Origin: a virus
DNA: 64,000 bases
Direction: 5' to 3' (one strand)
IMG/VR virus record: IMGVR_UViG_3300042259_000159
In this document: piece by piece, positions 1-64,000 of the stretch
Position numbering within the stretch: position 1 is the first letter of the stretch
Layout of the letters: the number at the start of each line of letters is the position of its first letter
Translations under genes and position numbers: made by a program
The notes under the pieces: model-generated
Told to the model about the DNA's origin: nothing
The model's input: only the letters and a program-made list of their open reading frames with translations
Databases searched by the model: none

Positions 1-407
1 GTATGGGTGTTAAGTATCAACTCGTTCGCGTGAACAACACCGTTGCGCTTTTTCTGGGCCAATCCGCCGTCGTCCATGTACCAAATGGCGATGTGGATTG
101 CAGACAGCCTGTTCAGGAGTTTCCGGTTGTAGATGTTTTTATAGCCATCTTTGTATAATATCCTTCTCAGTGTTTTACCCCATTTAGTTGTGCTTATATA
201 AGTTCGGTAGCTATCAAATCCGTTATTATTTTTGTAGGTGATGTCAGAGCACTTCACCCCTTCGGAACGTAGATACGCGATTTTCCACAGCAAGTAATCT
301 TTTTGAGCTGCGCAGTGCAGTATCGATCCGCTCCCAGTTTTACCTAAGTGTCCGTCGCCCAAGATGACACTTAGTAATGCAGTTCGTGAACTTCTGTTAA
401 ACTTCAT
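1..407 (-). CDS. LAGLIDADG homing endonuclease (3' end cut by window edge)
   Basis: Minus-strand ORF with ATG at 405-407 and RBS (rc of aagcctcc 411-418). Hand translation MKFNRSSRTALLSVILGDGHLGK...IAIWYMDDGGL shows two LAGLIDADG-type motifs. Not in the ORF track because it runs off the window. Confidence 0.7.
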   Translation of the reverse strand, partial: MKFNRSSRTALLSVILGDGHLGKTGSGSILHCAAQKDYLLWKIAYLRSEGVKCSDITYKNNNGFDSYRTYISTTKWGKTLRRILYKDGYKNIYNRKLLNRLSAIHIAIWYMDDGGLAQKKRNGVVHANELILNTH

Positions 408-463
408 GTTAAGCCTCCAAGCACTGTTGTGCTGTTTAAGTCGACATTTAGTCGTTGCACCTT

Positions 464-955
464 CTACCATAAGTAGTTACGGGAGATGTCCTTATAAGAT
501 CTCCGACTACGGATGTCGTCGTAGATATGCTTAGGTATCCCCATAAGGTCTCGAATTTCCTTTGCAGAGTGTCTGCCATCGGCAATCATCTGGCAAATTC
601 TATGCACCTTGTCATCAGGGAGTGTGCTATGTGGACGCTTGCACAACTTGTTCTTGAATGCGTGCTTCCGATTTTCAGATGGCGTCACCCACTCAAGATT
701 GTTCTTGTGGTTATCAATCTTAATCCCATTCTTATGATTGACAACTTTGCCTTCTTCGTAGCCTTGCACATATGTGTAAGCCACAAGTTTATGCACAAAG
801 ATACGAAGAGTCTTTCCTTCAGAGGAGAGGGTTACTCGCTTGTAACCTGTTCTATTAAGGTCAGTGCGCAACACTCTTCCTGTTTCTGAATTTAAGACAA
901 CACCCTCTTCATTAACGAGGTACTTTTCAAAACCTTTTATTGCGACTGGTCTCAC
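464..955 (-). CDS. HNH homing endonuclease
   Basis: Track ORF 163 aa. N-terminal FEKYLVNEEGVV (NUMOD4-like) and HNH core VNHKNGIKIDNHKNNLEWVTPSEN. Confidence 0.8.
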   Translation of the reverse strand: MRPVAIKGFEKYLVNEEGVVLNSETGRVLRTDLNRTGYKRVTLSSEGKTLRIFVHKLVAYTYVQGYEEGKVVNHKNGIKIDNHKNNLEWVTPSENRKHAFKNKLCKRPHSTLPDDKVHRICQMIADGRHSAKEIRDLMGIPKHIYDDIRSRRSYKDISRNYLW

Positions 956-1023
956 ACCTAATCTCCTTATAGTAGCTTGGCTCAGGATTGTCTCTGAGAG
1001 AGTTCCCCTGAATTCACACAGTT

Positions 1024-2010
1024 TTACGCGGGCATCAATTTACCCGCCCCGAAGTAGAAGGTCTCTCCTAGTCTTCGTCCTCTTGTGGCTTTTGTCAGGC
1101 CAAGCCAAGGCCACGGCCTTCCGTATTCGGGCTTAGTTCTTGCTTTTTCTTTTAAGGTAGAACCCTTGACGATACGGGTGTTCTTTGGGACTACAGTCTT
1201 CCACTTGGTGGCTTGCAGACACTCCGCTACCTTCCCTTCGAGGAGACAGTCATTAACATCCTTACACGGAAGCTCAGCAACATGCCCTCCGGGGAAGATA
1301 CGAACAAACTCTTCTGCTGCTTTCTGACCGGGTTCGTCCATGTCAGGGACGTACACTACCTTCTCAAACAGCTGACGAATCTTGTTTGCATGTTGGAGAA
1401 CAGCCTTCTGCACACTTCCTGCTCCTGAAGGAAGGCTCACAACAGCAGGAATGAGATGTTTGTATTGGGTGTTTGCTACGCTATCCCTGAGCATTTGATA
1501 CAAAGACATTGCATCAATCTCACCTTCGGTGATGTACAGAGTCTTTGCTCCAGCTGTGATAGCTTGTTTCCAACCAAAGAACGAAGCCCCTTTCAAAGAG
1601 CCTATAGCCCACATCCTCTTATCTTTCAGGATTCGTGCTTTATAAGCAGTGAGCTGCCCTCCTTCATCCGTGTAAGGAAAGAATACGATGTCAGGAGTAG
1701 AGCCATCCATAGGTGAGACACCTACTTTGACATTGAAATGCTCAAGGGTTTCTTTCCTCAGCTTTCTTGAAGGAAGAGGATGAGAGAGAAGACTAATTAT
1801 GTGTTTAATTTCTTCGTCTATCTCTTCCTTCGTCTTTTTAGCCACTACAGGAGTGTAGCCTTCAGGTTTGTCCTTATAGGGGTCAGGGACATATTTTCCA
1901 CAAGAGAAACAGTAGCCATCATAGCTGCCATCTTCTTGTAAAAACACTTGTAAACCTGAAGCTGTTCCACAAGAGTGAGGCAATTTTTCTACGCATACTC
2001 CTCGTTTCAT
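1024..2010 (-). CDS. DNA primase (zinc-binding domain + TOPRIM)
   Basis: Track ORF 328 aa. Cys-rich N-terminus (CGTASG...CFSCGKY) and TOPRIM acidic motifs (EGEIDAMS, DMDEPGQKAA). Confidence 0.75.
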   Translation of the reverse strand: MKRGVCVEKLPHSCGTASGLQVFLQEDGSYDGYCFSCGKYVPDPYKDKPEGYTPVVAKKTKEEIDEEIKHIISLLSHPLPSRKLRKETLEHFNVKVGVSPMDGSTPDIVFFPYTDEGGQLTAYKARILKDKRMWAIGSLKGASFFGWKQAITAGAKTLYITEGEIDAMSLYQMLRDSVANTQYKHLIPAVVSLPSGAGSVQKAVLQHANKIRQLFEKVVYVPDMDEPGQKAAEEFVRIFPGGHVAELPCKDVNDCLLEGKVAECLQATKWKTVVPKNTRIVKGSTLKEKARTKPEYGRPWPWLGLTKATRGRRLGETFYFGAGKLMPA

Positions 2011-2093
2011 ACCTCCTCCATGTTAGAAGTTAAAGGGGGAATTAACTTCCCCCTATTTATATATACGTCACAGACGAGAGAATGTGACAATTT

Positions 2094-2879
2094 TTATTGC
2101 ATATAATTCCGAATTGCTCTAGCGTATGCTTCAAGAGCAGTGCCCATAATGCCCGGAGCAGTGTTCACTTCCAAGACGTAAGCCATATTCGCCCGCTGGT
2201 TGTAGATAACATCCACTGCTCCGAAGTCAAGCCCAAGAGCTTTAACAGCGAGGAGAGCCTGATTCTGAACTTGGAAGGGGCAGGTGTCATTTACGTCAGC
2301 TCCGTCTTTGTCAGTCCGAACAAAGATGAATCCCTTCTCATGGTTGCGGATACGCCAATCCACATTCTTAATATTCATTTCGGGATTGAGGGCTTTCCTC
2401 GTGATGTCGATGATTCTCCCGTTAAAGACATGGACACGATACTCCTGCTTTTTCTTGATGTAAGCAGTGTAGAGAGGAGCCTCAGGAACTTTGCCATGAG
2501 GCTCCACCAATTCAATTCCCTTTCCGCCATACCCAACGAGAGTGTGACGAACGACTACACAACCTCCGTTTTCCGCCCACAACTGAGCTCTGTCTCGGTC
2601 GATAGTGAAGGCGGGAAAATTGACATACTCTTCATCTTCAAACACTTCAAAAGTACGAAGCTTGTTGGAAGCAATTGCCACTGCCTCAAAGTCGTTAAGC
2701 ACACGACAATCCTCAGGGATGTGCTTAGGACGGGTAGAGCAGCCCCAGTTGAGCACCATTTTATCGGGGGTCCATTTCCACTTGCTGCGTTCAGCTCGAA
2801 TGCGGAGAACACCCAATTCAGTAGCAAGGGCTTTAGCGGACGTAGACTCCATTTTGTAAGGCAGAATAAACAGTTTCAT
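2094..2879 (-). CDS. ATP-grasp family ligase
   Basis: Track ORF 261 aa. Glycine-rich loop GYGGKGIE and C-terminal VLEVNTAPG typical of the ATP-grasp fold. First gene of a tightly packed minus-strand cluster. Confidence 0.75.
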   Translation of the reverse strand: MKLFILPYKMESTSAKALATELGVLRIRAERSKWKWTPDKMVLNWGCSTRPKHIPEDCRVLNDFEAVAIASNKLRTFEVFEDEEYVNFPAFTIDRDRAQLWAENGGCVVVRHTLVGYGGKGIELVEPHGKVPEAPLYTAYIKKKQEYRVHVFNGRIIDITRKALNPEMNIKNVDWRIRNHEKGFIFVRTDKDGADVNDTCPFQVQNQALLAVKALGLDFGAVDVIYNQRANMAYVLEVNTAPGIMGTALEAYARAIRNYMQ

Positions 2880-2889
2880 TTTTTGTCTC

Positions 2890-3714
2890 CTAGATGTCTA
2901 TTAAAGGTTCGTCGATAAACACTGCGTTCATAAAGTCAATGCCATTGACAATAGAGTAGCAGCGATAAAGCTGTCTTTTGAACGAAGCGTTAAAGTCTTC
3001 GTAGGCAAGAGCGAAGGGAAACACTTCCCTCGTAAAGGCTATTGCGTCTTTAGACGCTTCTTTCAGGAGGGCATGAGGGTCTTCAAAAGTACAAGCTTTC
3101 TCCCGAAGAGAGAGGAGAAGGCGGAGCCACTGCTCAATCACTGCGATGTCCACAGTCCCACGCATAGCTCTGAACTCAATCGAACCATACTGAGGCGTAG
3201 CCTTGATGTTCATGCTTGCATAACGAATGTCGTTGTCATCCAAGGCATTAAAGTTCATGCTTTTTGCAAGACCCTCCAGTTTGAAGATGAGTCCTTCCGC
3301 ATCAAAGGAAGAGAGGCAGAAGAGATTGCCTTTACGCGTTTCTCCACAAAACTCCAGAAGAGCGTCTTCATAAAGCAAGTAGAGTATAACAAAGTTGAAC
3401 CACTGGCCCACTGTCAATTTTTGAACGTTAATATGAACATGAACAGATGTTCTGTCCGAGAGGACAACATCCGCTCTCCTGAGATGTTCTCTCAGCATAC
3501 GGAGCCGACGACAAGCCCCCGGGAAGCTGATGGGTTGAGGAAGGACGTATTCCTTCGGGTCATGCCCCCCAATAGGACGAAGAGAAGGTTCGATATGTAC
3601 CTGCCACCCATTCACCTGACGGGGGAGGTCACGACCTTCCACCTCTATTTCAATGCCAATGTCCCCATTCTTAGGGACCAACCCCAGCATATCGGCAATA
3701 GTTATTTCAGCCAT
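2890..3714 (-). CDS. putative amidoligase (glutamine-synthetase-like COOH-NH2 ligase)
   Basis: Track ORF 274 aa. N-terminal GIEIEVEG motif resembles the E-x-E nucleotide/metal site of GS-like amidoligases. Assignment from motif recall only. Confidence 0.45.
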   Translation of the reverse strand: MAEITIADMLGLVPKNGDIGIEIEVEGRDLPRQVNGWQVHIEPSLRPIGGHDPKEYVLPQPISFPGACRRLRMLREHLRRADVVLSDRTSVHVHINVQKLTVGQWFNFVILYLLYEDALLEFCGETRKGNLFCLSSFDAEGLIFKLEGLAKSMNFNALDDNDIRYASMNIKATPQYGSIEFRAMRGTVDIAVIEQWLRLLLSLREKACTFEDPHALLKEASKDAIAFTREVFPFALAYEDFNASFKRQLYRCYSIVNGIDFMNAVFIDEPLIDI

Positions 3715-4268
3715 TCTTCTCCCACCACCTCTTTGATGTAGTTAGCATAGAAGTTGTCTGCCACAATAAACTTTTCTTCATCAATATCTGCCACAGGCAT
3801 AGTCCGATAGAAAAGACTCCGCTCCCCAATAGCGAATTCCCTATGGAAGGCTATGCTTCTTCTTCGAGAACGGTCTTTCTCAAAGCATTCTTCCACCGTA
3901 GGGTAGTCGGCTATAATGGTCTTTGCCAAGTCTCTTACATTGGGTTGAGCACTTATCCCTACATAGTTGGAACGAAGGTCCAGACGGTCAAGAACCAATC
4001 CTTGCTTCTGCTTCCGATGGGGCCAGCGAGCCACATACATTGAGACCCCAACTAGGGTGTTCACATAGCCCAAAGGAGGAGAGGCAAAGTCCCATCCCTC
4101 ATCCCTAATGTGGATGCGAGCATCTTCTCCTTCTTCATCAAGAATGTCATACCCATTAGCAAATCCATCTTCCACATGCCGGATGTAGAAGGGGCTGCCA
4201 TTATACCTCACTACCGTTCCTGCCAGACGCATATTAGCGTCATGGTCGTTATTAAATTTCAACAGCAT
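3702..4268 (-). CDS. hypothetical protein within amidoligase cluster
   Basis: Track ORF 188 aa; overlaps neighbours by a few codons, consistent with operon packing. Confidence 0.5.
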   Translation of the reverse strand: MLLKFNNDHDANMRLAGTVVRYNGSPFYIRHVEDGFANGYDILDEEGEDARIHIRDEGWDFASPPLGYVNTLVGVSMYVARWPHRKQKQGLVLDRLDLRSNYVGISAQPNVRDLAKTIIADYPTVEECFEKDRSRRRSIAFHREFAIGERSLFYRTMPVADIDEEKFIVADNFYANYIKEVVGEEWLK

Positions 4269-5043
4269 GGGGCACTCCCAGATTGTACTTCTTAATAAGA
4301 GCGACTGCCGAATCTACATCCGAAGTGTTGATGATGTTGGTGATGTCTCCCTCTTCCTCAGCCAAGTCTCTTCCTGCAAGCAAGTCAACAACAGCTTGTC
4401 GGGAAGCGGAGAACACCCAACGCATCAGACGCTCTTCTTTAAGCCAAGCATTGGACAGAGTGCGATATTCCATGCCGTAAGGCTTAACACGAAAAGCCCC
4501 TGCCTTCCCGTAGAGTTCTCTCCTTTTGGTGTCCTTGTCGAACAGAAGAGAAGGCAATCCAAGGTAGAAATCCAGCTGCCGTGCAAGCTGACACGAAGCA
4601 AGGAAAGCTCCGAAGTCGTTCACATCATGCTCCATATAGCCGATATGAACATGCCCAGCAGCAGTGCGGAAGTCTCGATTACCGTCAGGAGAAGGGTTGA
4701 TGTCCTGCGTCCACCCATTGTAGTCGGGGTCACACCCCAATTCAAGAGCGGCAGGAGGCTGAGTAGCCATATACTCCTTGCCAAAATGAGCCACAGGCTC
4801 AATGACAATTTCCTCCTTCACCATACGACGAAGCTGAGCGAATACATGCTCAATGTTGCTGACGAAGGTGTTTTCATCAGCTGCCGGCTCAATGTTAAAC
4901 TCAAGAGCCATACCATCCACCTGTACAGCCCCCTTCTCAACAGGGAAAGGGGCTTCCTTAGTCCCGGGAATGAGGCCGTAGCCGGAGATGAACTTCCCAT
5001 TGTCCTTCACAAACAGTTCGGGGTCGGTGCCAATGTATATCAT
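4252..5043 (-). CDS. hypothetical protein, possible second COOH-NH2 ligase-like enzyme
   Basis: Track ORF 263 aa (MIYIGTDPELFV...AAGHVHIGY). Sits between the amidoligase-like gene and the amidotransferases. Family assignment tentative. Confidence 0.4.
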   Translation of the reverse strand: MIYIGTDPELFVKDNGKFISGYGLIPGTKEAPFPVEKGAVQVDGMALEFNIEPAADENTFVSNIEHVFAQLRRMVKEEIVIEPVAHFGKEYMATQPPAALELGCDPDYNGWTQDINPSPDGNRDFRTAAGHVHIGYMEHDVNDFGAFLASCQLARQLDFYLGLPSLLFDKDTKRRELYGKAGAFRVKPYGMEYRTLSNAWLKEERLMRWVFSASRQAVVDLLAGRDLAEEEGDITNIINTSDVDSAVALIKKYNLGVPHAVEI

Positions 5044-5054
5044 GTTATTCCTCC

Positions 5055-6266
5055 TTAAAAGGGTATATTAGAGTCATACAGGGAGACAAAGTCTTTGTCT
5101 TTCAGGCATTCCAAACAAACAGAATCGTATTCCGAGATGATTGCGATTTTCTCATTCCTCTCATAGAACTTCCCGCACCAGTCGCAGGAGTGGTAAGGGT
5201 GATGCGGGTAGCTTATCTTATACTCAATCTTAGGGGCTTCTTCCTCCTTCTGATTGATGGGAATGATGGAACCCACAGTGAAATACGTCTTCTTGTCGAG
5301 CGTTTGCCCGATGAACAATATCTTTGCCCGAAGGGGGACGCCCACAGGAACATCCGAGTTGCCATATGCGAAGTGACGAGCTTCAATATCCTCTCCAATC
5401 ACCTCACCGAAGTAGTCGACATTCTTCCCATATGTGCTTTCCCTTTTGTGGAACTTCACAGTGGCATACTCATCTTCTCGATAGGTGCGAAGATTCCCCA
5501 CTGCTTTTCGTGTTGCCCTCTCCCAATTATTCCACCCTTGGTGGATGTACGTTGTCTTGACAGGAGGCGTGTACGAGCAAGGAGTGAGCTTCTTGGTAGT
5601 GAGTTTAAGGCCGTTGCTCAAGTTCCACGAGTAGAGAACATTTTCTTTCACTTCGCAAGCTTTCATGCAGGGTATTTTGTTTCTCCAACATGCCGCATGA
5701 ATGAAGAAAGGCTCAGAAGCCCAGAACACCACCTTCTTTTCTTTGTCAAGCATATAGTAGAGAGGCCGCTTATCGTTCCGCAGCATGTTGAGCGTGTCTT
5801 CGTTTTCGTCATACCAGACAAGAGCAGCTGCCCCGCAAAGATTCTGCCAAGTGTCTTCCACACCATGTATGGACATATGGTGGTAGATGTTGGAAGAATC
5901 AACATCGAATTTCTTGTAATCCGCCAGAAGATGTTGGGCTGTAAGTGTTCCGTTATGCACTCCTGTAATGTGCCCATGCTGAAACGGATGAGCGTTTTCC
6001 TCGATAATAGTTCCTTTCGTTGCTGCTCTATTATGCCCTATAAGGCATTTCAACACTTGTGAAAAGATAGGCTGTACTTTACCAATGGTGACAAAGTCAT
6101 AGGCTGCCAGAAGAGATTTTTCGATAGTGACTTTCTTCGTATGGCGATTTACTCCAGCGAGACCCACGGAATCAACTCCGCGTATTTCGTCAAAGATGAG
6201 CATATCCTTGACTGCCTTCTCCTCTTTCGTTGTAATCAGTCCAGCTGCTCCAATAATACCACACAT
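5055..6266 (-). CDS. class II (Ntn-type) glutamine amidotransferase domain protein
   Basis: Track ORF 403 aa. Starts MCGIIG, i.e. Cys immediately after Met as in Ntn amidotransferases. Confidence 0.7.
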   Translation of the reverse strand: MCGIIGAAGLITTKEEKAVKDMLIFDEIRGVDSVGLAGVNRHTKKVTIEKSLLAAYDFVTIGKVQPIFSQVLKCLIGHNRAATKGTIIEENAHPFQHGHITGVHNGTLTAQHLLADYKKFDVDSSNIYHHMSIHGVEDTWQNLCGAAALVWYDENEDTLNMLRNDKRPLYYMLDKEKKVVFWASEPFFIHAACWRNKIPCMKACEVKENVLYSWNLSNGLKLTTKKLTPCSYTPPVKTTYIHQGWNNWERATRKAVGNLRTYREDEYATVKFHKRESTYGKNVDYFGEVIGEDIEARHFAYGNSDVPVGVPLRAKILFIGQTLDKKTYFTVGSIIPINQKEEEAPKIEYKISYPHHPYHSCDWCGKFYERNEKIAIISEYDSVCLECLKDKDFVSLYDSNIPF

Positions 6267-6391
6267 AGAATACTCCTTTTTCGCACAGAAAAGGGGTTTT
6301 AAGCCCCGTTTATTTGTTTTGTGGACAATGAGATGTCATTGCATCTACCATCGCTTAGAACCAATTCTCGAAAGAATTGGCTCCAAGAGGG

Positions 6392-7006
6392 TTAGATGCC
6401 GAATACATCCTTCAGTACAGTGAAGAACAGCGTTCGAGTGTCATCCTTCCCACCATATTCAGGATGGGGTTGGAAGCACAGGCTCTTAGTCTTCGGGTAG
6501 ACGACAATTTCAGCTTGGTCGTCACGAAGAACAGAGCGCACCCTTCTTTCAGCCGAGAGAAGAGTGTTGTCGATGCAGTCTTCCACTTCTCCGAATCCTT
6601 CAAGACGACCATGACGGGCAGGAATCATCATCTGGTGGTGAGTGGAGGTGACTTTGTACTTTTCTCCCCTCCAATCGAGAGTGTGTGTGCCTCTGATGGC
6701 ATGACCCGTGACATCCTGCCGCATACTTCCACCATTCATCACATTGAGGAATTGCCCCCCACGGCATATTCCCACCAATGCTGCGTTGTGTTGTGTGGCA
6801 AAGAGGTAGTTGGTTATGTCAGCAATGTCTCGCTGAATACAATTATGGGAAGCCCTGTTGAGTTCACCATACAGAGAAGGGGTGACATCATATCCGCCAG
6901 AGAACACAAAGAGGTCAGCTTCCTCCATCTGTGTTGTCATCTGGTAGCCTGCATTGAGGAACATGGTGGACACAGCAATGTCTTGCGTAGACATAAAGAA
7001 TTTCAT
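6392..7006 (-). CDS. class I glutamine amidotransferase-like protein (gamma-glutamyl hydrolase type)
   Basis: Track ORF 204 aa. Nucleophile elbow GICRGGQ. Confidence 0.7.
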   Translation of the reverse strand: MKFFMSTQDIAVSTMFLNAGYQMTTQMEEADLFVFSGGYDVTPSLYGELNRASHNCIQRDIADITNYLFATQHNAALVGICRGGQFLNVMNGGSMRQDVTGHAIRGTHTLDWRGEKYKVTSTHHQMMIPARHGRLEGFGEVEDCIDNTLLSAERRVRSVLRDDQAEIVVYPKTKSLCFQPHPEYGGKDDTRTLFFTVLKDVFGI

Positions 7007-7815
7007 CGAAATCTCCTCAGGTTGTCTATTGTGTTGACGACAATTTCATCAGTGCCGGGAATATCTTTGTCGTATTCCAGCATGAGAGTATTGCCATTCC
7101 GTGTCACTCTTTTCCCGCTCTCTTTGAGAGCAGATTCAATAAGGTCTATGACAAGAGGCCGATTGGTGTAACGGTTCAGAGTTTTTTCTACTCCTCTGCC
7201 CCAGTCACCCCCATTAAACGGGTCATCCAAGTGCCTTTTTTCCAACTGCTCCCCGTATATGAAGGCGGACGCAGACCTCACCGTAAGACCAGTATCGAAG
7301 AGGGAATGAGGTCCTCTTCTCGACGCAATATATTTCTCCCCACGATAGAAGTAGGCACTAAGCAACGCCACGGGTGGAGACACTTCAAACTTCTTCATAT
7401 ACTCCACCATCTTTTCTATACGGAAATCCTCATGGACGTCCCACGGAAGACGAGCAAGAGTAGCTGCCGTCAGCAAGATGTTTCTGGGAGCGTCCAGAGA
7501 AATGTACACCCCTCCTTTCTTCTTGTTTGTGTTGTTCTCATAATAGCCCTTGAAGCCGCTTTTCTTGAACAGCCAAGGCCAGTAGTGTTCTTTCAAGAAC
7601 TCACCTTCAGACCTAATACCTCCTGCCGGCCCGGGGACACAGCAGAGGTGAGTATATCCATTTTTGAGGGTGTGCGAATTCTTGAGCCATGCAAGGCACA
7701 CTTCGTTCGGAAAAGATTCACACTCTCTCGTTTTTTCGTTCACGAGAAGGTAGGGTTGAGACCTTACGTTATCATCCTCCTGACATTTCTTCACTTCCTT
7801 AAAGAAACTCCTCAT
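7003..7815 (-). CDS. hypothetical protein (last gene of amidoligase cluster)
   Basis: Track ORF 270 aa; stop overlaps the start of the class I amidotransferase gene. Confidence 0.5.
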   Translation of the reverse strand: MRSFFKEVKKCQEDDNVRSQPYLLVNEKTRECESFPNEVCLAWLKNSHTLKNGYTHLCCVPGPAGGIRSEGEFLKEHYWPWLFKKSGFKGYYENNTNKKKGGVYISLDAPRNILLTAATLARLPWDVHEDFRIEKMVEYMKKFEVSPPVALLSAYFYRGEKYIASRRGPHSLFDTGLTVRSASAFIYGEQLEKRHLDDPFNGGDWGRGVEKTLNRYTNRPLVIDLIESALKESGKRVTRNGNTLMLEYDKDIPGTDEIVVNTIDNLRRFR

Positions 7816-8077
7816 GTTTCTCTCCTTTCTTCTCTCTGTATAATATATATATATATATTATATAATAATATATATTATACAGAAGTTAATAGTTTAGTTA
7901 AGAGCAGGAAATCCTGCCCTCTCTAAAGTATTAACAGTAAGGGTCTTCGTCCTCTATCGACCAGTCAATCGGCTCCTCAGGCATAATCGTCACCATTTAT
8001 TTGCGAGTAATCTATTCCTTGTTATTGAAAGTTTCTTGTCACATTTTCCATTTTCCAACGTATAATATATTAAGAGA

Positions 8078-8479
8078 CTAGTTCTTGCGACACCAGATTC
8101 CGTCACAAGACGGAGGCTTATTCATCTGGTCAACGTGGAGAGACACACTCTCAATAGGGTATACAATCATGTTATCGTCCCCTTCTTCTTCCACATTGAG
8201 GTAGTAGGACGACTGTTTTTCAAAGTCAAAGTACCTCACTGATGTAACTTTCAGACAAACATGAGCGTTCTCTTTGTAGAAGAAGTCCCCAACATCAAGG
8301 TCGGTGAAAGCCCTCTTCAGGCTAGTATGTCGGCTAACAACTGCAACTCTGGTCATACTCTCTTCTCCTTCGTTTTCTTCCTTACCTTTCAGATAGGGAA
8401 TTTTCAATATTGCAAACACGCTGATACCCATAGCCGCTACCAGAAAGAAAGCTTCACTCCATAACATAGGAGGCTCCAT
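8078..8479 (-). CDS. membrane protein
   Basis: Track ORF 133 aa with hydrophobic N-terminal helix (LWSEAFFLVAAMGISVFAIL). Confidence 0.45.
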   Translation of the reverse strand: MEPPMLWSEAFFLVAAMGISVFAILKIPYLKGKEENEGEESMTRVAVVSRHTSLKRAFTDLDVGDFFYKENAHVCLKVTSVRYFDFEKQSSYYLNVEEEGDDNMIVYPIESVSLHVDQMNKPPSCDGIWCRKN

Positions 8480-8481
8480 GA

Positions 8482-8718
8482 TTAGCGTTCAAGCCAAGAA
8501 TACTCTTCAGTAATACGGAAAAGTGAACAAAGTGGGTATTTATATACGACACGCTTCTTATCTTCCTCAACCAAAATACAGAAAAGACCGCCTTTTGTAT
8601 ATGTGTTGACGACATTCTCAAGCGTAATTGGTTGGCTGGATTCATTTCTATGTATTGAAATTTTCATACCTTTCTCAATAGCGTCAGTCATTGTACTACT
8701 CCTTTTAAGTATGCGCAC
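8482..8718 (-). CDS. hypothetical protein
   Basis: Track ORF 78 aa, co-directional and tightly packed with neighbours. Confidence 0.4.
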   Translation of the reverse strand: MRILKRSSTMTDAIEKGMKISIHRNESSQPITLENVVNTYTKGGLFCILVEEDKKRVVYKYPLCSLFRITEEYSWLER

Positions 8719-8963
8719 CCTACGTATATAGAGCCGATGTGGAATTTCGTACCCTTAAGTTCAGGCTGTTTCCTTCCAACTTTCTTCAGAAATCTTCTGA
8801 AAGCACGGAGGGTACGACAGGGAGGCCCATGACTGGAGAAGCCTTTCTCTGTCGTACACTCTTCAAGCGGAAGCCAGATGCCATCACAATACCAGAGACC
8901 ATCGGACGCAGGTCTCCAGAAGTAACGTCGCAAACGGGCACCTCGCGAGCTAAAAAGTTTCAT
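8688..8963 (-). CDS. hypothetical protein
   Basis: Track ORF 91 aa. Confidence 0.35.
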   Translation of the reverse strand: MKLFSSRGARLRRYFWRPASDGLWYCDGIWLPLEECTTEKGFSSHGPPCRTLRAFRRFLKKVGRKQPELKGTKFHIGSIYVGCAYLKGVVQ

Positions 8964-9028
8964 CAGTCTCCCCTACCTTGTAAATGGCACTATTTTTCAA
9001 AACCCTGTCTAGGCTTTTTGCAGACATC

Positions 9029-9274
9029 TTACTTCCTCCTCTCCATCCATATCTGACGTATCTCTTGGAAGAGACTAAGACCTTCATGAAGAATAAGTGC
9101 AAGCACCCCTACCCAAGACAACACCGCAACAATAGCACAAACGATGAGTGCCTCACCAAATGTGTTGACATAACATCCATACGTCCTTTGTAGGCCAATA
9201 AGGACTAGGCAGCCTATATATGCAACAACTACCCCGCTCAGGTAAGTGGAAACGACAAGCTCTATTCCCGTCAT
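9029..9274 (-). CDS. small membrane protein (two hydrophobic helices)
   Basis: Track ORF 81 aa, strongly hydrophobic. Confidence 0.45.
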   Translation of the reverse strand: MTGIELVVSTYLSGVVVAYIGCLVLIGLQRTYGCYVNTFGEALIVCAIVAVLSWVGVLALILHEGLSLFQEIRQIWMERRK

Positions 9275-9427
9275 TTTACTTCCTCCGTGCTTTGTCCAGC
9301 ATCATCCTCTGGTTTTCAGACAGTTGTCCCCAATACACTTGGGGATTGTACAAGGCTTTCCACGAGGGCAGACGCAGTTCCTTAGCCAGTGACTTTTCTA
9401 TTGCGTTAGGCATAACCTTCATCCTTG

Positions 9428-9766
9428 TTAATATTCATAGTATTCGCGTAAAGCGTCGTTGTTCCATGCCGGCTCATACACAGGCTTGTCATGTGCTTCT
9501 GCGAGCTTGTGAAGCACGTCGACAATGAAGGAAACGCCATTCTTTGCTTTCTTCGGATTGTTCTTCAGCTGGGCTTCAGCCGCAAGTCTCCCTACCCACT
9601 TCACATATCGGTCAGAGTTGGAACACTTCGCCACACCATACTCCACCTCTCCACTAGGGAGAGAACGGTATGCCACCGTAGCTCCACCGAAAGGATGATA
9701 AGGGTAGAAGTCACCGTTACGGTTGATGTAGCTGCGGCGGTAGTGAAAGAACGACACTTTATCCAT
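9428..9766 (-). CDS. hypothetical protein, PFGGATV-motif paralog family
   Basis: Track ORF 112 aa with HPFGGATVAYR...GVAKCSNSDRYVKWVGR; shares the motif with 9784-10050 and 28085-28573. Confidence 0.55.
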   Translation of the reverse strand: MDKVSFFHYRRSYINRNGDFYPYHPFGGATVAYRSLPSGEVEYGVAKCSNSDRYVKWVGRLAAEAQLKNNPKKAKNGVSFIVDVLHKLAEAHDKPVYEPAWNNDALREYYEY

Positions 9767-9783
9767 TTCTATTCTCCTTTGTC

Positions 9784-10050
9784 CTATTCCCAGCGACCAC
9801 GGTAGTCAGGTGTATTGTATGCTGCTCTTATGTACGCTACTATTCCATCGAACACGTCTTTTTTCATTGTTAAAGGGGCAGACAGAGCGTCTATGTATGC
9901 GAGGTTACGCCCGATGCGTTTCACATACTGTTCAGAGTTACAGCATCGGGCAAGGCCAAATGCTACAGCATCCCCTACCTTGCGGTAGAAAACAGTAGCG
10001 CCACCAAACGGATGAAGACGCAATTCACCTTTACGGCTTATGTAGGGCAT
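9784..10050 (-). CDS. hypothetical protein, PFGGATV-motif paralog family
   Basis: Track ORF 88 aa with HPFGGATVFYR...GLARCCNSEQYVKRIGR; tandem paralog of 9428-9766. Confidence 0.55.
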   Translation of the reverse strand: MPYISRKGELRLHPFGGATVFYRKVGDAVAFGLARCCNSEQYVKRIGRNLAYIDALSAPLTMKKDVFDGIVAYIRAAYNTPDYRGRWE

Positions 10051-10069
10051 TGCTCCCTTCTCTTAATTG

Positions 10070-10312
10070 CTACAACACATCACACACACGAGTCCCATTG
10101 TTATAGTAGTATCGGTATTCCCGCACCTTAACAAGTTGTCCTTCCTTGTTAGGTGACATTACACCAATGGAAATGGAAGGAAATATTCCTAGCTCCAATT
10201 CATGCAATGCTACCTTATAAGCGGCGTCGAATGTTGAAAACAATTGGTATCGGTAGGTGTATACGGACATTACACTGTCTTCCAGAATAATTTCATTCCG
10301 CAGACTTTTCAT
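10070..10312 (-). CDS. hypothetical protein
   Basis: Track ORF 80 aa. Confidence 0.4.
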   Translation of the reverse strand: MKSLRNEIILEDSVMSVYTYRYQLFSTFDAAYKVALHELELGIFPSISIGVMSPNKEGQLVKVREYRYYYNNGTRVCDVL

Positions 10313-10428
10313 ATTATTTCCTCACTTTCTTTCATCAATCGATTTGCAATCCCACCGAATGATGATAGTAGCTTATGCTACCAACAAGGGAAGGGGCGAC
10401 GCATAGACGCATCACCCCTTCCCTTGCT

Positions 10429-10797
10429 TTAGAACACCATATCGAGAACCGCCGACACGGCTTTGTTTAGTGTATGGAATCTTGCTTCTTCTTCCATCCT
10501 ATCGCCCGTGATATTCACGAGCACAATGCTATCGAGGTGCGGAAGGAGGGTATAGTCCTCCTCGTTGATAGAAAAGAAAAGCCCTTCCTCGCTTTCATAT
10601 GCGGCGATAAGGCGCTTGGCTACGTCCTGTTTATCCTTCTCCAGCCGGAGACGCTTTACGGCCTCGCTGTTTTCAACGTAGTCATGGCAATCCGTTCCAC
10701 CTTTACGGGCAACGAACGCACCACCGCCACAAGTCAGGGGCTTTCCTTCACCCCACCGGCAAGTCTGGCAATATTGTGTGTTTTGCATAGCAGTCAC
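10429..10797 (-). CDS. hypothetical Cys-rich protein
   Basis: Track ORF 122 aa (CQTCRWGEGKPLTCGG...C). Confidence 0.45.
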   Translation of the reverse strand: MTAMQNTQYCQTCRWGEGKPLTCGGGAFVARKGGTDCHDYVENSEAVKRLRLEKDKQDVAKRLIAAYESEEGLFFSINEEDYTLLPHLDSIVLVNITGDRMEEEARFHTLNKAVSAVLDMVF

Positions 10798-10866
10798 TAC
10801 TCCATTGGTTATGGTTCATCACATAATTGCAAGCCCTATTGCTAGGGCCTGCTATATGGGACGAAG

Positions 10867-11532
10867 CTAATCAAGGGAAATGCCGCAATCAAATGCGAGG
10901 CTTTTCACACGGTCGAGAAATTCTTTCATATTGTCCTCGGGAATGTATTGTCCCTCGGCCAGTTTTTTCAAGTCAGACTTGATTGCATTGACTGCTTTTC
11001 CCTTGTACGGTTTTTCAGGCTTGGCAGGATTAAAATCATACCATGACTGAGCCGCGAGGCGGGCTTTCACGCTCATGACATTAAAAGACTTGGCGATAAG
11101 CTTCCCTTTTTTGTACGGTTCGCCGTTCGGATCGAGAAGCGTTTCACCGTCCGCTTTCTCCTTCGCCGTTTCGAATTTCCCCTTTTTCATATTCCAGCGT
11201 ATAGCGGACGCGCTTGCGTCCAGAACCGGCTTGTTGTCCTTATCGTATTGTATGGGACCGTCGCAGAATACCCATAACATATAGTTTTGTACTGCCGTGA
11301 TGTTAATTGCCCGTGTGCCGCCGATACGTGTCATGAATTCGCTCATAAGGCGGCAACCTACTTCGCCGTCAGTATCTTCCGCCTTCGCCATTACAGCGTC
11401 GACGATAACCGCCTGGACGGCTTCGCGGAAGGACAATGCCATTGCCTCGATATCCGGCATGGCGGCTGCGAACCTTTCAGCATGCTGGCGGACAACAGGA
11501 TTACTAATCTTGCTTGCGTCGAAGTTGCTCAT
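10867..11532 (-). CDS. hypothetical protein
   Basis: Track ORF 10867-11592; start placed at the internal Met (MSNFDASK), so the 5' end is uncertain. Confidence 0.5.
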   Translation of the reverse strand: MSNFDASKISNPVVRQHAERFAAAMPDIEAMALSFREAVQAVIVDAVMAKAEDTDGEVGCRLMSEFMTRIGGTRAINITAVQNYMLWVFCDGPIQYDKDNKPVLDASASAIRWNMKKGKFETAKEKADGETLLDPNGEPYKKGKLIAKSFNVMSVKARLAAQSWYDFNPAKPEKPYKGKAVNAIKSDLKKLAEGQYIPEDNMKEFLDRVKSLAFDCGISLD

Positions 11533-11599
11533 GGTCTTTACCTCACTTACGTTATTTGTTTGTGGTATGAATGAACAAGCCACCTTGCGCATTCAAGCC

Positions 11600-13050
11600 C
11601 ACAAACAAACAAAACCTTGCTAGGGCTTGTTTGTCTATGGCGCACAAAGCGTCTATCCTACTTTTCGCCATAGTCCATGATGCGCGTTCCCCGATAGCCT
11701 AGGAATAATTTGTCCTTTCTAAGCGAAGAAATACGCGGAACCATGCTACTTTTCGAATATCCGCTTTGCTTTTCGGAGCGGTGGCCCGCTGCAACCACTT
11801 AAGGAGTCTAGACCACGTCACGCCGCTGAATTCTATCAACGGTCTGCGATGTAAGACGGTACGGAACCTATATAGGACGGTTACCTATCGGTGTCAACCG
11901 GTTTTTTCGTCCGCTTGCCGTACCGTGCCGGTATGCCGCTGATATAGCATACGCCGTGCCAACGTGTGCAACATGTTGAAATATCAGCACTATTTTTTGT
12001 GCCCTGAAACGCTATGCCCTAACCGCTTTATGTAAACCGTTGAAATGACTAGCTTTTCATATAATGCCGGTTAAAAATTTTGTACCGCTTTTCTGCTAGT
12101 GAATGAAAACTATGGCAATGCCGTAATGTAAGCGCCTGATATAATTGGCGGTTTAAAAAATTATACCATTTCAGGCAAAAGTATAAAAAATTGAACCGAC
12201 CATTTTCTTGTATAATGAGACGCGATTGCAATTATTATGCCAAACTGAATGGAACGCCTTGTGCTTATGCAATTGCCATGCCAATTGATATGGCACAATA
12301 AGTGCATAAGCAAGCATTGTGCCAACAAAGTTATCAGCCAGTTTAGCATGAAGCGTGCCATAATGTCATAAGTGAATGATAGCAGCATGATAGCATGGTT
12401 CAGCAATCTGAATATAGAATGTTATGTCTCGTTTATTGATCATTGCATATAAGCAAAATGATCAATAAGAGAGACAATATTATATAATAAGTATATACTT
12501 GTGTCGAGCGTAAGCGAGACGATATAATACTATATAGAATACACGTAAGTGCCCATAATGATTGGACTATAGGTGAATGAGTAGTTGAAACATGATAGCA
12601 GTAGGGTAATGACCTATATATGCCGTAGGCGATATAGGATACCAGATAAATATGCCGTAGGCGATATAATATTCCCTAACCGATATAGATTTACAGGGGG
12701 GTAGTAGGGGGTGAGGGGGTGTCCTTTTGGATGCACTACCCCTTAAAAATTTCTCATAGAAATTATCGCCCCAGCCAAAAATATTTTCTCCAATTCCCCC
12801 GCACATTTACACACAAATATGTCGAGCGTAGCGAGACGATATAAAAATATTTTGTCACACTTTTGATTTTCTTACGTATATACATATAGGGGGATAAGGG
12901 GGGAAGAGGAATAAGTATTATAACGAAAGAAGAAGAAGAAGAAATAAGATGGTAGATATATAAAGGGGAGGGCTCTGCTAAGAAAGCAGCCCTCCCCTTA
13001 TAAGAAATAGATGAGGAAGAGAGAGGCTAACATAACAAAGGAAAAGTAGG
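11600..13050. repeat. 1.4 kb non-coding region with short direct repeats separating leftward early genes from the rightward tail-fiber gene
   Basis: No convincing ORFs. Repeated units include atatgccgtaggcgatata (x2), gtcgagcgta(a)gcgagacgatata (two copies), cggtt(t)aaaaa(a)tt-type units, and G-rich gggggtagtagggggtgaggggg. Confidence 0.4.
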
Positions 13051-13057
13051 AGAGAAG

Positions 13058-14956
13058 ATGGCTAAGATAAACATTCCTAATATTTCTTCTCCTTATGCGT
13101 CTCAGAATGCTTTGAATGAAAGATTCAAGATGATTGAGGACGTATTGAATGACAAGGTGTTGTGGAGAGACAACCCTATCGGAGAAGTGAACACGTTAAA
13201 GAATGACATAGACCTAGGCAACAACGACCTGCTTAATGTAGGCTTAGTTAGTGCTTCGTCTATTATGGTGCAGGGGCAGGGGCTAGAAGAAGGCATTACA
13301 GAAGCCTTGTCTCGTTGTACTGAAAAGGCTGACGAGGCTGAGGCTTCTGCTAATGCAGCTGCTGCTAATGCAGCCAGTGCTGAGGCTTCTGCTATTAGGG
13401 CGGAGGCTGCTGCGTCTCAAGTTGACCTGCCTGCCGTCTCCCCCGGAGATGAGGGGAAAGTTCTTACAGTTTCTCCTTCGTTAGAGAAGGAGTGGGCAGA
13501 GGTGCCTGAGGAGCTCCCTCCTTACAGCGTTGCAGACGAAGGGAAGGTTCTTAAGGTTTCTTCGTTGGGGGAGACAGAGTGGGGGATGGAAGAGAAAGAG
13601 CTTCCTTCCTACACACCGTTGGATGCTGGAAAGACCCTGTCTGTTAACGAAACAGGAAACGCAGTAGAGTGGACAGAGCCTCCTAAAGGGAGTGTTAATA
13701 TTGCTCCACAAACGATAGTGAGGGCTCAAGTGGGTCCTCGTCCCGACGGCTGGACGGCTGCTGACTGTGACGCCCCCGTGCAGAGTATGTCTGCGGAAAG
13801 CGCAGTCATCGTGAATAACGATGTACTCCCGGTGTTCTCTAGCTCTAACAGCAGCGGTGGGATGACGGTGTCAGCGCAGTCCATTTACAGTAGCACCTAC
13901 CCTGTATGGAAAGCGTTCAACAAGCAGGCCGTGAATTATACGGATAGTTGGCAATCAGGAAATGACTTCGCAAGTGACACCGGAGTTGGTAGCAGTTGGA
14001 TTCAAGTTGACATGGGCAGTCAGTTCAATGTGGCGCGTATCGTCCTGTATCCTCGAAATGAAGACGGGACGTTCAACACAAATTTCCCGTATGACTTCGA
14101 TATTGTCATAGACGGCGTGAAGGTGAAAGAGGTCAGAAATGCTATCCCGCCAAGCAGCACTGCGCGAATGGAGTTCGACCTAGATTCTCCGGTAACTGGG
14201 CAGATAGTCCGGTTGGACATTACGAGGACAGGCGGGGCCAGTGTGACTTCACTAGGCCAGTTTTATGTCTATGATGCGGAGGTAGTAAGTGGGAGCGCTC
14301 TTGTACAGATAGCCGCAGGGCTTCAAGTCGCTTACGCAGATGAGGGCAGGGTACAGTTGTCTGATGTTTTAGATTCAGCACATGCAGTTGACCTGTCGGC
14401 AGCGGCGGACGGGACGAGCTACATTTACGCGGATCTCTCGGAGGATGGGGCTTTCTCCGGTTTCGGTGCGACTGCCGTTGCGCCTGAGGTCGGGGCGGAA
14501 AAGGCCGACACATTGGCCGACCACTTCAACCCCGCAGAGGTTGTAATGTACAACGTCGCGGGTTCACCAGTCCGCCGCGTCTACATCGGCACGGCTGAAA
14601 AAGCGTCCGGAGCGATTACGAGTGTTCACTGCTATAGCCTTGGAACAGTAGTCACTATGCCCATAAACAGCGGCAACCCTGTGGCTACGCAGTCCCTTGT
14701 TCTTGATGAACTTCCTTATGCCTACAGCAGGATGATGCAGGTTGAACCGCAGTTGTACGGTGAAGGCATATGGGGCAAAGCTGGATGGATTTATACGTCT
14801 GCTGGCCTCGGTGTGTCGGCCACCGTGCGAAAAGAGGCAATCCGTGTTGTGACAGGCACTGGTCTTACTGCACAGTATGCGTCTATTGGTGGTGACTTTA
14901 ATGCAAACATACCGAGTCCGGCAAAAATCCGCGTCACGGTGCACAGGGGGTACTAA
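13058..14956 (+). CDS. tail fiber / receptor-binding protein with C-terminal discoidin-like carbohydrate-binding domain
   Basis: Track ORF 632 aa with RBS. N-terminus MAKINIPNISSPYASQ, Ala-rich coiled-coil stretch, and C-terminal SWQSGNDFASDTGVGSSWIQVDMG resembling an F5/8 type C domain. Confidence 0.7.
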   Translation: MAKINIPNISSPYASQNALNERFKMIEDVLNDKVLWRDNPIGEVNTLKNDIDLGNNDLLNVGLVSASSIMVQGQGLEEGITEALSRCTEKADEAEASANAAAANAASAEASAIRAEAAASQVDLPAVSPGDEGKVLTVSPSLEKEWAEVPEELPPYSVADEGKVLKVSSLGETEWGMEEKELPSYTPLDAGKTLSVNETGNAVEWTEPPKGSVNIAPQTIVRAQVGPRPDGWTAADCDAPVQSMSAESAVIVNNDVLPVFSSSNSSGGMTVSAQSIYSSTYPVWKAFNKQAVNYTDSWQSGNDFASDTGVGSSWIQVDMGSQFNVARIVLYPRNEDGTFNTNFPYDFDIVIDGVKVKEVRNAIPPSSTARMEFDLDSPVTGQIVRLDITRTGGASVTSLGQFYVYDAEVVSGSALVQIAAGLQVAYADEGRVQLSDVLDSAHAVDLSAAADGTSYIYADLSEDGAFSGFGATAVAPEVGAEKADTLADHFNPAEVVMYNVAGSPVRRVYIGTAEKASGAITSVHCYSLGTVVTMPINSGNPVATQSLVLDELPYAYSRMMQVEPQLYGEGIWGKAGWIYTSAGLGVSATVRKEAIRVVTGTGLTAQYASIGGDFNANIPSPAKIRVTVHRGY

Positions 14957-15306
14957 TGGCAATTTACGCAAAAGTAGGCGAGAGCGTGCAATATGTAATG
15001 ACAGAGGCTCAGGCACGGAAAATGCCTGACTTGGTTTTGATGTCAGGGGAGAGACCCTCCCTAGGACATATTGCTCAAGCAGATGGAACATGGTTGGGTC
15101 CAGACAGCATACAAAAACAAATAGAAGCCATCGAAAAAAAGTATAAGACAAAAGAAGATGCTATAAAAGAACGCCTCCTGAATATACGATTATCTGATGG
15201 AACTTCAGAAGAGGCAAGAACCCTTGAAATACAAACGGCGTGGGCAGGAATACAGGCTGCAAAAACACAGGAAATAGAAACAATTTTACTAGGAGGTTTA
15301 GAGTAG
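14956..15306 (+). CDS. hypothetical protein downstream of tail fiber
   Basis: Track ORF 116 aa; start overlaps the tail-fiber stop (ATGG/TAATGG context). Confidence 0.5.
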   Translation: MAIYAKVGESVQYVMTEAQARKMPDLVLMSGERPSLGHIAQADGTWLGPDSIQKQIEAIEKKYKTKEDAIKERLLNIRLSDGTSEEARTLEIQTAWAGIQAAKTQEIETILLGGLE

Positions 15307-15461
15307 TGCCTACACTTCATTGTTCGGCTTGTGATAGTAAGAATCTTACACAGGAAGGCTTACCAGCTTCAGCCATCAAGTATGGCTATTATAGGTGTTT
15401 AGATTGCGGAAACCTCGTAAGACCTATTGTTATGCCAGACCTTGTAAACGAACCACTATAG
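15306..15461 (+). CDS. small zinc-ribbon protein
   Basis: GTG at 15306 after aggagg; CSACDS...CLDCGN Cys pairs. Start trimmed from the track ORF 15240-15461. Confidence 0.35.
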   Translation: MPTLHCSACDSKNLTQEGLPASAIKYGYYRCLDCGNLVRPIVMPDLVNEPL

Positions 15462-15470
15462 GGGGTAATT

Positions 15471-15752
15471 ATGTCTCTTGGTTACGTTCCACTACGTGCA
15501 GGAGACAGCAGTGATTGGTTGGGGAGAGATATTGTTATTAATATCTCTTCCTCATTAGACCTCACTGGCTGGTCTGCAAAGTTCAAATTGCAAGAAGTCA
15601 CTAAAGACTTCCCTGATATTTCTTCTAAACAAATATCTATTGCACTAACAAAGGAGGATACCTCCGGCCTTACTAAGGGCTTCCATTACGGGTATCTTAA
15701 AATATATGACAATGATGGTGGAAGCATAAAATCAGTTGGAGGGTTTATCTAG
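15471..15752 (+). CDS. hypothetical protein
   Basis: Track ORF 93 aa with RBS-like gggggtaatt ATG. Confidence 0.45.
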   Translation: MSLGYVPLRAGDSSDWLGRDIVINISSSLDLTGWSAKFKLQEVTKDFPDISSKQISIALTKEDTSGLTKGFHYGYLKIYDNDGGSIKSVGGFI

Positions 15753-15964
15753 TGTTAGATTCTATTTTGAGGCTCTTGCTGCTTCTTGTCGATTTAATTA
15801 AAACATCTGTGAGGAAGCAGGAGGTAGAGAATGTTAAAAAAGAATATAAGGATATTAGTTCTGATAGTAGTGATGAGTGGTCTTCTTGTTTCGGGGTGTC
15901 TATCGACAGGAAGCCAACAAAGCATGATAAAGAGCCTGCCTCCAAAACCAGTTCTGGAAAATAG
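15752..15964 (+). CDS. small protein with N-terminal transmembrane helix (possible i-spanin-like)
   Basis: Track ORF 70 aa (SILRLLLLLVDLI helix); overlaps the lipoprotein gene in another frame. Confidence 0.3.
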   Translation: MLDSILRLLLLLVDLIKTSVRKQEVENVKKEYKDISSDSSDEWSSCFGVSIDRKPTKHDKEPASKTSSGK

Positions 15965-16064
15965 TTGGATAGATGAAGAGGGAACGCTTCATATCCCAAA
16001 AGGAGATAAAGAAGAACTAATGCTCTATATAAAACAACTTGAAAATATATGTTCAGGATATTGA
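15831..16064 (+). CDS. lipoprotein (possible o-spanin-like)
   Basis: ATG preceded by AGGAGG; signal peptide with lipobox LVSGC. Confidence 0.5.
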   Translation: MLKKNIRILVLIVVMSGLLVSGCLSTGSQQSMIKSLPPKPVLENSWIDEEGTLHIPKGDKEELMLYIKQLENICSGY

Positions 16065-16489
16065 CTTTCGGTGGTAAAATGATTATCTTATAGGTAACAC
16101 ACCATAAGCCGGTCTATTTAACATAGAAACAAAAACTCTTGGAACAAGAGGGTTAGCTCGGTCCGTTTTCGTTGGCTAGTAAAAGCAACGATAAGCCGAG
16201 AAGCCCCCCACTTCAATTAGACCGCAAGGTCAATAAGTGGTGGGCAGTTCACAAAATTCCTATACAACACGTCACAACCCTACAACACACCATACAAGAG
16301 AATGCTTGCAAGACATGGCAAACTTCTGTCATGTAAACATGTATACATATGACAGGAATTTGAACCAGTGGCGAAGCATGGGTTTTCAGGAAATGCAGCA
16401 AATAATGATGGGGAATGGTATACCACAAAGTATGATACAATCCCTTATGTACGGAACAAGAATTTAAAACCCCCTAGGAGGACAACACA

Positions 16490-16711
16490 ATGGAAGCAAT
16501 TATTACATATCTGGTAGCTAATGGAGGAACAATCCTCGCTGCCCTATCCGCCATTATTGGTGGATTTTCTATTATAGCAACGCTAACACCGAACCAAACA
16601 GATAACAAGGTTATTAATGCTTTATTGAAGGTTATTAACTTTCTTGCTGCTAACTTCGGTAATGCTAAAAATGACCCGAATGTTGGAGTTATAAAAAAGA
16701 GCGAAAAATGA
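16490..16711 (+). CDS. small membrane protein (holin-like)
   Basis: Track ORF 73 aa; hydrophobic N-terminal half, charged C-terminus; RBS ctaggagg. Confidence 0.4.
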   Translation: MEAIITYLVANGGTILAALSAIIGGFSIIATLTPNQTDNKVINALLKVINFLAANFGNAKNDPNVGVIKKSEK

Positions 16712-16953
16712 CGCTCATATTTAGGCTGTGAGCGTTTCTAATATCAACACAACCCTTACATCATAATACTGGAAAAAGTGTCTGATAAGGCATGTTCTGT
16801 TAAAAAGAGCCTGCATACGGCCCATAGTGTGTGGGCATACACATAGTGTATATGCACACATTTGTGTGCACATCTTTCCGGTTGTGTTGTATGGGTGTTG
16901 CTATTTCTTGGTAGAAACGGCGAGAGGCGGTAAGGTTTCCCTACCGCCTCTTT

Positions 16954-17502
16954 TCATATCATGCTTGTATCTTTTATAAACCGCCAAGTATATCCAGCAC
17001 TTTTACCCTTTTTGTTTTTGCAGCACTTGGTTATACCCGACCCACTCTTAAGCCCTACCGCTTTTGCAGCCTCCTTATCATCACTAAATATTTTTCCTGT
17101 CTCTAGACATACAATAAACTCCCCCCTTCTCCTCCTTCCATGTATGGTTCTCTGTCTGCGTTGTTCAGCGGTAACAGATTTATGACACGCTTTGCAAAGA
17201 ACCCTTAATTTGCTCTCATCACAAAACATCCTCTCCATTACCTCAGACCAATCCATTTCATAAATAGTCTTCTCAAGAGGTATTACAGGGACAATATGGT
17301 CTACCTCAACACCGGATGCTCCATAGGGCTTTCCACATATACTGCAAATAAAGACCCTCCCCCCTCTCGGTCCACGAAGTGTTGGATGTGTGGCCTTATT
17401 CAGCACATTGCGTACAATGGGCGAGCGCGAAAAAGTTCTCCGCATACAAGACATGATGGCATTGTGTGGTTTCCATGTTTTTTTATCCTTCTTCGTTTTC
17501 AT
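16954..17502 (-). CDS. HNH endonuclease
   Basis: Track ORF 182 aa; HNH core VDHIVP...LCKACH with extra Cys pairs. Confidence 0.7.
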   Translation of the reverse strand: MKTKKDKKTWKPHNAIMSCMRRTFSRSPIVRNVLNKATHPTLRGPRGGRVFICSICGKPYGASGVEVDHIVPVIPLEKTIYEMDWSEVMERMFCDESKLRVLCKACHKSVTAEQRRQRTIHGRRRRGEFIVCLETGKIFSDDKEAAKAVGLKSGSGITKCCKNKKGKSAGYTWRFIKDTSMI

Positions 17503-18064
17503 ATATCTCCATAAAACTCTTTACCACCTCCAAACTGTCATAAGGGTAGAAGTTTCTACCAAACATTTTTACAGAGATGTTATACGGTTTTCTAGGCATC
17601 ATTATTCTTATCCTAGAATCATCAAACATCTGAACTGTGTGTGGATGGTCATCAACAAAGACAAGGACATTATTCTCTTCACAAAAAGGGTGTTTCTCAT
17701 CCCAGTCACGGTTGAATATTCTAAAAACAATATCATCGCCGTATATCTGGTGTAACATACCCTGTGTGTCTGCGTTTGTTTCTCTTTTACGTGCAGTGAG
17801 AATATCAACACTACCAAAAAGTTTCATGCTTTTACCAACCACATTAACAGAATAATCAACAGGTTTGCTGTGTTCCGCATACTTAAAAACATAGTCACAA
17901 AGAAGAGAATGTGTCTCCTTCTCACTCATATTTCCAACAGTTTTAATATACTCATTTCCTGTAGTATGAATACCATGCTCCATCTTTAGTCCATAAACAA
18001 TACATGGAAAGGTTTCAACAAGGGTATTATCAAGATCAAAAACAAAAGGGTTTAGTGCCTTCAT
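17483..18064 (-). CDS. HAD-superfamily phosphatase (probable nucleotidase)
   Basis: Track ORF 193 aa; motif I FDLDNTL near the N-terminus and a later VDDH-type acidic motif. Confidence 0.65.
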   Translation of the reverse strand: MKALNPFVFDLDNTLVETFPCIVYGLKMEHGIHTTGNEYIKTVGNMSEKETHSLLCDYVFKYAEHSKPVDYSVNVVGKSMKLFGSVDILTARKRETNADTQGMLHQIYGDDIVFRIFNRDWDEKHPFCEENNVLVFVDDHPHTVQMFDDSRIRIMMPRKPYNISVKMFGRNFYPYDSLEVVKSFMEIYENEEG

Positions 18065-19104
18065 TAGAACCGCTCCTCATACTCATAAAGGGTTGTTATA
18101 TGGCCTCTCTTCTCAAGCATTCGCAGAAGAATGAAATTTTCATTCATCATCTCTTTCCAGTTACGGGTTATCTCATCACCTCTCCAACCGGTGTATGTGT
18201 AATTATCTCCATAATAATCTTTGTAAGCTTCTGACACGGCTACATACATATCCCTTTCAGTGTTACATCCTTCGAGGTACTTCTCTGCGCCTTTGGGACC
18301 AACGCCTTTGGATTTTCTAATTCCAAACTCTTTCCTTATTTCATCTGTGAAATTATGCAGGCCAAGGATGTTGTCGGTAGCATCTCCTGTCAACATCTGT
18401 GTCCAAAACCGTCTTGCAGCAATATCAATACCAACCCACTCTGGAATAATCTCTTTGTCTAGATAATTAAGGTGATAGCCTGCAACCTGATAAAGATCCT
18501 TATCACAGGCACATATAGTGATGGGTGATGCATCCATATTTCCAGCCTTAACGGCCTTATGATATCCCCACCAACCAAGGACGGAAACAACATCATCAGC
18601 TTCAAATCCGTCTTCCCACACAACCTTGTCTTTGTATGCATCTTTAACAAAATCTTTAACAGCATCAAATCTAAGCGGTTTATCTATCCTGTTCCCTTTG
18701 TATTTCTGTATTGTAGCAATGTCATCACGAAAATTACCACAGCCGCCTATAACTATTTTATAATCTTTGCATAAGGGGTGCTTAATAATCCTCTCAAGGC
18801 TTGCTTCAAATCTGCCGAAGGCGACAAAATCTTCATTTGTTATTTCCACAAGAGGTTCTATCTCAAAGCACTCCGGTGTGAAGGGTGGTTTTCCGTTAGC
18901 CTCCCGTTCTGCATTTAAGTCCGCTAGCCACCCCCCGTCTTTTTTTGAGAAGTTACCTCCCCAGAAGGCTGTTCTGTTTTTAAATATTTTTTTCTTATCA
19001 CTACCTTTGTGCTTCACAACAACACGTTCTTCTTGGCAAGCCAGTGCAGATCTAACAAGGAGTGTATCGGCATCAATAGCAAAAAGCTTTTTATTTTTCT
19101 TCAC
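18064..19104 (-). CDS. 5'-3' exonuclease / flap endonuclease (T7 gene 6-like)
   Basis: Track ORF 346 aa; FAIDADTLL, GFEADDVV and GDATDNILG acidic motifs. Confidence 0.8.
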   Translation of the reverse strand: MKKNKKLFAIDADTLLVRSALACQEERVVVKHKGSDKKKIFKNRTAFWGGNFSKKDGGWLADLNAEREANGKPPFTPECFEIEPLVEITNEDFVAFGRFEASLERIIKHPLCKDYKIVIGGCGNFRDDIATIQKYKGNRIDKPLRFDAVKDFVKDAYKDKVVWEDGFEADDVVSVLGWWGYHKAVKAGNMDASPITICACDKDLYQVAGYHLNYLDKEIIPEWVGIDIAARRFWTQMLTGDATDNILGLHNFTDEIRKEFGIRKSKGVGPKGAEKYLEGCNTERDMYVAVSEAYKDYYGDNYTYTGWRGDEITRNWKEMMNENFILLRMLEKRGHITTLYEYEERF

Positions 19105-19158
19105 TATCCCTCCACAAGTGAAAGGGGTTACATTGTAACCCCTTGGAATATAACAGAA

Positions 19159-20031
19159 CTAGAACGGAATATCATCCATTTCGAAGTCTTCTTCACCGCC
19201 ACCAACACTGTCGTCATTAACATATTCATCAGGTTCAAAAGGAGGTTCATCAGGGAGTACAGGTGTTTCAGGTTCTTTTGTCTTCTCCTCCGCTACAGGG
19301 ATTTTACCCTCTTTGACATATTCTGTAACCGGCTTAACCAGTTGAAGAACCCAGATAGCTTTTTCCTGAATCTCATCCTCTTTCTTAGCAATATCACAAG
19401 CATTAAGAATGGCGTGACCCACGGCAGCACCAACATCATAGTCACTCATATCGGGGTGCTTCTTTGCATAAGCGGCCTTAAGCTTGGTTGTCAGGTCATG
19501 AATGAAGCAAGCCGTCTTAATGACAACGCTGTCATCTGCAACCTTTCCACCCTTAAGGAAACGGAATGCTCCGTTGAGTGCGTGACCGACACTAACCCCT
19601 GTCATATCTTTTTTGAAAGACTGCTTTTGCTGCCCACCGCCGGTCTGCTTGCTTTTTGCAGCAGCCTGCTTAAGCTTTATGCTTTTGCCGTTGTAGTAGG
19701 TAACACCGTTGGCACCTGTGTTTGTGGTTAGCGTGAAAGTAATTTCATCTCCTTCTTTCAGATCATGAAATCCTGCACCAAGCTTGATGGCAAACCTCTT
19801 ATCTTTTCTTCCTCCAATATTTACTTTAATACCATCAAAGGATACAGTCTCCATTTTATCCATATCCATACCCTTGACTTCACCATCAAACTGTGCCACC
19901 ACTCTTACCGTGTTTCCATAGTTATCAGGTTGCTTAAGCTCATTAAACCAAAGCTTGCTAATAACACCATTTACAACCATACTCATATCTTTCCTCCTTT
20001 TATCTAAAGCTTTAATATTTAAACTAACCAA
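19159..20031 (-). CDS. single-stranded DNA-binding protein with acidic C-terminal tail
   Basis: Track ORF 290 aa; C-terminus EEDFEMDDIPF as in SSB/gp2.5-type proteins. Confidence 0.6.
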   Translation of the reverse strand: MVSLNIKALDKRRKDMSMVVNGVISKLWFNELKQPDNYGNTVRVVAQFDGEVKGMDMDKMETVSFDGIKVNIGGRKDKRFAIKLGAGFHDLKEGDEITFTLTTNTGANGVTYYNGKSIKLKQAAAKSKQTGGGQQKQSFKKDMTGVSVGHALNGAFRFLKGGKVADDSVVIKTACFIHDLTTKLKAAYAKKHPDMSDYDVGAAVGHAILNACDIAKKEDEIQEKAIWVLQLVKPVTEYVKEGKIPVAEEKTKEPETPVLPDEPPFEPDEYVNDDSVGGGEEDFEMDDIPF

Positions 20032-20607
20032 CTTAAAAATAGACTATACATATTTTCTAAGTATAAGTCAAGAGTTTATTTATTTTATTATTATTTATCT
20101 TAATATTTCATATCTCTACACCTGAAAGGGATTCGATGGGTTTGAAGAGGTTTGGATAGACCACCCCCTATATACCAAGTATTAATACTTAGCTAGAGGG
20201 TCTTTCTATCCATTGATTCGATTGGGAATCAGATGGTCATATCCACAGACTTGATTGCAATCCTTGATTATAATCAGTCGTACCTTTCTCAGTACGGGAT
20301 ATGGGGAGTATATACACGTTGTGCTAGACATATATACCCTACTGGAATCATAACGAAGGATAGCTCCTCCGGCAGCACCCACACCAGTATTAGACCTAGG
20401 CTCTTGCTTCGCTGCGTCCCTCAAGTAACAAGTTCACCACATTTTGCGGCTTATACCCTGCTGGCCCTTGTTGGGGGTCGTCACAACCAACAGGCAGGAG
20501 TCTTGACAAAAGACCTCCTGTCACATACAGTATATGAAAGTGGGCGAACCAAAATCTTTTTGCATGTGAAAAATAAATATACAACAGAGTTTTCAAAAAG
20601 TCAAGAC

Positions 20608-20635
20608 TTGACTTAAACAAAAAATAGTGTATAGT
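20608..20635 (+). promoter_or_regulatory. sigma70-like promoter for the rightward replication operon
   Basis: TTGACT (20608-20613), 16 nt spacer, TATAGT (20630-20635). Confidence 0.4.
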
Positions 20636-20667
20636 CTTAAGATAATCAAAAGGGAGGTAAAATATAC

Positions 20668-21051
20668 ATGAGAACACTGGATAAACAAATAGGCGGGAGT
20701 CATTATACAAAACAAAAAATACAACCAATACAGGGGTATGCGCTCATTGGAATTGAAAAGCAAGCCTTTATGTCAAACATTATCAAGTACATTACGAGGT
20801 TTAAAGACAAGAACGGTCTTCAGGATATCCAAAAAGCAGACGACTATCTTGACCTTATGAAGCTGGGATTTGAAGGTGGTCTTGAGACAGATATGCTAAG
20901 CCTTAGAGAGTATTGTGAAGCAAATAAATTTACAGAAGATCAAACCTCTGTGGTATGCCTCTCTTGGCTCTACATGTTGACAGGAAGAGATGAATACTAC
21001 ACCTATGCAAAGCAGAAGATAGCGAATATACTCAAGGGGTTGGAAGATTAA
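20668..21051 (+). CDS. hypothetical protein
   Basis: Track ORF 127 aa with RBS aaagggaggt. Confidence 0.5.
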   Translation: MRTLDKQIGGSHYTKQKIQPIQGYALIGIEKQAFMSNIIKYITRFKDKNGLQDIQKADDYLDLMKLGFEGGLETDMLSLREYCEANKFTEDQTSVVCLSWLYMLTGRDEYYTYAKQKIANILKGLED

Positions 21052-22685
21052 TGGCAATAGGAGGTTATACAAATATGCGGAAAAGGTCTTTTGAGTATAC
21101 CCCGACAGAGACGGTTGAAGAGGTTAATAAGTACCCTTTTGCCATATGGGATGAGAGAGGAATTAGACCAGAAACATTCAAACGTTTTGGTGTAAGAATG
21201 GCCCGTTCCAGCGACGGTCTTTCTGTTTCAGCTATATATTACCCCTTTTATTCTCAGGACAAGAAGGTTTGTGGATATAAGAAGCGCGACCTGACAAAAG
21301 ACAAGCATGAGAGAGGCCACTTCACTGTGATAGGGCATGTCGGGGTAGATTGCATGCTGTTCGGGCAGAACCTTGCAAAAAAATCAAAGAAGGTTTTTAT
21401 TGTTGAGGGAGAAAACGATGTACTGGCTTCATATCAGGCCATGAAGGACTTCATCCTTAAAGGCAAGCCAGAATACAGAAACATGGAACCACCTGTGGTA
21501 GGCTTGTCATGTGGAACAGCAAATGCAGCAGCTGCTGTTGCAACAAACATAAGTTTTATAAACAGTTTTGATGAGGTCGTTCTTGGTCTTGACAATGATG
21601 AAGCAAACCTTGTCGAAAAAAGAAAAGGGGTGAAGAAGGGGAAAGAGGCTACGGAGGATGTTGCAGGCATCCTTATGCGCGACAATATCTTTGTGGCGCA
21701 CTACGAGGATGGATTTAAAGATCCAAACGATTATCTCATGCAAGGTAAGAGCACTCTTCTTGCAAACACGCTCATGTTTACAAAAAACAGGTATGTTGCA
21801 GAGAAGGTGGTGGGTGCCTCAAGCTTTTCTTTTGAGGAGATTATTGCTGAAAAAGAAAAAGGTGTTTATGTAGAGTCTTTCCCGAAAGTTATGGACATGA
21901 TATATGGGATAAGAAAAAGGGAGATGATTGTTATTACCTCAATGTCCGGTGTTGGTAAAAGCTATTTTACATCAGAAATAGGTTACAGTCTTCTGGAGAA
22001 AGGTGCCACAGTGGGAGCAATTTTCCTTGAAGAAGAGGGTAAAGAGACAGTGCAGAGGATTGTGGCAAGAAAGGCCAAGATAAACTTCAACAAGTTCAGA
22101 TTTGCTTGCAAGAGCCTTGCCTCTATTGAGCAGTTGAGGCAGGCATACGATTGGACAACGGGGAAAGATATAGGGAAAGAAAGGCTTTATACCCTTAACC
22201 ATTTTGGTTCCTTGCGTATTAATGACTTGATGAATAAGATAAAGTATTTGACATATGTTTGTAAATGTGACTATATCCTTCTTGACCATTTAAGTGCTGT
22301 TTTGTCTGGACAAGATAGTAAAGATGAACGCAAGGAATTTGATATCCTTATGACCGAGCTTGCTGCTTTTGTATCCTCAAACGATGTTGGCATCATTGCC
22401 GTGTCACATCTTAATAGAAATGCAGCAGAGGAGATTAGAGGTCTTTCAAACCTTAAAGAACCTAAATGGATATGCACCAAGAAGGAAGACCTCAGGGGTT
22501 CAGCGAGCCTTGAGCAGTTCTCATGGATAATTCTTGGGATTGACTTTGAGGTTAGACCTGATAGAACCAGAGGAAGAGCACGGATTACCGTTCTTAAAAA
22601 TAGACCTCTGGGAACAATCGGTGTTGGTGATGTTTTTATATTGGACAATGATACTGGCCTCTTTATTAACGCAGATATTGTATAG
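21051..22685 (+). CDS. primase-helicase (TOPRIM + DnaB-like helicase, T7 gp4-like)
   Basis: Track ORF 544 aa; TOPRIM VEGENDVLAS, Walker A ITSMSGVGKS, Walker B region CDYILLDHLS. Confidence 0.85.
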   Translation: MAIGGYTNMRKRSFEYTPTETVEEVNKYPFAIWDERGIRPETFKRFGVRMARSSDGLSVSAIYYPFYSQDKKVCGYKKRDLTKDKHERGHFTVIGHVGVDCMLFGQNLAKKSKKVFIVEGENDVLASYQAMKDFILKGKPEYRNMEPPVVGLSCGTANAAAAVATNISFINSFDEVVLGLDNDEANLVEKRKGVKKGKEATEDVAGILMRDNIFVAHYEDGFKDPNDYLMQGKSTLLANTLMFTKNRYVAEKVVGASSFSFEEIIAEKEKGVYVESFPKVMDMIYGIRKREMIVITSMSGVGKSYFTSEIGYSLLEKGATVGAIFLEEEGKETVQRIVARKAKINFNKFRFACKSLASIEQLRQAYDWTTGKDIGKERLYTLNHFGSLRINDLMNKIKYLTYVCKCDYILLDHLSAVLSGQDSKDERKEFDILMTELAAFVSSNDVGIIAVSHLNRNAAEEIRGLSNLKEPKWICTKKEDLRGSASLEQFSWIILGIDFEVRPDRTRGRARITVLKNRPLGTIGVGDVFILDNDTGLFINADIV

Positions 22686-22698
22686 AAGGAGTAGTGAA

Positions 22699-25119
22699 AT
22701 GAGATTCTTTACAATGGACTCTGAAGGAGATGGACTTGTAGATGAAATAACTAAGTTCCACTGTATTGTCTTCAAGGAGTATAAAAAGGAAAACATTTTT
22801 GTGTTTGTCGACAAAGAAAGAATGACAAAAGACATCTCAAAAGGTATAGAAAATGTATTCTCTAAATACCGTTTTACTTGGGGGTATATAGAGGATTTTC
22901 CCAGATTCCTTAAGAGTGATATTGTTGACGGATTTCATTGTCATAACTTCTTCGGATTTGATCAGAAGGCCATTGAGAAACTGATACCGGAAATAAAGTT
23001 TAACCCCTTCATCAGACGTGAGGGGGTTCCGAGTACTGTTAATGTTGGTGGTTTTGAAAGAGACATACACATTTATGACACCCTTCCAATGAGCAGAACG
23101 CTGCACCCAGACAGACCCCTACCTTCTGGGTGTCCTGCTAGGATTAAGAACCCTATAACAGGGAAGATGCAAAATGTTGGCCCCCACGGTTTTCAGGCTT
23201 GGGGATACCGTGTTGCAAGAGCAAAGCCGCAGATCGATGATTGGATAAATGACACACTTTTTAACTATATACAACGGTGTGTTGCAGATACTGAAATCGG
23301 TGAAAAGGTTTGGGATGCCCTAAGGGTGGAGGCTCAAGACATAGCCACGGGTGGGGATTGGAAAAAACCGCTTAAGACATCAATGATAGATTTTTTTCTG
23401 TTTTGTGGTCAAGAGCAGGAAGGTGCCTTGTTGGATAAAGAGAAAGCGAAGACCCTTTGGGAAAGTATAAATAAAATGATGAAGGAGATAGCAGATGATG
23501 TAAATGCCTATCTTCTTGAGAAGAATGTTAGAAGGCCCCTTCCAAAAACAAAACAACCTAAATATCCTGCACAAACGTTTAAAAAAGACGGCACTCTAAC
23601 AAATAATGCACTCAAGTGGTGTGATAGGGTTGGTATACCAGAAAAAGACGCTGAGAAGGCCATTCTGTGCATAAATAAGGCACTTAAAGAAGGGGATGAG
23701 AGTGTCCTTGAAAGGTATGTTTTGACGGAACAAGTCACTATTGCACACGATGCAGCCATTAAGGAGTATCTTGTGGAAGAGGGTTGGGTTCCTACTCTTT
23801 GGAATATAAAAAACGCTTTTGTGAATCAGAAGAAAAAGGACTACACTCCTGAAGAGGTAGATGCAAACATTGCAAAGTATATCAGTGAACTGAAGACAAG
23901 CCCTTATAAAAGATTTATTCTTAAAGAGTTGGATTGGGAAGGCATGGACACTGATAGAGCTTTAAGTACCGAATCCTTCAGGAAGCATGTAAAAAGTAAA
24001 GGTAGGCAGCTTCCCACAACACCTAAAATAAAGGATGCCGCCACGGGTCGTATATGTCACAACCTTGAAGAGATGGATGGTGATTTTGCAAAGAAGGTTG
24101 TGAAATATGGTAGTTTGGAAAACAGACGTAATGTAATTCTTAGTGATAATGGAACTGGTTGGCTAACACACCCTAGACTTGAAAGGGACGGAAGAATACC
24201 TGCCAGCCATACAGGAACCACAAATACACACAGAGTTAAGCATTCAAACATCGTTAATATACCCAAGCCCGATCCTAAGGTTCTTTTGGGGTATGAGATG
24301 CGTGATCTTTTTGTTGCTCCTGAAGGGTGGATGTGTGTTGGGTGGGATAGTGCCGCTCTTGAAAACAGGGTTGCGGGGAGTGCTGCATACCCCTATGATG
24401 GGGGCAGATATGCAGATATTCTTCTCTTAGCGGACAGCCATACCCTTAATGCCCAAGCTTATTCTAAAGCAGCGGGGAAGGAAATCACAAGAAATAATGG
24501 CAAGTCTGTGACGTATGGAATTTTATACGGAGCACAGGCAAAAAAGGTTGCAAAAATGCTTGACATTTCCGTGGAAAAAGCACAAGATGTTATCAATGCT
24601 TTTTGGGATTCCAACGATGGTTTGAAGAAGTTTAAAGAGCATCTTGAGGCTTATTGGGAGAGCACAGGGAAAAAATACATCCTCGGACTAGATGGTAGGA
24701 AGGTTTATACAAGAAGTAAGCACAGCCTTGTAAATGCAGCCTTCCAATCCTGCGGTGCCATTCTTATGTCGCACACTATGGTGGAGATTGAGTATAGAAG
24801 GAGAGAGCAGGGTCTTATTGCTCCTCGTTGGGGATTTTATCATGATGAGGGGCAGTATTATATTCCTTTTACAAAAGATAAAAGTCTTTTTGATTTTGTG
24901 ATTCAGGATGAAAAGGATACCCCAAAACCAGATGACAGGATGTGGACAAAAGCAAGAGAGATAAAAGAAGGCAAGGCGGCAGGCAAGTTTGTGAGGTATT
25001 ACAGCCGTTTTGGAGAGTTGTGTGTTGAAACCCATAGGGATGTAGGTGTAATGCTTGGTATGAATATTCCTCTTGACGGGGAATACATGGTTGGTAAGAG
25101 TTGGGCACAAACACATTAA
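22699..25119 (+). CDS. DNA polymerase, family A, with 3'-5' exonuclease domain
   Basis: ATG at 22699 after aaggag; Exo motif MDSEGDGL; polymerase motifs VGWDSAALENRV and K...YG (YGAQAKK). Track ORF extended upstream in-frame from an alternative start. Confidence 0.85.
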   Translation: MRFFTMDSEGDGLVDEITKFHCIVFKEYKKENIFVFVDKERMTKDISKGIENVFSKYRFTWGYIEDFPRFLKSDIVDGFHCHNFFGFDQKAIEKLIPEIKFNPFIRREGVPSTVNVGGFERDIHIYDTLPMSRTLHPDRPLPSGCPARIKNPITGKMQNVGPHGFQAWGYRVARAKPQIDDWINDTLFNYIQRCVADTEIGEKVWDALRVEAQDIATGGDWKKPLKTSMIDFFLFCGQEQEGALLDKEKAKTLWESINKMMKEIADDVNAYLLEKNVRRPLPKTKQPKYPAQTFKKDGTLTNNALKWCDRVGIPEKDAEKAILCINKALKEGDESVLERYVLTEQVTIAHDAAIKEYLVEEGWVPTLWNIKNAFVNQKKKDYTPEEVDANIAKYISELKTSPYKRFILKELDWEGMDTDRALSTESFRKHVKSKGRQLPTTPKIKDAATGRICHNLEEMDGDFAKKVVKYGSLENRRNVILSDNGTGWLTHPRLERDGRIPASHTGTTNTHRVKHSNIVNIPKPDPKVLLGYEMRDLFVAPEGWMCVGWDSAALENRVAGSAAYPYDGGRYADILLLADSHTLNAQAYSKAAGKEITRNNGKSVTYGILYGAQAKKVAKMLDISVEKAQDVINAFWDSNDGLKKFKEHLEAYWESTGKKYILGLDGRKVYTRSKHSLVNAAFQSCGAILMSHTMVEIEYRRREQGLIAPRWGFYHDEGQYYIPFTKDKSLFDFVIQDEKDTPKPDDRMWTKAREIKEGKAAGKFVRYYSRFGELCVETHRDVGVMLGMNIPLDGEYMVGKSWAQTH

Positions 25120-25145
25120 AAACTTTTAGTAAAGAAGGAGAATGT

Positions 25146-25394
25146 ATGAATCTTTATGTAGTAGAAACACCTGTTATGCCTAAGAATGATTGGGATACCT
25201 ATCACAGAGCCTTTACGAGGGTAGAGGCTGTTGATCCCCTCCATGCGGTTAAGATAATTCTGTCTCAGCTTGACGATAAGGAAAAATACCGTGATTACAT
25301 TGTGAGCTGTGATGGTATGTGTGATGACAAGGGTGTTTCTTGTCAAACCCTTATTAGGGTTGATACAGCAGGAATTTCAACATATTATATTTAG
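25146..25394 (+). CDS. hypothetical protein
   Basis: Internal ATG after aaggagaatgt within track ORF 25101-25394. Confidence 0.4.
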   Translation: MNLYVVETPVMPKNDWDTYHRAFTRVEAVDPLHAVKIILSQLDDKEKYRDYIVSCDGMCDDKGVSCQTLIRVDTAGISTYYI

Positions 25395-25402
25395 GAAACA
25401 AT

Positions 25403-25753
25403 ATGAACATCTTTAACAAAACAGATAAAGAAACGGCAGACGACCCAGAAAACGAAGGCATGTTCTTTACCCTAGCCAAAAACTTTGATGATGACTTTGA
25501 TTCACAAGAACAAAAAGAAAAACATAGTGGGTGGGTAAAAATTGCGGTAGGGGAATTGGGGTGTAATGCCGTTCTTGATTATGAAAAAGGCATTTCAGAC
25601 TTTGCACTTGAAATGCTCAAAGAAGATATAAAGGATCAGAATGTTGATCTTGGAGAGGTTGGTGTGTACACGTTTAACATAAATGTGGACTGTGAATCAG
25701 ATTACTATGGTGACTATGATTGTTACCTTGAATATGAGAAAATTGAAGACTAA
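25403..25753 (+). CDS. hypothetical acidic protein
   Basis: Track ORF 116 aa. Confidence 0.4.
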   Translation: MNIFNKTDKETADDPENEGMFFTLAKNFDDDFDSQEQKEKHSGWVKIAVGELGCNAVLDYEKGISDFALEMLKEDIKDQNVDLGEVGVYTFNINVDCESDYYGDYDCYLEYEKIED

Positions 25754-25793
25754 ACACTACTGACCGAATTAAACAAAAAGGAGAGTTGATCAT

Positions 25794-26186
25794 ATGAATT
25801 ATAAAGAACACCTTATTGCAAACATGAAAGTTGCTGCCAACTCATTTAAAATGATGGTATTTCATGCCTTGCACGGTATCATTCCTTGCAAATACACAAG
25901 TCATGATTATTGGGCTGTCAACGACAATTCAAAGGATATCAAAACATCGGAGTTTATTCCCTGCAAAGAGCGATTGCCGGAAAACAAAGGATATTATTGG
26001 GCTACTGTTAAAGAATCGGGTAGCCCGTATAGTGAAACCGGCACTAGTTACTATATAGAAACAGTTTGGTACAGCCCTGAAAATGGAAATGGCTGGTACA
26101 TTGCGAATTGCCGCAAAGATAATCCTGATTGGACATTTGAAGTTACTGCGTGGATGGAACGCGCCAAGCCTTATAAAGGAGATTGA
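25794..26186 (+). CDS. hypothetical protein
   Basis: Track ORF 130 aa with RBS aaggagag. Confidence 0.45.
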   Translation: MNYKEHLIANMKVAANSFKMMVFHALHGIIPCKYTSHDYWAVNDNSKDIKTSEFIPCKERLPENKGYYWATVKESGSPYSETGTSYYIETVWYSPENGNGWYIANCRKDNPDWTFEVTAWMERAKPYKGD

Positions 26187-26288
26187 TAGTGCCCAAGAAC
26201 TACATACCTGTTTGGACGGGTTGGGGAGGGCAAGCCCTACTTGTAGATAAAGCGTGAAACGCTTTGTTTCTAAAACCTATATTTTCTA

Positions 26289-26317
26289 TTGACAAAAGTG
26301 TTCGGTCTTGATAGGTT
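26289..26317 (+). promoter_or_regulatory. sigma70-like promoter (cTATTGACAaaa...gTTGTATTTAAC family)
   Basis: TTGACA 26289-26294, 17 nt spacer, TAGGTT; the same extended motif recurs at 32236-32264. Confidence 0.4.
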
Positions 26318-26356
26318 GTATTTAACGAAACAACATAAACAAACAAAAGGTTCAGA

Positions 26357-26768
26357 CATGCGTAAAACTCTTTTTATTATTCGGGGTGCTTCCGGTTCCG
26401 GTAAAAGCACTCTTGCTGATGAGATTGATAACATTTTGCAGGTTTGGGAAGCAGATATGTATTTTACAGATGCCATTACTCAGGAATATAACTTCATCCC
26501 TAAACTCCTCCCGCTGGCTCATAAGTGGTGTCAAAATCAGATCCGTAAGTGTATGGAGCGCGGTGACAAGAGAATTGCTGTGGCAAATACCTTTACAAAA
26601 AACTGGGAAATGAAACCATATCTTGACATGTGTGAAGATTTTGGTTACACTCCTTTCGTAATTCGCTGTGAGAATGCTTTTGACAATATCCACGATGTAC
26701 CTGAAGATGTTGTCAAGAAACAACGCGAACGTTTTGAAGATTATGGAGTAACTAAAGATGTCTCGTAG
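26357..26768 (+). CDS. P-loop kinase (polynucleotide/nucleotide kinase-like)
   Basis: ATG at 26357; Walker A GASGSGKST. Track ORF 26289-26768 begins upstream from an alternative start. Confidence 0.6.
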
Positions 26769-26988
26769 GGTATACACAAAAACTATCAAGACAGAAAAGG
26801 AAGTCGCATTTACCGAATTAACATGTGACGAGTGTGGCAGAAAAGAAGAAACAAGCGCAGACGAATTGTTCGGATGGGATGCTATGACGTATGGTGGTAA
26901 GGTATACGATATATGCCCCTCGTGTGCTGAGGCTTTGGCTACTATTGTACAATCTATGAAAATAGAAAAGCAAGAAAATCTATACTAA
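26758..26988 (+). CDS. small zinc-ribbon protein
   Basis: Track ORF 76 aa; CDECG...CPSC. Confidence 0.4.
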   Translation: MSRRVYTKTIKTEKEVAFTELTCDECGRKEETSADELFGWDAMTYGGKVYDICPSCAEALATIVQSMKIEKQENLY

Positions 26989-27011
26989 CCTGTTATAAGA
27001 AAAGGCTAACT

Positions 27012-27545
27012 TTGGACATCTTCTTTATAACTTTTATTCTGTGGTTTGGAGGGGAGACTATTCCCGATGATCTCCTGCACGATACAATCAGTGAGGTTGT
27101 CGATATTGTATGTTCTCAGCACCACATACCGGACAAGGAAAGTTTTAAAAGGCTTTTATATGAGACTGCTCAATATGAAAGTGAGGGTGGAATATATATA
27201 GAACAGCTTTCCGGAGGAGGAGCAAAAGGTATCTATCAGATAGAGCCTTTCACAGCGGAGTGCATAAAAAGCAATTGGATGAAATATAACGCTTCCAGCG
27301 GTGTTGAGACACTTTATAAAAATGCCTATGAAAGCGGCATGGGCTTGGAGTGGAATCTAGAGGTTAATCTGGGGTTTCAAACACTTATAGCCTCTTTGAT
27401 TTACATTTCAAGAATGAATAAAAAAGACCATGCCCTAATAAAAACCTTGACAGGAAGGGCAAAAGTGTATAAGAAGTATTTTAATACACCACTTGGAAAA
27501 GGAACAGTTCAAGGGTATATAACCAAAAACAAAAAGGAGAAATGA
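27012..27545 (+). CDS. hypothetical protein, possibly lysozyme-like/transglycosylase
   Basis: Track ORF 177 aa (TTG start in track); ESEGG...GGGAKGIYQ vaguely SLT-like. Weak. Confidence 0.3.
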   Translation: MDIFFITFILWFGGETIPDDLLHDTISEVVDIVCSQHHIPDKESFKRLLYETAQYESEGGIYIEQLSGGGAKGIYQIEPFTAECIKSNWMKYNASSGVETLYKNAYESGMGLEWNLEVNLGFQTLIASLIYISRMNKKDHALIKTLTGRAKVYKKYFNTPLGKGTVQGYITKNKKEK

Positions 27546-27802
27546 TGAGTATTTACACACCGAAAGAGGTAGCAAATGTAGCAATGGATATCGTTCTGAA
27601 GGAGGGCATTGCACGTCTTGAGTATGATAAAGATTTTATCCGAAAGATTGAAAACACCCTTCAAGAAGCAGGGTACTTTAAGGTAAACATTACCGATGCA
27701 CAGAAGCGTCACATTGCAAAAGCAATGCTTAAGGATGTGACACGATGGCATGAAAGTCGCCGTAAATATATGGCAGAAAGCCGTGGACATAAGAACTGGT
27801 AA
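27542..27802 (+). CDS. hypothetical protein
   Basis: Track ORF 86 aa with RBS aaggagaa. Confidence 0.4.
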   Translation: MMSIYTPKEVANVAMDIVLKEGIARLEYDKDFIRKIENTLQEAGYFKVNITDAQKRHIAKAMLKDVTRWHESRRKYMAESRGHKNW

Positions 27803-28084
27803 GTCTTAATTCCTCGACTGGCCAGTCCCATTCAGACGTTTAAGGAGTACAAATGCTTGCTTTTTGTTCGCAAGACGAGTTTGATTTTTCAGAGGAAAAA
27901 CAGGAAAGACGTGTAAACCGTATGAAGAAGGGAAGTAAACGGCTTACTAAAGAAGATCGTAAGAAGATAGTTAAACAAAGGCGTATACTTAAGAACAAAG
28001 AGGGCTTCAGGGATGAAGAGCATGATGGTGAGTATATCTAGCGCACCACACTCAAAATGCCTGAGAAAAAATAAGGAGAACACT

Positions 28085-28573
28085 GTGGAAAAGATGAGTG
28101 AAAATATGAGCCTCTATGATTTTATTCTTGAGGATCTTGCAAAACTTAAAGGTACTACGAAATACGGGCACTACCGTCACAAAATGTTAAAGCTGCTTCC
28201 ACGTATAGGCTTTTTGGGTGATGCCGGTTACTACCCCTTTGGAGGATGTACTGTAGCACTTGAGTTCACTAATGTAGGTGTTGCTATAAAATACGGAGTA
28301 TGCAACGAGGTCGATCGCTTTGTTAAAAGCCTCGGAAGGGCTTGTGCAAGATCAAAAAAGCCCTCACAATTTTATCCGTATGAGAAACTTCTAGAAGACA
28401 TCCTTCAGGATGAAGAATGCCTTACGGATGACAGCCTTGCATGTAAGCTTGATATCGCACTGACAACCCTAGATACCTTTAGACGCATGATCATACAAAG
28501 AGCCTACCAGAAAGCCGAGGAAGGTCTTAAGAAGGCAGGATTTAAAGAGAAAACATTCTACATTCTGAAATAG
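28085..28573 (+). CDS. hypothetical protein, third member of PFGGxTV-motif paralog family
   Basis: YYPFGGCTVALEF...GVCNEVDRFVKSLGR shares the motif with 9428-9766 and 9784-10050. Start placed at GTG after aaggaga; start uncertain. Confidence 0.45.
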   Translation: MEKMSENMSLYDFILEDLAKLKGTTKYGHYRHKMLKLLPRIGFLGDAGYYPFGGCTVALEFTNVGVAIKYGVCNEVDRFVKSLGRACARSKKPSQFYPYEKLLEDILQDEECLTDDSLACKLDIALTTLDTFRRMIIQRAYQKAEEGLKKAGFKEKTFYILK

Positions 28574-28647
28574 GCATTTATCACCTTGACAAGCATCTTA
28601 TCTTAGGATAGGGTGCTTTTATTATTTTCAATTACAAGGAGGATGCT

Positions 28648-30024
28648 ATGGAGATGTTTTTTAGCAACAAAGAGGTTATCAGGGCTTGGGAAAATGTTGT
28701 GAAAAAACTTAACGCCAGCGGTTTTAAAGGTGCCATTGTTGGCGGTGCAGTTAGGGATGTTTTTATGGGAAAGACTCCCACAGATATAGACATTGCTACA
28801 AATGCAACACCAGAGGAGGTTTGTAGCATCTTTAAAGGTGCTAAACTTGTTGGTGAAAGCTTTGGTGTTTGCCGTTGGAATGGCTATGAAATTGCTACTT
28901 ATCGAAACGATGTCCACAACGGTATTGGTGATACTTGTTGCACCGTGAGGTATACAGACGATCTCATTGAAGACCTTAGGCGTAGAGACTTCACAATGAA
29001 TGCTTGTGCATATGAGAGGCATCCTGACGGGACAACGCATTTTGTTATGGCACAGGCAGGTTGTCTGGATGACATCGAGAATAAGCGTCTTGATTTTGTA
29101 GGCAATGCTGAAGATAGAATCAGGGAAGATCCCAACCGCAGCTTCAGAGCATACCGCATGATTTGCAAAACAGGCTTTCTGCCGTCATATGCTACAGCAA
29201 AGATAATATACAACAGAGGTATTGTTGAAAAATATCTTCCGTACATTGCACCTGAGAGGATAGGTAAAGAGCTTATAAAATCTATGGAGGAGCCTTTCTC
29301 TTGGAATTTTTTTAGGTGTCTTTACAGGTCTGGTATTATGTACACTCTCATCCCTGAGATGGCACAGGCTTGGAATATTTGGGGAGGAAAATACCATGCA
29401 GAGTACGTTGGTGAACACCTTATGGCTGTTGGTATGGGTATCTCTGCAAAATTCCCCTTGCTGAGGCTTGCAGGGTATCTGCATGATGTTGGTAAGGGGG
29501 TAACACACGAGGATGGCAGCTTCATCCGGCATGAAAAAGAGGGCGTGCATATTGCGCGGAGGTTTCTTAAAAGCCTTAAGTTCTCTACAAAAGATACAGA
29601 GAAGGTTTGCAATATAATTCGTTGCCATATGCGTAGATTTGGTGAGAATGAAACGCCTGCTACAAACAGGCGAACCCTTGCATATCTTGCAAAACACAAT
29701 GTCTGCACATACGATTTCATCCGTTTGCGGATTGCGGATCACAACGGCAACTTTGCATGCAAGAAGATGAAATTCAGAGATATTAAGTCCCTTGTCAGAT
29801 GTTGGGACACCTATCAGTTTGAAAAACAAGCTGCCCATAGTAGGAAAATGCTTGCCATTAATGGCAGGGATATTATGAAAGAGTTTAATATCCCTCCGTC
29901 AAGACTTGTTGGGGAGATGATTGAATTTGCCCATAATATTGTTCTTGACAATGTTGATAAAAACGAATATAGTATCCTTATCAATGAAATTAAAAAGCGG
30001 TTCGGAGGTAGCAATGGCGAATGA
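28648..30024 (+). CDS. cca: tRNA nucleotidyltransferase (CCA-adding enzyme) with HD domain
   Basis: Track ORF 458 aa with RBS caaggagg. Polymerase-beta head motif GGAVRD...DIDIAT and HD motif LHDVGK. Confidence 0.8.
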   Translation: MEMFFSNKEVIRAWENVVKKLNASGFKGAIVGGAVRDVFMGKTPTDIDIATNATPEEVCSIFKGAKLVGESFGVCRWNGYEIATYRNDVHNGIGDTCCTVRYTDDLIEDLRRRDFTMNACAYERHPDGTTHFVMAQAGCLDDIENKRLDFVGNAEDRIREDPNRSFRAYRMICKTGFLPSYATAKIIYNRGIVEKYLPYIAPERIGKELIKSMEEPFSWNFFRCLYRSGIMYTLIPEMAQAWNIWGGKYHAEYVGEHLMAVGMGISAKFPLLRLAGYLHDVGKGVTHEDGSFIRHEKEGVHIARRFLKSLKFSTKDTEKVCNIIRCHMRRFGENETPATNRRTLAYLAKHNVCTYDFIRLRIADHNGNFACKKMKFRDIKSLVRCWDTYQFEKQAAHSRKMLAINGRDIMKEFNIPPSRLVGEMIEFAHNIVLDNVDKNEYSILINEIKKRFGGSNGE

Positions 30025-30202
30025 ACTTAATCTAAGGCTTAAGCTTAACGATGTGGAGAGGGAGGCAGCCACCTACAGGGCGGTATGCAAGATGTTGTTT
30101 AATAGAATGTCTTCAGCAGGAGACCTTGCATTCATCCACAAAAAGGATCTTCAAAAAGCACTTGACAAATATAAGGAGGTATCACAAGATGCAAATATAT
30201 AA
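30014..30202 (+). CDS. hypothetical small protein
   Basis: Internal ATG (MANELNLRLK) within track ORF 29921-30202. Confidence 0.3.
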   Translation: MANELNLRLKLNDVEREAATYRAVCKMLFNRMSSAGDLAFIHKKDLQKALDKYKEVSQDANI

Positions 30203-30608
30203 ACCGAGCCACTTCAGGATTGAAGAACTTGTTGACAAAAAAACTTTCAACGACAGAGGCGAGAAGGCTTGGCAACTTTTGGATGACAGGGCTTTGTTTG
30301 TTCTTCAGCTTCTCAGAAAGCGTTATGGACCCATTACAGTTAACAACTGGCTGTGGGGAGGGGACAGACAGTGGAGCGGCCTTAGAACAAAAGAGTGCAG
30401 TATTGGTGCAACATATTCTCAGCACAGGTTCGGAAGAGCCTTTGACTGTCTTATTAAAAACGCCACTGCCGAAGAAGTTAGAAAAGATATGCTTGACTTC
30501 TGGCCAAAACAGATGTATAACTTCCCTATCACGATGGAAGACGATGTAAGCTGGTTCCATTTTGATACGCGGCAACAGGAAAATCCAGTAACCATTTTTA
30601 AACCGTAA
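30189..30608 (+). CDS. peptidase M15-like (L-alanyl-D-glutamate / D,D-peptidase type, endolysin-like)
   Basis: ATG at 30189; SQHRFGRAFD matches the H-x6-D zinc-binding motif of M15 peptidases. Confidence 0.55.
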   Translation: MQIYKPSHFRIEELVDKKTFNDRGEKAWQLLDDRALFVLQLLRKRYGPITVNNWLWGGDRQWSGLRTKECSIGATYSQHRFGRAFDCLIKNATAEEVRKDMLDFWPKQMYNFPITMEDDVSWFHFDTRQQENPVTIFKP

Positions 30609-31051
30609 AGGCGAATATCTGCCTAGCGTAACTCATAGGATACATGGACTTCGCAAGTACAAGAATCAAATTAAAAAGGAACTTTAACTATGGATATAGC
30701 GGTATCACACAAGATACGACTGCCGTGGTTCCCCTCCAAATCCTTCTGTGCTAAATCTTAACGCCTGTGGACAGAATGACCTCTGTATCTACCAACCAAT
30801 GGAAGATATAAGTCAGCTGGTTGAAGCAGGAATTAAGTCCGGATTAATAGAAATTAATAGGAATTAAGGAGCAGATGAATATGTTGATTACGAACAATAA
30901 AGAACACCTTCGCTCATACCATGATATCATGCGTCTTTGGAAGATTGGTATCTTCACAGACAAGGCAAAGGATAAGTATTTGAATAAGCTTTATATTCGT
31001 GCTATGCACGACGGTAGGGTTCTTACAGAAAAAGAACATTGAGGGATAGCA

Positions 31052-31393
31052 GTGGACAATGTACCTTTTCTTGACCTTAATAGGGTCTCTGTAAATATGC
31101 TTATCAAAGCACCTGAATTACTTGTTAAAACAGATGCACAGATACATTCCGTAAAACACATTATAGAGGATCTGAATCTAGATGCTGTTAAACTTGTAAA
31201 GATGGCCGTCCTTCTACGTACTCTTTTGAGGCAGAGGAGGTATTATAAAGAGATCACGGCCTTGCATAATTCAATGTGTGTTGATAGTGAAAGGGTACTG
31301 AACTGGAAAAAGAAAAGCGATAGGCGGTTGATGGGGTATAAAGATCAATCCGAGCAACAGCTTGAATACTATGAGAAGAAATACAATCTCTGA
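31052..31393 (+). CDS. hypothetical protein
   Basis: Track ORF 113 aa (GTG start). Confidence 0.35.
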   Translation: MDNVPFLDLNRVSVNMLIKAPELLVKTDAQIHSVKHIIEDLNLDAVKLVKMAVLLRTLLRQRRYYKEITALHNSMCVDSERVLNWKKKSDRRLMGYKDQSEQQLEYYEKKYNL

Positions 31394-31408
31394 TACAGGA
31401 GGAGAAAG

Positions 31409-31600
31409 ATGAAGATGGGTTTTATGACTATTCTGGGTCTTATCTTTATTACGCTGAAACTTACAGGGCATATCCTGTGGTCTTGGTGGTGGGTATTGGC
31501 ACCTTTCTGGGGTCCAGCAGTAATTGCACTGATTTGCTTGATTTGTTTTGTAGCAAGCAACCTGCTGTTTAATACGAACAAAGGCAAAAATAGACTTTAA
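31409..31600 (+). CDS. small membrane protein
   Basis: ATG after aggagg; two hydrophobic helices, Trp-rich. Confidence 0.4.
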   Translation: MKMGFMTILGLIFITLKLTGHILWSWWWVLAPFWGPAVIALICLICFVASNLLFNTNKGKNRL

Positions 31601-31610
31601 GATTAATTTA

Positions 31611-31647
31611 AAAACCGCTTGACAAAATCAGGCGGTTTTTCTATTGT
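31611..31647 (+). promoter_or_regulatory. composite terminator-promoter element
   Basis: Hairpin aaccgc-ttgacaaaatcag-gcggtt followed by ttttt; TTGACA (31619-31624) in the loop and TATTGT 17 nt downstream. Near-identical copy at 38081-38116. Confidence 0.45.
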
Positions 31648-31785
31648 GTTCCTACGGCAACGAGGAAAAGAACACAAATACGCAACAAACAAAAGGGGAA
31701 ATAAAGATGAAATGGTTGGAACAGTTTGAACCTATCAGTAACACCACAAATGTAAAAGCAATTTATGAAGTTGCAGGTATCGTAG

Positions 31786-32058
31786 ATGGTCTTGGGGGAT
31801 CTTTCTGACGAAACATTCAGTAGCTGGCAGGATGTTTTCAAGAAGTGCACGCCTCTTTATGCAGACTGCGTAGGAAGGAGTACATATCAGGTTGTCACCT
31901 ATCTTAGAGAAATTAATGAAATGACCTACCAAGAAGCTGTTTCCTACATGTTACAGGAGATGCTCCCTTTATTTGGAAAGCCCATCTTCTGGCACAGTAA
32001 ACATATACAGCTTTGGGATTATCTCTCAAAGCACGGTGTTAGTAAGAAGAAGGCGTAA
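31786..32058 (+). CDS. hypothetical protein
   Basis: Track ORF 90 aa. Confidence 0.3.
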   Translation: MVLGDLSDETFSSWQDVFKKCTPLYADCVGRSTYQVVTYLREINEMTYQEAVSYMLQEMLPLFGKPIFWHSKHIQLWDYLSKHGVSKKKA

Positions 32059-32235
32059 GGCTCCTATAGACTTTTCAAAGAACTAGTTGGGGCATCAACT
32101 AGTGGAGTAGGGCATGTCAGACTGGAGAAATCTAGCAATGCCTGTTGATACCAGAATCCCAAGAACTTTAGCCTTGGGAGTATGTCAAGGACAAGTTGTG
32201 AATCGATTTGTTTTTTACAAAAAACACAAATTTCT

Positions 32236-32264
32236 ATTGACAAAACTTCTTAGCTTGGATATGT
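32236..32264 (+). promoter_or_regulatory. sigma70-like promoter (same family as 26289)
   Basis: TTGACA, 17 nt spacer, TATGTT, followed by gtatttaac. Confidence 0.4.
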
Positions 32265-32493
32265 TGTATTTAACAAAAACATTTTTTACATCAGAAAAAG
32301 AGAGAAGATCATGATGTATAAAGAAATGACAATCATGCAGTTTTTGGCAAAACTGGCAAATGCCTCTGGAGATGAGGCACTTGACCTTGTTGGGGAATGG
32401 CAATGTGGAGGTCTTGTTGTTGGTGGAATCAGTCTTGATGATGCTGAAGAATTTGAAGCTAAATAAAACACATTTAATAAAAAAGGATTGACA

Positions 32494-32928
32494 ATGACCG
32501 AAAACAATTGTACAAAGTTTCTTGCACGTGAGAAGTACGAGGAAGCATGGATTTGCATGATAACAGCACTGGAACATATTGAGAGTGCAAAATACCTTAT
32601 CGGGCTTTGTAACAGTGTGCATGTCGGCGATGCAACCTATAACCTGAATCGTGCCACCGATGATATGCAAACGGCACACAGTTTCTACAAAGAATTCTTC
32701 GATACTCTGACGATTGGTTGTGATGACGAGGATGAACAAAATGTTTATCAAAGTGAGGAAGAAATTAACGAGGCACTGTGTGACCTAGACATAATGGGGA
32801 TAGACAGTAAAACTGTATGCATTTCTTGTTTTTATTGTGGGGGTATTTGCCCCAAAGACCCCGTTAGTTGCAATCAAGCAACACATTTTTATAAGTTCCT
32901 TCACAAGGATACAGGAGAGCGAGCATGA
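32494..32928 (+). CDS. hypothetical Cys-rich protein
   Basis: ATG at 32494 within track ORF 32488-32928. Confidence 0.4.
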   Translation: MTENNCTKFLAREKYEEAWICMITALEHIESAKYLIGLCNSVHVGDATYNLNRATDDMQTAHSFYKEFFDTLTIGCDDEDEQNVYQSEEEINEALCDLDIMGIDSKTVCISCFYCGGICPKDPVSCNQATHFYKFLHKDTGERA

Positions 32929-33263
32929 ACAAGTGTCAAGAAGAAATCCTTACTTTTGTTGTTGGGGTGGTTGCGGAGATGGAGCGTGAAACAGGAGCGG
33001 ATATTTTTGTAAGTTACTCTCCCCACGTGTCTTGCATCAATGTTAATTTCCACGCTAATAAGTGGATAAGTGGACATGGATCAGATTTTGATGTGGTGTT
33101 TTATCTTGATTCTGAAGAGTATGATGATATAGCTGAAAGTTTCCTGTCTCTGGAGAATGCTAGGGATTTGATTGAAAAGCATCAACAAGATACCCTGCTT
33201 AGAAAGCAAAAAGCCATTAAGGAACTTGAAGAGCAGCTTAAACGCCTGAAAGAAGAGCAGTAA
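32925..33263 (+). CDS. hypothetical protein with C-terminal coiled coil
   Basis: Track ORF 112 aa; start overlaps upstream stop. Confidence 0.45.
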   Translation: MNKCQEEILTFVVGVVAEMERETGADIFVSYSPHVSCINVNFHANKWISGHGSDFDVVFYLDSEEYDDIAESFLSLENARDLIEKHQQDTLLRKQKAIKELEEQLKRLKEEQ

Positions 33264-33270
33264 GTATTGA

Positions 33271-33296
33271 GGCCGGAAATAATCCGGCCTTTTTTA
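33271..33296 (+). terminator. rho-independent terminator
   Basis: ggccggaaataatccggcc hairpin followed by tttttt. Confidence 0.55.
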
Positions 33297-33446
33297 CGTC
33301 TAAATCCAGAGGACTTTTTCATTTTAAAAGGTCTAGAGAGGTTTTTCATTTTGGGAGGTCTAAAGAACATTTTCAATTTACAACCAAAAGTAAAAAGTCT
33401 AGAGAACATTTTTAATTTGAGGTCTAAAGAGGATTTTCATTTTCAG
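33297..33446. repeat. iteron-like array (about five degenerate 27-nt units)
   Basis: Units of the form (a)ggtctaRaga(N)ttttcatttt; the first ~80 nt are identical to 37871-37951. Confidence 0.6.
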
Positions 33447-33460
33447 ATTTTTGTATGAAA

Positions 33461-33600
33461 ATGATACTCATTATCACCGATAATGGTCGTTGAAAACGAC
33501 ATTCATTATCAACGATATTGATAATCATTTTCAATGATATTGAGTTTCATTATCAATCTAAATAGTAACTATTACTAATAATAAAAATTGTGCAGGGGCG
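33461..33600. repeat. cluster of ATTATCA-containing palindromes
   Basis: attatcaccgataat, cattatcaacgatattgataatca, ttcattatcaatc. Confidence 0.45.
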
Positions 33601-34555
33601 GTTTATAATGGATCTTAACCATGTGCCGGAATGCCTTTGATTTTTTCCTCGCTGGCAAAGACAGAATATTAAAAATGCAAACGGCGGTCAAGCGGAAAAT
33701 GAAAAAATATTAAAAATATTTTTTCGGCTTGCCATATCATTATATAGACGCTATATCCATCCCATACCACAGACAATGAATGGAACGCGGAGGAATGGAG
33801 TTTTTATTAAAAATCGTCTGAAAAACACTTGACAGTGATTCCGCTTTGTGTTTAGTTTTTCACCTACAAGAACACAAAAAAGAGGTAAAGAAAATGCCAA
33901 CCATGTATCAATTTGCTAGTGCAACGCCCTACATCATTATTATTGTATCCATGCTGATCTGTGTCGGGATCGGATCAACCCTTTCCAGTAAAAAAGATAG
34001 TAAGCACGCTTGGAACACAACATACAACGGTAAAAATATCTAGGAGGCTAAAAATGTCTGATTTTCTTACTCTTTTCAAGAGCATTGCGGCGGAGGTACT
34101 GGCCGAAGAGGAAACATCCCGCGCAGCTGCTACTACACTTGACGCTTGGCAATGGGCAACGGATGAAACGGACGGATTGCCCGAACAGGTATGCAAACAT
34201 ATAGGTCTGTGGGAGGAACAGGAAAATGAAAGATAAGCAGGTTTTGATTGATCTTGTCACGGCTTGCGGATACATTTGCATTCTTTTTGCTATCCTTTAT
34301 ATATGCCTTTTTATACATGCAGCCTAGTCGGGAGGTGTGAAATGCTTTTTTCAGATTTTTGTAGGGCGCTCCAGTGCACGCCGCTTGCCGGTATCCGGAT
34401 TATTGAGGAGTGGGCAGAAAAGCACAGTACAGTCACCTGTAAAAATATTGTACCGTTCCGGCCTTGGCGGGCTGGACAAATATATGTTAATGAATTGTGC
34501 CCTGAAATATTTGACACCGTATATAAATGGTTTATCGGCAGGGGGGTAGTAAATA

Positions 34556-34843
34556 ATGAAGACAAAGAGTGAAAAAGATTTTTTCATGAAAAACTTTTGT
34601 TCCTATGGTTTTACACGCAAAAGCGTTTTGGCACTATATGACGCTGTACAGGAGTGGGAAGGCAAAGAACAGGATACATACAATTTAGACGGTATACACG
34701 GCTACATACAGGAATGGCTTGCAATTAATCCGCCGGAGGTATTAGCATGCAAAATAACGTTACGCCGTGCCCGTGCCGATGATATTAACGCCGATCCAGA
34801 ACAAATAACACTGTGGAGGAGGAATGCCGGTAAAAATACTTAA
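34556..34843 (+). CDS. hypothetical protein
   Basis: Track ORF 95 aa. Confidence 0.35.
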   Translation: MKTKSEKDFFMKNFCSYGFTRKSVLALYDAVQEWEGKEQDTYNLDGIHGYIQEWLAINPPEVLACKITLRRARADDINADPEQITLWRRNAGKNT

Positions 34844-35174
34844 AAATTGCATGGATGGATATAAAGATGCTATATTTTTTACCGAGGAGGATAAAAACGG
34901 CTGGACAGGAAACGAAACATTTAGTATGGAAGCGGAGGAGGTGATTTTCAAAGACTGCTCGCACTTTGTGGATACCATTATAGGCTATTTACCTATTGAT
35001 TTTTGTGAATATGATCAACTAGGCTTTGATTTTTGGCTTACACGCAACGGGCAAAACGCTTTTGCAAAGCGTATAATGCTTTACAATGGTGCAGCAAAAA
35101 TACTAACACAGGTATCTGAAGTTTTTGGCACTGTTTATGCCTACGCTGAAAATGATGAAATATTTTTGAAATAA
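34824..35174 (+). CDS. hypothetical protein
   Basis: Track ORF 116 aa. Confidence 0.35.
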   Translation: MPVKILKNCMDGYKDAIFFTEEDKNGWTGNETFSMEAEEVIFKDCSHFVDTIIGYLPIDFCEYDQLGFDFWLTRNGQNAFAKRIMLYNGAAKILTQVSEVFGTVYAYAENDEIFLK

Positions 35175-35232
35175 CGCTTGACAATGCTAAAAGTACAGAT
35201 TAGAACAAGACAAACAACAGCAAAAAAGGAGC

Positions 35233-35829
35233 ATGGAAATGAAAATTATCGAAGCTTTTGAAATGTGGGAAAATGAAGTGCAGCCCTTCATCGTTGAAAA
35301 ATACGGTGAAAATGACTTTCCGGCACTTGCGGAAAGCTGGAATGACTTCACAGACATTCTTTGCAAGGACGGAGAATTGACGTCCTTGCAGTATCACTAT
35401 GCACCGGCATATGATGAAGGTATGCCCGACGATGATCTGGAGTACATCCTTGACCAGCTTGGCATTGAGTTCCATTGCGAGACCATACCTGCACGTACAG
35501 ACGGGCTTATGTCTGATATGCCTGCCGGTACGCGGCACTTTGAGTGCACATTCTATCAGGGCAACACTCCGGCTCTTGTTGTGCAGTACTCGCAAGGTCC
35601 TGCACACATGGGCATGCCCACTCGCGAGGAGGTTTTGCAAAGCATCATGCAAGATATCGCCTATGCCGATTACGATTTTGAGGAGTTTTGCAACGAAATG
35701 GGCTACGATACTGACAGCAGGACGGCAGAAAGTATCTATAATGCAGTAGTGGAACAAAACGAAATTGTCCAAGCCATGTTTACGGCGGATGAAATTGCCG
35801 ATCTTCAGCAGCTTTTTTACGATTTTTAA
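35233..35829 (+). CDS. hypothetical protein
   Basis: Track ORF 198 aa with RBS aaaaggagc. Confidence 0.45.
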   Translation: MEMKIIEAFEMWENEVQPFIVEKYGENDFPALAESWNDFTDILCKDGELTSLQYHYAPAYDEGMPDDDLEYILDQLGIEFHCETIPARTDGLMSDMPAGTRHFECTFYQGNTPALVVQYSQGPAHMGMPTREEVLQSIMQDIAYADYDFEEFCNEMGYDTDSRTAESIYNAVVEQNEIVQAMFTADEIADLQQLFYDF

Positions 35830-35839
35830 CGAATAGTGC

Positions 35840-35866
35840 TTGACAGGTGCTGTATTAACCTATAAT
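35840..35866 (+). promoter_or_regulatory. sigma70-like promoter
   Basis: TTGACA, 15 nt spacer, TATAAT. Confidence 0.4.
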
Positions 35867-35907
35867 ACAGTACCTACTCAACCACTATTAAAAACGGAGT
35901 AAAAGCC

Positions 35908-36492
35908 ATGCGTGAAATTATTACGAAAATTTACCGCTTTGAGGAATTGTCTGAAAAATCCCAAGCCCGTGCACTTGAAAAATATCGTGACATTTTTGTG
36001 TCTGATAGCCTTTGGTATGAGGATTTGCTTGAGGAATACAAGGCATGCCTCGAAAAATGTGGGTTCTATGATGCAGAAATACTTTTTTCTGGCTTTTTCT
36101 CGCAAGGGGATGGAGCCTGTTTTGACGCACAACACATTGACGTTGCGGAAGTGCTCAATGCAATAATTATGACTGATCAGGCATGCATTGACCGCGAATT
36201 TATCCGCTTTTACACACTGGCGAATCATGATGCAATCGAGTGCGACATTCTTCAGCGGTCATCCCTTTATGTTCATGAGCATACCAGATACATAGGCGCG
36301 GATAGCCCGTTTTTGACTGAAATGGAAACAAAACGCCTTGAGGAAATTATTGAAAATTTTCGCCTTGATCTGTGCTATACCATATACAACCGCCTTGAGG
36401 CGGAGTATCAATATCAGACCAGTGATGAAGTTTTGCGTGAGTTTTTCATTGATATGGAATGCGAGTTCTATGAAAGCGGGAAGATGGTATAA
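35908..36492 (+). CDS. hypothetical protein
   Basis: Track ORF 194 aa. Confidence 0.45.
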   Translation: MREIITKIYRFEELSEKSQARALEKYRDIFVSDSLWYEDLLEEYKACLEKCGFYDAEILFSGFFSQGDGACFDAQHIDVAEVLNAIIMTDQACIDREFIRFYTLANHDAIECDILQRSSLYVHEHTRYIGADSPFLTEMETKRLEEIIENFRLDLCYTIYNRLEAEYQYQTSDEVLREFFIDMECEFYESGKMV

Positions 36493-36552
36493 CTATCAAA
36501 AATAGTTAGCAATGTTTGAGAGGAAAGAAAAATAATTTTTTATAAAAACCGC

Positions 36553-36581
36553 TTGACAGGTGTAGGGCATATTTGTATGGT
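36553..36581 (+). promoter_or_regulatory. sigma70-like promoter
   Basis: aaaaccgcTTGACA, 17 nt spacer, TATGGT. Confidence 0.4.
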
Positions 36582-36614
36582 TGCCCTACAGACAACAAAA
36601 AAGGACGGTTAAAA

Positions 36615-36890
36615 ATGACAAAGCTTGAAAAACAGAACGCTAAAAAATGGGATGAAATTTGCAACCTCCTCCGCGCCCACGGCTATGAAATGGACCGTTA
36701 TGGCAATATGGTCAAGGGCGAAAAGGGTAGTGCCGTGAGATATAAGAAGATGGCTCGCAATGTGCGCAAAGAGCGTGATTTTTATACGGAAGGGTATGAC
36801 GGGAAAATGGAAAGGCTTTGGCGTAAAGTGTGGTCCATACCGCTTAAGCAGCTTGCCATTGTGGATGGAAAAATAACAAAAAATAAGTGA
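36615..36890 (+). CDS. hypothetical basic protein
   Basis: ATG after aaaaggacgg within track ORF 36573-36890. Confidence 0.4.
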   Translation: MTKLEKQNAKKWDEICNLLRAHGYEMDRYGNMVKGEKGSAVRYKKMARNVRKERDFYTEGYDGKMERLWRKVWSIPLKQLAIVDGKITKNK

Positions 36891-36978
36891 TTTGGTGCAT
36901 TGCGGGGAATCCTGAAAATAATCCTGACAGGATTCCCTGCCCCAGCGTGTCAAAAAACAAAACAGATTGGAGGATACA

Positions 36979-37206
36979 ATGATAGATGAAAATATCCGCT
37001 TCATTAGCATAGAACACGATTATCAGAATAGTGCGGTTCGAAGCTGGTTTAATGTTGACGGTCAGGATTGGTGTATTCACCTTTCCACTATGACAGGGGA
37101 GCGAACTATGCTTGACAGTGAGGGCTATCCAGTTTATCCGCGCAATAGACGTGAAGATGCTATCTGGCGTAGGCTTTTGCAACACGTATATAGGGAGCAG
37201 GTATGA
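36979..37206 (+). CDS. hypothetical protein
   Basis: ATG after ggagga within track ORF 36967-37206. Confidence 0.35.
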   Translation: MIDENIRFISIEHDYQNSAVRSWFNVDGQDWCIHLSTMTGERTMLDSEGYPVYPRNRREDAIWRRLLQHVYREQV

Positions 37207-37460
37207 AAAATATAAAAGCAGTGGATAGAAAAAAGGACCTTTCCACAGGAACCATTGAGTTGATTCATTGGTTTCAGGATCAAGCGCACTGGCAAAAGGA
37301 TCCGTGTTTCAATAGGATGTGCATTCATGTCGCTGATTGCCTTGAGTGTGGGACAATTACACCGATGGAGGGTTATGATATACAGGCATATGTACATCTA
37401 TACGGATTATTCCCGGAGTGGCCGAAGGCGCGGGCGTCAAACTACTCACATACCATCTAG
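37203..37460 (+). CDS. hypothetical protein
   Basis: Track ORF 85 aa. Confidence 0.35.
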   Translation: MKNIKAVDRKKDLSTGTIELIHWFQDQAHWQKDPCFNRMCIHVADCLECGTITPMEGYDIQAYVHLYGLFPEWPKARASNYSHTI

Positions 37461-37478
37461 TACACCAAGGAGCATATT

Positions 37479-37808
37479 ATGACCACAGTGAAAAGATTAC
37501 AGAAGCTGGTTGAAGACATTGCAAGAGACATTGAAAACGGCGTAATTGATTGCGAACCCGTGGACGGTGAAGAGCCTACGGCATTTGATTACCTACAAAA
37601 CGCACTTGCTATTGAGTACATTGTCAGCAGCAGGAAAGAATATCTTGGCGCACGCATCATGGTTGCATGTGGCGGACCTGATATCTGGATTAATACACGC
37701 ACAAACACTGTGGAAGGCTACTGGGGCTCTAATGCAGCCGTGGCCATGGCCTCGGCATTGTTCCGCCGTCACGGAAAAGCGCTGGAGGAATTATACTTGT
37801 GTAGTTAG
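37479..37808 (+). CDS. hypothetical protein
   Basis: Track ORF 109 aa with RBS aaggag. Confidence 0.4.
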   Translation: MTTVKRLQKLVEDIARDIENGVIDCEPVDGEEPTAFDYLQNALAIEYIVSSRKEYLGARIMVACGGPDIWINTRTNTVEGYWGSNAAVAMASALFRRHGKALEELYLCS

Positions 37809-37843
37809 GGGCTACGTTAAAATTAGCAAAAACTTCAAAAAAG

Positions 37844-37871
37844 GCGTTGACAAGGTTGACGCCTTTTTTAC
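37844..37871 (+). terminator. rho-independent terminator
   Basis: ggcgttgacaaggttgacgcc hairpin followed by tttttt. Confidence 0.5.
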
Positions 37872-37951
37872 GTCTAAATCCAGAGGACTTTTTCATTTTA
37901 AAAGGTCTAGAGAGGTTTTTCATTTTGGGAGGTCTAAAGAACATTTTCAAT
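37871..37951. repeat. second copy of iteron-like array
   Basis: acgtctaaatccagaggactttttcattttaaaaggtctagagaggtttttcattttgggaggtctaaagaacattttcaat, identical to the start of 33297-33446. Confidence 0.6.
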
Positions 37952-38080
37952 CCGATGCAGCCTTTGCCGCGTATAGCCGTGACCGCATTGGTTTGGATGG
38001 AGAACTGGAGGGATTGTATGCGTGTAAGCCTCCGCTAACACACATAAGGCTGCTTACAGTAAAAATAGAAAAACTATTCA

Positions 38081-38116
38081 AAACCGCTTGACAAAACCGG
38101 GCGGTTCTTCTATTGT
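38081..38116 (+). promoter_or_regulatory. composite terminator-promoter element (copy 2)
   Basis: aaaccgcTTGACAaaaccgggcggttcttcTATTGTgttcct; near-identical to 31611-31647. Confidence 0.45.
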
Positions 38117-38157
38117 GTTCCTAACGAACACAAACACTCAACAAAGAGAGGTAAAGA

Positions 38158-38502
38158 ATGTTTCCTATCAAGATGAATGTCAAGCATTTTTATGCCGCCA
38201 GAAAAGCGTTCCTGCATGCATTTATGCGCCACAACAACCCCGACAGTATATTCGACGAGACAGATTGCGCGATCAATGCCGTAAATCGTGAAAGAATCTA
38301 TAAAAAAAGAGAAAAGGACGCGTTTGTTGTTGGATTTCTTGCGTTTTTGTCTGATATTGACAATATCAAAGAGCTGTACAGACAGCACGGGGAAGATGCT
38401 GTTATGAAGACTTGGCTAGTAGACAAAAAACTGGTGCTTACCGGTGACGAAGATATGATAGACGATGTTCTGTATAGGGTAGGGCTCAAGGTAGCTAAAT
38501 AA
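38158..38502 (+). CDS. hypothetical protein
   Basis: Track ORF 114 aa with RBS agagaggt. Confidence 0.4.
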   Translation: MFPIKMNVKHFYAARKAFLHAFMRHNNPDSIFDETDCAINAVNRERIYKKREKDAFVVGFLAFLSDIDNIKELYRQHGEDAVMKTWLVDKKLVLTGDEDMIDDVLYRVGLKVAK

Positions 38503-39119
38503 TCAAAAAACCTCAAAACAACATAAATAACAGGAGCACACTATAACTGACCGCACATTCTTTATCCACCTTATATCCGGCCACGTTGCTACGCTCGAAG
38601 AGTGGAGGGCAGACTATAAGTCAATGGATGCAGAACTATGGCACGGCAAGCCCGCTGAAGAGTGCAACCCTGATGAATGGCTTAAAGACGGCCTCCTTGA
38701 GGAATATGAAGCGGATCCCAACGAATAAAGCAGTTACACCACAGAGGCACCTATGAGGTGCCTCTTCTTATGCCTACTAGCGCCGTTATCAGGGTAACGG
38801 CAGGAATCAGCGGGAAACATGTATATAAGGAAAGAAAAACTAAAAGATAACCTAGGACATACGTAAGAGGTAAAAAGCATTAGAAGGCGCATAAGGGGCA
38901 CTAAATATGCCCCTTATTTGTTTGTGTGTCTAATAGGCTTTGTGTGTGCAAAAAGGCTTGTATAGCGGCTTTATCATGGAAGCCGCGCATACAGGCAAGG
39001 CTTTTAGCACTATATATGCACAGATACGGTGTATCCGTGAATATGGTTAATAATCTCTAAATACCTGCCCGAAAGATATGAAATATCTTGAGGGGGGAAA
39101 CACACAATAATCCTCCTGT

Positions 39120-39370
39120 CAAGTGTTACTGATTTTGAATATCATTATCAATGGAGATATTGTCATTGAACAGCATAACGCTGTTATACACACGGATCAA
39201 TTAATTCCCATCGATCAGCATTTCGCTGGTGCTGCTGGAATCAACACTTGTTGAGATAATGACATCCATTATCAATGCTGTTCAATGGCCGTTTTCAACG
39301 GCAATGTTTCACGTGAAACATTCCTGATCAGAATACTGGCAAGAAACATTGATAACGACAATCTTTATCA
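39120..39370. repeat. palindrome/repeat cluster in large non-coding region
   Basis: Repeated cattatcaatg units, palindrome gtttcacgtgaaac, and gttgataacgacaatctttatcaac inverted repeat. Confidence 0.4.
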
Positions 39371-39442
39371 ACGTATCTGGCGATCCTTTCAGGTTAACAC
39401 AAATCTGGAAGAAAGTAAAGTAATATAAATTTTAATAAGGGG

Positions 39443-39471
39443 TTGACATCTTCCTGATATTTTGATATTAT
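39443..39471 (+). promoter_or_regulatory. sigma70-like promoter
   Basis: TTGACA, 17 nt spacer, TATTAT. Confidence 0.35.
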
Positions 39472-39967
39472 AGAAAGAGAGGCGTATGGGGAGGGGGGAG
39501 GCCTTAAGCACCGGTATACTTATATACCAAGTACCCCTATAGGTTCATGCCGGATATTTGCCCAAGTACCCCTATAATGGTATACCGATATACTTATACA
39601 CACCATATCTGCACACAGAAGGTATAGGGGGATATTTCCTGCTAGGATATTTCCACACAAAAAGGGGGAGTATATGGGAGGGATATTCCTGAAGGGAATA
39701 GATATTTTAGACAGGTATATATATATTATCTCTATGCTATATATACTCTATATATGTATATTCCATATATACATATTTCTTCTTATTCTATTCTTCTATT
39801 TCTACTAATGAGATATATACATATTAGGACAGCATATGCATGTGTCTACATCACATGTAGACACATATATACACATTCCCTTTCCTAACGGACAGCCGTA
39901 TTATAACATATTTTTTGGATTTTGTCAAGAACTTTTTTGTATTTCACATGGAAAATATTTCATACCG

Positions 39968-40085
39968 GCTATTCCTTTTGGGAATAGCCTATTCCATTTT
40001 GGAATAACCATTCCTAGGGGAATAGCCTGTTCCCAGAGGGAACAGACATACCCGAAGGGAATAGATATGCCCATTGGAAATAGCA
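39968..40085. repeat. array of GGAATAG-containing direct and inverted repeats
   Basis: gggaatagcc, ggaatagcctattcc, gaatagcctgttccc, gggaatagatatgccc, ggaaatagc within about 120 nt. Confidence 0.45.
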
Positions 40086-40414
40086 AAAGCCCACACACCT
40101 GTAAAGATATGTGGGCTGATAACATTAACAGTGTTAATAACATTAGCGAAGCTAATAATATTTTATCCTATCAATCAATACCTGTAGCTACGTGATCGAG
40201 GCAGAGCACCTGTGGTCGAGGTAGAACACCTTGCCAATGCAGAAGGTATGCCCTTCCTTCATAATGCGGAATGTTGCTTGCATGGGCACATTTACCTCCA
40301 CTACCCACTGGATGCCTTGTTCAGGCCAGAAACTCAAGCTGCCGTTAAACTCAAAAGGCTTTGCTTCACAACCCTTCACAGCGGTATTTATCTCTTCCAT
40401 ACCATCTTCACCAG

Positions 40415-41269
40415 TCATGACTCCACGGAATCAAGCAAACTTGGCTGCTTATTTCTACGGCTAATAGCCTCGGCGTCTAGCCGCTTAGCGATTATCTCGC
40501 AGTACTTTTCTTCGCGCTCTATCAGGATCCAGCGGCGGCTAGCACGCTCGGCTGCAACTGCTGTTGTGCCGCTGCCCGCGCAGAAATCAAGCACTGTTTC
40601 ACCTTCGTTGGTGTAGGTTTTGATGAGGTATTCCATTAGGGCAACAGGTTTTTGGGTTGGATGGAGTGCTTCAGAGTCTTGGCTAAATTTAATAACACCG
40701 CGAGGGTAGTTTGTAAATTCTTGTTTATAGCTTTCAGATTTGGTCAGATCATTATGTACACTTGTCCTATCCCCATTCTCTTTTAGAGAATCCTTCCGTG
40801 TCTTTGTCCCCGTGTTTTTTACCACCTTGTCCACCTTTACAAGCCCCTGCGCGTTATAAGTTGGCTGCTTGCGGTAGAATACAAGCACGTCCTCAAATCC
40901 TTTTAGCGGCATCCTTTTGGCATTGGGGAAATTTGTTGGACGACCTTTCTCCCAGACCCATGTGTATTTAAGCATTTTGAGATTACTAGCCCCCAAAAGA
41001 CTTGTAAACGGCTGGCTAGCAGTCATAACAACAGCCCCACTAGGCTTGATAGCCCGCTTCAACTGCTCCCACATTGGCTCTAGCGGAATAATGCTATCCC
41101 ACTTACACGCCGTCATTCCAATTCAGCCGTAGGGTGGATCGCATAACACCAGGTCTATAGAGCCGTCTGGGATATATTTCATAACCTCAAGACAATCTCC
41201 ATGAACCAACGTGTTAGGCAATACGCACCCTACGTGCTGTATCTCCTTTTCGTTAGTTATAGTAAACAT
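40415..41269 (-). pseudogene. beta-class N6-adenine/N4-cytosine DNA methyltransferase interrupted by an in-frame TGA
   Basis: Upstream segment MFTITNEKEIQHVGCVLPNTLVHGDCLEVMKYIPDGSIDLVLCDPPYG ends at TGA (41123-41125), then continues in the same frame as track ORF 40415-41116 (HPTQKP, DFCAGSGTT). Confidence 0.6.
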
Positions 41270-41811
41270 TAAATAAAATACTCCTGTATGTTTAGTTTCA
41301 AATTATTCCAATCTGTTTGTGTCATATCATTTTTGCACCTATTTTCAAACCACGACAAAAACTGCAAGTTTTCTATGTCATTAGTTCCTCCTTTTGCTTT
41401 TGGTGTTATGTGGTCTATTGATGGCTTTTTGTATTTTTCTTTACCGCCGCTAACCCATCTTTCATAAATCCTATTAAATTGATCGTCATAGTAAAACCTA
41501 CTTATATAACTTTTGTACCATTCAGTTGATATGTCCCATCTGCCTGAACGATTCGTAATTACATCATTTAACAGCTTTAATTTATCAAAATCCTTAAACT
41601 GCATTAACCAATCAGTCGTTACGTCAAACCTCAAGTGTGTTGCCATGTTGTTATAATTGCGCTCAATATCACAATTAAATTTTTTAACACCTCTTAGATT
41701 CTTGGGCTTTCTGGTCTGTACCCCATTTCTCTTCAGGATTCTTGATATTAGTTTGTGATTAGTACCTAGCTTATCCGCTATAGAGCGCATTGAATCGCCA
41801 CTTTTGTACAA
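41269..41811 (-). CDS. HNH homing endonuclease with N-terminal helix-turn-helix
   Basis: Track ORF 180 aa; HNH core SIDHITPKAKGGTNDIENLQFLSWFENRCK; lies between the two methyltransferase genes. Confidence 0.7.
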   Translation of the reverse strand: MYKSGDSMRSIADKLGTNHKLISRILKRNGVQTRKPKNLRGVKKFNCDIERNYNNMATHLRFDVTTDWLMQFKDFDKLKLLNDVITNRSGRWDISTEWYKSYISRFYYDDQFNRIYERWVSGGKEKYKKPSIDHITPKAKGGTNDIENLQFLSWFENRCKNDMTQTDWNNLKLNIQEYFI

Positions 41812-41816
41812 TTCAA

Positions 41817-42218
41817 CTAATGGATAAATAGGTAATCCCCAATCTCCTCGGGGCGTTTAGCATTTTTTACCTGCTCATTATAAGGAAGAACCAAGAGTTC
41901 ACCAACAGCATCCCTTTTGGATACAGGCAGTTTTTCTTCCAGCCGTTTTTGCATAGACTCGGAGTCCATTCCCATCAACAGCTCAAAAATCTCCAAATCT
42001 TTTAGACGATTATCGGTGGCAGGTAGAAGCGATCCAAGTATACAGGCTTTATTGAGTATCAGGGGTTTGCGCCCTTTCCAGTAACTGCCAAGAGCGGTCA
42101 ATGTTTTGCTCTGAACAGCGCTCTGTTCTTTAAAACTTTCAGCGGATATTTTTTGCACTGGAAAGAGATGTTCAATCAGTGCCGGTTTATCTTTCCATTC
42201 GAACGGTTTCAGTGCCAT
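41817..42218 (-). CDS. hypothetical protein
   Basis: Internal Met (MALKPFEW) of track ORF 41817-42293; overlapping ORF 42218-42448 in another frame leaves the start unclear. Confidence 0.35.
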   Translation of the reverse strand: MALKPFEWKDKPALIEHLFPVQKISAESFKEQSAVQSKTLTALGSYWKGRKPLILNKACILGSLLPATDNRLKDLEIFELLMGMDSESMQKRLEEKLPVSKRDAVGELLVLPYNEQVKNAKRPEEIGDYLFIH

Positions 42219-42592
42219 CAGATATCTCCCTTTTCTATAAATCCAACAAGAGGAAGGACTTCTTGTTTTGCTTGTATATTGTACATCTGGCAAAGATCAG
42301 TAAGATTGTCAGAAGATGTAACCCACTTACCAACCTGATTTTTGACATCGAAAAAGGTAACACCCTTATTGTGATTGCATGGTAAGAGGTTTTCAAAAAG
42401 ATTATGGCACCCCCTTAAGGAGGGCTTTTGTATCATAACACCTTCCACAGGTGGGACAAAATATTAAACTGGTTAGTTCTGTTTGGTGTATAGTCATCAA
42501 CACACCCTCCCATCACTTGTCATTTGCTTGCTCCTCTGTGTTTTTTGTATGGTTTTATAGCCTCGGCATCGCCCCTGCTTTCTGCCCATTGC

Positions 42593-43417
42593 TTAGATGA
42601 TTGCTTTATTCTCATGTGCACTCTCAATGCGCCGCTTGGCAATGTTGAAATAGCCTTGGTCTAGCTCAATACCGATAAAGCAGCGGTTCAGCAGCTTGGC
42701 CATCTTGCCAGTCGTACCGCTGCCCATGAAGGGGTCGAAAATCGTATCGCCTTCGTTTGACCAGCTTGATATATGTCTTTGCGCTAATTTTTCAGGAAAA
42801 ATTGCAGGGTGCTTAAACGCCTCACTATCCATTGTTGAGTGACCTTTACCTGTCGTTATGTACCATATATTTCCATCTATCTTATCTAATCCAACTGGTT
42901 TCCTTTTCTTGCCACTTCTGGCACTGCGCATTTTTTCAGTTGTAGATGAAAAATAACTGTTCTGACGTGAAGTTTCTTTTTCCGGATATTTTGTCGGAAC
43001 TCGAATGGCGTTAAAGGTTTTAGGTCTACCCTTACTAAAAACAAACATATACTCAAAATCTTGTTCGTATCTGTTGTGGTTTTTCGGTAGTGCGTTTTTA
43101 TGGTATATCATCGTATCATGCAGCCGGAAGCCGCACTCCATAGCCCACAATGCTTGCTTAAAGCTAGTACCTGTCTCACTACCCTTAATCGTGGCGTCAC
43201 CAACAACCCAAACAACAACCCCACCATCTTTAGTAACACGGTATAGGTCTTTAATAACCGCCTTCCAAACATGCTCTCCCCACAACGCATTATTGCCGTT
43301 ATAAGTGCGCAGATTATCGTATGGTGGGCTTGTTACCGTTAAATCAACAATACCATCAGGTATTTCTTTCATCCGCTCAAGGCAATCGCCTAGCATCAGC
43401 TTAATCATCATCACCAC
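42593..43417 (-). CDS. beta-class N6-adenine/N4-cytosine DNA methyltransferase
   Basis: Track ORF 274 aa; motif IV SPPY near the N-terminus, HPAIFP, motif I DPFMGSGTT near the C-terminus. Confidence 0.8.
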   Translation of the reverse strand: MVMMIKLMLGDCLERMKEIPDGIVDLTVTSPPYDNLRTYNGNNALWGEHVWKAVIKDLYRVTKDGGVVVWVVGDATIKGSETGTSFKQALWAMECGFRLHDTMIYHKNALPKNHNRYEQDFEYMFVFSKGRPKTFNAIRVPTKYPEKETSRQNSYFSSTTEKMRSARSGKKRKPVGLDKIDGNIWYITTGKGHSTMDSEAFKHPAIFPEKLAQRHISSWSNEGDTIFDPFMGSGTTGKMAKLLNRCFIGIELDQGYFNIAKRRIESAHENKAII

Positions 43418-43634
43418 CCATCAGCCCGTCAAACAAATCATCGGTATATCCTTCAATTTTCCCTTCAATATGCCCATCAATCCATGCCCCACCGTATGTT
43501 TTAGGGTAGGGGCTAGTAACACCTTCTAGCTTGTTACGGCTATCCTGTTCACAACACAAGGGGATGTACTTGTTCTGTTCATTTTCACAATCCACCTCAA
43601 TCACATATCTCATGATTTCTCCTTTTATTCGCTC

Positions 43635-44351
43635 TTATATTTCCGAAAGACGCTTGTTTCCCCTGAACCTTTTACCTTCCGAGTAATTTATTCTCTCCTC
43701 AAGATCAAGCATCCTCGCCCACAATTCCGGCTTATTATTTTTAACAGCCAAAAGGCTGTCCAAGGGTTGAAGGGGGCAGCAATAGCAGGATACCCTATTC
43801 ATGTGTTTGTAGAGGCCCCCCCAATCAAAGCCCCTATCATAGCAGTATTCAAGGGCTGATTTTTCGTCCATATCCCACTCTATCAAAGGAAAACGAAGAA
43901 TCCATCCATGTTTTTCAGCATTAGCATTCATTGTTCTAGAGAGCGCCCTCTCTGATTCATCTTTTGCAAAGCCAATACACTTAACAATGTTACCATCTAT
44001 TTTTTTATAGCTCATCCCCCTCAAATAGTAATCAAAAGCTTTTATCTTTTCTCTTGTACACCACCTTCTAGACGGTGATGGCCATCCAACACCACGGCAC
44101 CTTACTTCTTTAGTCCCCCTAGAGACCACTTCGTGCTCCGTAAGCCAATAATCAAAGGGTTTGTTTGGTTTGAGTATGGTGATTTTGCGAGAAATATAGT
44201 CTTCAACCTTTTTGATATGATCATACATCTCGGGAAATTCCCAACCTGTGTCAAACATAACAATGTCTTCAATCTTTTCTCCACATTCAATGGCCTTCAA
44301 AAGCATTGCTGTAGAATCCTTTCCCCCGCTAAAACTAAAAAATTGTCGCAT
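43635..44351 (-). CDS. PAPS reductase-like / PP-loop ATP pyrophosphatase family protein
   Basis: Track ORF 238 aa; PP-loop FSGGKDS at N-terminus and C-terminal Cys cluster CYCCP. Confidence 0.65.
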   Translation of the reverse strand: MRQFFSFSGGKDSTAMLLKAIECGEKIEDIVMFDTGWEFPEMYDHIKKVEDYISRKITILKPNKPFDYWLTEHEVVSRGTKEVRCRGVGWPSPSRRWCTREKIKAFDYYLRGMSYKKIDGNIVKCIGFAKDESERALSRTMNANAEKHGWILRFPLIEWDMDEKSALEYCYDRGFDWGGLYKHMNRVSCYCCPLQPLDSLLAVKNNKPELWARMLDLEERINYSEGKRFRGNKRLSEI

Positions 44352-44631
44352 ATACTACTCCTTTTTGCAATCTAACGTTTATTAACATATTTTCCTCTGA
44401 CAGGTACTCCCCTGTAAAGCACAGGTGTATCAAAATAGTACTCTTCTGTCAACCTGTTTAGAGGAGTATAATGCCAAGTTTGGTTTTTATTTGATGTCCA
44501 TGAAAAATGAGGAAAGGGGAATATCTTTTCACAATTAACCCTCCCTCCACATGTAATTTGTTTCCAGATTGCCCAGATAAGACAGTTACCGTACCGCATA
44601 AACTTACCACGTATAAAAGAGGATATAAAAG

Positions 44632-44943
44632 TTAAAGTTTGTCATCCAACCCCTTTATCCACCGACTATACTCTGTATCTGAGAGGCCAAAATATTCTTG
44701 AAGGGTAACACCTTCACATTCATCGCCACCATACCGCTTATCGATCATGTTGTCAACAATTTTCCTGTTTATCTTTTGAGGCTTATTTAATGTTGATGCC
44801 ACATACTTAACATCTAGAACGTGGTATACATACAGGAGAACAATCCAAATAAACGGAGTCATCCCACTAAAGGTGGCATAAAGGGTCGCTACAAACAAGG
44901 TAGCAATAGTGGCAAAGTAAGAAACAATAAAAACAGGGTACAC
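44632..44943 (-). CDS. membrane protein
   Basis: Track ORF 103 aa; two N-terminal hydrophobic helices. Confidence 0.4.
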   Translation of the reverse strand: MYPVFIVSYFATIATLFVATLYATFSGMTPFIWIVLLYVYHVLDVKYVASTLNKPQKINRKIVDNMIDKRYGGDECEGVTLQEYFGLSDTEYSRWIKGLDDKL

Positions 44944-45138
44944 GGCAACACCTCCTAAATATGTTCTTCTATAAGATTCTTTGTACTTATAACACAGAAC
45001 CTGATGGAGCTATACAGCCCAAGGAGCAAACCTGTGGTAATGAAGCCGCTAACAACTATGCTTCCTGACAAAGCCATAACCAGAAGATAGGCAAAGAAGA
45101 GACAACCACACAACGATCCTGCAAAATCAAGCAGTGTT

Positions 45139-45693
45139 TTAAAGCCTTTCATGTTGTTCTTTCTCCATAATATATTGACAAATAACTTTTGCTGCTTTTT
45201 CGTCACTTACTAGGTTTATAAAAGGTATATTATACTCTATAAGAAAGTTTTTTATCTTAATATCTACCTCTTCAGCCTCTTTTACATCCTTTTGGGTGCG
45301 TCCCTTTGAATCATAGGGGAACTTTTTATTTCTTTCCAAGAGGATGTTAACGTTGTCATATGCATTGAAAGTTTCAACAACAAGGTGTTGAAATGCGTTT
45401 TTAGGAACAAAACCATCAACCTTGCAATAGATGGCTGATAGGAGTATAGGGCTGTCTGTAACCACGAAGTCTGCCTGCCCATAGATACTTTTCTGTTGCA
45501 GTAGCTGTTTTGCGAAAATGTAGAGTTGCTCTTCTTGGAGAATCTTCTCTCTGCCCTGATATACCAAGCTTTTAGCATACTCTGTTACCAGTTCAGTGCT
45601 CAGATGTCTCCTTTTCATTACTGAGAAAAGATCCGCAGCGACAGTGCTTTTACCGGCACAAGGCCCACCAAAGATGTTGATTATTTTAGTCAT
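45139..45693 (-). CDS. P-loop nucleotide kinase-like protein
   Basis: Track ORF 184 aa; Walker A GGPCAGKST at the N-terminus. Confidence 0.6.
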   Translation of the reverse strand: MTKIINIFGGPCAGKSTVAADLFSVMKRRHLSTELVTEYAKSLVYQGREKILQEEQLYIFAKQLLQQKSIYGQADFVVTDSPILLSAIYCKVDGFVPKNAFQHLVVETFNAYDNVNILLERNKKFPYDSKGRTQKDVKEAEEVDIKIKNFLIEYNIPFINLVSDEKAAKVICQYIMEKEQHERL

Positions 45694-46211
45694 TATCCCT
45701 CCAAACCTTCTTCAACAATCCACCAATTCTTTACAAGGAGTGTGTGGTATACACTCCCGTCCTCCAAAGACACCACACACGCAAGAGGGATTCCATCATA
45801 TATACCAATAACCTCTTGAATAATAAAAACACACCCCTCCTCTACCTGACACGGCTCATACTCCTCAACAAAATAATCATAGAGATTACCATCCTTGAGA
45901 ACAATAACGGCAAGCATCCCCACCAAAACCTCTTTAGTTTGTGTAACAACGGCTGTACCGTTTGAGGTGGCCTTGCTACCAATCAGAGAAGCTGCGCTAC
46001 TATCTCTTACAAGGCTCAGGAGAAATACCATCCCCACAAGCAGATAAATTATTAGTAAAGTCTTCTTCTTCAACAAAATACTCCTTTTTTTGTATTCTTG
46101 CTTTATATTCTTCCCCACAATCCAAACAAACAACGGATCCCGCTGTGTAGACACCGTCCGGTTGTTCTTCAAACTGAAAAACACATCTCCCTGAGCACTT
46201 CGGGCAAACCA

Positions 46212-46439
46212 TCATACCGAATCCTCCTTTTCATTCATCTCTTTTAGGCATTGTAAACAGATATGCTCCCAATCTTCATCAAACTTAACCTTCTTTGATT
46301 CCACGATGGAAGCGATGGGGTATATGACCTCGTAATCATCTGTTACCCCGCAGCAGTCACAAAGGAAAGCCTCTTTCAAATACTTCATAACAACCTCCAT
46401 GAAAAGAATATACACATAACAAAGAAGAAAGTCAAGCAA
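46212..46439 (-). CDS. small zinc-finger protein
   Basis: Track ORF 75 aa; CDCCG...CLQC. Confidence 0.35.
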   Translation of the reverse strand: MLDFLLCYVYILFMEVVMKYLKEAFLCDCCGVTDDYEVIYPIASIVESKKVKFDEDWEHICLQCLKEMNEKEDSV

Positions 46440-46471
46440 AAAAAAAAGGAGAGCCGAAGCTCTCCGTAAAT

Positions 46472-46870
46472 CTACCCTTTCTGACTTCTCTCAATGTAGT
46501 CATCAATGAGGGCATCTTTCTTTTTAATCCTTCCATCCAGATCGACACCTTCTTTGAAGGCTTTTGACTTAATCTCCTCAATGGAGAGATTCTCAAGCTC
46601 CTCCCGCAAGGTGTTTTCCGCTCCTGTGGCAACCTCCTGCATCTTCTCTTCCTCTTTTACCGTTGTCTCAACCACAACACTCTCTGGGTCATTGATAGCC
46701 TCTCCCGCACTTTTAGGTACGGTTACAGAATATTGACTGCCAAAACGGTTCATTTTTACACCCGCAAGAGACACACCAGCAACGCCAAGACAGTAGGCAA
46801 TACGTGCATAATCACGATGGTTGAACGCACTGTAAACATAAAAATCAATAAGCTCTTTTGTATAAAACAC
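46472..46870 (-). CDS. hypothetical protein
   Basis: Track ORF 132 aa. Confidence 0.45.
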   Translation of the reverse strand: MFYTKELIDFYVYSAFNHRDYARIAYCLGVAGVSLAGVKMNRFGSQYSVTVPKSAGEAINDPESVVVETTVKEEEKMQEVATGAENTLREELENLSIEEIKSKAFKEGVDLDGRIKKKDALIDDYIERSQKG

Positions 46871-46871
46871 C

Positions 46872-47999
46872 TTAATCCTCCCTGATATATTGTCCTACAG
46901 TATTCCCTTGCGGAATACCATCTTTCGAAAACTCCTGAAACTTAACATTAAGCCACTTGCCAATATAGCTGTCTTTGTACTTTATAATTTGCTCTCTATA
47001 GGCATCCTCCCCCATAGGTCTAACTTCAAAAATCTTTTTATTCTGGGTTTCACAGACAAACATACCTTGGCGGTATGCAACACACCCGTCTGTATTATAG
47101 ATTGGTTTTGTTTCCACCACATCTACAATTTTAAACTCATTATCCATAAAGCTTTTATATTTCCACAGGTGAGGAGACCTAGTACATTCATAGGGGGCAT
47201 CTATTCTTATTATTATGCCCTCAAATCCTTGCTGAACACGTTCGTTACATATCTTCTCCAAGGAATCACAGGAAGGCAGTCTCATATCCTTCTGCTGGAG
47301 GAGGGTGTTTGGGGTAAGAAAGGCAGTTCTTTCCCTATAAGTAAGATGCTCCATCCCCTTAATATAAACATCAAATACTACAAAGTCAATATCATATATT
47401 TCAGCATTACCTGTCTTTACAAATGAGTTGATATCTTGTAAGGGCATCCCGTGCTTATAAAACTCCCCATCAAGTATTACATTCTCCTCCTTGGCCTTCA
47501 TCCCTCTTGCAATCCTTGATATAAGAGCCTCTGACTGGTAATACGCACGGCATTGTAAAGGCACCTTGGAATATTCTACATTTTTACGTGAGAAAAACAG
47601 CCTTCTCCTGTCAACTTCTTGGAAGGTGGCTCGTAACCCGTTTAACTTATTTTGAAGCACCACAGACCCGCCCACGGCCATTTTTTCCATACGTCTATAG
47701 TTTTTCCTTCCGTCCTGCGCCTTCATAGGGTAGAAGGTGGAACCCCACTGTTCAATATCTTCGACATACCCTTTACGCTCTATCTGCTTCCTGTGCAGGG
47801 CGGCAGCTTCAAGACGTGCCTGTTCCTCTGCTGTTGTCTCATTTGCTTTCCCTATATTCTTACCGTTGCAAACCGTTTTTCTTTTTGTTTGTTTACCGCC
47901 CTGTGTTCCGTGGATAACAGTGAAGGAATCTCCCTCAACAAAGATCCTCCACTCCCTGATTTTGCCTTTTCTATCTTTAGCATATAGTGTGGAAAACAC
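46872..47999 (-). CDS. ATP-dependent DNA ligase
   Basis: Track ORF 375 aa; motif I KLNGLR, motif III ILDGEFY, motif IV EGIIIR, motif V LWKYK. Confidence 0.8.
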   Translation of the reverse strand: MFSTLYAKDRKGKIREWRIFVEGDSFTVIHGTQGGKQTKRKTVCNGKNIGKANETTAEEQARLEAAALHRKQIERKGYVEDIEQWGSTFYPMKAQDGRKNYRRMEKMAVGGSVVLQNKLNGLRATFQEVDRRRLFFSRKNVEYSKVPLQCRAYYQSEALISRIARGMKAKEENVILDGEFYKHGMPLQDINSFVKTGNAEIYDIDFVVFDVYIKGMEHLTYRERTAFLTPNTLLQQKDMRLPSCDSLEKICNERVQQGFEGIIIRIDAPYECTRSPHLWKYKSFMDNEFKIVDVVETKPIYNTDGCVAYRQGMFVCETQNKKIFEVRPMGEDAYREQIIKYKDSYIGKWLNVKFQEFSKDGIPQGNTVGQYIRED

Positions 48000-48053
48000 A
48001 AAGAACCCCTGTACATAAAAAGTTTTCTGGAATAAAACAAAGGAAATACATAA

Positions 48054-48287
48054 TTAACCTTTATTCAGAAGAGATGTTAGCATTTCTGTAAAAGCCGCTA
48101 CCTCGTCCATCTCGTCTGAGAAGTTTTGTTTGTGAACAACCTTAACCACCCTATTGAACAAAGCAGGCTTGATATCAAACTCCTCTTTGGCAGTTTTTGC
48201 CAACTCTTTGCGCTGCTCTTTTATTTGATTTTCTTCTTCCATAAGTACTGCTGCCGATTCAATCATGTTCTTAAGCTTCTGTTCCAT
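48054..48287 (-). CDS. hypothetical protein
   Basis: Track ORF 77 aa. Confidence 0.4.
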   Translation of the reverse strand: MEQKLKNMIESAAVLMEEENQIKEQRKELAKTAKEEFDIKPALFNRVVKVVHKQNFSDEMDEVAAFTEMLTSLLNKG

Positions 48288-48296
48288 AATTCCTCC

Positions 48297-48848
48297 TTAT
48301 TTAACTCCTGTGCTTCCGTGACCACCACGATTTTTACCACTGAGGCTATCAACCTGTTTCAAAACAAAACCCTCACTGCGCATCGTGGATGTTACCCTGA
48401 ATTGGCAAACCCTATCATTTTTTGCTACTCTCCCATCACGCATAGCTATGACAGGGAAAAGCCACTCATCCCCCTCACCGCAGTAGGTGTTATCAATAAT
48501 GCCCATACTATTAGTGAGAAGAAATCCATAGTTTTTAAAGGTGGAAGATCGGGGAACAACATGTGCCTCGCTTCCCTCTGGTAGCTGCACTGCTATGCCA
48601 AGGCGGATTCTTAAATAATCGTTAGGATAATAATACCAATATTGTCCAGTATTTACCAAGGGCTTAAAAATAATCTCCCCTGTGCTTTTACACATATACC
48701 CTTTCTCAATGCTAGAAACACGAAGGTCAATCCAATCCCCGATATCAATTACCTCCGGCGGGATAAGGTCTTTATCCAAAACCTTAAAACAAATCTCCTT
48801 TCTCAAAACTACCTCCTTTTTAGGGGGTCGTAACCCCCTTTTTTTCAA
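48297..48848 (-). CDS. dut: dUTP diphosphatase (dUTPase)
   Basis: Track ORF 183 aa; trimeric dUTPase motifs (DLRVSS, RSS, GIIDNTYCGE, RVCQ, RGGHGSTG). Confidence 0.8.
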   Translation of the reverse strand: MKKRGLRPPKKEVVLRKEICFKVLDKDLIPPEVIDIGDWIDLRVSSIEKGYMCKSTGEIIFKPLVNTGQYWYYYPNDYLRIRLGIAVQLPEGSEAHVVPRSSTFKNYGFLLTNSMGIIDNTYCGEGDEWLFPVIAMRDGRVAKNDRVCQFRVTSTMRSEGFVLKQVDSLSGKNRGGHGSTGVK

Positions 48849-51800
48849 CTAAATGCTTTTATCTACAAACTTTCTCTGTGGAAAATCAAATTCCCGCCTT
48901 GTTTTATTCCAAGCTTTTACGGGTGTAAAAAACCCAACAACCCTTGTCAGCTGTGTACTTATATCTTCCGAACATATGGGGCATGTACTGAAGGAACCCA
49001 TAGAGACATGGGAGTTGATACACTCAGAGTATACGGTATTAATGGCAAAATGTTCACATCCACAACCCAAAGCAAAACAGATAATTTTCTTGGCCTGCTC
49101 TCTTGTCAGCCTCTGCCCGACAGTGGCATGAACAATCCCCCCGCCTGTTAGGTTTTTAGTATATTCTCCGTCAATTCTGAGCCTGTCCCACAGAGATGCC
49201 TCTTCCCACAAAGGAACAAACTGGTTTGCATAGAGAGGGTATTCTATAAAAGTATCGCCGTGAATGATCTTATCTGCGCTGCAAACTTTTACAGCCATAC
49301 TCTCTGCTGGGATTTGCTCAATGTTGAAGACATATCCTGCGTTCTTCTTGGTATACAATCTAGCTTTTCTGTTAAGAAATGTCAAGATCTTTTTCTTCAA
49401 ATCCCCCTCAACACCGAACCTTTGTTTAAGAACCTTTTCACACTCGTAAAGACCAAGAATACCAAACGTTGAAAAGAGCCTGTTGAGGTCTATCCACCCA
49501 CGCGTTATAAAAGGCTGAAGACCTATTTGTTCAAGGACATGAATCAAGACCTTATGAGCAATCAGAATATCTTTAGCAGCCTCTACACGGTACGTGTATA
49601 TTTTCCAAAAATCATCAATACTCTCGGCCTCAATTGCCATCTTGTTGAAATTAAGAGTAACAACTCTATGGCTCCCGATGCTGGAAAGAACACCGGCACC
49701 GAAAGAATTGGAGGTGGATGCCACATCTAACATCTCTTCATCATTGATCAATCGGCAACAGCTAGCGATCTTTGTGCTCTCAGATGTGAAAATATTGTAG
49801 CGCGAAATGTCTCTATTAAGAAATATTTCCAAACTCTCTTCGTCTGCAAGGATGTAATCATCGCCGTCCTTAGTTTTTGAAATGTTCATCGTGCAAACAG
49901 GGAACCTGTAAGGCATCCCGTTATTTGAGGGATCTCCTTTATCAAAGATGTCTAGGAATATTTCCTGCAATTCAAAAACATAGTCAACACACTCTTCTAT
50001 ATCTACAACACCACCATCTGAAAACATCCACAAAAGATGTTCCTTTATGATGTACCTGAGTTTGTGTTTATCAAACACCGATACATTGGTAAAGGGACTC
50101 TCAACTCCGTCACGACTCAAATGGTTTACGCTGTGAATAAGCTGTTGAAACTCGTTTTCTATCTCTTTCCTCACAGCCTTATCGTTTTTAAGCACATCAA
50201 GGGGAACCTTATTCTTTATCATGAGAAGGTGAGCAACATCTATAAATACAGTACCTATGGCTAGAGCACCAGCAACATGCGATGACATTTGGTGGATTGT
50301 CTCACACAGGGCGGCAATATAACTATTAACTCTTTTTGCCGGTTTAGAGGGCAATACTCCAAAAGTTCTTCCTTCTGTAATGAGATTTGTTGCGTTTAAA
50401 GAATAACAATTATGTTGCACCATTCCGTTTGCATAAAAACGGCCCGTTGCTGTTGTCAAATCATATACGTCTTGAAGCTCCTCTCTAAGCTTTCTTGTAC
50501 TAGGAATGTCTTCAAGATTAAACCTGATGATTTTTACAACCCTGTTGCTTTCGCCCTTGGTGTTTGCTTTTTCATTATACTTATCATAGTCTTCTTTATG
50601 CATCTTCATCTTATCAGAAAGATCAACCATCTTATTCGTACTTGACGGGACAAAGGAAAGGGCATAAATCGAATTAGAAATATCACTCCCTTTTATCCTT
50701 TTTCTAAGGCATCGAATACCTTCAATGCCTCTAAGGACGTCATAAAGTGTGTTTATTACTGCCATAGACTGCAAACAAATCTCCACCCTGCCATTCTTTT
50801 TGTAGGTATATCCGTCCGCGTCTACAAGCCCCGCAACAAGTGCCTCTACAGAATCATTTGTCCAAGAGAGGATGTTCTTAGGAAGAACCTTTGTGAAGCT
50901 ATTTTCTTTGTTCCCGAAACCAAAAAAGGCACTTACAAGAAAATTCATATCATAAGAAGACCAATTAATCTGTCTCTCGACTTTATCACTGGGCTTAAAA
51001 AGATTCGCATCAGGAAACAAGTCTTTTATGATACTATAAATTCTTGAGTTATCAATATCGTTTTGATAAACACTGCAAAGCGTTCCCCCTCTTGTAAATC
51101 TGAAAGAGCCTTTTATGTCCTTACCGTTCATTACGCCATCATCAACACAATACCCTTCAAAGTTCCCATCACCAAGCATAAAGCCAAGAAGGTAGGCCAG
51201 CTTTTCTGGAACAATTATTGTTTTTTCCACGGAGGGCAAACAAGTCTCTGTCAAAACAGCATCCCCAACAGAAAGTTCTGAGGCTATTTTTTCAGTTCCA
51301 TCTTCCATATAGATTGGGTGGTTGTCTGTTACCAAAGCAAAGTGCCCTGCCTCTGTCTGATACAAAGAGAATCCTGTATCCGTTTTATGCTTGATAATAC
51401 GTTGTACAGCAACCCATCCATTGTTTGTATCCCAAACCTCTATATTAACTTTTTCACTCACATTGCAGGCCAACTTACCGGAACGACCTTTTGCGGTGTT
51501 CTTGTTAGTGATGTTCGCACTCACATTATTACGCAGCATTGCTGTTGTAATCTCTAGATCTCTTGTAAGGCCTTTTGTGTTAATTTCCTCATGCGTACCC
51601 CTATTTTCGGAGTGTATTGCAAACATATTGAAAAGCTTTTTAAGAGGAATACAAATAATCTCTCCGTTAATTCTGACAAAAACAGGCGTGTTTCCATAAT
51701 ACGAATATGGAAGGTTTAGCTTCGTGCTGTCGGAGATGGGAAGACTGAAATCCAACATTTCTCCTATAAGCCTTTTAGCCCTCTTCTTGCCGTAGAGTTC

Positions 51801-52151
51801 CTTCATAACACGGTAGAGGAAATCGTACCCTGCAATTTTTTTCTGGGGGGCACTTGCCTCACTCTGTATTCCGGCAATTGTCTTCTCATTCTTATTAGCA
51901 TTGTCATCAATAGAGACATCATTAATGTTTGCATTTAATTGTTTTTGAAACATCTTGAGAAAGTCTGTATTGTCCTGCGAAAGACCATGCAGACGCATAA
52001 GTTTTTCAGCTTTTGTATCAATCTCTTCTTGAGAAAGGGTTGTTTTACGAGAAAGATTCCTTTTCAAAGCCTTAAGCATCTGTTTCCGTGTGTATTCAAT
52101 CTCAGCATCATTTGTAAAAGATGAAGAAAAACCTTTAGCTATGCTATTCAA
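48849..52151 (-). CDS. nrdD: anaerobic ribonucleoside-triphosphate reductase (class III) carrying an intein
   Basis: C-terminus has four-Cys zinc ribbon (CINSH...CPIC) and glycyl-radical motif TRVVGF...WNKTRREF. Start uncertain: track begins at TTG 52220; TTG at 52151 after AAGGAG is preferred here. Confidence 0.8.
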   Translation of the reverse strand: MNSIAKGFSSSFTNDAEIEYTRKQMLKALKRNLSRKTTLSQEEIDTKAEKLMRLHGLSQDNTDFLKMFQKQLNANINDVSIDDNANKNEKTIAGIQSEASAPQKKIAGYDFLYRVMKELYGKKRAKRLIGEMLDFSLPISDSTKLNLPYSYYGNTPVFVRINGEIICIPLKKLFNMFAIHSENRGTHEEINTKGLTRDLEITTAMLRNNVSANITNKNTAKGRSGKLACNVSEKVNIEVWDTNNGWVAVQRIIKHKTDTGFSLYQTEAGHFALVTDNHPIYMEDGTEKIASELSVGDAVLTETCLPSVEKTIIVPEKLAYLLGFMLGDGNFEGYCVDDGVMNGKDIKGSFRFTRGGTLCSVYQNDIDNSRIYSIIKDLFPDANLFKPSDKVERQINWSSYDMNFLVSAFFGFGNKENSFTKVLPKNILSWTNDSVEALVAGLVDADGYTYKKNGRVEICLQSMAVINTLYDVLRGIEGIRCLRKRIKGSDISNSIYALSFVPSSTNKMVDLSDKMKMHKEDYDKYNEKANTKGESNRVVKIIRFNLEDIPSTRKLREELQDVYDLTTATGRFYANGMVQHNCYSLNATNLITEGRTFGVLPSKPAKRVNSYIAALCETIHQMSSHVAGALAIGTVFIDVAHLLMIKNKVPLDVLKNDKAVRKEIENEFQQLIHSVNHLSRDGVESPFTNVSVFDKHKLRYIIKEHLLWMFSDGGVVDIEECVDYVFELQEIFLDIFDKGDPSNNGMPYRFPVCTMNISKTKDGDDYILADEESLEIFLNRDISRYNIFTSESTKIASCCRLINDEEMLDVASTSNSFGAGVLSSIGSHRVVTLNFNKMAIEAESIDDFWKIYTYRVEAAKDILIAHKVLIHVLEQIGLQPFITRGWIDLNRLFSTFGILGLYECEKVLKQRFGVEGDLKKKILTFLNRKARLYTKKNAGYVFNIEQIPAESMAVKVCSADKIIHGDTFIEYPLYANQFVPLWEEASLWDRLRIDGEYTKNLTGGGIVHATVGQRLTREQAKKIICFALGCGCEHFAINTVYSECINSHVSMGSFSTCPICSEDISTQLTRVVGFFTPVKAWNKTRREFDFPQRKFVDKSI
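50409..51467 (-). mobile_element. intein with LAGLIDADG homing-endonuclease domain inside nrdD
   Basis: In-frame insert with block B GHFALVTDNH, two LAGLIDADG motifs (LLGFMLGDGNF, LVAGLVDADGY), C-terminal block VYDLTTATGRFYANGMVQHN followed by Cys. N-terminal boundary (CNVSEK vs earlier Cys) uncertain. Confidence 0.6.
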
Positions 52152-52659
52152 AGCAGTAAACTCCTTCTTTTGTAAGTTTAACATAATTATTATTATAAAG
52201 TTCTTGGTTAGACGAACCAAGTACGAGTTTTGTCCTTTGCCCTTTTGTTGTATCTGACTGGTGCAGTTCTTTTATATACTCTCCTGTTTTTATAAATTTG
52301 AAACCGTTAAGATTAAGGTATTTAACAGTGTCAATATCGTATCCAGTATAAATACATATGTTAAAACACCCACCGTATTGTTCTAAGAACTGTGCTGTAA
52401 ACCCTCTGTTGCAGGAGGCTAGCGGATCTCCACCAAGAAGTACAATATTATTTGTGCGGTATTTTAAGGTCTCCTGTTTACAATGGTTGTAGAAGTCTTC
52501 AATGGAAAATTCCACACCACCCTGATATTCAGGGTTTTGCAGGGAGGGGTTATGACACCCCTTACAGGAAAAATCACACCCACACATAAAAAGACTTACT
52601 GCCCACCCATCCTTTGAGGGGTAGTCTGTAAATGTCATCTCAGAACCTGCAAATCTCAT
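52144..52659 (-). CDS. nrdG: anaerobic RNR activating enzyme (radical SAM)
   Basis: Track ORF 171 aa; radical-SAM Cys motif CDFSCKGC (C-x3-C-x2-C) near the N-terminus. Confidence 0.8.
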   Translation of the reverse strand: MRFAGSEMTFTDYPSKDGWAVSLFMCGCDFSCKGCHNPSLQNPEYQGGVEFSIEDFYNHCKQETLKYRTNNIVLLGGDPLASCNRGFTAQFLEQYGGCFNICIYTGYDIDTVKYLNLNGFKFIKTGEYIKELHQSDTTKGQRTKLVLGSSNQELYNNNYVKLTKEGVYCFE

Positions 52660-52661
52660 TT

Positions 52662-53258
52662 TTATCCTTCTCTTTCCAGAGCAACATCTATAAGGGATTG
52701 GAACTCCGGCGGGAGGCTGTTATACATTTTTTGTGCCATTTCCCTTATTTCCCACTGTGCGTCTTTTGCCATACGGAGTTTTAGAAAATTGATTAATGCT
52801 CTTAGATTCATTGTTACCATAATTTTTGTGGTAGTTGCGTTCGGGAACACAAAACGTGCATCCTCTTTTTTAACCCCAGCATCAAGCAGGCGATTGTATG
52901 TGTCCCATATAACCTCCATTGTATCTTCATAAAGATCACGAATATAGCCATCCTCGTGCTCTGATATGCTTGGTGGAGTGACATAAGAAGGCTCTTCTGT
53001 CTTTACATACCTTTGACTTGCCTGTGTATATGATGCAATACGGTGTCTTACCTGTTGATGTGTTAGTGCGCGGGATACCCCTGTAATTTCAAAACAAAAA
53101 GCAGAATGCTCCACAACACTTTCGTGTCCTTTCTTAATACACTTTTTAACAAGCGCTGTATCACTCGCACCCCCATTGTCAGAAACACTTTCATAGGGTA
53201 TTCTGGCAGCACGACAAATAGTTGTGTATTTCAAACAATCAACAAGTTCTACTTTCAT
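52662..53258 (-). CDS. thyX: flavin-dependent thymidylate synthase
   Basis: ThyX signature RHRIASYTQASQRY. Start set at MKVELV after AAGGAGG; track ORF extends 7 codons upstream. Confidence 0.85.
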   Translation of the reverse strand: MKVELVDCLKYTTICRAARIPYESVSDNGGASDTALVKKCIKKGHESVVEHSAFCFEITGVSRALTHQQVRHRIASYTQASQRYVKTEEPSYVTPPSISEHEDGYIRDLYEDTMEVIWDTYNRLLDAGVKKEDARFVFPNATTTKIMVTMNLRALINFLKLRMAKDAQWEIREMAQKMYNSLPPEFQSLIDVALEREG

Positions 53259-53422
53259 TACGCCTCCTTTTTTACCCAAGATGTGGGCTTATAATCATTG
53301 CCTATTCGGCAGTTTTTACACTCTACCTTCCTGTGGTGTCTATAGGGGCCACTTGCACAGCTTATGCATGTAAGATTTGTCTCAACATGCCCACGGTTTT
53401 TCCTCTCTACAAAGACATTCAT
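53258..53422 (-). CDS. small zinc-ribbon protein
   Basis: Hand-translated 54 aa ORF (MNVFVERKNRGHVETNLTCISCASGPYRHHRKVECKNCRIG...); its TAA overlaps the thyX ATG. Below the track size cutoff. Confidence 0.35.
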   Translation of the reverse strand: MNVFVERKNRGHVETNLTCISCASGPYRHHRKVECKNCRIGNDYKPTSWVKKEA

Positions 53423-53590
53423 CGTTTCTCCTTTTTGCGTTGATAGGTGAATTTAATATTCCCAACCCTTGCAGGTATAACACTCTTTTCAATAACACGC
53501 CCACATGCCTTTTCAGGAATGGAGAAGGTATCTATAATTTCCCCATTACTATTAAACACCACTATAGTATCCACAAAACCCCCTAAAGGC

Positions 53591-53612
53591 TGAAAAAGCC
53601 GCTTTTAGCGGC
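53591..53612 (-). terminator. rho-independent terminator
   Basis: Minus-sense hairpin gccgctaaaagcggc followed by ttttt, at the 3' end of the phosphoesterase gene. Confidence 0.5.
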
Positions 53613-54579
53613 AAAAATAAATGTCTGGTGAGAAGGTTAGAAGATCTTTTGTATGCACTGAGTATGAGATATCGTTCAAATCCTGTGCTTCGTGTAAAAT
53701 ATCAAACACAAGGAACCCGAAATCTACTGTTCCAGAACATTTCCTCTCTCCGAAAATTGTCTTTGGACCTTGAAGAGATGGACAAGACATCGCCATATAT
53801 TTTGTTGTACTGTTTGCAATGTGGTAGTGAACATGCCCACGGAGAATTACATCGCTTTTAGGCTGCATCTTTTTCTCTTCCCATAGGCGATTCCAGACAT
53901 ATTCTTTCGAAAGCTGTGTTGCCCTCCCGTGAGGGATTCCACTACTTCCAATGGCATGTCTGAGGTCAAAAAGAATCCCATTAATATCTACCCACAACCT
54001 ACCATCAAAAATAGCACCTATCTCTTTAGCTAGAACCTCTTCAAAATCCTCACCACCGGCATATGTATGGTAACCTGTCCCACCAACTAGAAAAATATTC
54101 TTACACGGGATTGAATCGAAGACTTGAACAGCTATATCTACTTGCTCGTTGAGGGATGAGGTTATCAGTCCATTTCCACCATCCTTAGATGCCTTGCCAT
54201 CAATTGCATCGCCTATGTGAAAAAGTGCATCGATATGGCCTAAGGATGAAACCCCTGTAGAGAAAAAGTCCCACATCTCTTCTTGCATAGAGGCAATCTT
54301 CTTTCTTTCCTCTTTGCTTCCTCCTTGAACGTTAAACATCCAGTCTGGAGGTGTCAAACCAACCTTACTTCCGCAGTGGGTATCCGAGATAACCAAAACC
54401 CTTGAGAAATCCCTTTTACACCTTTCCTCCTCTTTTTCCCACTTTGTGAGACCCTTATACTTATCCTTAAGAAAGTCGTGAACAGAAGATTTTGGAACCC
54501 CTGTTGCGGCAGAAATCTGCCTTATAGACTTCCCAGCCTTTTGCATTATAAGAGCAACCTCTTTCTGATATTCCTCCAT
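53605..54579 (-). CDS. calcineurin-like metallophosphoesterase with N-terminal HTH
   Basis: Track ORF 324 aa; metallophosphoesterase motifs DTHCG, GDAIDG, GHVH. Confidence 0.7.
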   Translation of the reverse strand: MEEYQKEVALIMQKAGKSIRQISAATGVPKSSVHDFLKDKYKGLTKWEKEEERCKRDFSRVLVISDTHCGSKVGLTPPDWMFNVQGGSKEERKKIASMQEEMWDFFSTGVSSLGHIDALFHIGDAIDGKASKDGGNGLITSSLNEQVDIAVQVFDSIPCKNIFLVGGTGYHTYAGGEDFEEVLAKEIGAIFDGRLWVDINGILFDLRHAIGSSGIPHGRATQLSKEYVWNRLWEEKKMQPKSDVILRGHVHYHIANSTTKYMAMSCPSLQGPKTIFGERKCSGTVDFGFLVFDILHEAQDLNDISYSVHTKDLLTFSPDIYFCR

Positions 54580-54616
54580 CTAACCTCCTTTACTCCTGTT
54601 TTTGGGAATAGAAATA

Positions 54617-54644
54617 TGGTACTGGCAGCGGGATTCGAACCCAC
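54617..54644 (-). pseudogene. orphan tRNA 3' fragment (T-arm + acceptor 3' strand + CCA)
   Basis: Minus-sense GTGGGTTCGAATCCCGC TGCCAGT A CCA with no matching 5' half nearby; its acceptor 3' strand pairs perfectly with the 5' acceptor strand of the aberrant tRNA at 55246-55323. Confidence 0.4.
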
Positions 54645-54658
54645 ACTGAAGGGGGGAT

Positions 54659-55108
54659 TTACTTATCTCTCTGGTAGTAGTGCTTTGATATTGCACTTCT
54701 TTCCATTTTTTGAATTTTTTTATTCTGAACGTCGGACCCATAACGTCCAGAACACGTTCTGGAACAAAAGGGCCCAGCTTTATTTTTAATGTTTCTCTGT
54801 GTCACCGTTGGCGTAAAAAGAGAATCGCAATATGGACACTTTACTTCTTCCACTCTCACCCTTACCACATCAAGCGAAGCATGGGAGGATCTACACAAAA
54901 CTTGTAAATTTTCAATTTTGTTGTTCAGTGGATTTCTATCAATGTGGTCAACTGTCTCAGATGGATCTAAAACTCTGCCCAGATGCACTTCCATTATAAT
55001 TCTGGAAGCCTGTTTAGCAGTTCTTTTAATTCCATCATATAAAACAATGACCAGTCTACCGTCTTTCCTTAAATATGGCCCATAAATTTTTTTACACTCT
55101 GGGTACAA
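54659..55108 (-). CDS. HNH homing endonuclease inserted in tRNA array
   Basis: HNH core HIDRNPLNNKIENLQVLCRSSH. Track ORF 54659-55192 would overlap tRNA-Leu, so the start is placed at TTG near 55108. Confidence 0.7.
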   Translation of the reverse strand: MYPECKKIYGPYLRKDGRLVIVLYDGIKRTAKQASRIIMEVHLGRVLDPSETVDHIDRNPLNNKIENLQVLCRSSHASLDVVRVRVEEVKCPYCDSLFTPTVTQRNIKNKAGPFCSRTCSGRYGSDVQNKKIQKMERSAISKHYYQRDK

Positions 55109-55122
55109 TTTTTGAATGTGTT

Positions 55123-55206
55123 TGGTAGGAGAAGAGAGATTCGAACTCTCAAGGAATAATCCGTCGAGGCTTAAACTCGATGTGTTTACCATTTCACCAT
55201 TCTCCC
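55123..55206 (-). tRNA. tRNA-Leu (anticodon TAA), type II, CCA encoded
   Basis: Hand-folded cloverleaf: acceptor GGGAGAA/TTCTCCT, anticodon stem TCGAG/CTCGA with loop TTTAAGC, long variable arm, T-arm GAGAG-TTCGAAT-CTCTC. Confidence 0.7.
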
Positions 55207-55245
55207 GTATTTTTTATCTACCATTCCGCCATTCCCGCATTTATT

Positions 55246-55323
55246 TGGTACCCACTGTGAGATTCGAACCCACACTAATCAGTTTCTAAGACTGATGCCT
55301 CTGCCAAGTTGGGCTATACCAGT
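55246..55323 (-). tRNA. aberrant tRNA-like gene (anticodon TAG, type I architecture, poorly paired acceptor stem)
   Basis: Good D-, anticodon (TCAGT-CTTAGAA-ACTGA) and T-arms, but 5' acceptor ACTGGTA mispairs with the adjacent 3' strand AGTGGGT. Confidence 0.4.
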
Positions 55324-55581
55324 ATTATGCTTATTATTTTATTTTGAAAGGCCATATGTATACACATATATATATATACATATATATATGTATAGAGCAA
55401 CCAAAATGGTTAAATAAAAAGGTGTTTTGTGGAGACACCAAACTCCTCCAGTTTTAGTGATCTGGAAACAATAAGCGGCGCAGGTGCTCTTTAAAACACG
55501 TGCTACCAAGCGTATAAATTGTCTAGGGGATTTCACCAAACACATTATGTTATTGGAGGGATCTTTCCCTAGACTCAGTAA

Positions 55582-55654
55582 AGCTCCTGACAGGACTTGA
55601 ACCCGCAACCGGCTGATTACAAATCAGCTGCTCTGCCAGTTGAGCTACAGGAGC
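55582..55654 (-). tRNA. tRNA-Thr (anticodon TGT), no encoded CCA
   Basis: Acceptor GCTCCTG/CAGGAGC, D-arm GCTC...GAGC, anticodon loop TTTGTAA, T-loop TTCAAGT. Confidence 0.7.
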
Positions 55655-55658
55655 AGAA

Positions 55659-55730
55659 CAGAGGGAGAAGGATTCGAACCTTCGAATGACGGGACCAAAA
55701 CCCGTTGCCTTACCGCTTGGCTACCCCTCT
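55659..55730 (-). tRNA. tRNA-Gln (anticodon TTG), no encoded CCA
   Basis: Acceptor AGAGGGG/TCCCTCT, anticodon stem ACGGG/CCCGT with loop TTTTGGT, T-arm GAAGG-TTCGAAT-CCTTC. Confidence 0.7.
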
Positions 55731-55738
55731 AAATTTTT

Positions 55739-55815
55739 TGGCTCCGGCGGCAGGATTTGAACCTACATTCGCAATGGTTAACAGCCATTTGCCTTACCAA
55801 TTCGGCGACACCGGA
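55739..55815 (-). tRNA. tRNA-Asn (anticodon GTT), CCA encoded
   Basis: Acceptor TCCGGTG/CGCCGGA, anticodon stem AATGG/CCATT with loop CTGTTAA, T-arm GTAGG-TTCAAAT-CCTGC. Confidence 0.7.
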
Positions 55816-55860
55816 ATGAACTTTTTATTTGTTATCAGCATTGTTTTGCTTTATTTTAAA

Positions 55861-55939
55861 TGGTCTCGGTGATTAGATTTGAACTAATGATTATTCCTGC
55901 TCCCAAAGCAGGTGCCATACCAAGCTAGGCGACACCGAG
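55861..55939 (-). tRNA. tRNA-Pro (anticodon TGG), CCA encoded
   Basis: Acceptor CTCGGTG/CACCGAG, anticodon stem CCTGC/GCAGG with loop TTTGGGA, T-arm ATTAG-TTCAAAT-CTAAT. Confidence 0.65.
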
Positions 55940-56416
55940 ATCAGGTGTGGTACCAAACTCCACTATGGGCAGAGGTTATAAGAAGGTCCGTACATGATAT
56001 AGACAGATATTCTTCCATAACAGCGGTACGGACGCTGTCTCATTTTTATATCTTTCAGTGTGCTATTACGCCAAAGGGAAATTAAGCCTTACCAGTTACG
56101 GGGTGCCCTTTTACTATCCACAAAGAATTTCAAATCGCGTGCATTCTAAGTATCGGAAAATTCTACAACCACTTAAAGTACACCTCGTTTAAGAGATAGC
56201 GACCTGTGCTTCGTCCCACTCTTTAAAGGATGGCTGCCTCAAAGCCCACCTCCTGAAAAATGCATGAAGGATTATCCCTCCTTCGCTAAATACAACCTAT
56301 CAATTTTAAGGGTTCTTGTCAAGAACATTTTAAGGTTTTTGAAATTTTTGTTGAACGCTGATTTGCTACGCGGGTACAGCGTTCGAAACCTCGATAGCAT
56401 CCTTGCCGTTGGCAAA

Positions 56417-56506
56417 GCTGTCAGGAGCCGCAGGAGGAGAATTGAACTCCTCTGGCATCAACACGCAGTCACCACAACTACATCTACCGTTACGGGTATG
56501 GCTCCC
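56417..56506 (-). other. tRNA-like element (T-arm and acceptor helix, non-canonical D/anticodon region)
   Basis: Minus-sense GGAGCCA...GAGGAG-TTCAATT-CTCCTC...CGGCTCC; lies just outside the right-end hairpin of the tnpB element. Confidence 0.3.
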
Positions 56507-56574
56507 CATCCTAGTCACCTGTTGATACCTTATAGGTTCAGCCCTACCAAGGGCACTGCGGCTTAAGTGGGTTG

Positions 56575-56860
56575 GTTGGTGCAGATTGTGAACGTACCCC
56601 CGCCTATAGAGGCGGAAGCTTCCTGCTTCAGCGAGAACAGCACCAGTAACTCCGAAGAGTTGTGGCGAATTACACTCTCTCCACAGGCGTAAATTCCCGT
56701 GCGACCCACGGTACTTTATGAGTTACGCTAGGCAGATATTCGCCCAGCTTCTTCTCTAATATTTATTGCAGCGTTCTTGTCACGGTTATGATGACTGCCA
56801 CACTTAAGGCAATCCCATTCCCGCACAGACAAGTCTTTGGTATCCTTGTTCTGGTAGCCA
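56575..56860 (-). ncRNA. candidate TnpB guide RNA (omega/reRNA) region at the element right end
   Basis: By analogy with IS200/IS605 TnpB systems the guide RNA overlaps the tnpB 3' end and runs to the right-end hairpin (56600-56615). Not folded or aligned. Confidence 0.3.
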
Positions 56861-57965
56861 CAGACATGGCATAGCTGACTGCTTGGATACCATTTGTCTA
56901 TCTTGATAAGTTGCTTACCCTGCCATGCAAGTTTGTATTTCAGCATACTTGTGAACATGCTCCAGCCGTTGTCGGATATGGATTTACCAAAGTTGAACTT
57001 GCCACCCTTCTTTCGCTTCGCCATGTCCTTTACGCTAATGTCCTCTATGCCAATCACATCATAGCGGTCTGCAAGATAACGAGCTTTCTTATGCAGGAAG
57101 TCGCGGCGTTGATTAGCAATTTTCTCATGGAGTACAGCCAAACGTAGTCTTTGTTTATTCCTATTACGGCTCCCTTTTTGTCTCTTGGAGAGTTTTCTTT
57201 GTGCCTTGATCAATCTCTTTTCGGCTTCCCGTAAGAAATTTGGATAATCGGCGTTGTCCTCATCGGAAGCAACATACATCCCGTGCATAGCAAAATCCAA
57301 TCCAAGAAAATTCTTCGGTATGATGGGAAGTATTTGGTTTTCATACTCCACCAAAATACTAATATAGTATTTTCCTGACGGTGTTTTACTTATGGTTACA
57401 GTCTTTATGGTGCTATTCTCCATCAATGGACGATGCAGACACAGCTTTACCCAACCTATTTTCGGCAGCTTGACTTTGTTTCCCTCGATTCTTACAGAGC
57501 CATGTTGGTTGTTCGTAGAATATGAAGCATGACCCGCTTTCTTCGACTTGAAGCGTGGCTTGCAAAAATGCTTCCTATTGCTCCAAAAGTTGTTATACGC
57601 CTTGTTCAGGTTTATTTGGGCATTGGCGAGAGCAAGGCTGTCAACCTCTTTCAGCCAAGGAAACTCTTTCTTGTACTGTGCAGGTGTGTTGTTCAGCCTC
57701 TCTCCTGTTTCCTTATAGTGATCAAGACGATCTCCAAGCATCTTGTTATAGATGAATCTGGCACTGCCGAAAGTCTTGGCAAACATAATCTTCTGTTCAA
57801 TTGTCGGGTAGAGTCTATATCGGTATGCCTTATTCACTATAATCACCTGCCTTGATTTTCTATGTATTTACGAATTGTCTCAAACGGAGCAATTATCTGG
57901 CTCAACTACTTACGTAAATTCGCTAGACACACCTTCATCCCCCACCTTAGAGGTGGAGGGCTTCT
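56590..57965 (-). mobile_element. IS200/IS605-family insertion element carrying tnpB only
   Basis: tnpB flanked by similar imperfect palindromes: cccgcctatagaggcgg (56600-56615) and ccaccttagaggtgg (57942-57956). No Y1 tnpA. Inserted between tandem tRNA-Leu genes and the rest of the tRNA array. Confidence 0.65.
56728..57846 (-). CDS. tnpB: TnpB (RuvC-like RNA-guided endonuclease, IS605 OrfB family)
   Basis: Track ORF 372 aa; N-terminal YRYRLYPT, RuvC-like region, C-terminal zinc finger CHVCGY...CLKCG. Confidence 0.85.
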   Translation of the reverse strand: MIIVNKAYRYRLYPTIEQKIMFAKTFGSARFIYNKMLGDRLDHYKETGERLNNTPAQYKKEFPWLKEVDSLALANAQINLNKAYNNFWSNRKHFCKPRFKSKKAGHASYSTNNQHGSVRIEGNKVKLPKIGWVKLCLHRPLMENSTIKTVTISKTPSGKYYISILVEYENQILPIIPKNFLGLDFAMHGMYVASDEDNADYPNFLREAEKRLIKAQRKLSKRQKGSRNRNKQRLRLAVLHEKIANQRRDFLHKKARYLADRYDVIGIEDISVKDMAKRKKGGKFNFGKSISDNGWSMFTSMLKYKLAWQGKQLIKIDKWYPSSQLCHVCGYQNKDTKDLSVREWDCLKCGSHHNRDKNAAINIREEAGRISA

Positions 57966-57987
57966 GGCGGGTTAGGTTAAATCCCTT

Positions 57988-58012
57988 GTGTCTACTAATT
58001 CCACCAATCGGG
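57988..58012 (-). pseudogene. truncated tRNA 5' fragment (acceptor + D-arm) adjacent to the tnpB element left end
   Basis: Minus-sense GCCCGATTGGTGGAATTAGTAGACAC duplicates the 5' 26 nt of tRNA-Leu(TAA) at 58023-58109, including the aaagatttt spacer, but has no anticodon or T-arm. Confidence 0.45.
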
Positions 58013-58022
58013 CTAAAATCTT

Positions 58023-58109
58023 TGGTGCCCAATGCAGGACTCGAACCTGCACGCCATTTCAGGCAGGAGGGCTTAAACCTCGTGTGTCTACCAATTCCAC
58101 CAATCGGGC
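58023..58109 (-). tRNA. tRNA-Leu (anticodon TAA), type II, CCA encoded
   Basis: Acceptor GCCCGAT/ATTGGGC, anticodon loop TTTAAGC, long variable arm, T-arm GCAGG-TTCGAGT-CCTGC. Confidence 0.65.
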
Positions 58110-58118
58110 TAAAATCTT

Positions 58119-58202
58119 TGGTGCCTCAGACAGGATTCGAACCTGCACGGATCTCTCCACTTGGTCCTAAGCCAAGCGTGTCTGCCATTCCACCACTGAG
58201 GC
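58119..58202 (-). tRNA. tRNA-Leu (anticodon TAG), type II, CCA encoded
   Basis: Acceptor GCCTCAG/CTGAGGC, anticodon stem CTTGG/CCAAG with loop CTTAGGA, long variable arm, T-arm GCAGG-TTCGAAT-CCTGT. Confidence 0.7.
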
Positions 58203-58229
58203 TGAAATTTTAATTAAAGTTTGACATAC

Positions 58230-58640
58230 TCCCCACGGATAAATCCGGGGGATTCTGGATTCAAACAGCAACGGCGGGTGCAAGCACCCTTCTGTCTGTC
58301 ATTGAGGCAGTCGCCTTAGAACCAGCCGCTGCACCGAACTCGCTACCGCTGGGCGCTCTGCAAGAACACACTCCCAGATATGTATGCCAATAGCAATTTT
58401 TGTCATGTTTCATGTTTACCTCCGCTCGCAGGTGAGCTATTCGTTATATGTCGTAAAATTCATGGCTCGTGTATTTGCACGGGATTACCCCATGCAAAAC
58501 GTGCAGGAAGGCAAGCACAGCCTGACGCACGGCCTCCCTTAATGCCTTTTTTGCTACGGCAAAATTCGCCATCATGTGCTTAAAATAGATCATCATATAA
58601 CCAGTCAATCAACCGGATTTGCTATGCTCTCCGGTTATTT
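58230..58640 (+). other. non-coding region with tmRNA-5'-like motif (candidate structured RNA)
   Basis: Plus-strand GGGGGATTCTGGATTCAAAC (about 58247-58266) resembles the conserved 5' end of tmRNA, but no 3' T-arm/CCA partner was found in the next 400 nt. Confidence 0.25.
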
Positions 58641-58646
58641 CGGTCG

Positions 58647-59057
58647 TTAGCCTTCCATCGCCAGCTTGATTGCCCGGCGAACTTTCCCAAAATCGTGAAT
58701 CGAAAACAGGCATCCGCCGAAATTATACCGGCAGACCATCTCCGCATCCAGCCAGCGCAACACCTCCAGCATTTCAGGGGCGGCTGCAATAAGTTTGGCG
58801 TTGGCCTCCATGATTGGCACGCGTCCTTGCACGCCACGGGCAGAGGTTGCACATACCGGGTTGCCGTTGCAATCCTCTACTATCAACCGGCCTTTTCGGT
58901 CCGGCACAACTCCGGCAGTAACCGACCACGGGCCGGGACTATGCACAGGATAATCTTCCCTGTTGTAGGCTGTTTTCCCATCCGTTATAATTGTCGGCGT
59001 TTCGCTATCTTTGCAAACCTTTCCCCGATATGTATTTCCGTCACCGTAGCTATTCAT
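58647..59057 (-). CDS. hypothetical protein
   Basis: Track ORF 136 aa. Confidence 0.45.
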   Translation of the reverse strand: MNSYGDGNTYRGKVCKDSETPTIITDGKTAYNREDYPVHSPGPWSVTAGVVPDRKGRLIVEDCNGNPVCATSARGVQGRVPIMEANAKLIAAAPEMLEVLRWLDAEMVCRYNFGGCLFSIHDFGKVRRAIKLAMEG

Positions 59058-59284
59058 TGGTGTTATCTCCTTCTTCGGCCATTATTCTTAAAAATTCTTC
59101 AAAGTTGTATGCGGCCTTATTCGTCATCTCTATACACCTCCACTTGCTCATGTGATTGTCGGAAACTTTCGGCAACTTTTTCGGCGACATCTTTTGTCAT
59201 TAGGCCAGTCCTATACCACTCTCCGGCTTGTTCGTTAATCCATCTCCAGTATTTCACTCGATAATTAACATTTTTTGGCATTGT

Positions 59285-59551
59285 CTATCTCCTCCGCAAG
59301 TTGCGCTCTCTGGTCAAGCCACCATTTTTTTCTGACACGTCTTTGTCTCTTTCAATCGTGTAGAGAAGGTTTTCGGATTTGTCTATCAATTCCTGTAATT
59401 GATGATATATTTTCCGGTATTCGTCGTGCGAAATATCCAAAAGTTCCCGCATTCCGTCTCTGGTATTCTTAAACAACAAGCAATCTGCATCACCACGAGA
59501 AAGGCCAAGGTTTGCTTCCATATAATTAAACGGGCAAACAGGCTTTTTCAT
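59285..59551 (-). CDS. hypothetical protein
   Basis: Track ORF 88 aa in a run of small co-directional minus-strand ORFs. Confidence 0.35.
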   Translation of the reverse strand: MKKPVCPFNYMEANLGLSRGDADCLLFKNTRDGMRELLDISHDEYRKIYHQLQELIDKSENLLYTIERDKDVSEKNGGLTRERNLRRR

Positions 59552-59808
59552 GTTGTCTCCTTTATTTCTTCAATAAGTGTTTCCAGGTCTGAACACTCCT
59601 GCTCAAGTGCCTTGTGCAGTGCTTTATTCTCATGAGCACCTTGCATTTCCGAGTACAGCCGCCCGAGCAACGATGCTTCCAAGTATGGCAAAACCCTTTT
59701 CAACAGTTCACCTCGCAACAAATTTTCAGTAACCTGCTTTTCTTGGTGGTTCTTCATCAGGCAAGAACCGCAAATAATATTCTCGCTGTGGTTACAGGAC
59801 GTTATCAT
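59548..59808 (-). CDS. hypothetical protein
   Basis: Track ORF 86 aa; start/stop overlap with neighbours. Confidence 0.35.
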   Translation of the reverse strand: MITSCNHSENIICGSCLMKNHQEKQVTENLLRGELLKRVLPYLEASLLGRLYSEMQGAHENKALHKALEQECSDLETLIEEIKETT

Positions 59809-60047
59809 ACAAACCCCTCAAAATAGCATAACGGCAGCCAACCCCGAATAAGGTGCGTGTCGTGACCATCTATCAAGAACCTATCTTCACAACATATCCA
59901 ATCATACTCGCCGTCGTCTTTCGCGTCGTTCTCCGGAGCAACATTAGAAAACCACGCACTACAAACTGTTCCGTCATGCAAAAACAACAATATCTGCTGA
60001 CCGTTTGTCGGTAGTGTTTCCGGGCCATTCAATCGTATTTGATTCAT
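59805..60047 (-). CDS. hypothetical protein
   Basis: Track ORF 80 aa. Confidence 0.35.
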   Translation of the reverse strand: MNQIRLNGPETLPTNGQQILLFLHDGTVCSAWFSNVAPENDAKDDGEYDWICCEDRFLIDGHDTHLIRGWLPLCYFEGFV

Positions 60048-60257
60048 TTACAGTCCTCCAAATGTATTTTCCATTGCCGTAAACCCGCAGCCTTTTCCAT
60101 CTGCAAGCGTTTCAACTGCGGCATTAAAACCACGGACGAACGCCGGTGGCGGGTCCGGTATGTCGTCATCGTCAGTACCCCAATACTTACGCCAGCTATC
60201 CATCATCGTTTTGTTAATCATTTCACTCATCTTCAAAGCCCTCCACGTGCAAATCAT
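60048..60257 (-). CDS. hypothetical protein
   Basis: Track ORF 69 aa. Confidence 0.3.
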   Translation of the reverse strand: MICTWRALKMSEMINKTMMDSWRKYWGTDDDDIPDPPPAFVRGFNAAVETLADGKGCGFTAMENTFGGL

Positions 60258-60713
60258 TGCTCAGATCCAAGTCAACAAACACCTGCGCCGGTTCCTCTTC
60301 CTCGCCGTAATTACCCGATTGCCTGACGGGGCCGGTGAGTATTCTGATGTCTCTTATCATGCATAACAACTGTGATCCGTCGAAAGAGAGATTAAACAGC
60401 TGAGACAGTTATGCAGGCGTTAACGTTCTTATTATATAGCACAGGAGAAACACTTTGTCAAGCTTTTTATAAAACTATTTTAAAAAAGAACTGTTTCGCT
60501 GTACATAATTCTGACTTAAGGCCTAGAACAAATAGTAAAACCGGAGGAGGAGCTTCTTTTCATCTAGGATGTGACTTCCATGTCTGATAGGCTTTCCGGC
60601 GTGTTAAGAAGAATATAACAAACAACACAGGCCTTGTCAAGTGTTTTCTTACATCCCTTATGAGACTCCTTATTGTTTATATCACAACACCCTGCTGTCA
60701 TTGCTTCTTCCTC

Positions 60714-61423
60714 TTAGATAGTAAACAGTTTTTCAACACCTTTCTTGCTTCCCGTGTTCTTTGTCAGGCTGCTTACAATTTCTTTTTTCCAAATGCAAGT
60801 AAAATCTTCTGGAGCATTATATTCTGAAACAAACACCTTATGTCCCTCATTAGCCTTATCTCTGCACCACTGCCAAAACAACTCATGGTCAAAATCATTA
60901 GAGTACTTTGTTGTCCCTGAATAGGGCGGATCACAGTAGATTAAGCTGTTACTGGGGATATGTAGCTCATCATAAGGACAACACAAAAATTCTACATTTT
61001 GAATTAGCGAGGACTGTTTTATTGCTGATTGCTTACTACGTTTTGTTTGTATTATCATGTTTTCAATATCACCTTTTGTTCCTGCTTTGTCCCGCCTATA
61101 CCCCCCAAAAAATTTACCACCAAAAGACATTGAAAATGCTGTAAATCCAGTTAAACCATCAATATTTTTGTGTTTTTTCATTGAATTGTACATATCTTCT
61201 GTAATAATTTCAGGAATACTTTTTGGTGCATCGCGTATAAGTTTTAATGCTTCTATTACATACGGGCTGCAATGGCGGCCCCAATACGATTCCCATCAAC
61301 CTTATCAATCATGTTTCCACCTCCAACAAACGGTTCAACCCACCACTGGTCAGGTTTTCTTTCTGCAAGCATAATTGGGAGGATATACTTTGCTATTCTG
61401 TTTTTACTTCCCATGTATTTCAT
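60714..61423 (-). pseudogene. Dam-like N6-adenine DNA methyltransferase requiring a -1 frameshift
   Basis: N-terminal piece MKYMGSKNRIAKY...EPFVGGGNMIDKV (ATG 61421-61423 after AGGAGG) stops at 61256; the DPPY-containing C-terminal part (track ORF 60714-61193) continues in the -1 frame as ...PYVIEALKLIRD. Frames diverge near a GGGGCC run around 61255-61270. Confidence 0.55.
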
Positions 61424-61772
61424 ACTTACCTCCTGTTTTTGTTTTAGTTGTAAGGTGCTTTTACCTGTCAATATCAAACTACCCCTATTCCCCCTGTTTG
61501 TCAATACCTTATTCTTATCTAAACATAAGATATATATATTATATATATATTCTTTATATAATATAAATATATATACTTTATATATAGTATATTTATATAA
61601 TATATATATGTATATAATATATATACTCCTACTCACTACGAGACACATACATAATATATACATTAACCCTTCCTGCAAAGGAAGCCGTAGGATACCATAA
61701 AAAAGAGATTTTGTCAAGCATTATTTTAAGAAATGTTAAAAATAATTTCCTAACCTAATCTCTATTTTTTAC

Positions 61773-61801
61773 TTGACAAAAAGACTTTATTGTGTTATAA
61801 C
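61773..61801 (+). promoter_or_regulatory. sigma70-like promoter
   Basis: TTGACA, 17 nt spacer, TATAAC; upstream of 61822-62016. Confidence 0.45.
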
Positions 61802-61821
61802 ATAATAGAGGCTAATTTTAT

Positions 61822-62016
61822 ATGGAGGAAAATATGATATACACATACAGGTGTTCAATCTGCAACAAGCTTTTTACCTCGCACGAGGATGTATACGATG
61901 TATACTTAGAAAGCTTTGTTTGTCCTGAATGTCTGCGTGAGGGAAATATCTCCGCTGTCTATGGCGAGGATTTCTTAGATTCGCTGGACATGTTCGACAA
62001 CCCAGAAGATCTTTAA
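61822..62016 (+). CDS. small zinc-ribbon protein
   Basis: Track ORF 64 aa; CSICN...CPEC. Confidence 0.45.
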   Translation: MEENMIYTYRCSICNKLFTSHEDVYDVYLESFVCPECLREGNISAVYGEDFLDSLDMFDNPEDL

Positions 62017-62051
62017 TAAAGTATTTTATCAAAAAATAATTAAATAAAGAC

Positions 62052-62080
62052 TTGACAAATGGTTAAAAGTGTGTTATAAT
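62052..62080 (+). promoter_or_regulatory. sigma70 consensus promoter
   Basis: TTGACA, 17 nt spacer, TATAAT; upstream of 62220-62540. Confidence 0.5.
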
Positions 62081-62219
62081 AGGTTTTGAATTAATAATTA
62101 AAAATGATAATGAATTTCATTGTCTTTTGTAATCTTCTAAGATGTCTTAGATAGGCATCCGAAAAGTATAGGGGAGTTTCCCTCCTTTTCTCCCCTATAA
62201 AATATTAACAGGAGGTAAT

Positions 62220-62540
62220 ATGGCTAGGCCGAAAGGTACAACAAAAGAGGTTCTTATGAACAGGAAGCTTCTTGCACAACTAGACATTATCAAAGAGAAG
62301 GTGTCTGATGATGTTGTAGAGGCTTATGAAACACTGGCCTTCTTGATGAGGGATAAGGCATCCTCTTCAAGTGTAAGAAAGGGTTCAGCGGAACAAATCA
62401 TTGGTCTCCACAAATCTTTTTGCAAGGAAGCAAGCGGTGATGTTGAGGATGTAGAGGAGGTAATGGAAGACGGTAGGACTTCTGGCGGGGGTATGGGTAA
62501 AATACTCAGCCTGAAAATGGTAGGAGGAGGCAATGACTAA
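62220..62540 (+). CDS. hypothetical protein (possible small terminase subunit or first terminase exon)
   Basis: Track ORF 106 aa with RBS aacaggaggt; lies directly upstream of the intron-interrupted large terminase segments. Confidence 0.4.
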   Translation: MARPKGTTKEVLMNRKLLAQLDIIKEKVSDDVVEAYETLAFLMRDKASSSSVRKGSAEQIIGLHKSFCKEASGDVEDVEEVMEDGRTSGGGMGKILSLKMVGGGND

Positions 62541-62759
62541 ACTCGCACCTGCATCAAGAAAGCAAGAAATGATGCTGGGTGCTGATGCCCAAATGACGGT
62601 AATTGGTAGATAACTGCCCTGTACACAGGAAACTGTGTATGTGTATCTCATTAAAACGGGGAACCCTAAGTGTACACGCATAAGGGAATCCCGTGACTAC
62701 GCAAGCCGAAAAAGGAGTAGGCATGAAAAATTTAGGATTTATGGGTTTTGATAAGTGTG

Positions 62760-63037
62760 CGGATATGTTCTGACCTAGAGAAGGGTTTTTCATGCTCTTC
62801 TACTGTAAGGAGGAATAAGGTTGGAACAAGCACGGTACATAGGATCTATAGAAGAAAAACGCATACTTCCATATCTAAGAATTTTTCTTGGGAGTAGTTG
62901 TAACGACTAGTTCATAAGAACGTAAGACACAAGTAGTCCTTAAGTGCAAGGACAAGGTGTTTGAAACATGAGACACTCTAACAAGTAATGTTGAGGGTGA
63001 AGAGATAGTCTGAACTGTATAGAAATATACAGCAGGA
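62760..63037 (+). mobile_element. group I intron core (candidate), copy 1
   Basis: R-like element gtaacgactagttc (62899-62914), S-like element gaagagatagtctgaac (about 62999-63016), P9-like hairpin ctgtatagaaatatacag (63015-63032). Boundaries not determined. Confidence 0.5.
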
Positions 63038-63350
63038 GAACATTTTAATGTTTTTCCGGCAGATGCCTTACGAACATCTGTGAACATTTTGGGTGCCGCA
63101 GGTTCGGGAAAGTCATACATAATGAATATGATACCTTTGAGGTATGTCGATTGCCCCAACTTTAGGGGGATTGTCTTCCGAAGGGAAACGACACAGCTTA
63201 CAGGTGAAGGGGGGATGTGGGATACAGCAACGGAGATATACTCTGAGCTGCCTAAAAATATCAGGCCCAAAATATTGAAACATAACCTGAGAATGATTTT
63301 TCCGAATGGGGCAAAAATTAAGTTTTCACACATGGAAAATGATAATGATT
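63038..63350 (+). CDS. terL: terminase large subunit, exon with Walker A
   Basis: Frame opens after the intron core; Walker A GAAGSGKSY. Exon ends are approximate because the reading frame stays open into the flanking intron sequence. Confidence 0.5.
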
Positions 63351-63585
63351 TCAGGAAACATCAAGGGTTAATTAGTAGCCCCTTGTGTTGGTGACAGCGC
63401 AAGCAAACTAACCTAATTCGGTGGAAGCCCAAACATGTAGGATGTGGGTGATACCGAGCAAGCCACGGCGTGTGTAACGACTAGTTCTTAGGAACGTAGG
63501 CCCAAGCGGGTCGAAACGGTTAGCATCTTATTAAGATGAAGATATAGTCTACTCTGCATGGAAACATGCAGCGGACACTTTATGT
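63350..63585 (+). mobile_element. group I intron core (candidate), copy 2
   Basis: R-like gtaacgactagttc (63474-63487), S-like gaagatatagtctac (about 63537-63551), P9-like hairpin ctgcatggaaacatgcag (63553-63570). Confidence 0.5.
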
Positions 63586-63594
63586 GTCGGGCAG

Positions 63595-63860
63595 ATGTTA
63601 GCGCCATCTGTTGAATATTATGTACAATATACCCTGATATGCTTTGATGAGGCAACACATTTCACTTTCCAACAAGTTGAATACTTAATGTCACGTATGA
63701 GAAGTAAAAGTAAGTATGCTTCTCGTATGGTTCTGTCGTGGATTACGCGACATGTATGGCGAAAGCTGTACTGGCAACTGTGTGAACTCAGGGAAACCTT
63801 AGCTGCTGCAATTGGGCAGAGGAAGAAGGCAATCCTGAGCGAAGCCTTCCCACCGGGAAG
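63595..63860 (+). CDS. terL: terminase large subunit, exon with Walker B
   Basis: Walker B ICFDEATHF shortly after the start of track ORF 63595-63888; 3' boundary approximate. Confidence 0.5.
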
Positions 63861-64000
63861 GAACGTGCAACGACCATCGAAAGCGTAACACCTGTTACAG
63901 TGAGTAGAGTACACCACACATGTGTGGTGGAAGCGCACAGCCCCTAACATGTAACGATGAGGGTGAAGATATGGTCTGAACCTACAGAAATGTAGAAAAA
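63860..64000 (+). mobile_element. group I intron core (candidate), copy 3, running off the window
   Basis: R-like gtgcaacgaccatcga (63864-63879), S-like gaagatatggtctgaac (63965-63981), P9-like hairpin ctacagaaatgtag (63982-63995). Confidence 0.45.

Follow-up and report, generated by a model that had tools for sequence, protein, structure and literature searches.

The window analysed here is the whole 64,000-nt stretch of the viral record IMGVR_UViG_3300042259_000159. One end of it carries, on the minus strand, a primase ORF (1024-2010) followed by genes for two homing endonucleases of different families (Table 1). The primase ORF contains a Toprim_2 domain (Pfam, E=5e-9) and matches T7 gp4 structures (E about 1e-18). 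The HNH gene has the Pfam domain HNH_3 (E=1.2e-8, 34.9 bits against a cutoff of 24.8) and an N-terminal NUMOD4 match slightly under its cutoff (21.2 against 23.4 bits); its product matches I-HmuI (PDB 1u3e, E=7.9e-16) and phrog_59 (E=7e-35). The LAGLIDADG gene starts with an ATG at 407 and leaves the window after 135 codons. Its full 199-aa ORF was read from the identical contigs L001, L002, and L020; the product contains the Pfam domain LAGLIDADG_2 (PF03161, E=5.7e-12) and belongs to phrog_11023. Both endonuclease genes thus lie where a preliminary description of this DNA had put them. By megablast, no GenBank phage matched window positions 1-2100.

Table 1. Features of the primase-helicase locus in the window (positions in window coordinates)
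Feature	Position	Strand	Details or evidence
Exon 1 of primase-helicase	1042..2010	-	323 codons: Zn-finger, Toprim primase domain, start of SF4 helicase domain
P1 hairpin	1028..1047	-	exon GCGGGU (1047-1042) with internal guide GCCCGC (1033-1028)
Group I intron, first 1041 of 1367 nt	1..1041	-	identical in L020; boundaries, partial RF00028 matches, covariation
UAA stop in frame with exon 1	1024..1026	-	intron nt 16-18
5' part of ribozyme core	979..1021	-	cmscan alignment, MFE fold, pair counts
P6a 5' strand, CUACUAUAAG	966..975	-	10-bp helix with 473-464
HNH homing endonuclease ORF	464..955	-	163 aa, GTG start, looped out of P6a
P6 3' strand GGU (461-459), J6/7 GCA (458-456), P7 5' strand ACGACUA (455-449)	449..461	-	
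LAGLIDADG cassette, first 448 of 644 nt	1..448	-	limits set by the empty site of L091
LAGLIDADG endonuclease ORF, codons 1-135 of 199	1..407	-	Pfam LAGLIDADG_2, phrog_11023

The same description set the endonuclease genes downstream of the primase gene. This ORF is not a complete gene but exon 1 of a primase-helicase fusion, which the element interrupts at the Walker A motif of the helicase. The last residues of exon 1, ...GETFYFGAG, are reached at window position 1042, and the final five codons of the ORF (KLMPA) together with its stop are intron sequence. The remaining 326 nt of the intron and exon 2 lie past window position 1, in sequence taken from contig IMGVR_UViG_3300042267_000152, which belongs to another record and is identical to the window where the two overlap; this extension confirmed the split host gene. 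On contig L020, identical to the window over positions 1-3000, the intron occupies 4970-6336 and exon 2 occupies 6337-7032, open throughout to its own stop codon.

Splicing in silico yields a product of 554 aa with a restored Walker A motif, GAG/VKMGKSE (here and below, a slash marks the junction), and the predicted spliced junction reads ...GGGGCGGGU/GUCAAAAUGG... (in a longer form, ...TTCGGGGCGGGT/GTCAAAATGGGAAAATC...). Compared by tblastn and MAFFT with intact sequences, namely CW02 gp19 and two oyster-metagenome phages, exon 1 stops at residue 323 and exon 2 begins at residue 324, with no gap and no overlap; T5S1 has an identical GAGVKMGKSE. Exon 1 is 47-51% identical to annotated primase/helicase genes of Zobellviridae phages, and the spliced product aligns over its full length with annotated primase/helicases that combine Toprim and SF4 helicase with Walker A in one polypeptide. 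Judged by these alignments, the host gene is a predicted T7-gp4-type bifunctional primase-helicase, interrupted at the codons of its ATP-binding motif. For annotation, this means that primase and helicase are a single gene, at a locus that gene callers break into four ORFs.

The ends of the insert show the pairings of a group I intron. A U.G pair of the P1 hairpin, read from the sequence, lies at the 5' splice site between positions 1042 and 1041. The guide segment UUGAU (1038-1034) pairs with the opening exon-2 bases GUCAA as P10, and the intron ends in ...CAUG with the terminal G present. Both P1 and P10 are kept in the relatives L031 and L033, with one-sided changes. In the self-splicing scheme that we infer from these pairings, the end of exon 1 and the guide would form P1, exogenous G would attack at the U.G splice site, P10 would align the start of exon 2 with the guide, and the exons would be ligated after the terminal G. 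In unspliced RNA, the in-frame UAA would halt ribosomes before the ribozyme core; a comparable early in-frame stop has been described in phage and Bacillus group I introns (PMC2504315). An intein was also considered as the inserted element and is ruled out by the in-frame stop codons and the ribozyme core within the insert.

The 5' part of the core comprises the P3 5' strand CUGUGUG (1021-1015), P4 UCAGGG (1011-1006), P5, P4' UCCUGA (987-982), and the P6 5' strand GCC (981-979). Its 3' continuation contains the R-like element of the preliminary description (GGTGCAACGACTAAAT). The element is real, although it occupies 446-461 in plus-strand coordinates rather than 435-450, about 11 nt away, and it is the P6 3' strand, J6/7, and the P7 5' strand; the columns of this segment (449-461) are invariant in the family alignment. 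Its claimed likeness to the R elements of the terminase introns also holds: with at most one mismatch, GTGCAACGACTA occurs three times in the window, at 449-460 (minus strand) and in the two Rfam-called terminase introns, compared with 0.20 copies expected by chance and with three copies in none of 100 shuffles. The RF00028 signal of an intron was obtained in part. On the native sequence there are two partial matches, one per half, of 20.6 and 18.2 bits, but at the gathering score (50 bits for RF00028) Rfam finds nothing at the locus in the window, L020, L031, or L033. We attribute the low scores to the ORF insertions of 492 and 644 nt that split the core, so that Rfam-based annotation misses the intron at this locus. 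Introns of this core family that lack ORFs reach 73-91 bits, above the RF00028 threshold, and the 235-nt core freed of its ORFs would be expected to exceed 50 bits as well.

The structure was examined by covariation in an alignment of 11 ORF-stripped intron cores. With the P3/P7 pseudoknot counted in, 97.0% of the alignment cells are paired in the P3-P9 structure, compared with 28-45% in slid-register controls. Both-sided, compensatory changes are observed in 22 of 45 pairs, a number reached by none of 500 shuffles. The six P7 pairs never vary among the 11 cores and so are uninformative, neither for nor against the pseudoknot. The two terminase introns came out of register in the MAFFT alignment and were left out, with closer family members used instead. 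The MFE fold of the stripped core gives P3, P4, P5, most of P6, P6a, P7.1, P7.2, P8, P9, and P9.1, with a fold z-score of -4.3.

Phages often carry free-standing endonuclease genes in the spaces that separate conserved genes (PMC3984707), and an arrangement of separate primase and helicase genes with two such genes in the spacer would fit the absence of Rfam hits at the gathering score. Its probability is nevertheless negligible: the primase ORF breaks off in the middle of Walker A, the helicase part offers no independent start at the corresponding position, the reading frames of the two halves meet exactly to the residue, the junction agrees with P1 and P10, and a complete covarying group I core encloses both ORFs. 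It is very probable that one subgroup-IA-like intron of 1367 nt splits the primase-helicase gene, with the HNH gene as a resident of P6a and the LAGLIDADG cassette as a presumed later gain. The earlier suggestion that two endonuclease ORFs share a single group I intron, in a gene extending past the window, is borne out by the single ribozyme core and the in-frame exons. However, the two ORFs, while sharing one intron, are unequal passengers: the HNH ORF is in the P6a loop, and the LAGLIDADG ORF belongs to a separate cassette of 644 nt.

The HNH gene overlaps the P6a stem. The last 10 nt of its ORF, CUUAUGGUAG (473-464), are the P6a 3' strand, and its Shine-Dalgarno sequence AAGGAG (968-963) overlaps the 5' strand; the stop codon and part of the ribosome-binding site are thus inside the stem. 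Orthologous ORFs occupy the same place in L031, L033, and L091. Since the gene is present in every examined relative with an intron at this site, its product may be taken as the original homing enzyme of the intron, which would act on intron-less helicase alleles (sequence at the site, ...TTCGGGGCGGGTGTCAAAATGGG...). The HNH ORF differs from that of L091 by four nonsynonymous codons and one synonymous codon, so its predicted activity is not assured. Contig L029 was tried as an intron-less allele, with a contiguous tblastn alignment over residues 317-523, but it begins inside the 3' part of the intron; the extra residues are a chance in-frame match, and the contig is not intron-less.

The LAGLIDADG cassette separates the P7 5' strand from P7.1. 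It consists of a 41-nt leader (448-408), the 600-nt ORF, and 3 nt, and its ends match those seen in other introns. The leader contains a hairpin, AGCAC-AACA-GUGCU (433-420), and a Shine-Dalgarno sequence, GGAGG (418-414); a stem of GGCUUAAC with GUUAAGUC is able to pair the 3' end of the leader with the last codons of the ORF. The protein has two motifs in one chain, ILGDGHL (residues 15-21) and YMDDGG (residues 110-115), and weakly resembles I-SceI-type structures (6x1j, E=0.0018). By this architecture it is a two-motif, monomeric-type putative homing endonuclease.

LAGLIDADG proteins that act as maturases are known from group I introns of fungal mitochondria. The protein could likewise be mainly an RNA maturase that aids folding of the core rather than a DNA endonuclease; a 644-nt insertion beside P7 might need such help, and intron-encoded proteins may stabilise intron RNA (PMC3984707). 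We consider this role improbable, as both catalytic acidic motifs (GDG, MDDGG) are intact and conserved at 97-100% among 117 homologues (D18 and D112 in 100%, D113 in 97%). The presence/absence polymorphism of the cassette and its recurrence at one site in many introns also suit a mobile DNA element better.

This polymorphism is seen in L091, where the exons are 97-98% identical and the same intron lacks the 644-nt cassette. The two introns match at 587 of 593 nt on the 5' side of the cassette and at 130 of 130 nt on the 3' side, and their stripped cores are the same at all 201 nt. The empty site in L091, GGTGCAACGACTA/TTCCGGAAGGAAG (fuller empty-site intron DNA, AAGGTGCAACGACTATTCCGGAAGGAAGTAGGGGC), is a candidate cleavage site of the LAGLIDADG enzyme. 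The window phage and L091 form an unusually clean before-and-after pair of an endonuclease gene entering or leaving a mobile intron.

They also bear on whether a second intron is present. [quoted passage not shown] Such a twintron or pair of adjacent introns is highly unlikely: no P3-P9 elements were found in the 644-nt insert, each core element is present in one copy only, and once the cassette is taken out, the core equals that of the single L091 intron.

L031 and L033 are more distant, with exon identities at the amino acid level of about 55% (exon 1) and 69% (exon 2); their intron, at exactly the same site, is 718 nt long and has the HNH ORF alone. Parsimony, applied to just four lineages, leads us to infer gain of the cassette rather than loss, that is, its later acquisition by an intron that already carried the HNH gene. 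The opposite order, in which the two-endonuclease intron is older and HNH-only forms (L091, for example) result from exact removal of the cassette, has in its favour the flanking GACTA repeats, as a deletion between these 5-nt copies yields the exact L091 sequence. The homing cycle is, besides, expected to include endonuclease gene loss (PMC3984707), and introns with both HNH and LAGLIDADG genes recur (L118 and L119). We regard this order as rather unlikely, with three HNH-only lineages (L031, L033, and L091; 55-98% exon identity) against one with the cassette. In L031 and L033, a different P7.1 abuts ACGACUA directly, with no trace of cassette ends in either intron, and the nearest relative of the LAGLIDADG protein (85% identity) is found in a different core and in a different gene.

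Protein look-ups in Logan, ENA, and JGI contigs were used to gather a wider set of cassettes; a scan of IMG/VR for the cassette junction had given only two contigs. Twelve other homologues, with 45-85% identity, are all in group I introns, and all 12 cassettes stand directly 3' of AACGACYA, at the same core position. Their host genes are of at least six annotated types and include those for tape-measure protein, terminase, DNA polymerase B, lysin, and capsid, as well as a gene of a crAss-like phage. Two of the 12 introns, L118 and L119, also carry HNH genes, unrelated ones. Identities of LAGLIDADG proteins and of cores are only weakly correlated (36 pairs, Spearman rho 0.24, p=0.15), which suggests incongruence but is not decisive. 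The LAGLIDADG homologues number 575, many of them on contigs of about 1 kb, and the intron is where contigs of the primase-helicase region often break off (L001, L029); repeated intron cores may break assemblies at these points.

One possible explanation is that the cassette is an autonomous mobile element that targets the DNA of the ribozyme core at the P7/P7.1 junction, roughly GCAACGACTA/TYCCG...GGRAGTA, a junction conserved in a whole family of phage group I introns. We propose this tentatively, as quite possible if short of probable. It is based on the same core position in 13 of 13 contexts, on the absence of the cassette, with exact boundaries, from a 99-100% identical intron, on the incongruent relationships of LAGLIDADG proteins and cores, and on the two introns that combine LAGLIDADG with unrelated HNH genes. 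By eye, we saw no similarity of the type described by Loizos et al. between the insertion site (GGTGCAACGACTA/TTCCGG) and the exon junction (GGGGCGGGT/GTCAAAATGG). An alternative is long co-inheritance of introns and ORFs plus occasional recombination between introns.

If the intron-targeting explanation is true, the cassette would parasitise introns and not host genes. It could enter intron-occupied alleles, which offer no further targets to the resident HNH enzyme, and hop between introns of unrelated genes, so that two-endonuclease introns would be a regular outcome. This would bear on the assembly of composite mobile introns and on the persistence of selfish elements after intron fixation. 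The recurrence at one position across host genes provides a testable hypothesis of a homing endonuclease family that targets intron DNA.

The phage T4 td and nrdB introns belong to subgroup IA2 and have an endonuclease ORF in the P6a loop. Like the intron described here, they are phage group I introns in DNA-metabolism genes with an ORF looped out of P6a, peripheral P7.1/P7.2 hairpins, and an early in-frame stop. The differences are the host site at the Walker A motif of a primase-helicase, an HNH rather than a GIY-YIG enzyme, and a second endonuclease cassette. Another intron-encoded HNH enzyme in a phage replication gene is I-HmuI from the DNA polymerase intron of Bacillus phage SPO1. The alignment covers only residues 6-98, and the two introns differ in host gene, in host phylum, and in insertion site; it cannot be taken for granted that the window protein nicks DNA as I-HmuI does.

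The same two PHROG families occur together in the phiNIT1 DNA polymerase intervening sequence, with one phrog_59 HNH and one phrog_11023 LAGLIDADG CDS, which self-splices in vitro and in vivo (PMC11878797). The order is reversed there, with the LAGLIDADG ORF between P4 and P4' and the HNH ORF after P7, and the LAGLIDADG proteins of the two phages are 32% identical over 58% of the query. Entry of an endonuclease gene into an existing intron as a separate element is attributed to Loizos et al. (1994) as cited in PMC3984707, and the pair of the window phage and L091 resembles the states before and after such an invasion. In our case, however, the invaded intron already had a homing endonuclease, and the cassette shares one core site across many unrelated introns. 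The same review cites Bonocora & Shub (2009) and Zeng et al. (2009) for collaborative homing.

A selective role of the resident enzyme is suggested by phage PhiPA3. Its intron-encoded HNH endonuclease acts against PhiKZ, according to the account in PMC11878797, and can damage the intron-less allele of this co-infecting relative. By analogy, damage to the intron-less allele of co-infecting relatives is a plausible selective role for the window HNH enzyme. The PhiPA3 intron is in an RNA polymerase gene of another phage group and has a single endonuclease; as here, the HNH gene is borne by an intron in an essential phage gene.

In a tblastn search of GenBank phages, the primase ORF has its homologues in Zobellviridae genes that are annotated as fused DNA primase/helicases and encode 530-560 aa, among them Salinivibrio phage CW02 gp19 and genes of several oyster-metagenome phages, and the homology reaches residue 326 of 328. 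Where CW02 gp19 reads ...GETYYIAAGEKMGKSEIVNAL..., the window ORF ends in ...GETFYFGAG followed by KLMPA-stop; thus, it breaks inside the helicase Walker A motif. By this comparison, the "primase gene" in the window is only one exon of a primase-helicase gene. The preliminary description had placed the intron downstream of the primase gene; the interrupted gene is instead that gene itself. The module adjoining it (2094-6266, minus strand) encodes an ATP-grasp protein (2094-2879), Amidoligase_2 (2890-3714), a COOH-NH2 ligase (4252-5043), and a glutamine amidotransferase (5055-6266). The CW02-like Zobellviridae phages, too, have an ATP-grasp gene upstream of their primase-helicase.

Searching for exact copies of the HNH protein yielded two Logan contigs, L001 and L002, which have the same sequence as the window in the overlap; L002 reaches 169 nt beyond the LAGLIDADG stop codon. 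The terminal 36 nt of L002, scanned against IMG/VR, led to contig IMGVR_UViG_3300042267_000152 (91.6 kb; locus L020). Because window positions 1-3000 are an exact substring of L020, this locus can serve as a proxy for the sequence past position 1, and it contains helicase exon 2. Exon 1 (to window position 1042) and exon 2 joined in silico encode a 554-aa protein that aligns without gaps to CW02 gp19 and to the intact proteins of phages T5S1 and T2S1. Its junction, GAG|VKMGKSE, equals GAGVKMGKSE of T5S1, and the break maps to residues 323|324 when the product is compared with related loci by tblastn. The single ribozyme core and the in-frame exon junction bear out the earlier proposal that a group I intron with two endonuclease ORFs, both confirmed here and peripheral to the core, splits a gene continuing past the window. 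Our searches of open-access text turned up no account of an intron at the Walker A site of a gp4-type primase-helicase.

Coordinates of the split gene, its intron, and the terminase introns (window positions unless L020 is named)
Feature	Position	Strand	Remarks
Primase ORF	1024-2010	-	328 aa; Toprim primase domain; T7 gp4 primase-helicase structures, E ~1e-18
Exon 1	L020 4001-4969		from exon comparison
Intervening sequence	L020 4970-6336		1367 nt
Exon 2	L020 6337-7032		from exon comparison
P1	1047-1042 with 1033-1028	-	exon end GCGGGU with guide GCCCGC; U.G pair at 5' splice site
P10	1038-1034	-	guide bases UUGAU with first exon-2 bases GUCAA; adjacent to P1 guide
HNH ORF	464-955	-	163 aa, GTG start; HNH_3; phrog_59; I-HmuI PDB 1u3e, E=7.9e-16
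LAGLIDADG cassette	starts 448	-	41-nt leader + 600-nt ORF + 3 nt
LAGLIDADG ORF	1-407	-	ATG at 407, off window start after 135 codons; LAGLIDADG_2; phrog_11023
Apparent third terminase intron	~62600-63053	+	GTAACGACTAG near 62905, GAAGAGATAGTCTGAACTGTATAGAAATATACAG near 63000-63035
Terminase intron	63359-63571	+	Rfam, 76 bits
Terminase intron	63728-63997	+	Rfam, 77.5 bits

The last intron base is G. An in-frame UAA occurs at intron nt 16-18 (window 1026-1024); such an early stop has been described for phage and Bacillus group I introns (Tourasse and Kolstø, PMC2504315). The R-like element noticed earlier, GGTGCAACGACTAAAT, is real, but lies at 446-461 rather than at 435-450. Its resemblance to the terminase introns holds: the window has three copies of GTGCAACGACTA with at most one mismatch, this one and those of the two terminase introns called by Rfam (chance expectation 0.2; three copies are reached in 0 of 100 shuffles). 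The proposed search against RF00028 was positive in part. Permissive cmscan aligned P3-P6 at 903-1066 (20.6 bits) and P7'-P9 past the LAGLIDADG stop codon (18.2 bits), but the native sequence did not attain the gathering score because its core is interrupted by the two ORFs.

Without the HNH loop and the LAGLIDADG cassette, the remaining core of 235 nt has a folding energy of -80.3 kcal/mol (z = -4.3), and its MFE fold shows P3, P4, P5, most of P6, P6a, P7.1, P7.2, P8, P9, and P9.1. The P4-P6 core sequence, used as a metagenome query, retrieved 14 loci in which diverse genes contain introns of this core family; the ORF-free introns among them score 73-91 bits on RF00028. In an alignment of 11 ORF-stripped cores, the tested structure, which included the P3/P7 pseudoknot, pairs in 97.0% of cells versus 82.7% in shuffles, with two-sided changes in 22 of 45 pairs. 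None of 500 shuffles attains any of these values, and pairing falls to 28-45% when the partners are slid by 1-3 columns. Compensatory changes are located in P7.1, P7.2, P8, P9, and P3; P5 and P7 are invariant in this alignment and thus uninformative on covariation. The RNA presumably self-splices.

L091 (Ga0194137_10006897), from a very close relative, provides an empty site for the LAGLIDADG gene. It matches the window phage at 173 of 179 nt in the exon 1 tail, 520 of 530 nt in exon 2, 587 of 593 nt on the 5' side of the intron (all six differences within the HNH ORF), and 130 of 130 nt on the 3' side. At the position where L091 reads ...GTGCAACGACTA|TTCCGGAAGG..., the window phage has 644 extra nt, AATGTCGAC...AAGTCTTGACTA. 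Stripped of the HNH loop and these extra nucleotides, the two cores are identical (201/201 nt). Judging by this comparison, the LAGLIDADG gene is a discrete cassette. Its leader contains a hairpin, AGCAC-AACA-GUGCU (420-433, minus strand), immediately 5' of the Shine-Dalgarno sequence GGAGG, and the leader 3' end is predicted to pair with the last ORF codons in a stem GGCUUAAC/GUUAAGUC. A twintron was considered and rejected, as no ribozyme elements were found inside the cassette.

Two further IMG/VR phages, L031 and L033, encode exon products that are ~55% (exon 1) and ~69% (exon 2) identical to those of the window phage. In both, an intron of 718 nt interrupts the gene precisely at 323|324; its P6a harbors an orthologous HNH ORF (77-81% identity), and a LAGLIDADG gene is absent. 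L091, L031, and L033, the nearest relatives of the window core, all lack the cassette. We infer that the cassette was gained later, as parsimony weighs three lineages that have only the HNH gene against a single lineage that has both. The reverse scenario is precise loss through deletion between copies of a 5-nt direct repeat, GACTA, that is present on both sides of the cassette; given the count of lineages, such a loss is unlikely. The repeat copies lie at window 449-455 (minus strand), in the P7 5' strand, and at L020 6202-6206, where the second copy closes the cassette and overlaps the TGA stop; the repeat is also seen in L103, L104, L106, L116, L118, and L119. It may be either a relic of insertion or a means of precise excision.

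The HNH enzyme, a relative of I-HmuI, would attack intron-less helicase alleles and so cause homing of the whole intron. Between the window and L091 (266-757), the HNH ORF differs at five codons, four nonsynonymously and one synonymously, and every change falls in the C-terminal third; the flanking exons have one nonsynonymous and 14 synonymous changes. These small numbers point to either relaxed constraint or a possible shift in HNH specificity. L091 has a second group I intron (1433-2222) in helicase exon 2, at SRAMMR|SCNYMIG, missing in the window phage and encoding its own HNH protein, 39% identical to the first. The codons around its site differ synonymously (CGT|AGT TGT versus AGA AGC TGC), which would fit either co-conversion or target-site immunity.

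The 199-aa LAGLIDADG protein has 575 homologues, nearly all of ~199 aa; the GDG and MDDGG motifs are 97-100% conserved among 117 of them. All twelve homologues with analyzed genomic context (45-85% identity) are intron-borne: each ORF follows immediately after the P7 5' strand AACGACYA of a group I intron. Those with at least 52% identity have a similar leader hairpin and Shine-Dalgarno sequence as well, and some hairpins carry compensatory changes, e.g., AACAC/GUGUU in L109. The annotated host genes encode tape-measure protein (L103), terminase (L104/L105, L106/L107, L110), DNA polymerase B (L109), a Priestia prophage lysin (L111), major capsid protein (L119), and a crAss-like phage protein (L115); the host genes in L112/L113, L116/L117, and L118 carry no annotation. 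An additional HNH ORF in the P6 region of L118 and L119 (34-36% identical to that of the window) demonstrates that the two-endonuclease layout recurs.

The nearest LAGLIDADG relative, P0002 (85%), is encoded by an intron that lies in another gene and differs in its P4 (UUCGGUG), and LAGLIDADG identity correlates weakly with core identity (36 pairs, rho 0.24, p 0.15). A second correction to the preliminary description is that the LAGLIDADG gene is a cassette that was acquired separately. Given unrelated exon contexts but conserved intron flanks, a LAGLIDADG target within the intron-core DNA is plausible, if tentative. It would extend the idea of endonuclease-gene invasion of Loizos et al., as reviewed in PMC3984707. 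The searches of open-access text likewise found no report of a LAGLIDADG cassette linked to the P7|P7.1 junction.

Several further features were observed. In the L106/L107 terminase (L106 ~1064-1130; called product 789 aa), the exon after the LAGLIDADG intron reads ...KILVVGGAAG then CLPGDTEFLSENGW..., which looks like a putative intein in the Walker A motif right beside the intron. An IS605 OrfB/TnpB-like gene (L109 4247-5491) lies directly downstream of the split DNA polymerase B gene. Contig ends frequently fall within these introns (P9 for the end of L001, P7.2 for the start of L029), and many LAGLIDADG homologues are on ~1 kb contigs; repeated intron cores may break metagenome assemblies at such points. 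In the window, the terminase large-subunit gene (62600-64000, plus strand) has at least three group I introns, and the cassette is absent from all three. The exon text after the apparent third one, NILGAAGSGKSY, is the terminase Walker A motif. Eight tRNA genes are clustered at 55126-58202 (minus strand; Rfam).

Phage genes for replication and packaging are well-known hosts of group I introns that contain HNH or LAGLIDADG genes (PMC3984707; PMC11878797). Competition between co-infecting phages has been reported for PhiPA3 against PhiKZ (as cited in PMC11878797), and by analogy a similar role is possible for the window intron. [quoted passage not shown] Its two CDSs belong to the same two PHROG families as those of the window intron, whereas the ORF order and positions differ. 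At this locus (L114; NC_021856 100462-102232), Rfam yields only one partial P4-P7 match (3005-3153) and one P7'-P9 match (3826-3855), and the phiNIT1 intervening sequence may represent one core holding two ORFs instead of two introns.

What the first reader, a model, noticed from the sequence alone, without database searches (positions are those of the whole stretch)
2094..7815. Seven-gene ATP-grasp / amidoligase / glutamine amidotransferase cluster: candidate small-molecule, peptide or nucleic-acid modification pathway
Seven co-directional, overlapping minus-strand genes encode an ATP-grasp ligase, two putative GS-like COOH-NH2 amidoligases, an Ntn-type class II amidotransferase (MCGIIG), a class I amidotransferase (GICRGGQ) and two proteins of unknown function. 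This enzyme combination has been predicted bioinformatically in phages to build peptide-like adducts on proteins, nucleotides or DNA, but the chemistry and target are not established. It sits next to a primase and in a genome with ThyX, NrdDG, dUTPase and DNA methyltransferases, so a nucleotide or DNA hypermodification role is plausible.
Basis: partly seen in the sequence, partly recalled or inferred. Interest (0 to 1): 0.85.

Follow-up and report, generated by a model that had tools for sequence, protein, structure and literature searches.

The report
Known phage amidoligase/ATP-grasp gene cassette
This is a new copy of a gene cassette described in podophages since 2009: three ATP-dependent ligases plus enzymes that cut glutamine or gamma-glutamyl amide bonds. 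Its product is still untested, and the evidence points away from DNA hypermodification.

Summary
Seven co-directional minus-strand ORFs lie at exactly 2094-7815. They encode a RimK-like ATP-grasp, an Amidoligase_2, a COOH-NH2_lig, an Ntn class II amidotransferase (MCGIIG), a C26 class I amidotransferase-like hydrolase (GICRGGQ) and two proteins with no Pfam match.

The cassette is already described (Iyer 2009, Hardies 2013, Duhaime 2017). The literature calls it a putative "peptidoglycan modification cassette". I found no experiment on it.

The COOH-NH2 ligase has relatives in 319 phage records. Across 59 related loci the core is ligase, unknown g3, amidoligase, Ntn amidotransferase and ATP-grasp, plus C26 and/or a gamma-glutamyl cyclotransferase, usually just upstream of the primase/helicase gene. 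Catalytic residues are conserved. The shared chemistry is ATP-dependent carboxylate-amine ligation and gamma-glutamyl or glutamine amide cleavage.

The DNA-hypermodification idea is weak:
- ThyX, NrdDG, dUTPase and the methyltransferases lie 33-47 kb away.
- That segment differs in composition and has its own second replication set.
- The window merges two IMG/VR contigs.
- Three cultured LUZ24-like phages carrying the cassette have restriction-cuttable or nanopore-normal DNA.

Structure prediction failed for both unknown proteins. Verdict: a new member of a known but uncharacterised kind.

The parts
7874..7901 (-). Sigma-70-like promoter match (TTAACT, 16-nt spacer, TATAAT; 10 of 12) 59 nt upstream of the g7 start. 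Possible operon promoter.
   Evidence: This is a consensus match only, and promoter-like sites are not enriched over shuffles.
7003..7815 (-). g7: fast-evolving accessory protein of unknown function and first gene of the cassette. Its stop overlaps the g6 start by 4 nt.
   Evidence: No Pfam, PHROG, NCBIfam or PADLOC hit. Only 84-96% identical relatives turn up in the 5.8-billion and 1.84-billion protein searches. A profile built from related loci finds the family in 22 of 59 loci, always 5' of the C26 gene. Conserved residues include C40, R122 and H170. The AF2 model is unusable (pLDDT 38).
6392..7006 (-). g6: class I amidotransferase-fold, Peptidase_C26-type (gamma-glutamyl) hydrolase with a Cys-His-Glu triad.
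   Evidence: PF07722, E 3e-17; phrog_7218, E 7e-42. C81, H181 and E183 are conserved in at least 97% of 50 homologues. The closest solved chains are Lin1909, a chain deposited as 'Probable glutamine amidotransferase' (7d4r; assigned to P. aeruginosa SpuA from my own recall, not checked) and PuuD, all weak matches.
5055..6266 (-). g5: Ntn (class II) glutamine amidotransferase domain (residues 1 to ~250), followed by a poorly conserved C-terminal region ending in a CxxC...CxxC motif.
   Evidence: GATase_6, E 7e-16; phrog_4736, E 1e-78. The MCG start is kept in most homologues. R80, N105, G106 and D123 are conserved in at least 97%; from established GlmS knowledge these match the glutamine-binding residues. 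Only the N-terminal ~200-250 aa align in most relatives. The CxxC...CxxC motif occurs in 37 of 52 homologues.
4252..5043 (-). g4 (LIG4): phiEco32-type COOH-NH2 ligase of the GCS2/glutamine-synthetase-like fold. It is the marker gene of the cassette.
   Evidence: PF14395, E 5e-12; phrog_3815, E 4e-88. Relatives occur in 319 phage records. D7, E9, E48, H131, H133, R174, E192 and R194 are conserved in at least 97% of 59 homologues.
3702..4268 (-). g3: universal cassette protein of unknown function, always wedged between the two GS-like ligase genes. It carries an R-x-P-x-R-x-x-[KR]-Q-G motif (R81, P83, R85, Q89, G90).
   Evidence: phrog_11055, function unknown, E 4e-24. A profile finds it in 47 of 59 loci, and in 43 of 45 complete cassettes, directly 3' of LIG4. 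No Pfam or PDB sequence match. The AF2 model is unusable (pLDDT 43.5).
2890..3714 (-). g2 (AMID2): Amidoligase_2, the second GS-like carboxylate-amine ligase.
   Evidence: PF12224, E 1.6e-9; phrog_7469, E 3e-56. E22, E24, E55, H92, H94, E116, R127, E180 and R182 are conserved in at least 97% of 47 homologues.
2094..2879 (-). g1 (GRASP): RimK/MptN-like ATP-grasp ligase and last gene of the cassette.
   Evidence: phrog_2599, E 4e-80. Weak matches to MptN, the RimK family, Ddl and GshB, all below curated cut-offs. K73, E146, R148, K162, D223, E237 and N239 are conserved in at least 97% of 48 homologues.
2036..2053 (-). GC-rich hairpin between the ATP-grasp stop and the primase start. Possible weak terminator or attenuator.
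   Evidence: Pattern match only, with a poor T-tail.
1024..2010 (-). Conserved downstream neighbour, not part of the pathway: the N-terminal (primase) part of a primase/helicase gene split by HNH and LAGLIDADG-like endonuclease ORFs.
   Evidence: Toprim_2 and phrog_239, E 5e-82. The helicase part, a sigma-like ORF at the position of the annotated sigma factor in PA11, PolA, SSB and an exonuclease follow in L002. A primase/helicase lies downstream of the cassette in 36 of 45 complete loci.

Best explanation
The locus is a new, divergent copy of the conserved podophage amidoligase / ATP-grasp / amidotransferase cassette. Iyer et al. first described it in 2009. Later papers call it the putative peptidoglycan modification cassette of RIO-1, PA11, LUZ24 and phiEco32-like phages. 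Here it sits in the early/replication region of a Zobellviridae-like podovirus segment.

Shown:
- Seven translationally coupled or closely spaced genes.
- Five enzyme families with intact catalytic residues.
- A conserved core of LIG4, g3, AMID2, the Ntn amidotransferase and the ATP-grasp.
- Every cassette that is not cut off at the contig end also carries a C26 hydrolase and/or a gamma-glutamyl cyclotransferase (GGCT).
- The marker ligase is restricted to phage-sized contigs.

Inferred mechanism:
- The two glutamine-synthetase-like ligases activate carboxylates as acyl-phosphates and join them to amines. In all characterised relatives the carboxylate is a glutamate gamma-carboxylate.
- The RimK/MptN-like ATP-grasp adds a further residue, probably glutamate.
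- The Ntn enzyme binds glutamine or a gamma-glutamyl compound. It either delivers ammonia for an amidation or removes a gamma-glutamyl group.
- C26 or GGCT removes a gamma-glutamyl group.
- The net product would be a small peptide-like, gamma-glutamyl-linked or amidated adduct made in the cytoplasm early in infection.

Target: not resolved. My ranking is:
1. A peptidoglycan precursor or other peptide-like small molecule. This is the published proposal, thought to serve superinfection exclusion or lysis preparation.
2. A protein.
3. A free metabolite.
4. DNA or nucleotides (least likely).

g3 is an obligatory non-catalytic-looking partner of the two ligases. g7 is a lineage-specific accessory protein.
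For: - Domain hits.
- Catalytic residues conserved across 47-59 homologues.
- Same gene order in T2S1 (Zobellviridae) and PA11; the permuted order with GGCT in KBNP1711 (phiEco32-like), BroderSalsa and Rembedalsseter (LUZ24-like).
- Among 45 loci with LIG4, AMID2 and GRASP: the Ntn gene is in 44, g3 in 43, and C26 and/or GGCT in 42. The three without either are cut off at the 5' end of the locus.
- The solved chains with a named function that lie nearest to g6 (PuuD) are gamma-glutamyl-amine hydrolases; the best match, Lin1909, has no named function.
- g5 keeps the residues that bind free glutamine in GlmS (plus established knowledge).
- The genome-collection scan found the ligase only on MAG contigs, mostly 43-55 kb, and on two tiny scaffolds. 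It found none in an isolate chromosome.
- The literature identifies the cassette and states the hypothesis.
Against: - No experiment exists for any member, so the chemistry rests on family-level analogy.
- All matches to characterised enzymes are far below curated cut-offs.
- The Ntn enzyme's glutamine pocket fits free L-Gln or a gamma-L-glutamyl group. It would not fit the N-acylated D-isoglutamate of murein, so the peptidoglycan target is not specifically supported.
- The constant position next to primase/helicase and DNA polymerase would equally fit a replication-linked role.
- g3 and g7 remain structurally and functionally blank.
Confidence: 0.6

Rival explanations
1. DNA or nucleotide hypermodification. 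The ligases and amidotransferases would build an amino-acid or peptide-like adduct on a base, a nucleotide precursor or replicating DNA, protecting the genome from restriction.
For: - The cassette is always in the replication module, directly upstream of primase/helicase.
- Amidoligase and amidotransferase genes of unknown role co-occur with thymidine-hypermodification genes in some viral contigs (PMC8989533).
- The best NCBIfam hit of g6, though very weak, is gamma-glutamyl-CDP-amidate hydrolase, a nucleotide-linked gamma-glutamyl case.
Against: - No hydroxymethylase, 5-HMUDK, aGPT-Pplase, DpdA or similar gene lies in the 21 kb of the cassette's own segment.
- ThyX, Nrd, dUTPase and the methyltransferases belong to a compositionally different segment with a second replication set.
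- Phage tf DNA is cut by RsaI, HpaI, EcoRV, SmaI and HaeIII.
- Phage U17 DNA is sensitive to 11 of 16 enzymes.
- Native versus amplified nanopore reads of Rembedalsseter show only nick-associated signal. Its cassette is confirmed.
- The BASEL authors attribute the restriction resistance to a dCTP deaminase and nucleotidyltransferase locus instead.
Confidence: 0.1
2. Protein tagging. The GS-like ligases (as PafA does in pupylation) and the RimK-like ATP-grasp would attach glutamate or short peptides to host proteins (ribosome, RNA polymerase, replisome) or phage proteins. C26 or GGCT would act as the removing enzyme. g3 would be an adaptor or the substrate.
For: - Two paralogous GS-like ligases flank a small conserved protein, and the nearest ATP-grasp families are RimK and MptN.
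- From my own recall of the Pfam entry for PF12224, not checked here: that family is linked with GAT-like thiol peptidases or Aig2 cyclotransferases. This agrees with the C26/GGCT alternation seen.
- g3 has an invariant basic loop, R-x-P-x-R-x-x-K-Q-G.
- Aravind-group papers propose protein modification for related phage ATP-grasp enzymes (PMC4431377).
Against: - The g3 C-terminus is not conserved and is not Glu/Gln-terminated, so g3 is not Pup- or LysW-like.
- The g5 pocket residues suit free glutamine or a gamma-glutamyl compound.
- No target is evident, and no virion or host-protein mass data exist.
Confidence: 0.2
3. Free-metabolite pathway. The cassette would make and turn over a gamma-glutamyl amine, polyamine or glutathione-like peptide, or re-route glutamine/glutamate nitrogen, to condition the infected cell. 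Possible uses are polyamine handling for DNA packaging, redox control or nitrogen supply.
For: - Every enzyme family here has members in gamma-glutamyl metabolism. From established knowledge: GCS2/PuuA-type ligases, GshB/RimK-type ATP-grasps, PuuD (C26), GGCT, and EgtC/Dug3-type Ntn amidohydrolases.
- The PDB matches of g6 include PuuD.
- A weak EgtC match for g5.
- C26 and GGCT appear to substitute for each other.
Against: - No oxidoreductase, transporter or other metabolic partner is conserved with the cassette.
- Hosts already make glutathione and polyamine conjugates.
- The universal unknown protein g3 has no counterpart in such pathways.
Confidence: 0.15

Closest known systems
Podophage amidoligase / ATP-grasp / amidotransferase cassette. 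Other names: 'phiEco32-like COOH-NH2 ligase system' (Iyer et al. 2009) and 'peptidoglycan modification cassette' in RIO-1/PSA-HP1, PA11, LUZ24, tf, PaP3, phiEco32, 7-11 and CW02 (Hardies 2013; Duhaime 2017, PMC5498523).
   Same: Same protein families, same co-directional arrangement and same position upstream of primase/helicase. The order C26, Ntn, LIG4, g3, AMID2, GRASP is identical to PA11 and the oyster Zobellviridae phage T2S1.
   Different: - Only 26-61% amino-acid identity to any relative, and no nucleotide-level match.
- No GGCT gene in this copy.
- An extra fast-evolving first gene, g7, shared with about a third of loci.
- No ~230-290 aa ORF between the ATP-grasp and primase genes, unlike PA11.
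Gamma-glutamyl-polyamine/amine pathways: PuuA/PuuD of E. coli and PauA/PauD(SpuA) of P. aeruginosa.
   Same: A GS-like ATP-dependent ligase paired with a C26 class I amidotransferase-fold gamma-glutamyl hydrolase. PuuD is among the nearest solved relatives of g6, as is a chain deposited only as 'Probable glutamine amidotransferase' that I take from recall to be SpuA.
   Different: Matches are weak (E 0.14-0.4). There are no oxidase or dehydrogenase steps. The phage ligases belong to other GS-like families (PF14395, PF12224). The cassette adds an ATP-grasp, an Ntn amidotransferase and g3.
Pupylation enzymes PafA and Dop: two paralogous GS-like enzymes acting on the C-terminal Glu/Gln of a small protein. 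Comparison from my own knowledge.
   Same: Two GS/GCS-fold paralogues encoded around a small conserved protein, with a ligase plus amide-cleaving logic.
   Different: g3 is 188 aa with a non-conserved, non-Glu/Gln C-terminus. There are no proteasome genes. No sequence match to PafA or Dop appeared in the PDB or NCBIfam searches.
Thymidine hypermodification gene clusters of phages ViI, M6, SP10 and phiW-14 (PMC8989533).
   Same: Phage-encoded and located near replication genes. Amidoligase and amidotransferase Pfam domains of unknown role occur in some such metagenomic clusters.
   Different: The defining enzymes (dUMP hydroxymethylase or TET/JBP, 5-HMUDK, aGPT-Pplase) were not found near the cassette. 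Cassette-bearing cultured phages have cuttable, nanopore-normal DNA.
Peptidoglycan amidation systems MurT/GatD and AsnB/LtsA. Comparison from my own knowledge.
   Same: Glutamine amidotransferases of class I and class II are coupled to ATP-dependent activation of stem-peptide carboxylates. A stem peptide offers three free carboxylates, matching three ligases.
   Different: The activating enzymes there are Mur-ligase-like or adenylating asparagine-synthetase domains, not GS-like or ATP-grasp. No homology was detected. The replacement of C26 by GGCT in some phages argues that C26 is a hydrolase rather than an ammonia donor.

Membership tests
Podophage amidoligase/ATP-grasp/amidotransferase ('peptidoglycan modification') cassette | A phiEco32-type COOH-NH2 ligase (PF14395) is present | tested here: met
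   g4: PF14395, E 5e-12, 46 bits against a cut-off of 25; phrog_3815, E 4e-88.
Podophage amidoligase/ATP-grasp/amidotransferase ('peptidoglycan modification') cassette | A second GS-like ligase of the Amidoligase_2 family (PF12224) is present | tested here: met
   g2: PF12224, E 1.6e-9, 38.4 bits against a cut-off of 22.
Podophage amidoligase/ATP-grasp/amidotransferase ('peptidoglycan modification') cassette | An ATP-grasp ligase is present | tested here: met
   g1: phrog_2599, E 4e-80. The Mg/ATP residues are conserved. Pfam and NCBIfam matches are below cut-off.
Podophage amidoligase/ATP-grasp/amidotransferase ('peptidoglycan modification') cassette | A class II (Ntn) glutamine amidotransferase is present | tested here: met
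   g5: GATase_6, E 7e-16; N-terminal MCG; R80, N105, G106 and D123 conserved.
Podophage amidoligase/ATP-grasp/amidotransferase ('peptidoglycan modification') cassette | A gamma-glutamyl-cleaving partner is present: a class I GATase-like C26 hydrolase and/or a GGCT | tested here: met
   g6: Peptidase_C26, E 3e-17, with an intact Cys-His-Glu triad. This copy has no GGCT. C26 and/or GGCT occur in 42 of 45 complete cassettes.
Podophage amidoligase/ATP-grasp/amidotransferase ('peptidoglycan modification') cassette | The conserved hypothetical protein lies between the two GS-like ligase genes | tested here: met
   g3 (phrog_11055) lies directly 3' of LIG4 in 43 of 45 complete cassettes.
Podophage amidoligase/ATP-grasp/amidotransferase ('peptidoglycan modification') cassette | A co-directional block in the early/replication region, upstream of primase/helicase | tested here: met
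   A primase/helicase lies downstream in 36 of 45 loci.
Podophage amidoligase/ATP-grasp/amidotransferase ('peptidoglycan modification') cassette | The cassette actually modifies peptidoglycan (the function its name implies) | not testable with these tools
   No experiment was found in the held literature. The name reflects a hypothesis.
Phage thymidine/base hypermodification cluster | A base-precursor enzyme (dUMP/dCMP hydroxymethylase or TET/JBP dioxygenase) in the same genome module | tested here: not met
   None was found among the ORFs of window 1-15750 or the adjoining 5.7 kb of L002. The only thymidylate-synthase-like gene, a ThyX-type at 52662-53279, lies in the other segment. The rest of the podovirus-like genome was not available.
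Phage thymidine/base hypermodification cluster | 5-HMUDK kinase and aGPT-Pplase, or an equivalent transferase acting on DNA | tested here: not met
   No such PHROG or Pfam hit for any cassette or neighbouring ORF.
Phage thymidine/base hypermodification cluster | Virion DNA carries a non-canonical base or resists restriction | not testable with these tools
   This phage is uncultured. In relatives with the cassette, tf, U17 and Rembedalsseter DNA behaves as unmodified. Gordonclarkvirinae resist restriction-modification for unknown reasons.
RimK (ribosomal protein S6 glutamate ligase), the PHROG annotation of g1 | Equivalog-level similarity to RimK | tested here: not met
   NF007764 (RimK equivalog): 18.5 bits against a cut-off of 331. 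TIGR00768: 33.6 against 143. PDB RimK chains match at E 0.06-0.07. g1 is an ATP-grasp of the RimK/MptN neighbourhood, not RimK.
GlmS (the PHROG annotation of g5: glutamine-fructose-6-phosphate aminotransferase) | A C-terminal sugar isomerase (SIS) domain | tested here: not met
   Only residues 1 to ~110-190 match GlmS or GATase models. The C-terminal half has no Pfam domain, here or in four homologues.
Known anti-phage defence or counter-defence families (PADLOC) | A match to any PADLOC model | tested here: not met
   No hit for any of the seven proteins.

The most novel reading that the evidence does not exclude
The invariant trio LIG4, g3 and AMID2, with the Ntn amidotransferase and ATP-grasp, could install a gamma-glutamyl or peptide-like adduct on a component of the replication machinery or on nucleic acid, in a sparse or site-specific way. 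Bulk restriction digests and motif-based nanopore analysis would miss such a mark. It would explain the cassette's constant position next to primase/helicase. It could also contribute to the unexplained restriction-modification resistance of Gordonclarkvirinae. In this reading g3, with its invariant basic R-x-P-x-R-x-x-K-Q-G loop, would be the substrate-recognition subunit.
Probability: 0.1. Interest if true: 0.8.

Novelty: new member of a known kind. Interest (0 to 1): 0.35.

Why it matters
The cassette is one of the most widespread phage enzyme modules with no experimental function. Its marker ligase has relatives in 319 sequenced phage records, including therapy-relevant Pseudomonas LUZ24-like and E. 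coli phiEco32-like phages, and in many marine podoviruses. Solving its chemistry would reveal a new way phages remodel the infected cell: cell wall, proteins, metabolites or, less likely, nucleic acid.

This metagenomic copy adds no new leverage, because cultured phages carry the same genes. What this analysis adds:
- A sharper definition of the invariant core.
- The observation that every complete cassette has a C26 and/or a GGCT gamma-glutamyl-cleaving enzyme.
- The conserved zinc-ribbon-like tail of the Ntn enzyme.
- Evidence that the apparent nucleotide-metabolism context comes from a composite sequence.

Tried and rejected
1. Nucleotide similarity. Megablast found nothing. blastn found only short 65-84% patches inside the ligase and ATP-grasp genes.
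2. Homologue searches for g7 and g3. The word-indexed 5.8-billion-protein database gave only 3 and 2 hits. Exhaustive HMMER of g7 against 1.84 billion representatives gave one real relative. A concatenated g7+g3 profile added only two more g7-family proteins.
3. AlphaFold2 of g3 (3-row alignment) and g7 (6-row alignment) gave pLDDT 43.5 and 38.3, which is unusable. I therefore ran no fold search. The deeper alignments I built from loci could not be submitted under the tool's input rule.
4. The g7+g3 profile found nothing meaningful against PDB sequences or Pfam.
5. hhalign among the accessory families (g3, g7, c14, PA11 ORF009, and the ORFs upstream of LIG4 in LUZ24-like and phiEco32-like phages) gave all probabilities below 7%, so they are not detectably related.
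6. I looked for informative domain fusions in longer homologues of the Ntn, ATP-grasp and amidoligase proteins. There were none.
7. I tested whether g3 is a LysW- or Pup-like carrier with an acidic or Gln C-terminus. I rejected this because the C-termini are not conserved.
8. The bacterial-genome scan for a non-phage context returned only MAG contigs, most of phage-genome size.
9. PADLOC gave no hit.
10. The Iyer 2009 and Hardies 2013 papers are not held. Their proposals are cited through papers that quote them.
11. Rfam found no group I intron in the split primase/helicase.

Full report
**Observation.** One search shows seven minus-strand ORFs at exactly 2094-7815.

| Gene | Coordinates | Length | Note |
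|---|---|---|---|
| g1 | 2094-2879 | 261 aa | |
| g2 | 2890-3714 | 274 aa | |
| g3 | 3702-4268 | 188 aa | |
| g4 | 4252-5043 | 263 aa | |
| g5 | 5055-6266 | 403 aa | starts MCGIIG |
| g6 | 6392-7006 | 204 aa | contains GICRGGQ |
| g7 | 7003-7815 | 270 aa | |

Three junctions overlap. The remaining gaps are 10, 11 and 125 nt.

- g2 is Amidoligase_2 (E 1.6e-9).
- g4 is COOH-NH2_lig (E 5e-12; phrog_3815, E 4e-88).
- g5 is an Ntn class II amidotransferase (GATase_6, E 7e-16).
- g6 is Peptidase_C26 (E 3e-17).
- g1 is an ATP-grasp. It is weak in Pfam but matches phrog_2599 at E 4e-80.
- g3 matches only an unknown-function PHROG.
- g7 matches nothing, including NCBIfam and PADLOC.

A promoter-like site lies just upstream of g7, and a hairpin lies between g1 and the primase gene. 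Both are pattern matches only.

**Provenance.** The first 15,043 bases of the window are identical to IMG/VR contig IMGVR_UViG_3300042267_000152, which is 91.6 kb long. No phage record matches at the nucleotide level. The best protein relative of g4 is 57.6% identical. It comes from an oyster-associated Zobellviridae phage that has the same gene order.

**Comparative anatomy.** g4 has relatives in 319 phage records: Pseudomonas 121, Escherichia 94, Vibrio, Aeromonas, Proteus, Rhizobium, Cellulophaga and others.
- I fetched 18 IMG/VR loci, 53 loci from the bacterial genome collection and several annotated reference phages.
- All the genome-collection loci are MAG contigs, mostly 43-55 kb and so phage-sized, apart from two tiny scaffolds.
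- BLAST clustering and locally built profiles over 59 loci of at least 6 kb gave a clear picture.

Among 45 loci holding LIG4 (g4), AMID2 (g2) and GRASP (g1):
- The Ntn gene is in 44.
- g3 is in 43, always immediately 3' of LIG4.
- A primase/helicase is downstream in 36.
- C26 and/or a gamma-glutamyl cyclotransferase (GGCT) is in 42. The three exceptions are truncated at the 5' end of the locus.

Two gene orders dominate:
- Type A: [g7] C26, Ntn, LIG4, g3, AMID2, GRASP, primase. This is the order here, in PA11 and in T2S1.
- Type B: [C26] LIG4, g3, AMID2, Ntn, GRASP, [GGCT], primase. This is the order in LUZ24-like and phiEco32-like phages.

g7 looked like an ORFan in the two giant protein searches. 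It nevertheless belongs to a fast-evolving family present in 22 loci, always 5' of C26.

**Are the enzymes active?** Catalytic residues are conserved in at least 97% of homologues:
- LIG4: D7, E9, E48, H131, H133, R174, E192, R194.
- AMID2: a parallel set (E22, E24, E55, H92, H94, E116, R127, E180, R182).
- GRASP: K162, D223, E237, N239.
- C26: C81, H181, E183.
- Ntn: the N-terminal Cys, plus R80, N105, G106 and D123.

From established GlmS knowledge, the Ntn residues correspond to the oxyanion hole and to the residues that hold the alpha-carboxylate and alpha-amino group of free glutamine.

Only the first ~200-250 residues of g5 are conserved in most relatives. The C-terminal half has no Pfam domain, here or in four homologues. 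It ends in a CxxC...CxxC motif in 37 of 52 homologues.

The nearest solved relatives of g6 are Lin1909, a chain deposited as "Probable glutamine amidotransferase" and PuuD. The nearest curated families for g1 are MptN and the RimK family. All these matches are far below equivalog cut-offs.

**Mechanism (inferred).** Every family in the cassette is tied to one chemistry: ATP-dependent formation of amide bonds at carboxylates, and cleavage of glutamine or gamma-glutamyl amides. In characterised GS/GCS-fold enzymes the carboxylate is a glutamate gamma-carboxylate. The apparent interchange of C26 and GGCT suggests that C26 works as a gamma-glutamyl hydrolase rather than an ammonia donor, because GGCT cannot supply ammonia.

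I therefore propose a cytoplasmic, early-expressed pathway:
- It assembles a small gamma-glutamyl-linked or amidated peptide-like adduct using two GS-like ligations and one ATP-grasp ligation.
- The Ntn enzyme either delivers ammonia or trims.
- C26 or GGCT removes a gamma-glutamyl group.
- g3, with its invariant R-x-P-x-R-x-x-[KR]-Q-G loop, is an obligatory partner of unknown role.

**What is already known.** The cassette was described by Iyer et al. (2009) and Hardies et al. (2013). I could not read either paper.
- Papers that quote them call it a seven-gene "peptidoglycan modification cassette".
- It is thought to prevent superinfection or to prepare the wall for lysis (PMC5498523; PMC10580990; PMC11945000).
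- It is routinely listed in genome papers.
- Eight literature searches found no experimental test.

The window is composite.
- GC and 4-mer signature switch at about 14-16 kb.
- The cassette side continues in L002 with the rest of a podovirus-type replication module. That module has the helicase part of the split primase/helicase, a sigma-like ORF at the position of PA11's annotated sigma factor, PolA, SSB and an exonuclease.
- The other side has a second primase/helicase, PolA, SSB-like protein and exonuclease. It also holds all of ThyX, NrdD, NrdG, dUTPase, thymidylate kinase and the two methyltransferases.
- Window 59458-64000 comes from another IMG/VR contig of the same metagenome, overlapping by 127 nt.
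- No base-modifying enzyme appears among the ORFs of the cassette's own segment.

Experimental data on relatives also argue against bulk modification:
- Phage tf DNA is cut by five type II enzymes.
- Phage U17 DNA is cut by 11 of 16.
- Rembedalsseter, whose cassette I confirmed, shows only nick-associated signals in native-versus-amplified nanopore data.

Two points favour the DNA idea. Gordonclarkvirinae are unexplainedly restriction-resistant. Amidoligase and amidotransferase genes of unknown role accompany some thymidine-hypermodification clusters. I put this reading at about 0.1.

**Unknown proteins.** AlphaFold2 on the shallow alignments I was allowed to submit failed (pLDDT 43.5 and 38.3). 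Searches of the g7+g3 profile against PDB sequences and Pfam found nothing. The accessory families are not detectably related to each other.

**Verdict.** The cassette is a new, divergent member of a known but biochemically uncharacterised phage module. The hypermodification inference rests on a context that probably belongs to another genome segment. Interest is moderate. The open question is real, but it is long known and better addressed in cultured phages.

Noticed in passing
window 1-2010, and L002 13034-16065: The primase/helicase gene next to the cassette is split. The primase part (1024-2010) is followed by an HNH endonuclease (464-955), a LAGLIDADG-like ORF and then the helicase part. 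Rfam finds no group I intron there. Locus L004 has the same primase-HNH-primase layout with an 81% identical HNH, which suggests a homing endonuclease at a conserved site.
   Followed up: partly
window ~14000-17000: GC content and 4-mer signature switch here. To the left is a Zobellviridae-like podovirus module. To the right is a lower-GC phage segment with a complete second replication set: primase/helicase 21051-22685, PolA 22534-25119, SSB-like 19159-20031 and exonuclease 18064-19104. This is either a chimeric assembly or a mosaic genome.
   Followed up: partly
window 59458-64000: This stretch is 100% identical to a different IMG/VR contig of the same metagenome (3300042267_000191). It overlaps the end of contig _000152 by 127 nt, so the window is a scaffold or merge of at least two contigs.
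   Followed up: yes
window 63359-63571 and 63728-63997 (+): Two group I catalytic introns lie close together (Rfam RF00028, 76 and 77.5 bits). I did not identify the host gene.
   Followed up: no
window 55123-55939 and 58023-58202 (-): A cluster of six tRNA genes (Leu-taa, Leu-tag, Thr, Gln, Asn, Pro) is followed by a second Leu-taa and Leu-tag pair. The two groups flank a transposase-like ORF (56728-57846; phrog_506, E 2.5e-119). This may be a duplication associated with an insertion element.
   Followed up: no
window 48849-52220 (-): The NrdD-like ORF is 1123 aa, but only residues ~842-1119 match NrdD families. The long N-terminal part is unexplained. It could be an intein, a fusion or a mis-joined ORF.
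   Followed up: no
window 5055-5200 (C-terminus of g5), and homologues in L001-L078: The phage Ntn amidotransferase family ends in a CxxC...(8-40 residues)...CxxC zinc-ribbon-like motif in 37 of 52 homologues. I have not seen this feature mentioned in the papers read.
   Followed up: partly
L053, L056, L058, L061, L064, L078 (directly 3' of the ATP-grasp gene): A ~259-aa protein family ('c14') with an extremely acidic Asp/Glu-rich C-terminal tail follows the ATP-grasp gene in several type-B cassettes. It is a conceivable substrate for a RimK-like glutamate ligase. It is absent from the window.
   Followed up: no
L066, L067, L071, L072: A third architecture has c14, LIG4, C26, then GGCT and a second C26, but no AMID2, g3, Ntn or ATP-grasp genes. 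It occurs on MAG contigs binned to Patescibacteria, Desulfobacteraceae, Stahlbacteria and Muribaculaceae.
   Followed up: no
window 13058-14956 (+): A 632-aa tail-fibre/spike-like ORF is transcribed divergently from the early region. Only its first ~47 residues are shared with ORFs at the equivalent position in L006 and L007. This pattern is typical of a conserved virion anchor with a swapped receptor-binding part.
   Followed up: partly

Follow-up and report, generated by a model that had tools for sequence, protein, structure and literature searches.

Three genes in a 64,000-nucleotide stretch of phage DNA from IMG/VR (record IMGVR_UViG_3300042259_000159; the whole analyzed stretch is called the window below) encode paralogous proteins, here A, B and C, that belong to a large and almost purely viral family with a predicted dsRBD-like fold and remote homology to the anti-CBASS protein Acb4. 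We tentatively favor the view that the three are small RNA-binding accessory proteins. The features on which the analysis draws are listed here by position in the window:

9428-9766, minus strand: paralog A, ORF of 112 aa, pI 8.9, ATG start
9566-9697, minus strand: conserved core of A, residues 24-67, HPFGGATVAYR ... YGVAKCSNSDRYVKWVGRLAAEAQL
9784-10050, minus strand: paralog B, ORF of 88 aa, pI 9.6, ATG start
9898-10014, minus strand: core of B, residues 13-51, same domain as in A
12479-12507, minus strand: candidate early promoter, TCGACA-17-TATAAT, an 11/12 sigma-70-like match heading the leftward block that contains A and B
28085-28573, plus strand: paralog C, ORF of 162 aa, pI 8.7, GTG start
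28232-28351, plus strand: core of C, residues 50-89, same domain as in A
28591-28618, plus strand: terminator-like hairpin with a 12-bp stem and T-rich tail, between the C stop codon and the gene for a CCA-adding enzyme
28648-30024, plus strand: gene for a CCA-adding enzyme with HD domain (PolyA_pol, HD, tRNA_NucTran2_2), just past C

A reading made from the sequence alone had placed A and B in tandem on one strand and C far away on the other, and ORF calls confirmed these coordinates and strands. B lies upstream of A in the same direction of transcription, separated from it by 17 nt. The ATG of A is preceded at 7 nt by the ribosome-binding site AAGGAG and that of B by AGGGAG; for C, the most plausible start is the GTG at 28085, which follows AGGAG with a gap of 6 nt, the alternative being a longer ATG ORF that begins at 28013. 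The three proteins share one core of ~65 residues, in which the GG motif reads HPFGGATVAYR in A, HPFGGATVFYR in B and YPFGGCTVALE in C, and the second motif reads CSNSDRYVKWVGR, CCNSEQYVKRIGR and CNEVDRFVKSLGR, all as quoted in the sequence-only reading. C varies by having Cys for Ala/Thr in the GGxT motif and is one residue short ahead of the conserved Cys.

The paralogy that had been proposed on the strength of these motifs proved to be real. Pairwise BLASTP gave significant alignments in every combination, with 37% identity over 89 aa for A and B (E = 8e-16), 44% over 45 aa for A and C (E = 2e-9) and 36% over 53 aa for B and C (E = 7e-7), and by this sequence measure the similarity is far above chance. 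When all six-frame ORFs of the window were searched with the family HMM, A, B and C scored at E = 2e-27, 2e-17 and 4e-17, values that are partly circular because the three sit in the profile's own alignment, and the next-best ORF scored at E = 1.3, giving no fourth copy in the window. Independent support for membership comes from the pairwise BLASTP and from 535 relatives found with an earlier profile of the A/B/C clade alone. A word-indexed protein search returned orthologues only, on four metagenomic contigs: two of A (P0001, 94%; P0002, 82%), one of B (P0004, 84%, sharing a 1.9-kb contig with P0001) and two of C (P0003, 95%; P0005, 81%). The nearest non-orthologous relative of A is B, and vice versa; C lies as far from A and B as from other members of the family. 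The A/B pair has the look of an ancient tandem duplication, and C, which carries additional helices, is a remoter copy.

Far from forming a private family of three members, as had been supposed, the paralogs are part of one with at least 535 clusters at 50% identity. This family is reachable only by exhaustive profile search, which returned 535 representatives of such clusters at E <= 1e-3, and not by word-indexed search. Its typical member has 90-130 aa and is encoded in a phage contig of 5-365 kb, within a run of small unknown genes. The signature is [FY]xHxR ... GGxTxAY ... VAxC-x3-[DE]-x-[YF]-x-[KR]-x2-GR (profile A3), and the consensus runs M..K[FY]xHxR, 10 to 20 residues, GGxTxAY, a hairpin and YxVAxC...Dx[YF]xKxxGRxxAxGRL; the second Arg, in the GRL motif, is found in many members but is absent from A and B. 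In the family HMM, the basic positions of K-x-x-G-R are K/R in 76% and R/K in 72%, and the other conserved basic positions are H in 67% and R/K in 70%.

To map the distribution of the family we used a hand-made degenerate DNA pattern that covers the C-terminal half of the motif. It identified 72 IMG/VR loci, every one of them a family member by HMM, and in 596 Gb of bacterial and archaeal genomes only 6 loci, of which 5 were confirmed and all 6 lie on MAG contigs. Among isolated phages, a consensus tblastn search found the family in 9 of 50,697 records, from phages of Stenotrophomonas, Xanthomonas, Desulfovibrio and Pseudomonas plus one uncultured phage; a match in Pseudomonas phage Cassandra was discarded, as it falls on the strand opposite an annotated CDS. 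The 535 clusters, 6 loci in cellular genomes and 9 isolate records together indicate a large, unnamed and mostly uncultured family, which by these searches is almost purely viral, rare in isolated phages and never characterized.

Copy number in relatives, a check that the sequence-only reading had proposed, sets the window apart. Within ~7 kb either side of the family gene, two domains occur near each other at just 1 of 80 other loci, and there in a single ORF, which makes the A/B pair with its third copy unusual. Some members are two-domain fusions of 230-300 aa (P0006, P0007, P0012, P0018, P0020 and L060 8030-8602), suggesting that the domain perhaps works at least as a dimer, a point relevant to the adjacent A/B pair. 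Domain fusions in the longer members gave no Pfam clue.

The sequence-only reading could not assign the motif to a known family, and A, B and C had no significant match in Pfam, PHROGs, NCBIfam or PADLOC, and their matches to Glyco_hydro_109_C (E = 0.058) and a Cox-like phrog (E = 0.23) are noise. The only library family to collect members of the wider family is phrog_32235, a PHROGs entry of unknown function that covers a minority of it (14 of 85 members, best E = 7e-7); it matches A at E = 0.007 and gave no match to B or C. Two hits to known structures were set aside. In the human IL-20 receptor beta (6df3_H / 4doh_B; E = 0.22), AAYCVKAxTFVKAIGR resembles the family motif VAxC...DxYxKxIGR, a likeness judged coincidental because the motif there lies in a beta-sandwich receptor, and SrfA (E = 1.1 in a PDB sequence profile search) is a short motif look-alike.

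Profile and fold comparison, the other check proposed for this motif, showed that a fold can be assigned. The AF2 monomer model of A, built from an 85-sequence alignment, reached a pLDDT of 83.8 and a pTM of 0.73, with predicted strands at residues 5-9, 12-14, 26-35, 41-53 and 72-74 and helices at 56-69 and 77-91. For C (pLDDT 77.5, pTM 0.63), the core is predicted to come after a helix at 10-20 and a YGHYR strand, and additional helices extend it at the C-terminus, among them a long one (118-150). At the N-terminus of the domain is a strand bearing [FY]xHxR; a beta-hairpin running from GGxTxAY to YxVAxC follows, and then a loop and helix with D-x-[YF]-x-K-x-x-G-R. In the models this fold appears dsRBD-like, with uS5, Rv1738, dsRBDs and Acb4 as structural neighbors. 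The top 15 matches in BFVD are uncharacterized proteins of the family itself, and the next tier includes three proteins verified in the published PF13876/Acb4 list.

Acb4 (anti-CBASS 4; Pfam PF13876 Phage_gp49_66; PDB 9E4W) was first described in 2024 as a widespread sponge on a dsRBD scaffold (10.1101/2024.12.30.630793). The SPO1 protein, gp1.3, is a tetrameric 3'3'-cGAMP sponge with a dsRBD-like protomer, in which the beta3-alpha4 loop and helices from adjacent protomers together form the pocket (Chang et al., 10.1101/2024.12.30.630793). The homotetramer holds four recessed, positively charged pockets and binds 3'3'-cGAMP with nanomolar affinity. Contacts are made to guanine by K36, F48 and E49, to adenine by V56, F62, N63 and I66, and to the phosphates by Y57, T70 and K81 (10.1101/2024.12.30.630793).

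Several comparisons connect the family to this protein. We aligned 24 Acb4 sequences (SPO1 gp1.3, four close relatives and 19 from Chang et al. Table S3), and hhalign matched the family alignment to them with 87.1% probability (P = 3.9e-6) over 49 columns, placing A 24-72 on SPO1 Acb4 33-80. The reversed control gave 0.1% and 30 column-shuffled controls at most 2.6%; a narrow alignment of 8 sequences from the A/B/C phage clade only gave 49%. SPO1 Acb4 was the top non-family match of the family HMM (E = 0.029, 1377 ORFs), and in the other direction B was the top window match of the Acb4-family HMM (E = 0.062). A Pfam scan of 85 members returned weak matches only, to PF13876 in 6 (best E = 0.0077) and to PF08962 in 5, and for A, B and C there was no PF13876 match even at E <= 10. 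Judged from these profiles, the homology to Acb4 is real but remote, and the A/B/C family lies outside the Acb4 family proper.

What the two families share is concentrated in the most conserved loop, C-x3-D-x-[YF]-x4-G-R-x2-A in the present family and SAC-x2-PENFD-x-EIGR-x-IA in PF13876. The Cys-x10-Gly-Arg spacing is identical, with D/E at +4, F/Y at +6 and I/V at +10. Both consist of small phage-only proteins with a dsRBD-like three-stranded sheet and helix, encoded among small accessory genes. The adenine pocket is kept in kind, with V56, F62, N63 and I66 of Acb4 corresponding to C48, Y54, V55 and V58 of A. In contrast, the guanine contacts K36, F48 and E49 (G28, E40 and V41 in A) and the phosphate contacts Y57 and T70 (S49 and A62 in A) are not conserved. 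The N-terminus differs as well: in A and B, strands with [FY]xHxR and GGxTxAY, whose His and Arg hardly vary, take the place of the Acb4 helices alpha1-alpha3. Charge is opposite: the family is basic (median pI 8.95, 69% above 8), whereas the sampled Acb4 proteins are acidic (median 4.97, 96% below 6 and none above 8), although a basic pI is suggestive rather than diagnostic. K-x-x-G-R is present in the family, unlike in Acb4, and PF13876 is common among isolates, where the family is rare.

Among the other neighbors, the family resembles Rv1738 and Rv2632c (PF08962) in its dsRBD-like fold. These are cellular, actinobacterial dormancy proteins of M. tuberculosis, unlike the viral proteins here, and their hibernation-like function is itself only proposed; Rv1738 is proposed to bind the ribosome, like the hibernation factor HPF, via a ring of positive residues. 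Its alignment to the family profile was colinear but not significant (E = 1.8). A 2026 preprint reports that viral dsRBDs need [KR]-x(1-3)-[KR] at the start of the second helix to bind dsRNA, that Acb4 no longer has this motif and that some phage dsRBDs do (10.64898/2026.07.21.739742). The motif is found in all three paralogs, as K56-W-V-G-R60 in A, whose helix begins at 56, as K-R-I-G-R in B and as K-S-L-G-R in C. Compared with canonical dsRBDs (PF00035; viral E3L and NS4a), A and B lack helix 1 and have extra N-terminal strands, the family has no GPxH-type loop, and PF00035 (dsrm) matched none of 85 members at E < 0.1. Lockin, a hexamer of curved beta proteins, and Acb5, a tetramer that catalyzes through W38 and H61 and comes chiefly from actinophages (both Tal et al. 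2025), were compared by these descriptions, neither of which fits the family.

The source of A, B and C is a phage of about 92 kb with a GC content of 42%; the region around A is 100% identical to IMG/VR contig IMGVR_UViG_3300042267_000152 (91.6 kb). Its DnaB-type helicase is ~40-45% identical to those of 90-145 kb phages of Pseudomonas, Acinetobacter, Aeromonas and Salmonella, and megablast with 8-12 kb found no nucleotide-level relative among isolated phages. A and B belong to a block of small genes read leftward, and downstream of them come genes for replication and amidoligases that include a Toprim primase and an amidoligase / GATase / Peptidase_C26 / COOH-NH2-ligase / ATP-grasp module at 2-7 kb. 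The best sigma-70-like match lies ~2.5 kb upstream of the pair. The earlier suggestion of an early region is plausible on this arrangement, but the promoter at 12507-12479 is a lead and not proof of it, because the number of such sites in the region equals chance expectation in a consensus scan.

In the closest long-contig relative (L001), which carries an 82% identical A orthologue, the genes flanking A are syntenic at 61-98% identity. B is absent from it: four small ORFs of unrelated sequence occupy the place of B and its upstream 80-aa neighbor (L001 9015-9983 compared to 9784-10312 in the window), which marks the B slot as a local hot spot of gene replacement. Two genes upstream of B, a 122-aa protein (10429-10797, minus strand) has a Cys-rich zinc-finger-like N-terminus (CQTC ... 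C ... C); it is 79% conserved in L001 and has no family match.

The case for an operon shared by C and the CCA-adding enzyme is weakened by the hairpin at 28591-28618 between the two genes, whose sequence suggests that C ends its transcription unit, in a region where the total of terminator-like sites is not above shuffled expectation in a consensus scan. An AAA_33 P-loop kinase-like gene (26289-26768, plus strand) lies 2 kb upstream of C and could form a tRNA repair or maintenance set with the CCA-adding enzyme. Of 72 family loci, 44% contain tRNA genes (2.0 per 10 kb), compared to 18% (0.27 per 10 kb) of 120 control loci selected with an Acb4 DNA motif. A family gene is directly upstream of a tRNA array in ANB28, JGB6 and L010/L011. 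Within the 72 loci, the distance from the gene to tRNAs is nonetheless not shorter than under random placement (18 observed within 1 kb vs 13.3 expected), so a specific adjacency was rejected at fine scale in favor of a neighborhood-scale enrichment only, and given this lack of closeness the signal may reflect phage type, that is, large virulent phages with tRNA islands. The window itself has eight tRNA genes (55123-55939 and 58023-58202, minus strand), 45 kb from A and B.

Taking these lines together, we give some preference, short of an even chance, to the reading of A, B and C as small RNA-binding accessory proteins, and with similar reserve we suggest a nucleic acid as the ligand, most likely structured or double-stranded RNA, bound by a conserved basic face and loop. 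Nucleic-acid binding is preferred over a sponge for a small signal because the family is basic and the guanine and phosphate contacts of Acb4 are missing. The basic face would comprise two residues of strand 1, H8 and R10, and two where the helix begins, K56 and R60 (A numbering), and together with the beta3-helix loop it would bind RNA much as dsRBDs use their KR motif. Candidate ligands would be tRNA, rRNA or the ribosome, or dsRNA; the proteins might act as accessories in host takeover or shield RNA from host nucleases or sensors, and the three diverged copies might provide three specificities or an A/B hetero-oligomer. Basic pI, conserved K-x-x-G-R, tRNA-rich neighborhoods and the position of C next to the CCA-adding enzyme gene speak for RNA. 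Against it, the only biochemically characterized homologue binds cyclic dinucleotides and not RNA, and the kept hydrophobic triad C48, Y54 and V58 is equally compatible with a nucleotide pocket and with loop packing.

In the strongest competing explanation, a rather unlikely one in our estimate, oligomers would sequester a nucleotide signal of host immunity in Acb4-like pockets made from the beta3-helix loop. With about the same low likelihood, the signal would come from CBASS, Thoeris, Pycsar or type III CRISPR, would be other than cGAMP, and would differ between the paralogs. The remote homology is centered exactly on the ligand-binding loop, where C-x10-GR and the D/E, F/Y and I/V positions are kept, and the genes encode small proteins within arrays of small accessory genes. 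The B slot varies between close relatives, as anti-defense islands would, natural two-domain fusions exist and sponges are often fused, and the family is essentially virus-only, as reported for Acb4. Set against this are the basic median pI of 8.95, where 96% of sampled Acb4 proteins fall below pI 6, the non-conserved guanine and phosphate contacts, the missing PF13876 match for A, B and C, and an N-terminal architecture of A and B that is unlike Acb4. The sequence-only reading had guessed at host-takeover or anti-defense factors. This guess is compatible with both leading models and gains from the fact that the only biochemically characterized remote homologue is an anti-CBASS sponge; an anti-defense sponge role is, however, not established, because the family departs from Acb4 in its charge, in the build of its N-terminus and in the residues that contact the ligand, and RNA binding is no less likely.

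We consider it somewhat less probable again that the ligand is neither RNA nor a small nucleotide, with the proteins acting as DNA-binding early regulators or inhibitors of a host enzyme and the motif being purely structural. The relatives by sequence or fold (Acb4, Rv1738, uS5 and dsRBDs) bind, or are proposed to bind, nucleotides or RNA, no helix-turn-helix or other DNA-binding signature was found, and no domain fusion points to a partner. More speculative still is an extended form of the RNA-binding reading, to which we give little weight: the family would be an unrecognized class of phage dsRBD-like RNA binders, a bacterial-virus counterpart of E3L and NS4a, which shield dsRNA in eukaryotic viruses, evolved on the scaffold that also gave rise to Acb4 and serving either to protect phage tRNAs or double-stranded or structured RNAs against host immunity that targets or senses RNA, or to silence host ribosomes as HPF does, with the three copies, including a possible A/B hetero-oligomer, covering different targets. 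The reading that the motifs resemble each other by chance or that the ORFs are not genes, to which the small size of the proteins and the long antisense ORFs overlapping A could point, is already refuted by BLASTP E values of 8e-16 to 7e-7, conserved orthologues, strong ribosome-binding sites, the 535 clusters and confident AF2 models.

Under any of the functional readings, the family is a sister of Acb4 that is about as diverse in sequence (no fewer than 535 clusters at 50% identity), is missing from Pfam and nearly missing from cultured phages and cellular genomes, and departs from Acb4 in its charge and at the positions that determine ligand choice. If its members are sponges, they probably bind a signal other than cGAMP and would lengthen the list of signals that phages intercept. 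If, as we tentatively prefer, they bind RNA, they would offer a testable case for the recent suggestion that some phage dsRBDs antagonize RNA-based processes of bacteria. The compact and highly specific signature makes members easy to find, and A, B and C are short enough for direct synthesis and testing.

Some further observations concern the neighborhoods. The tRNA genes of the window include two separate tRNA-Leu(UAA)/tRNA-Leu(UAG) pairs; the pair at 58023-58202 lies within a tandem duplication of 92 nt whose copies are 84% identical and spaced at 96 nt, and the Leu(tag) at 55246-55314, 69 nt long, looks atypically short in ARAGORN. A zinc deaminase-like gene (~120 aa; HAE ... PCxxC) occurs within 3.5 kb of the family gene at 9 of 80 loci (for example, L033 4894-5385 and L013 2594-2896), and none was seen adjoining A, B or C. 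In Xanthomonas phage DES1 it lies directly upstream of the family gene and is annotated as a cytidine/deoxycytidylate deaminase domain protein.

The amidoligase module of the window (2094-7006, minus strand) encodes an ATP-grasp protein (weak match), Amidoligase_2, a phiEco32-type COOH-NH2 ligase, GATase_6/7 and Peptidase_C26. Genes of such a module were found at a distance of a few kb from the family gene at 12 of 80 other loci, in addition to DES1 and the window (L007, L013, which is DES1, L026, L028, L031, L033, L040, L042, L057, L064, L067, L078 and L083), and the family proteins of these loci are only 25-55% identical. Two module genes of the window are mirrored by antisense ORFs, at 2094-2918 (261 aa on the minus and 273 aa on the plus strand) and at 4252-5058 (263 aa on both strands); though striking, these mirror ORFs are probably an artifact of codon composition.
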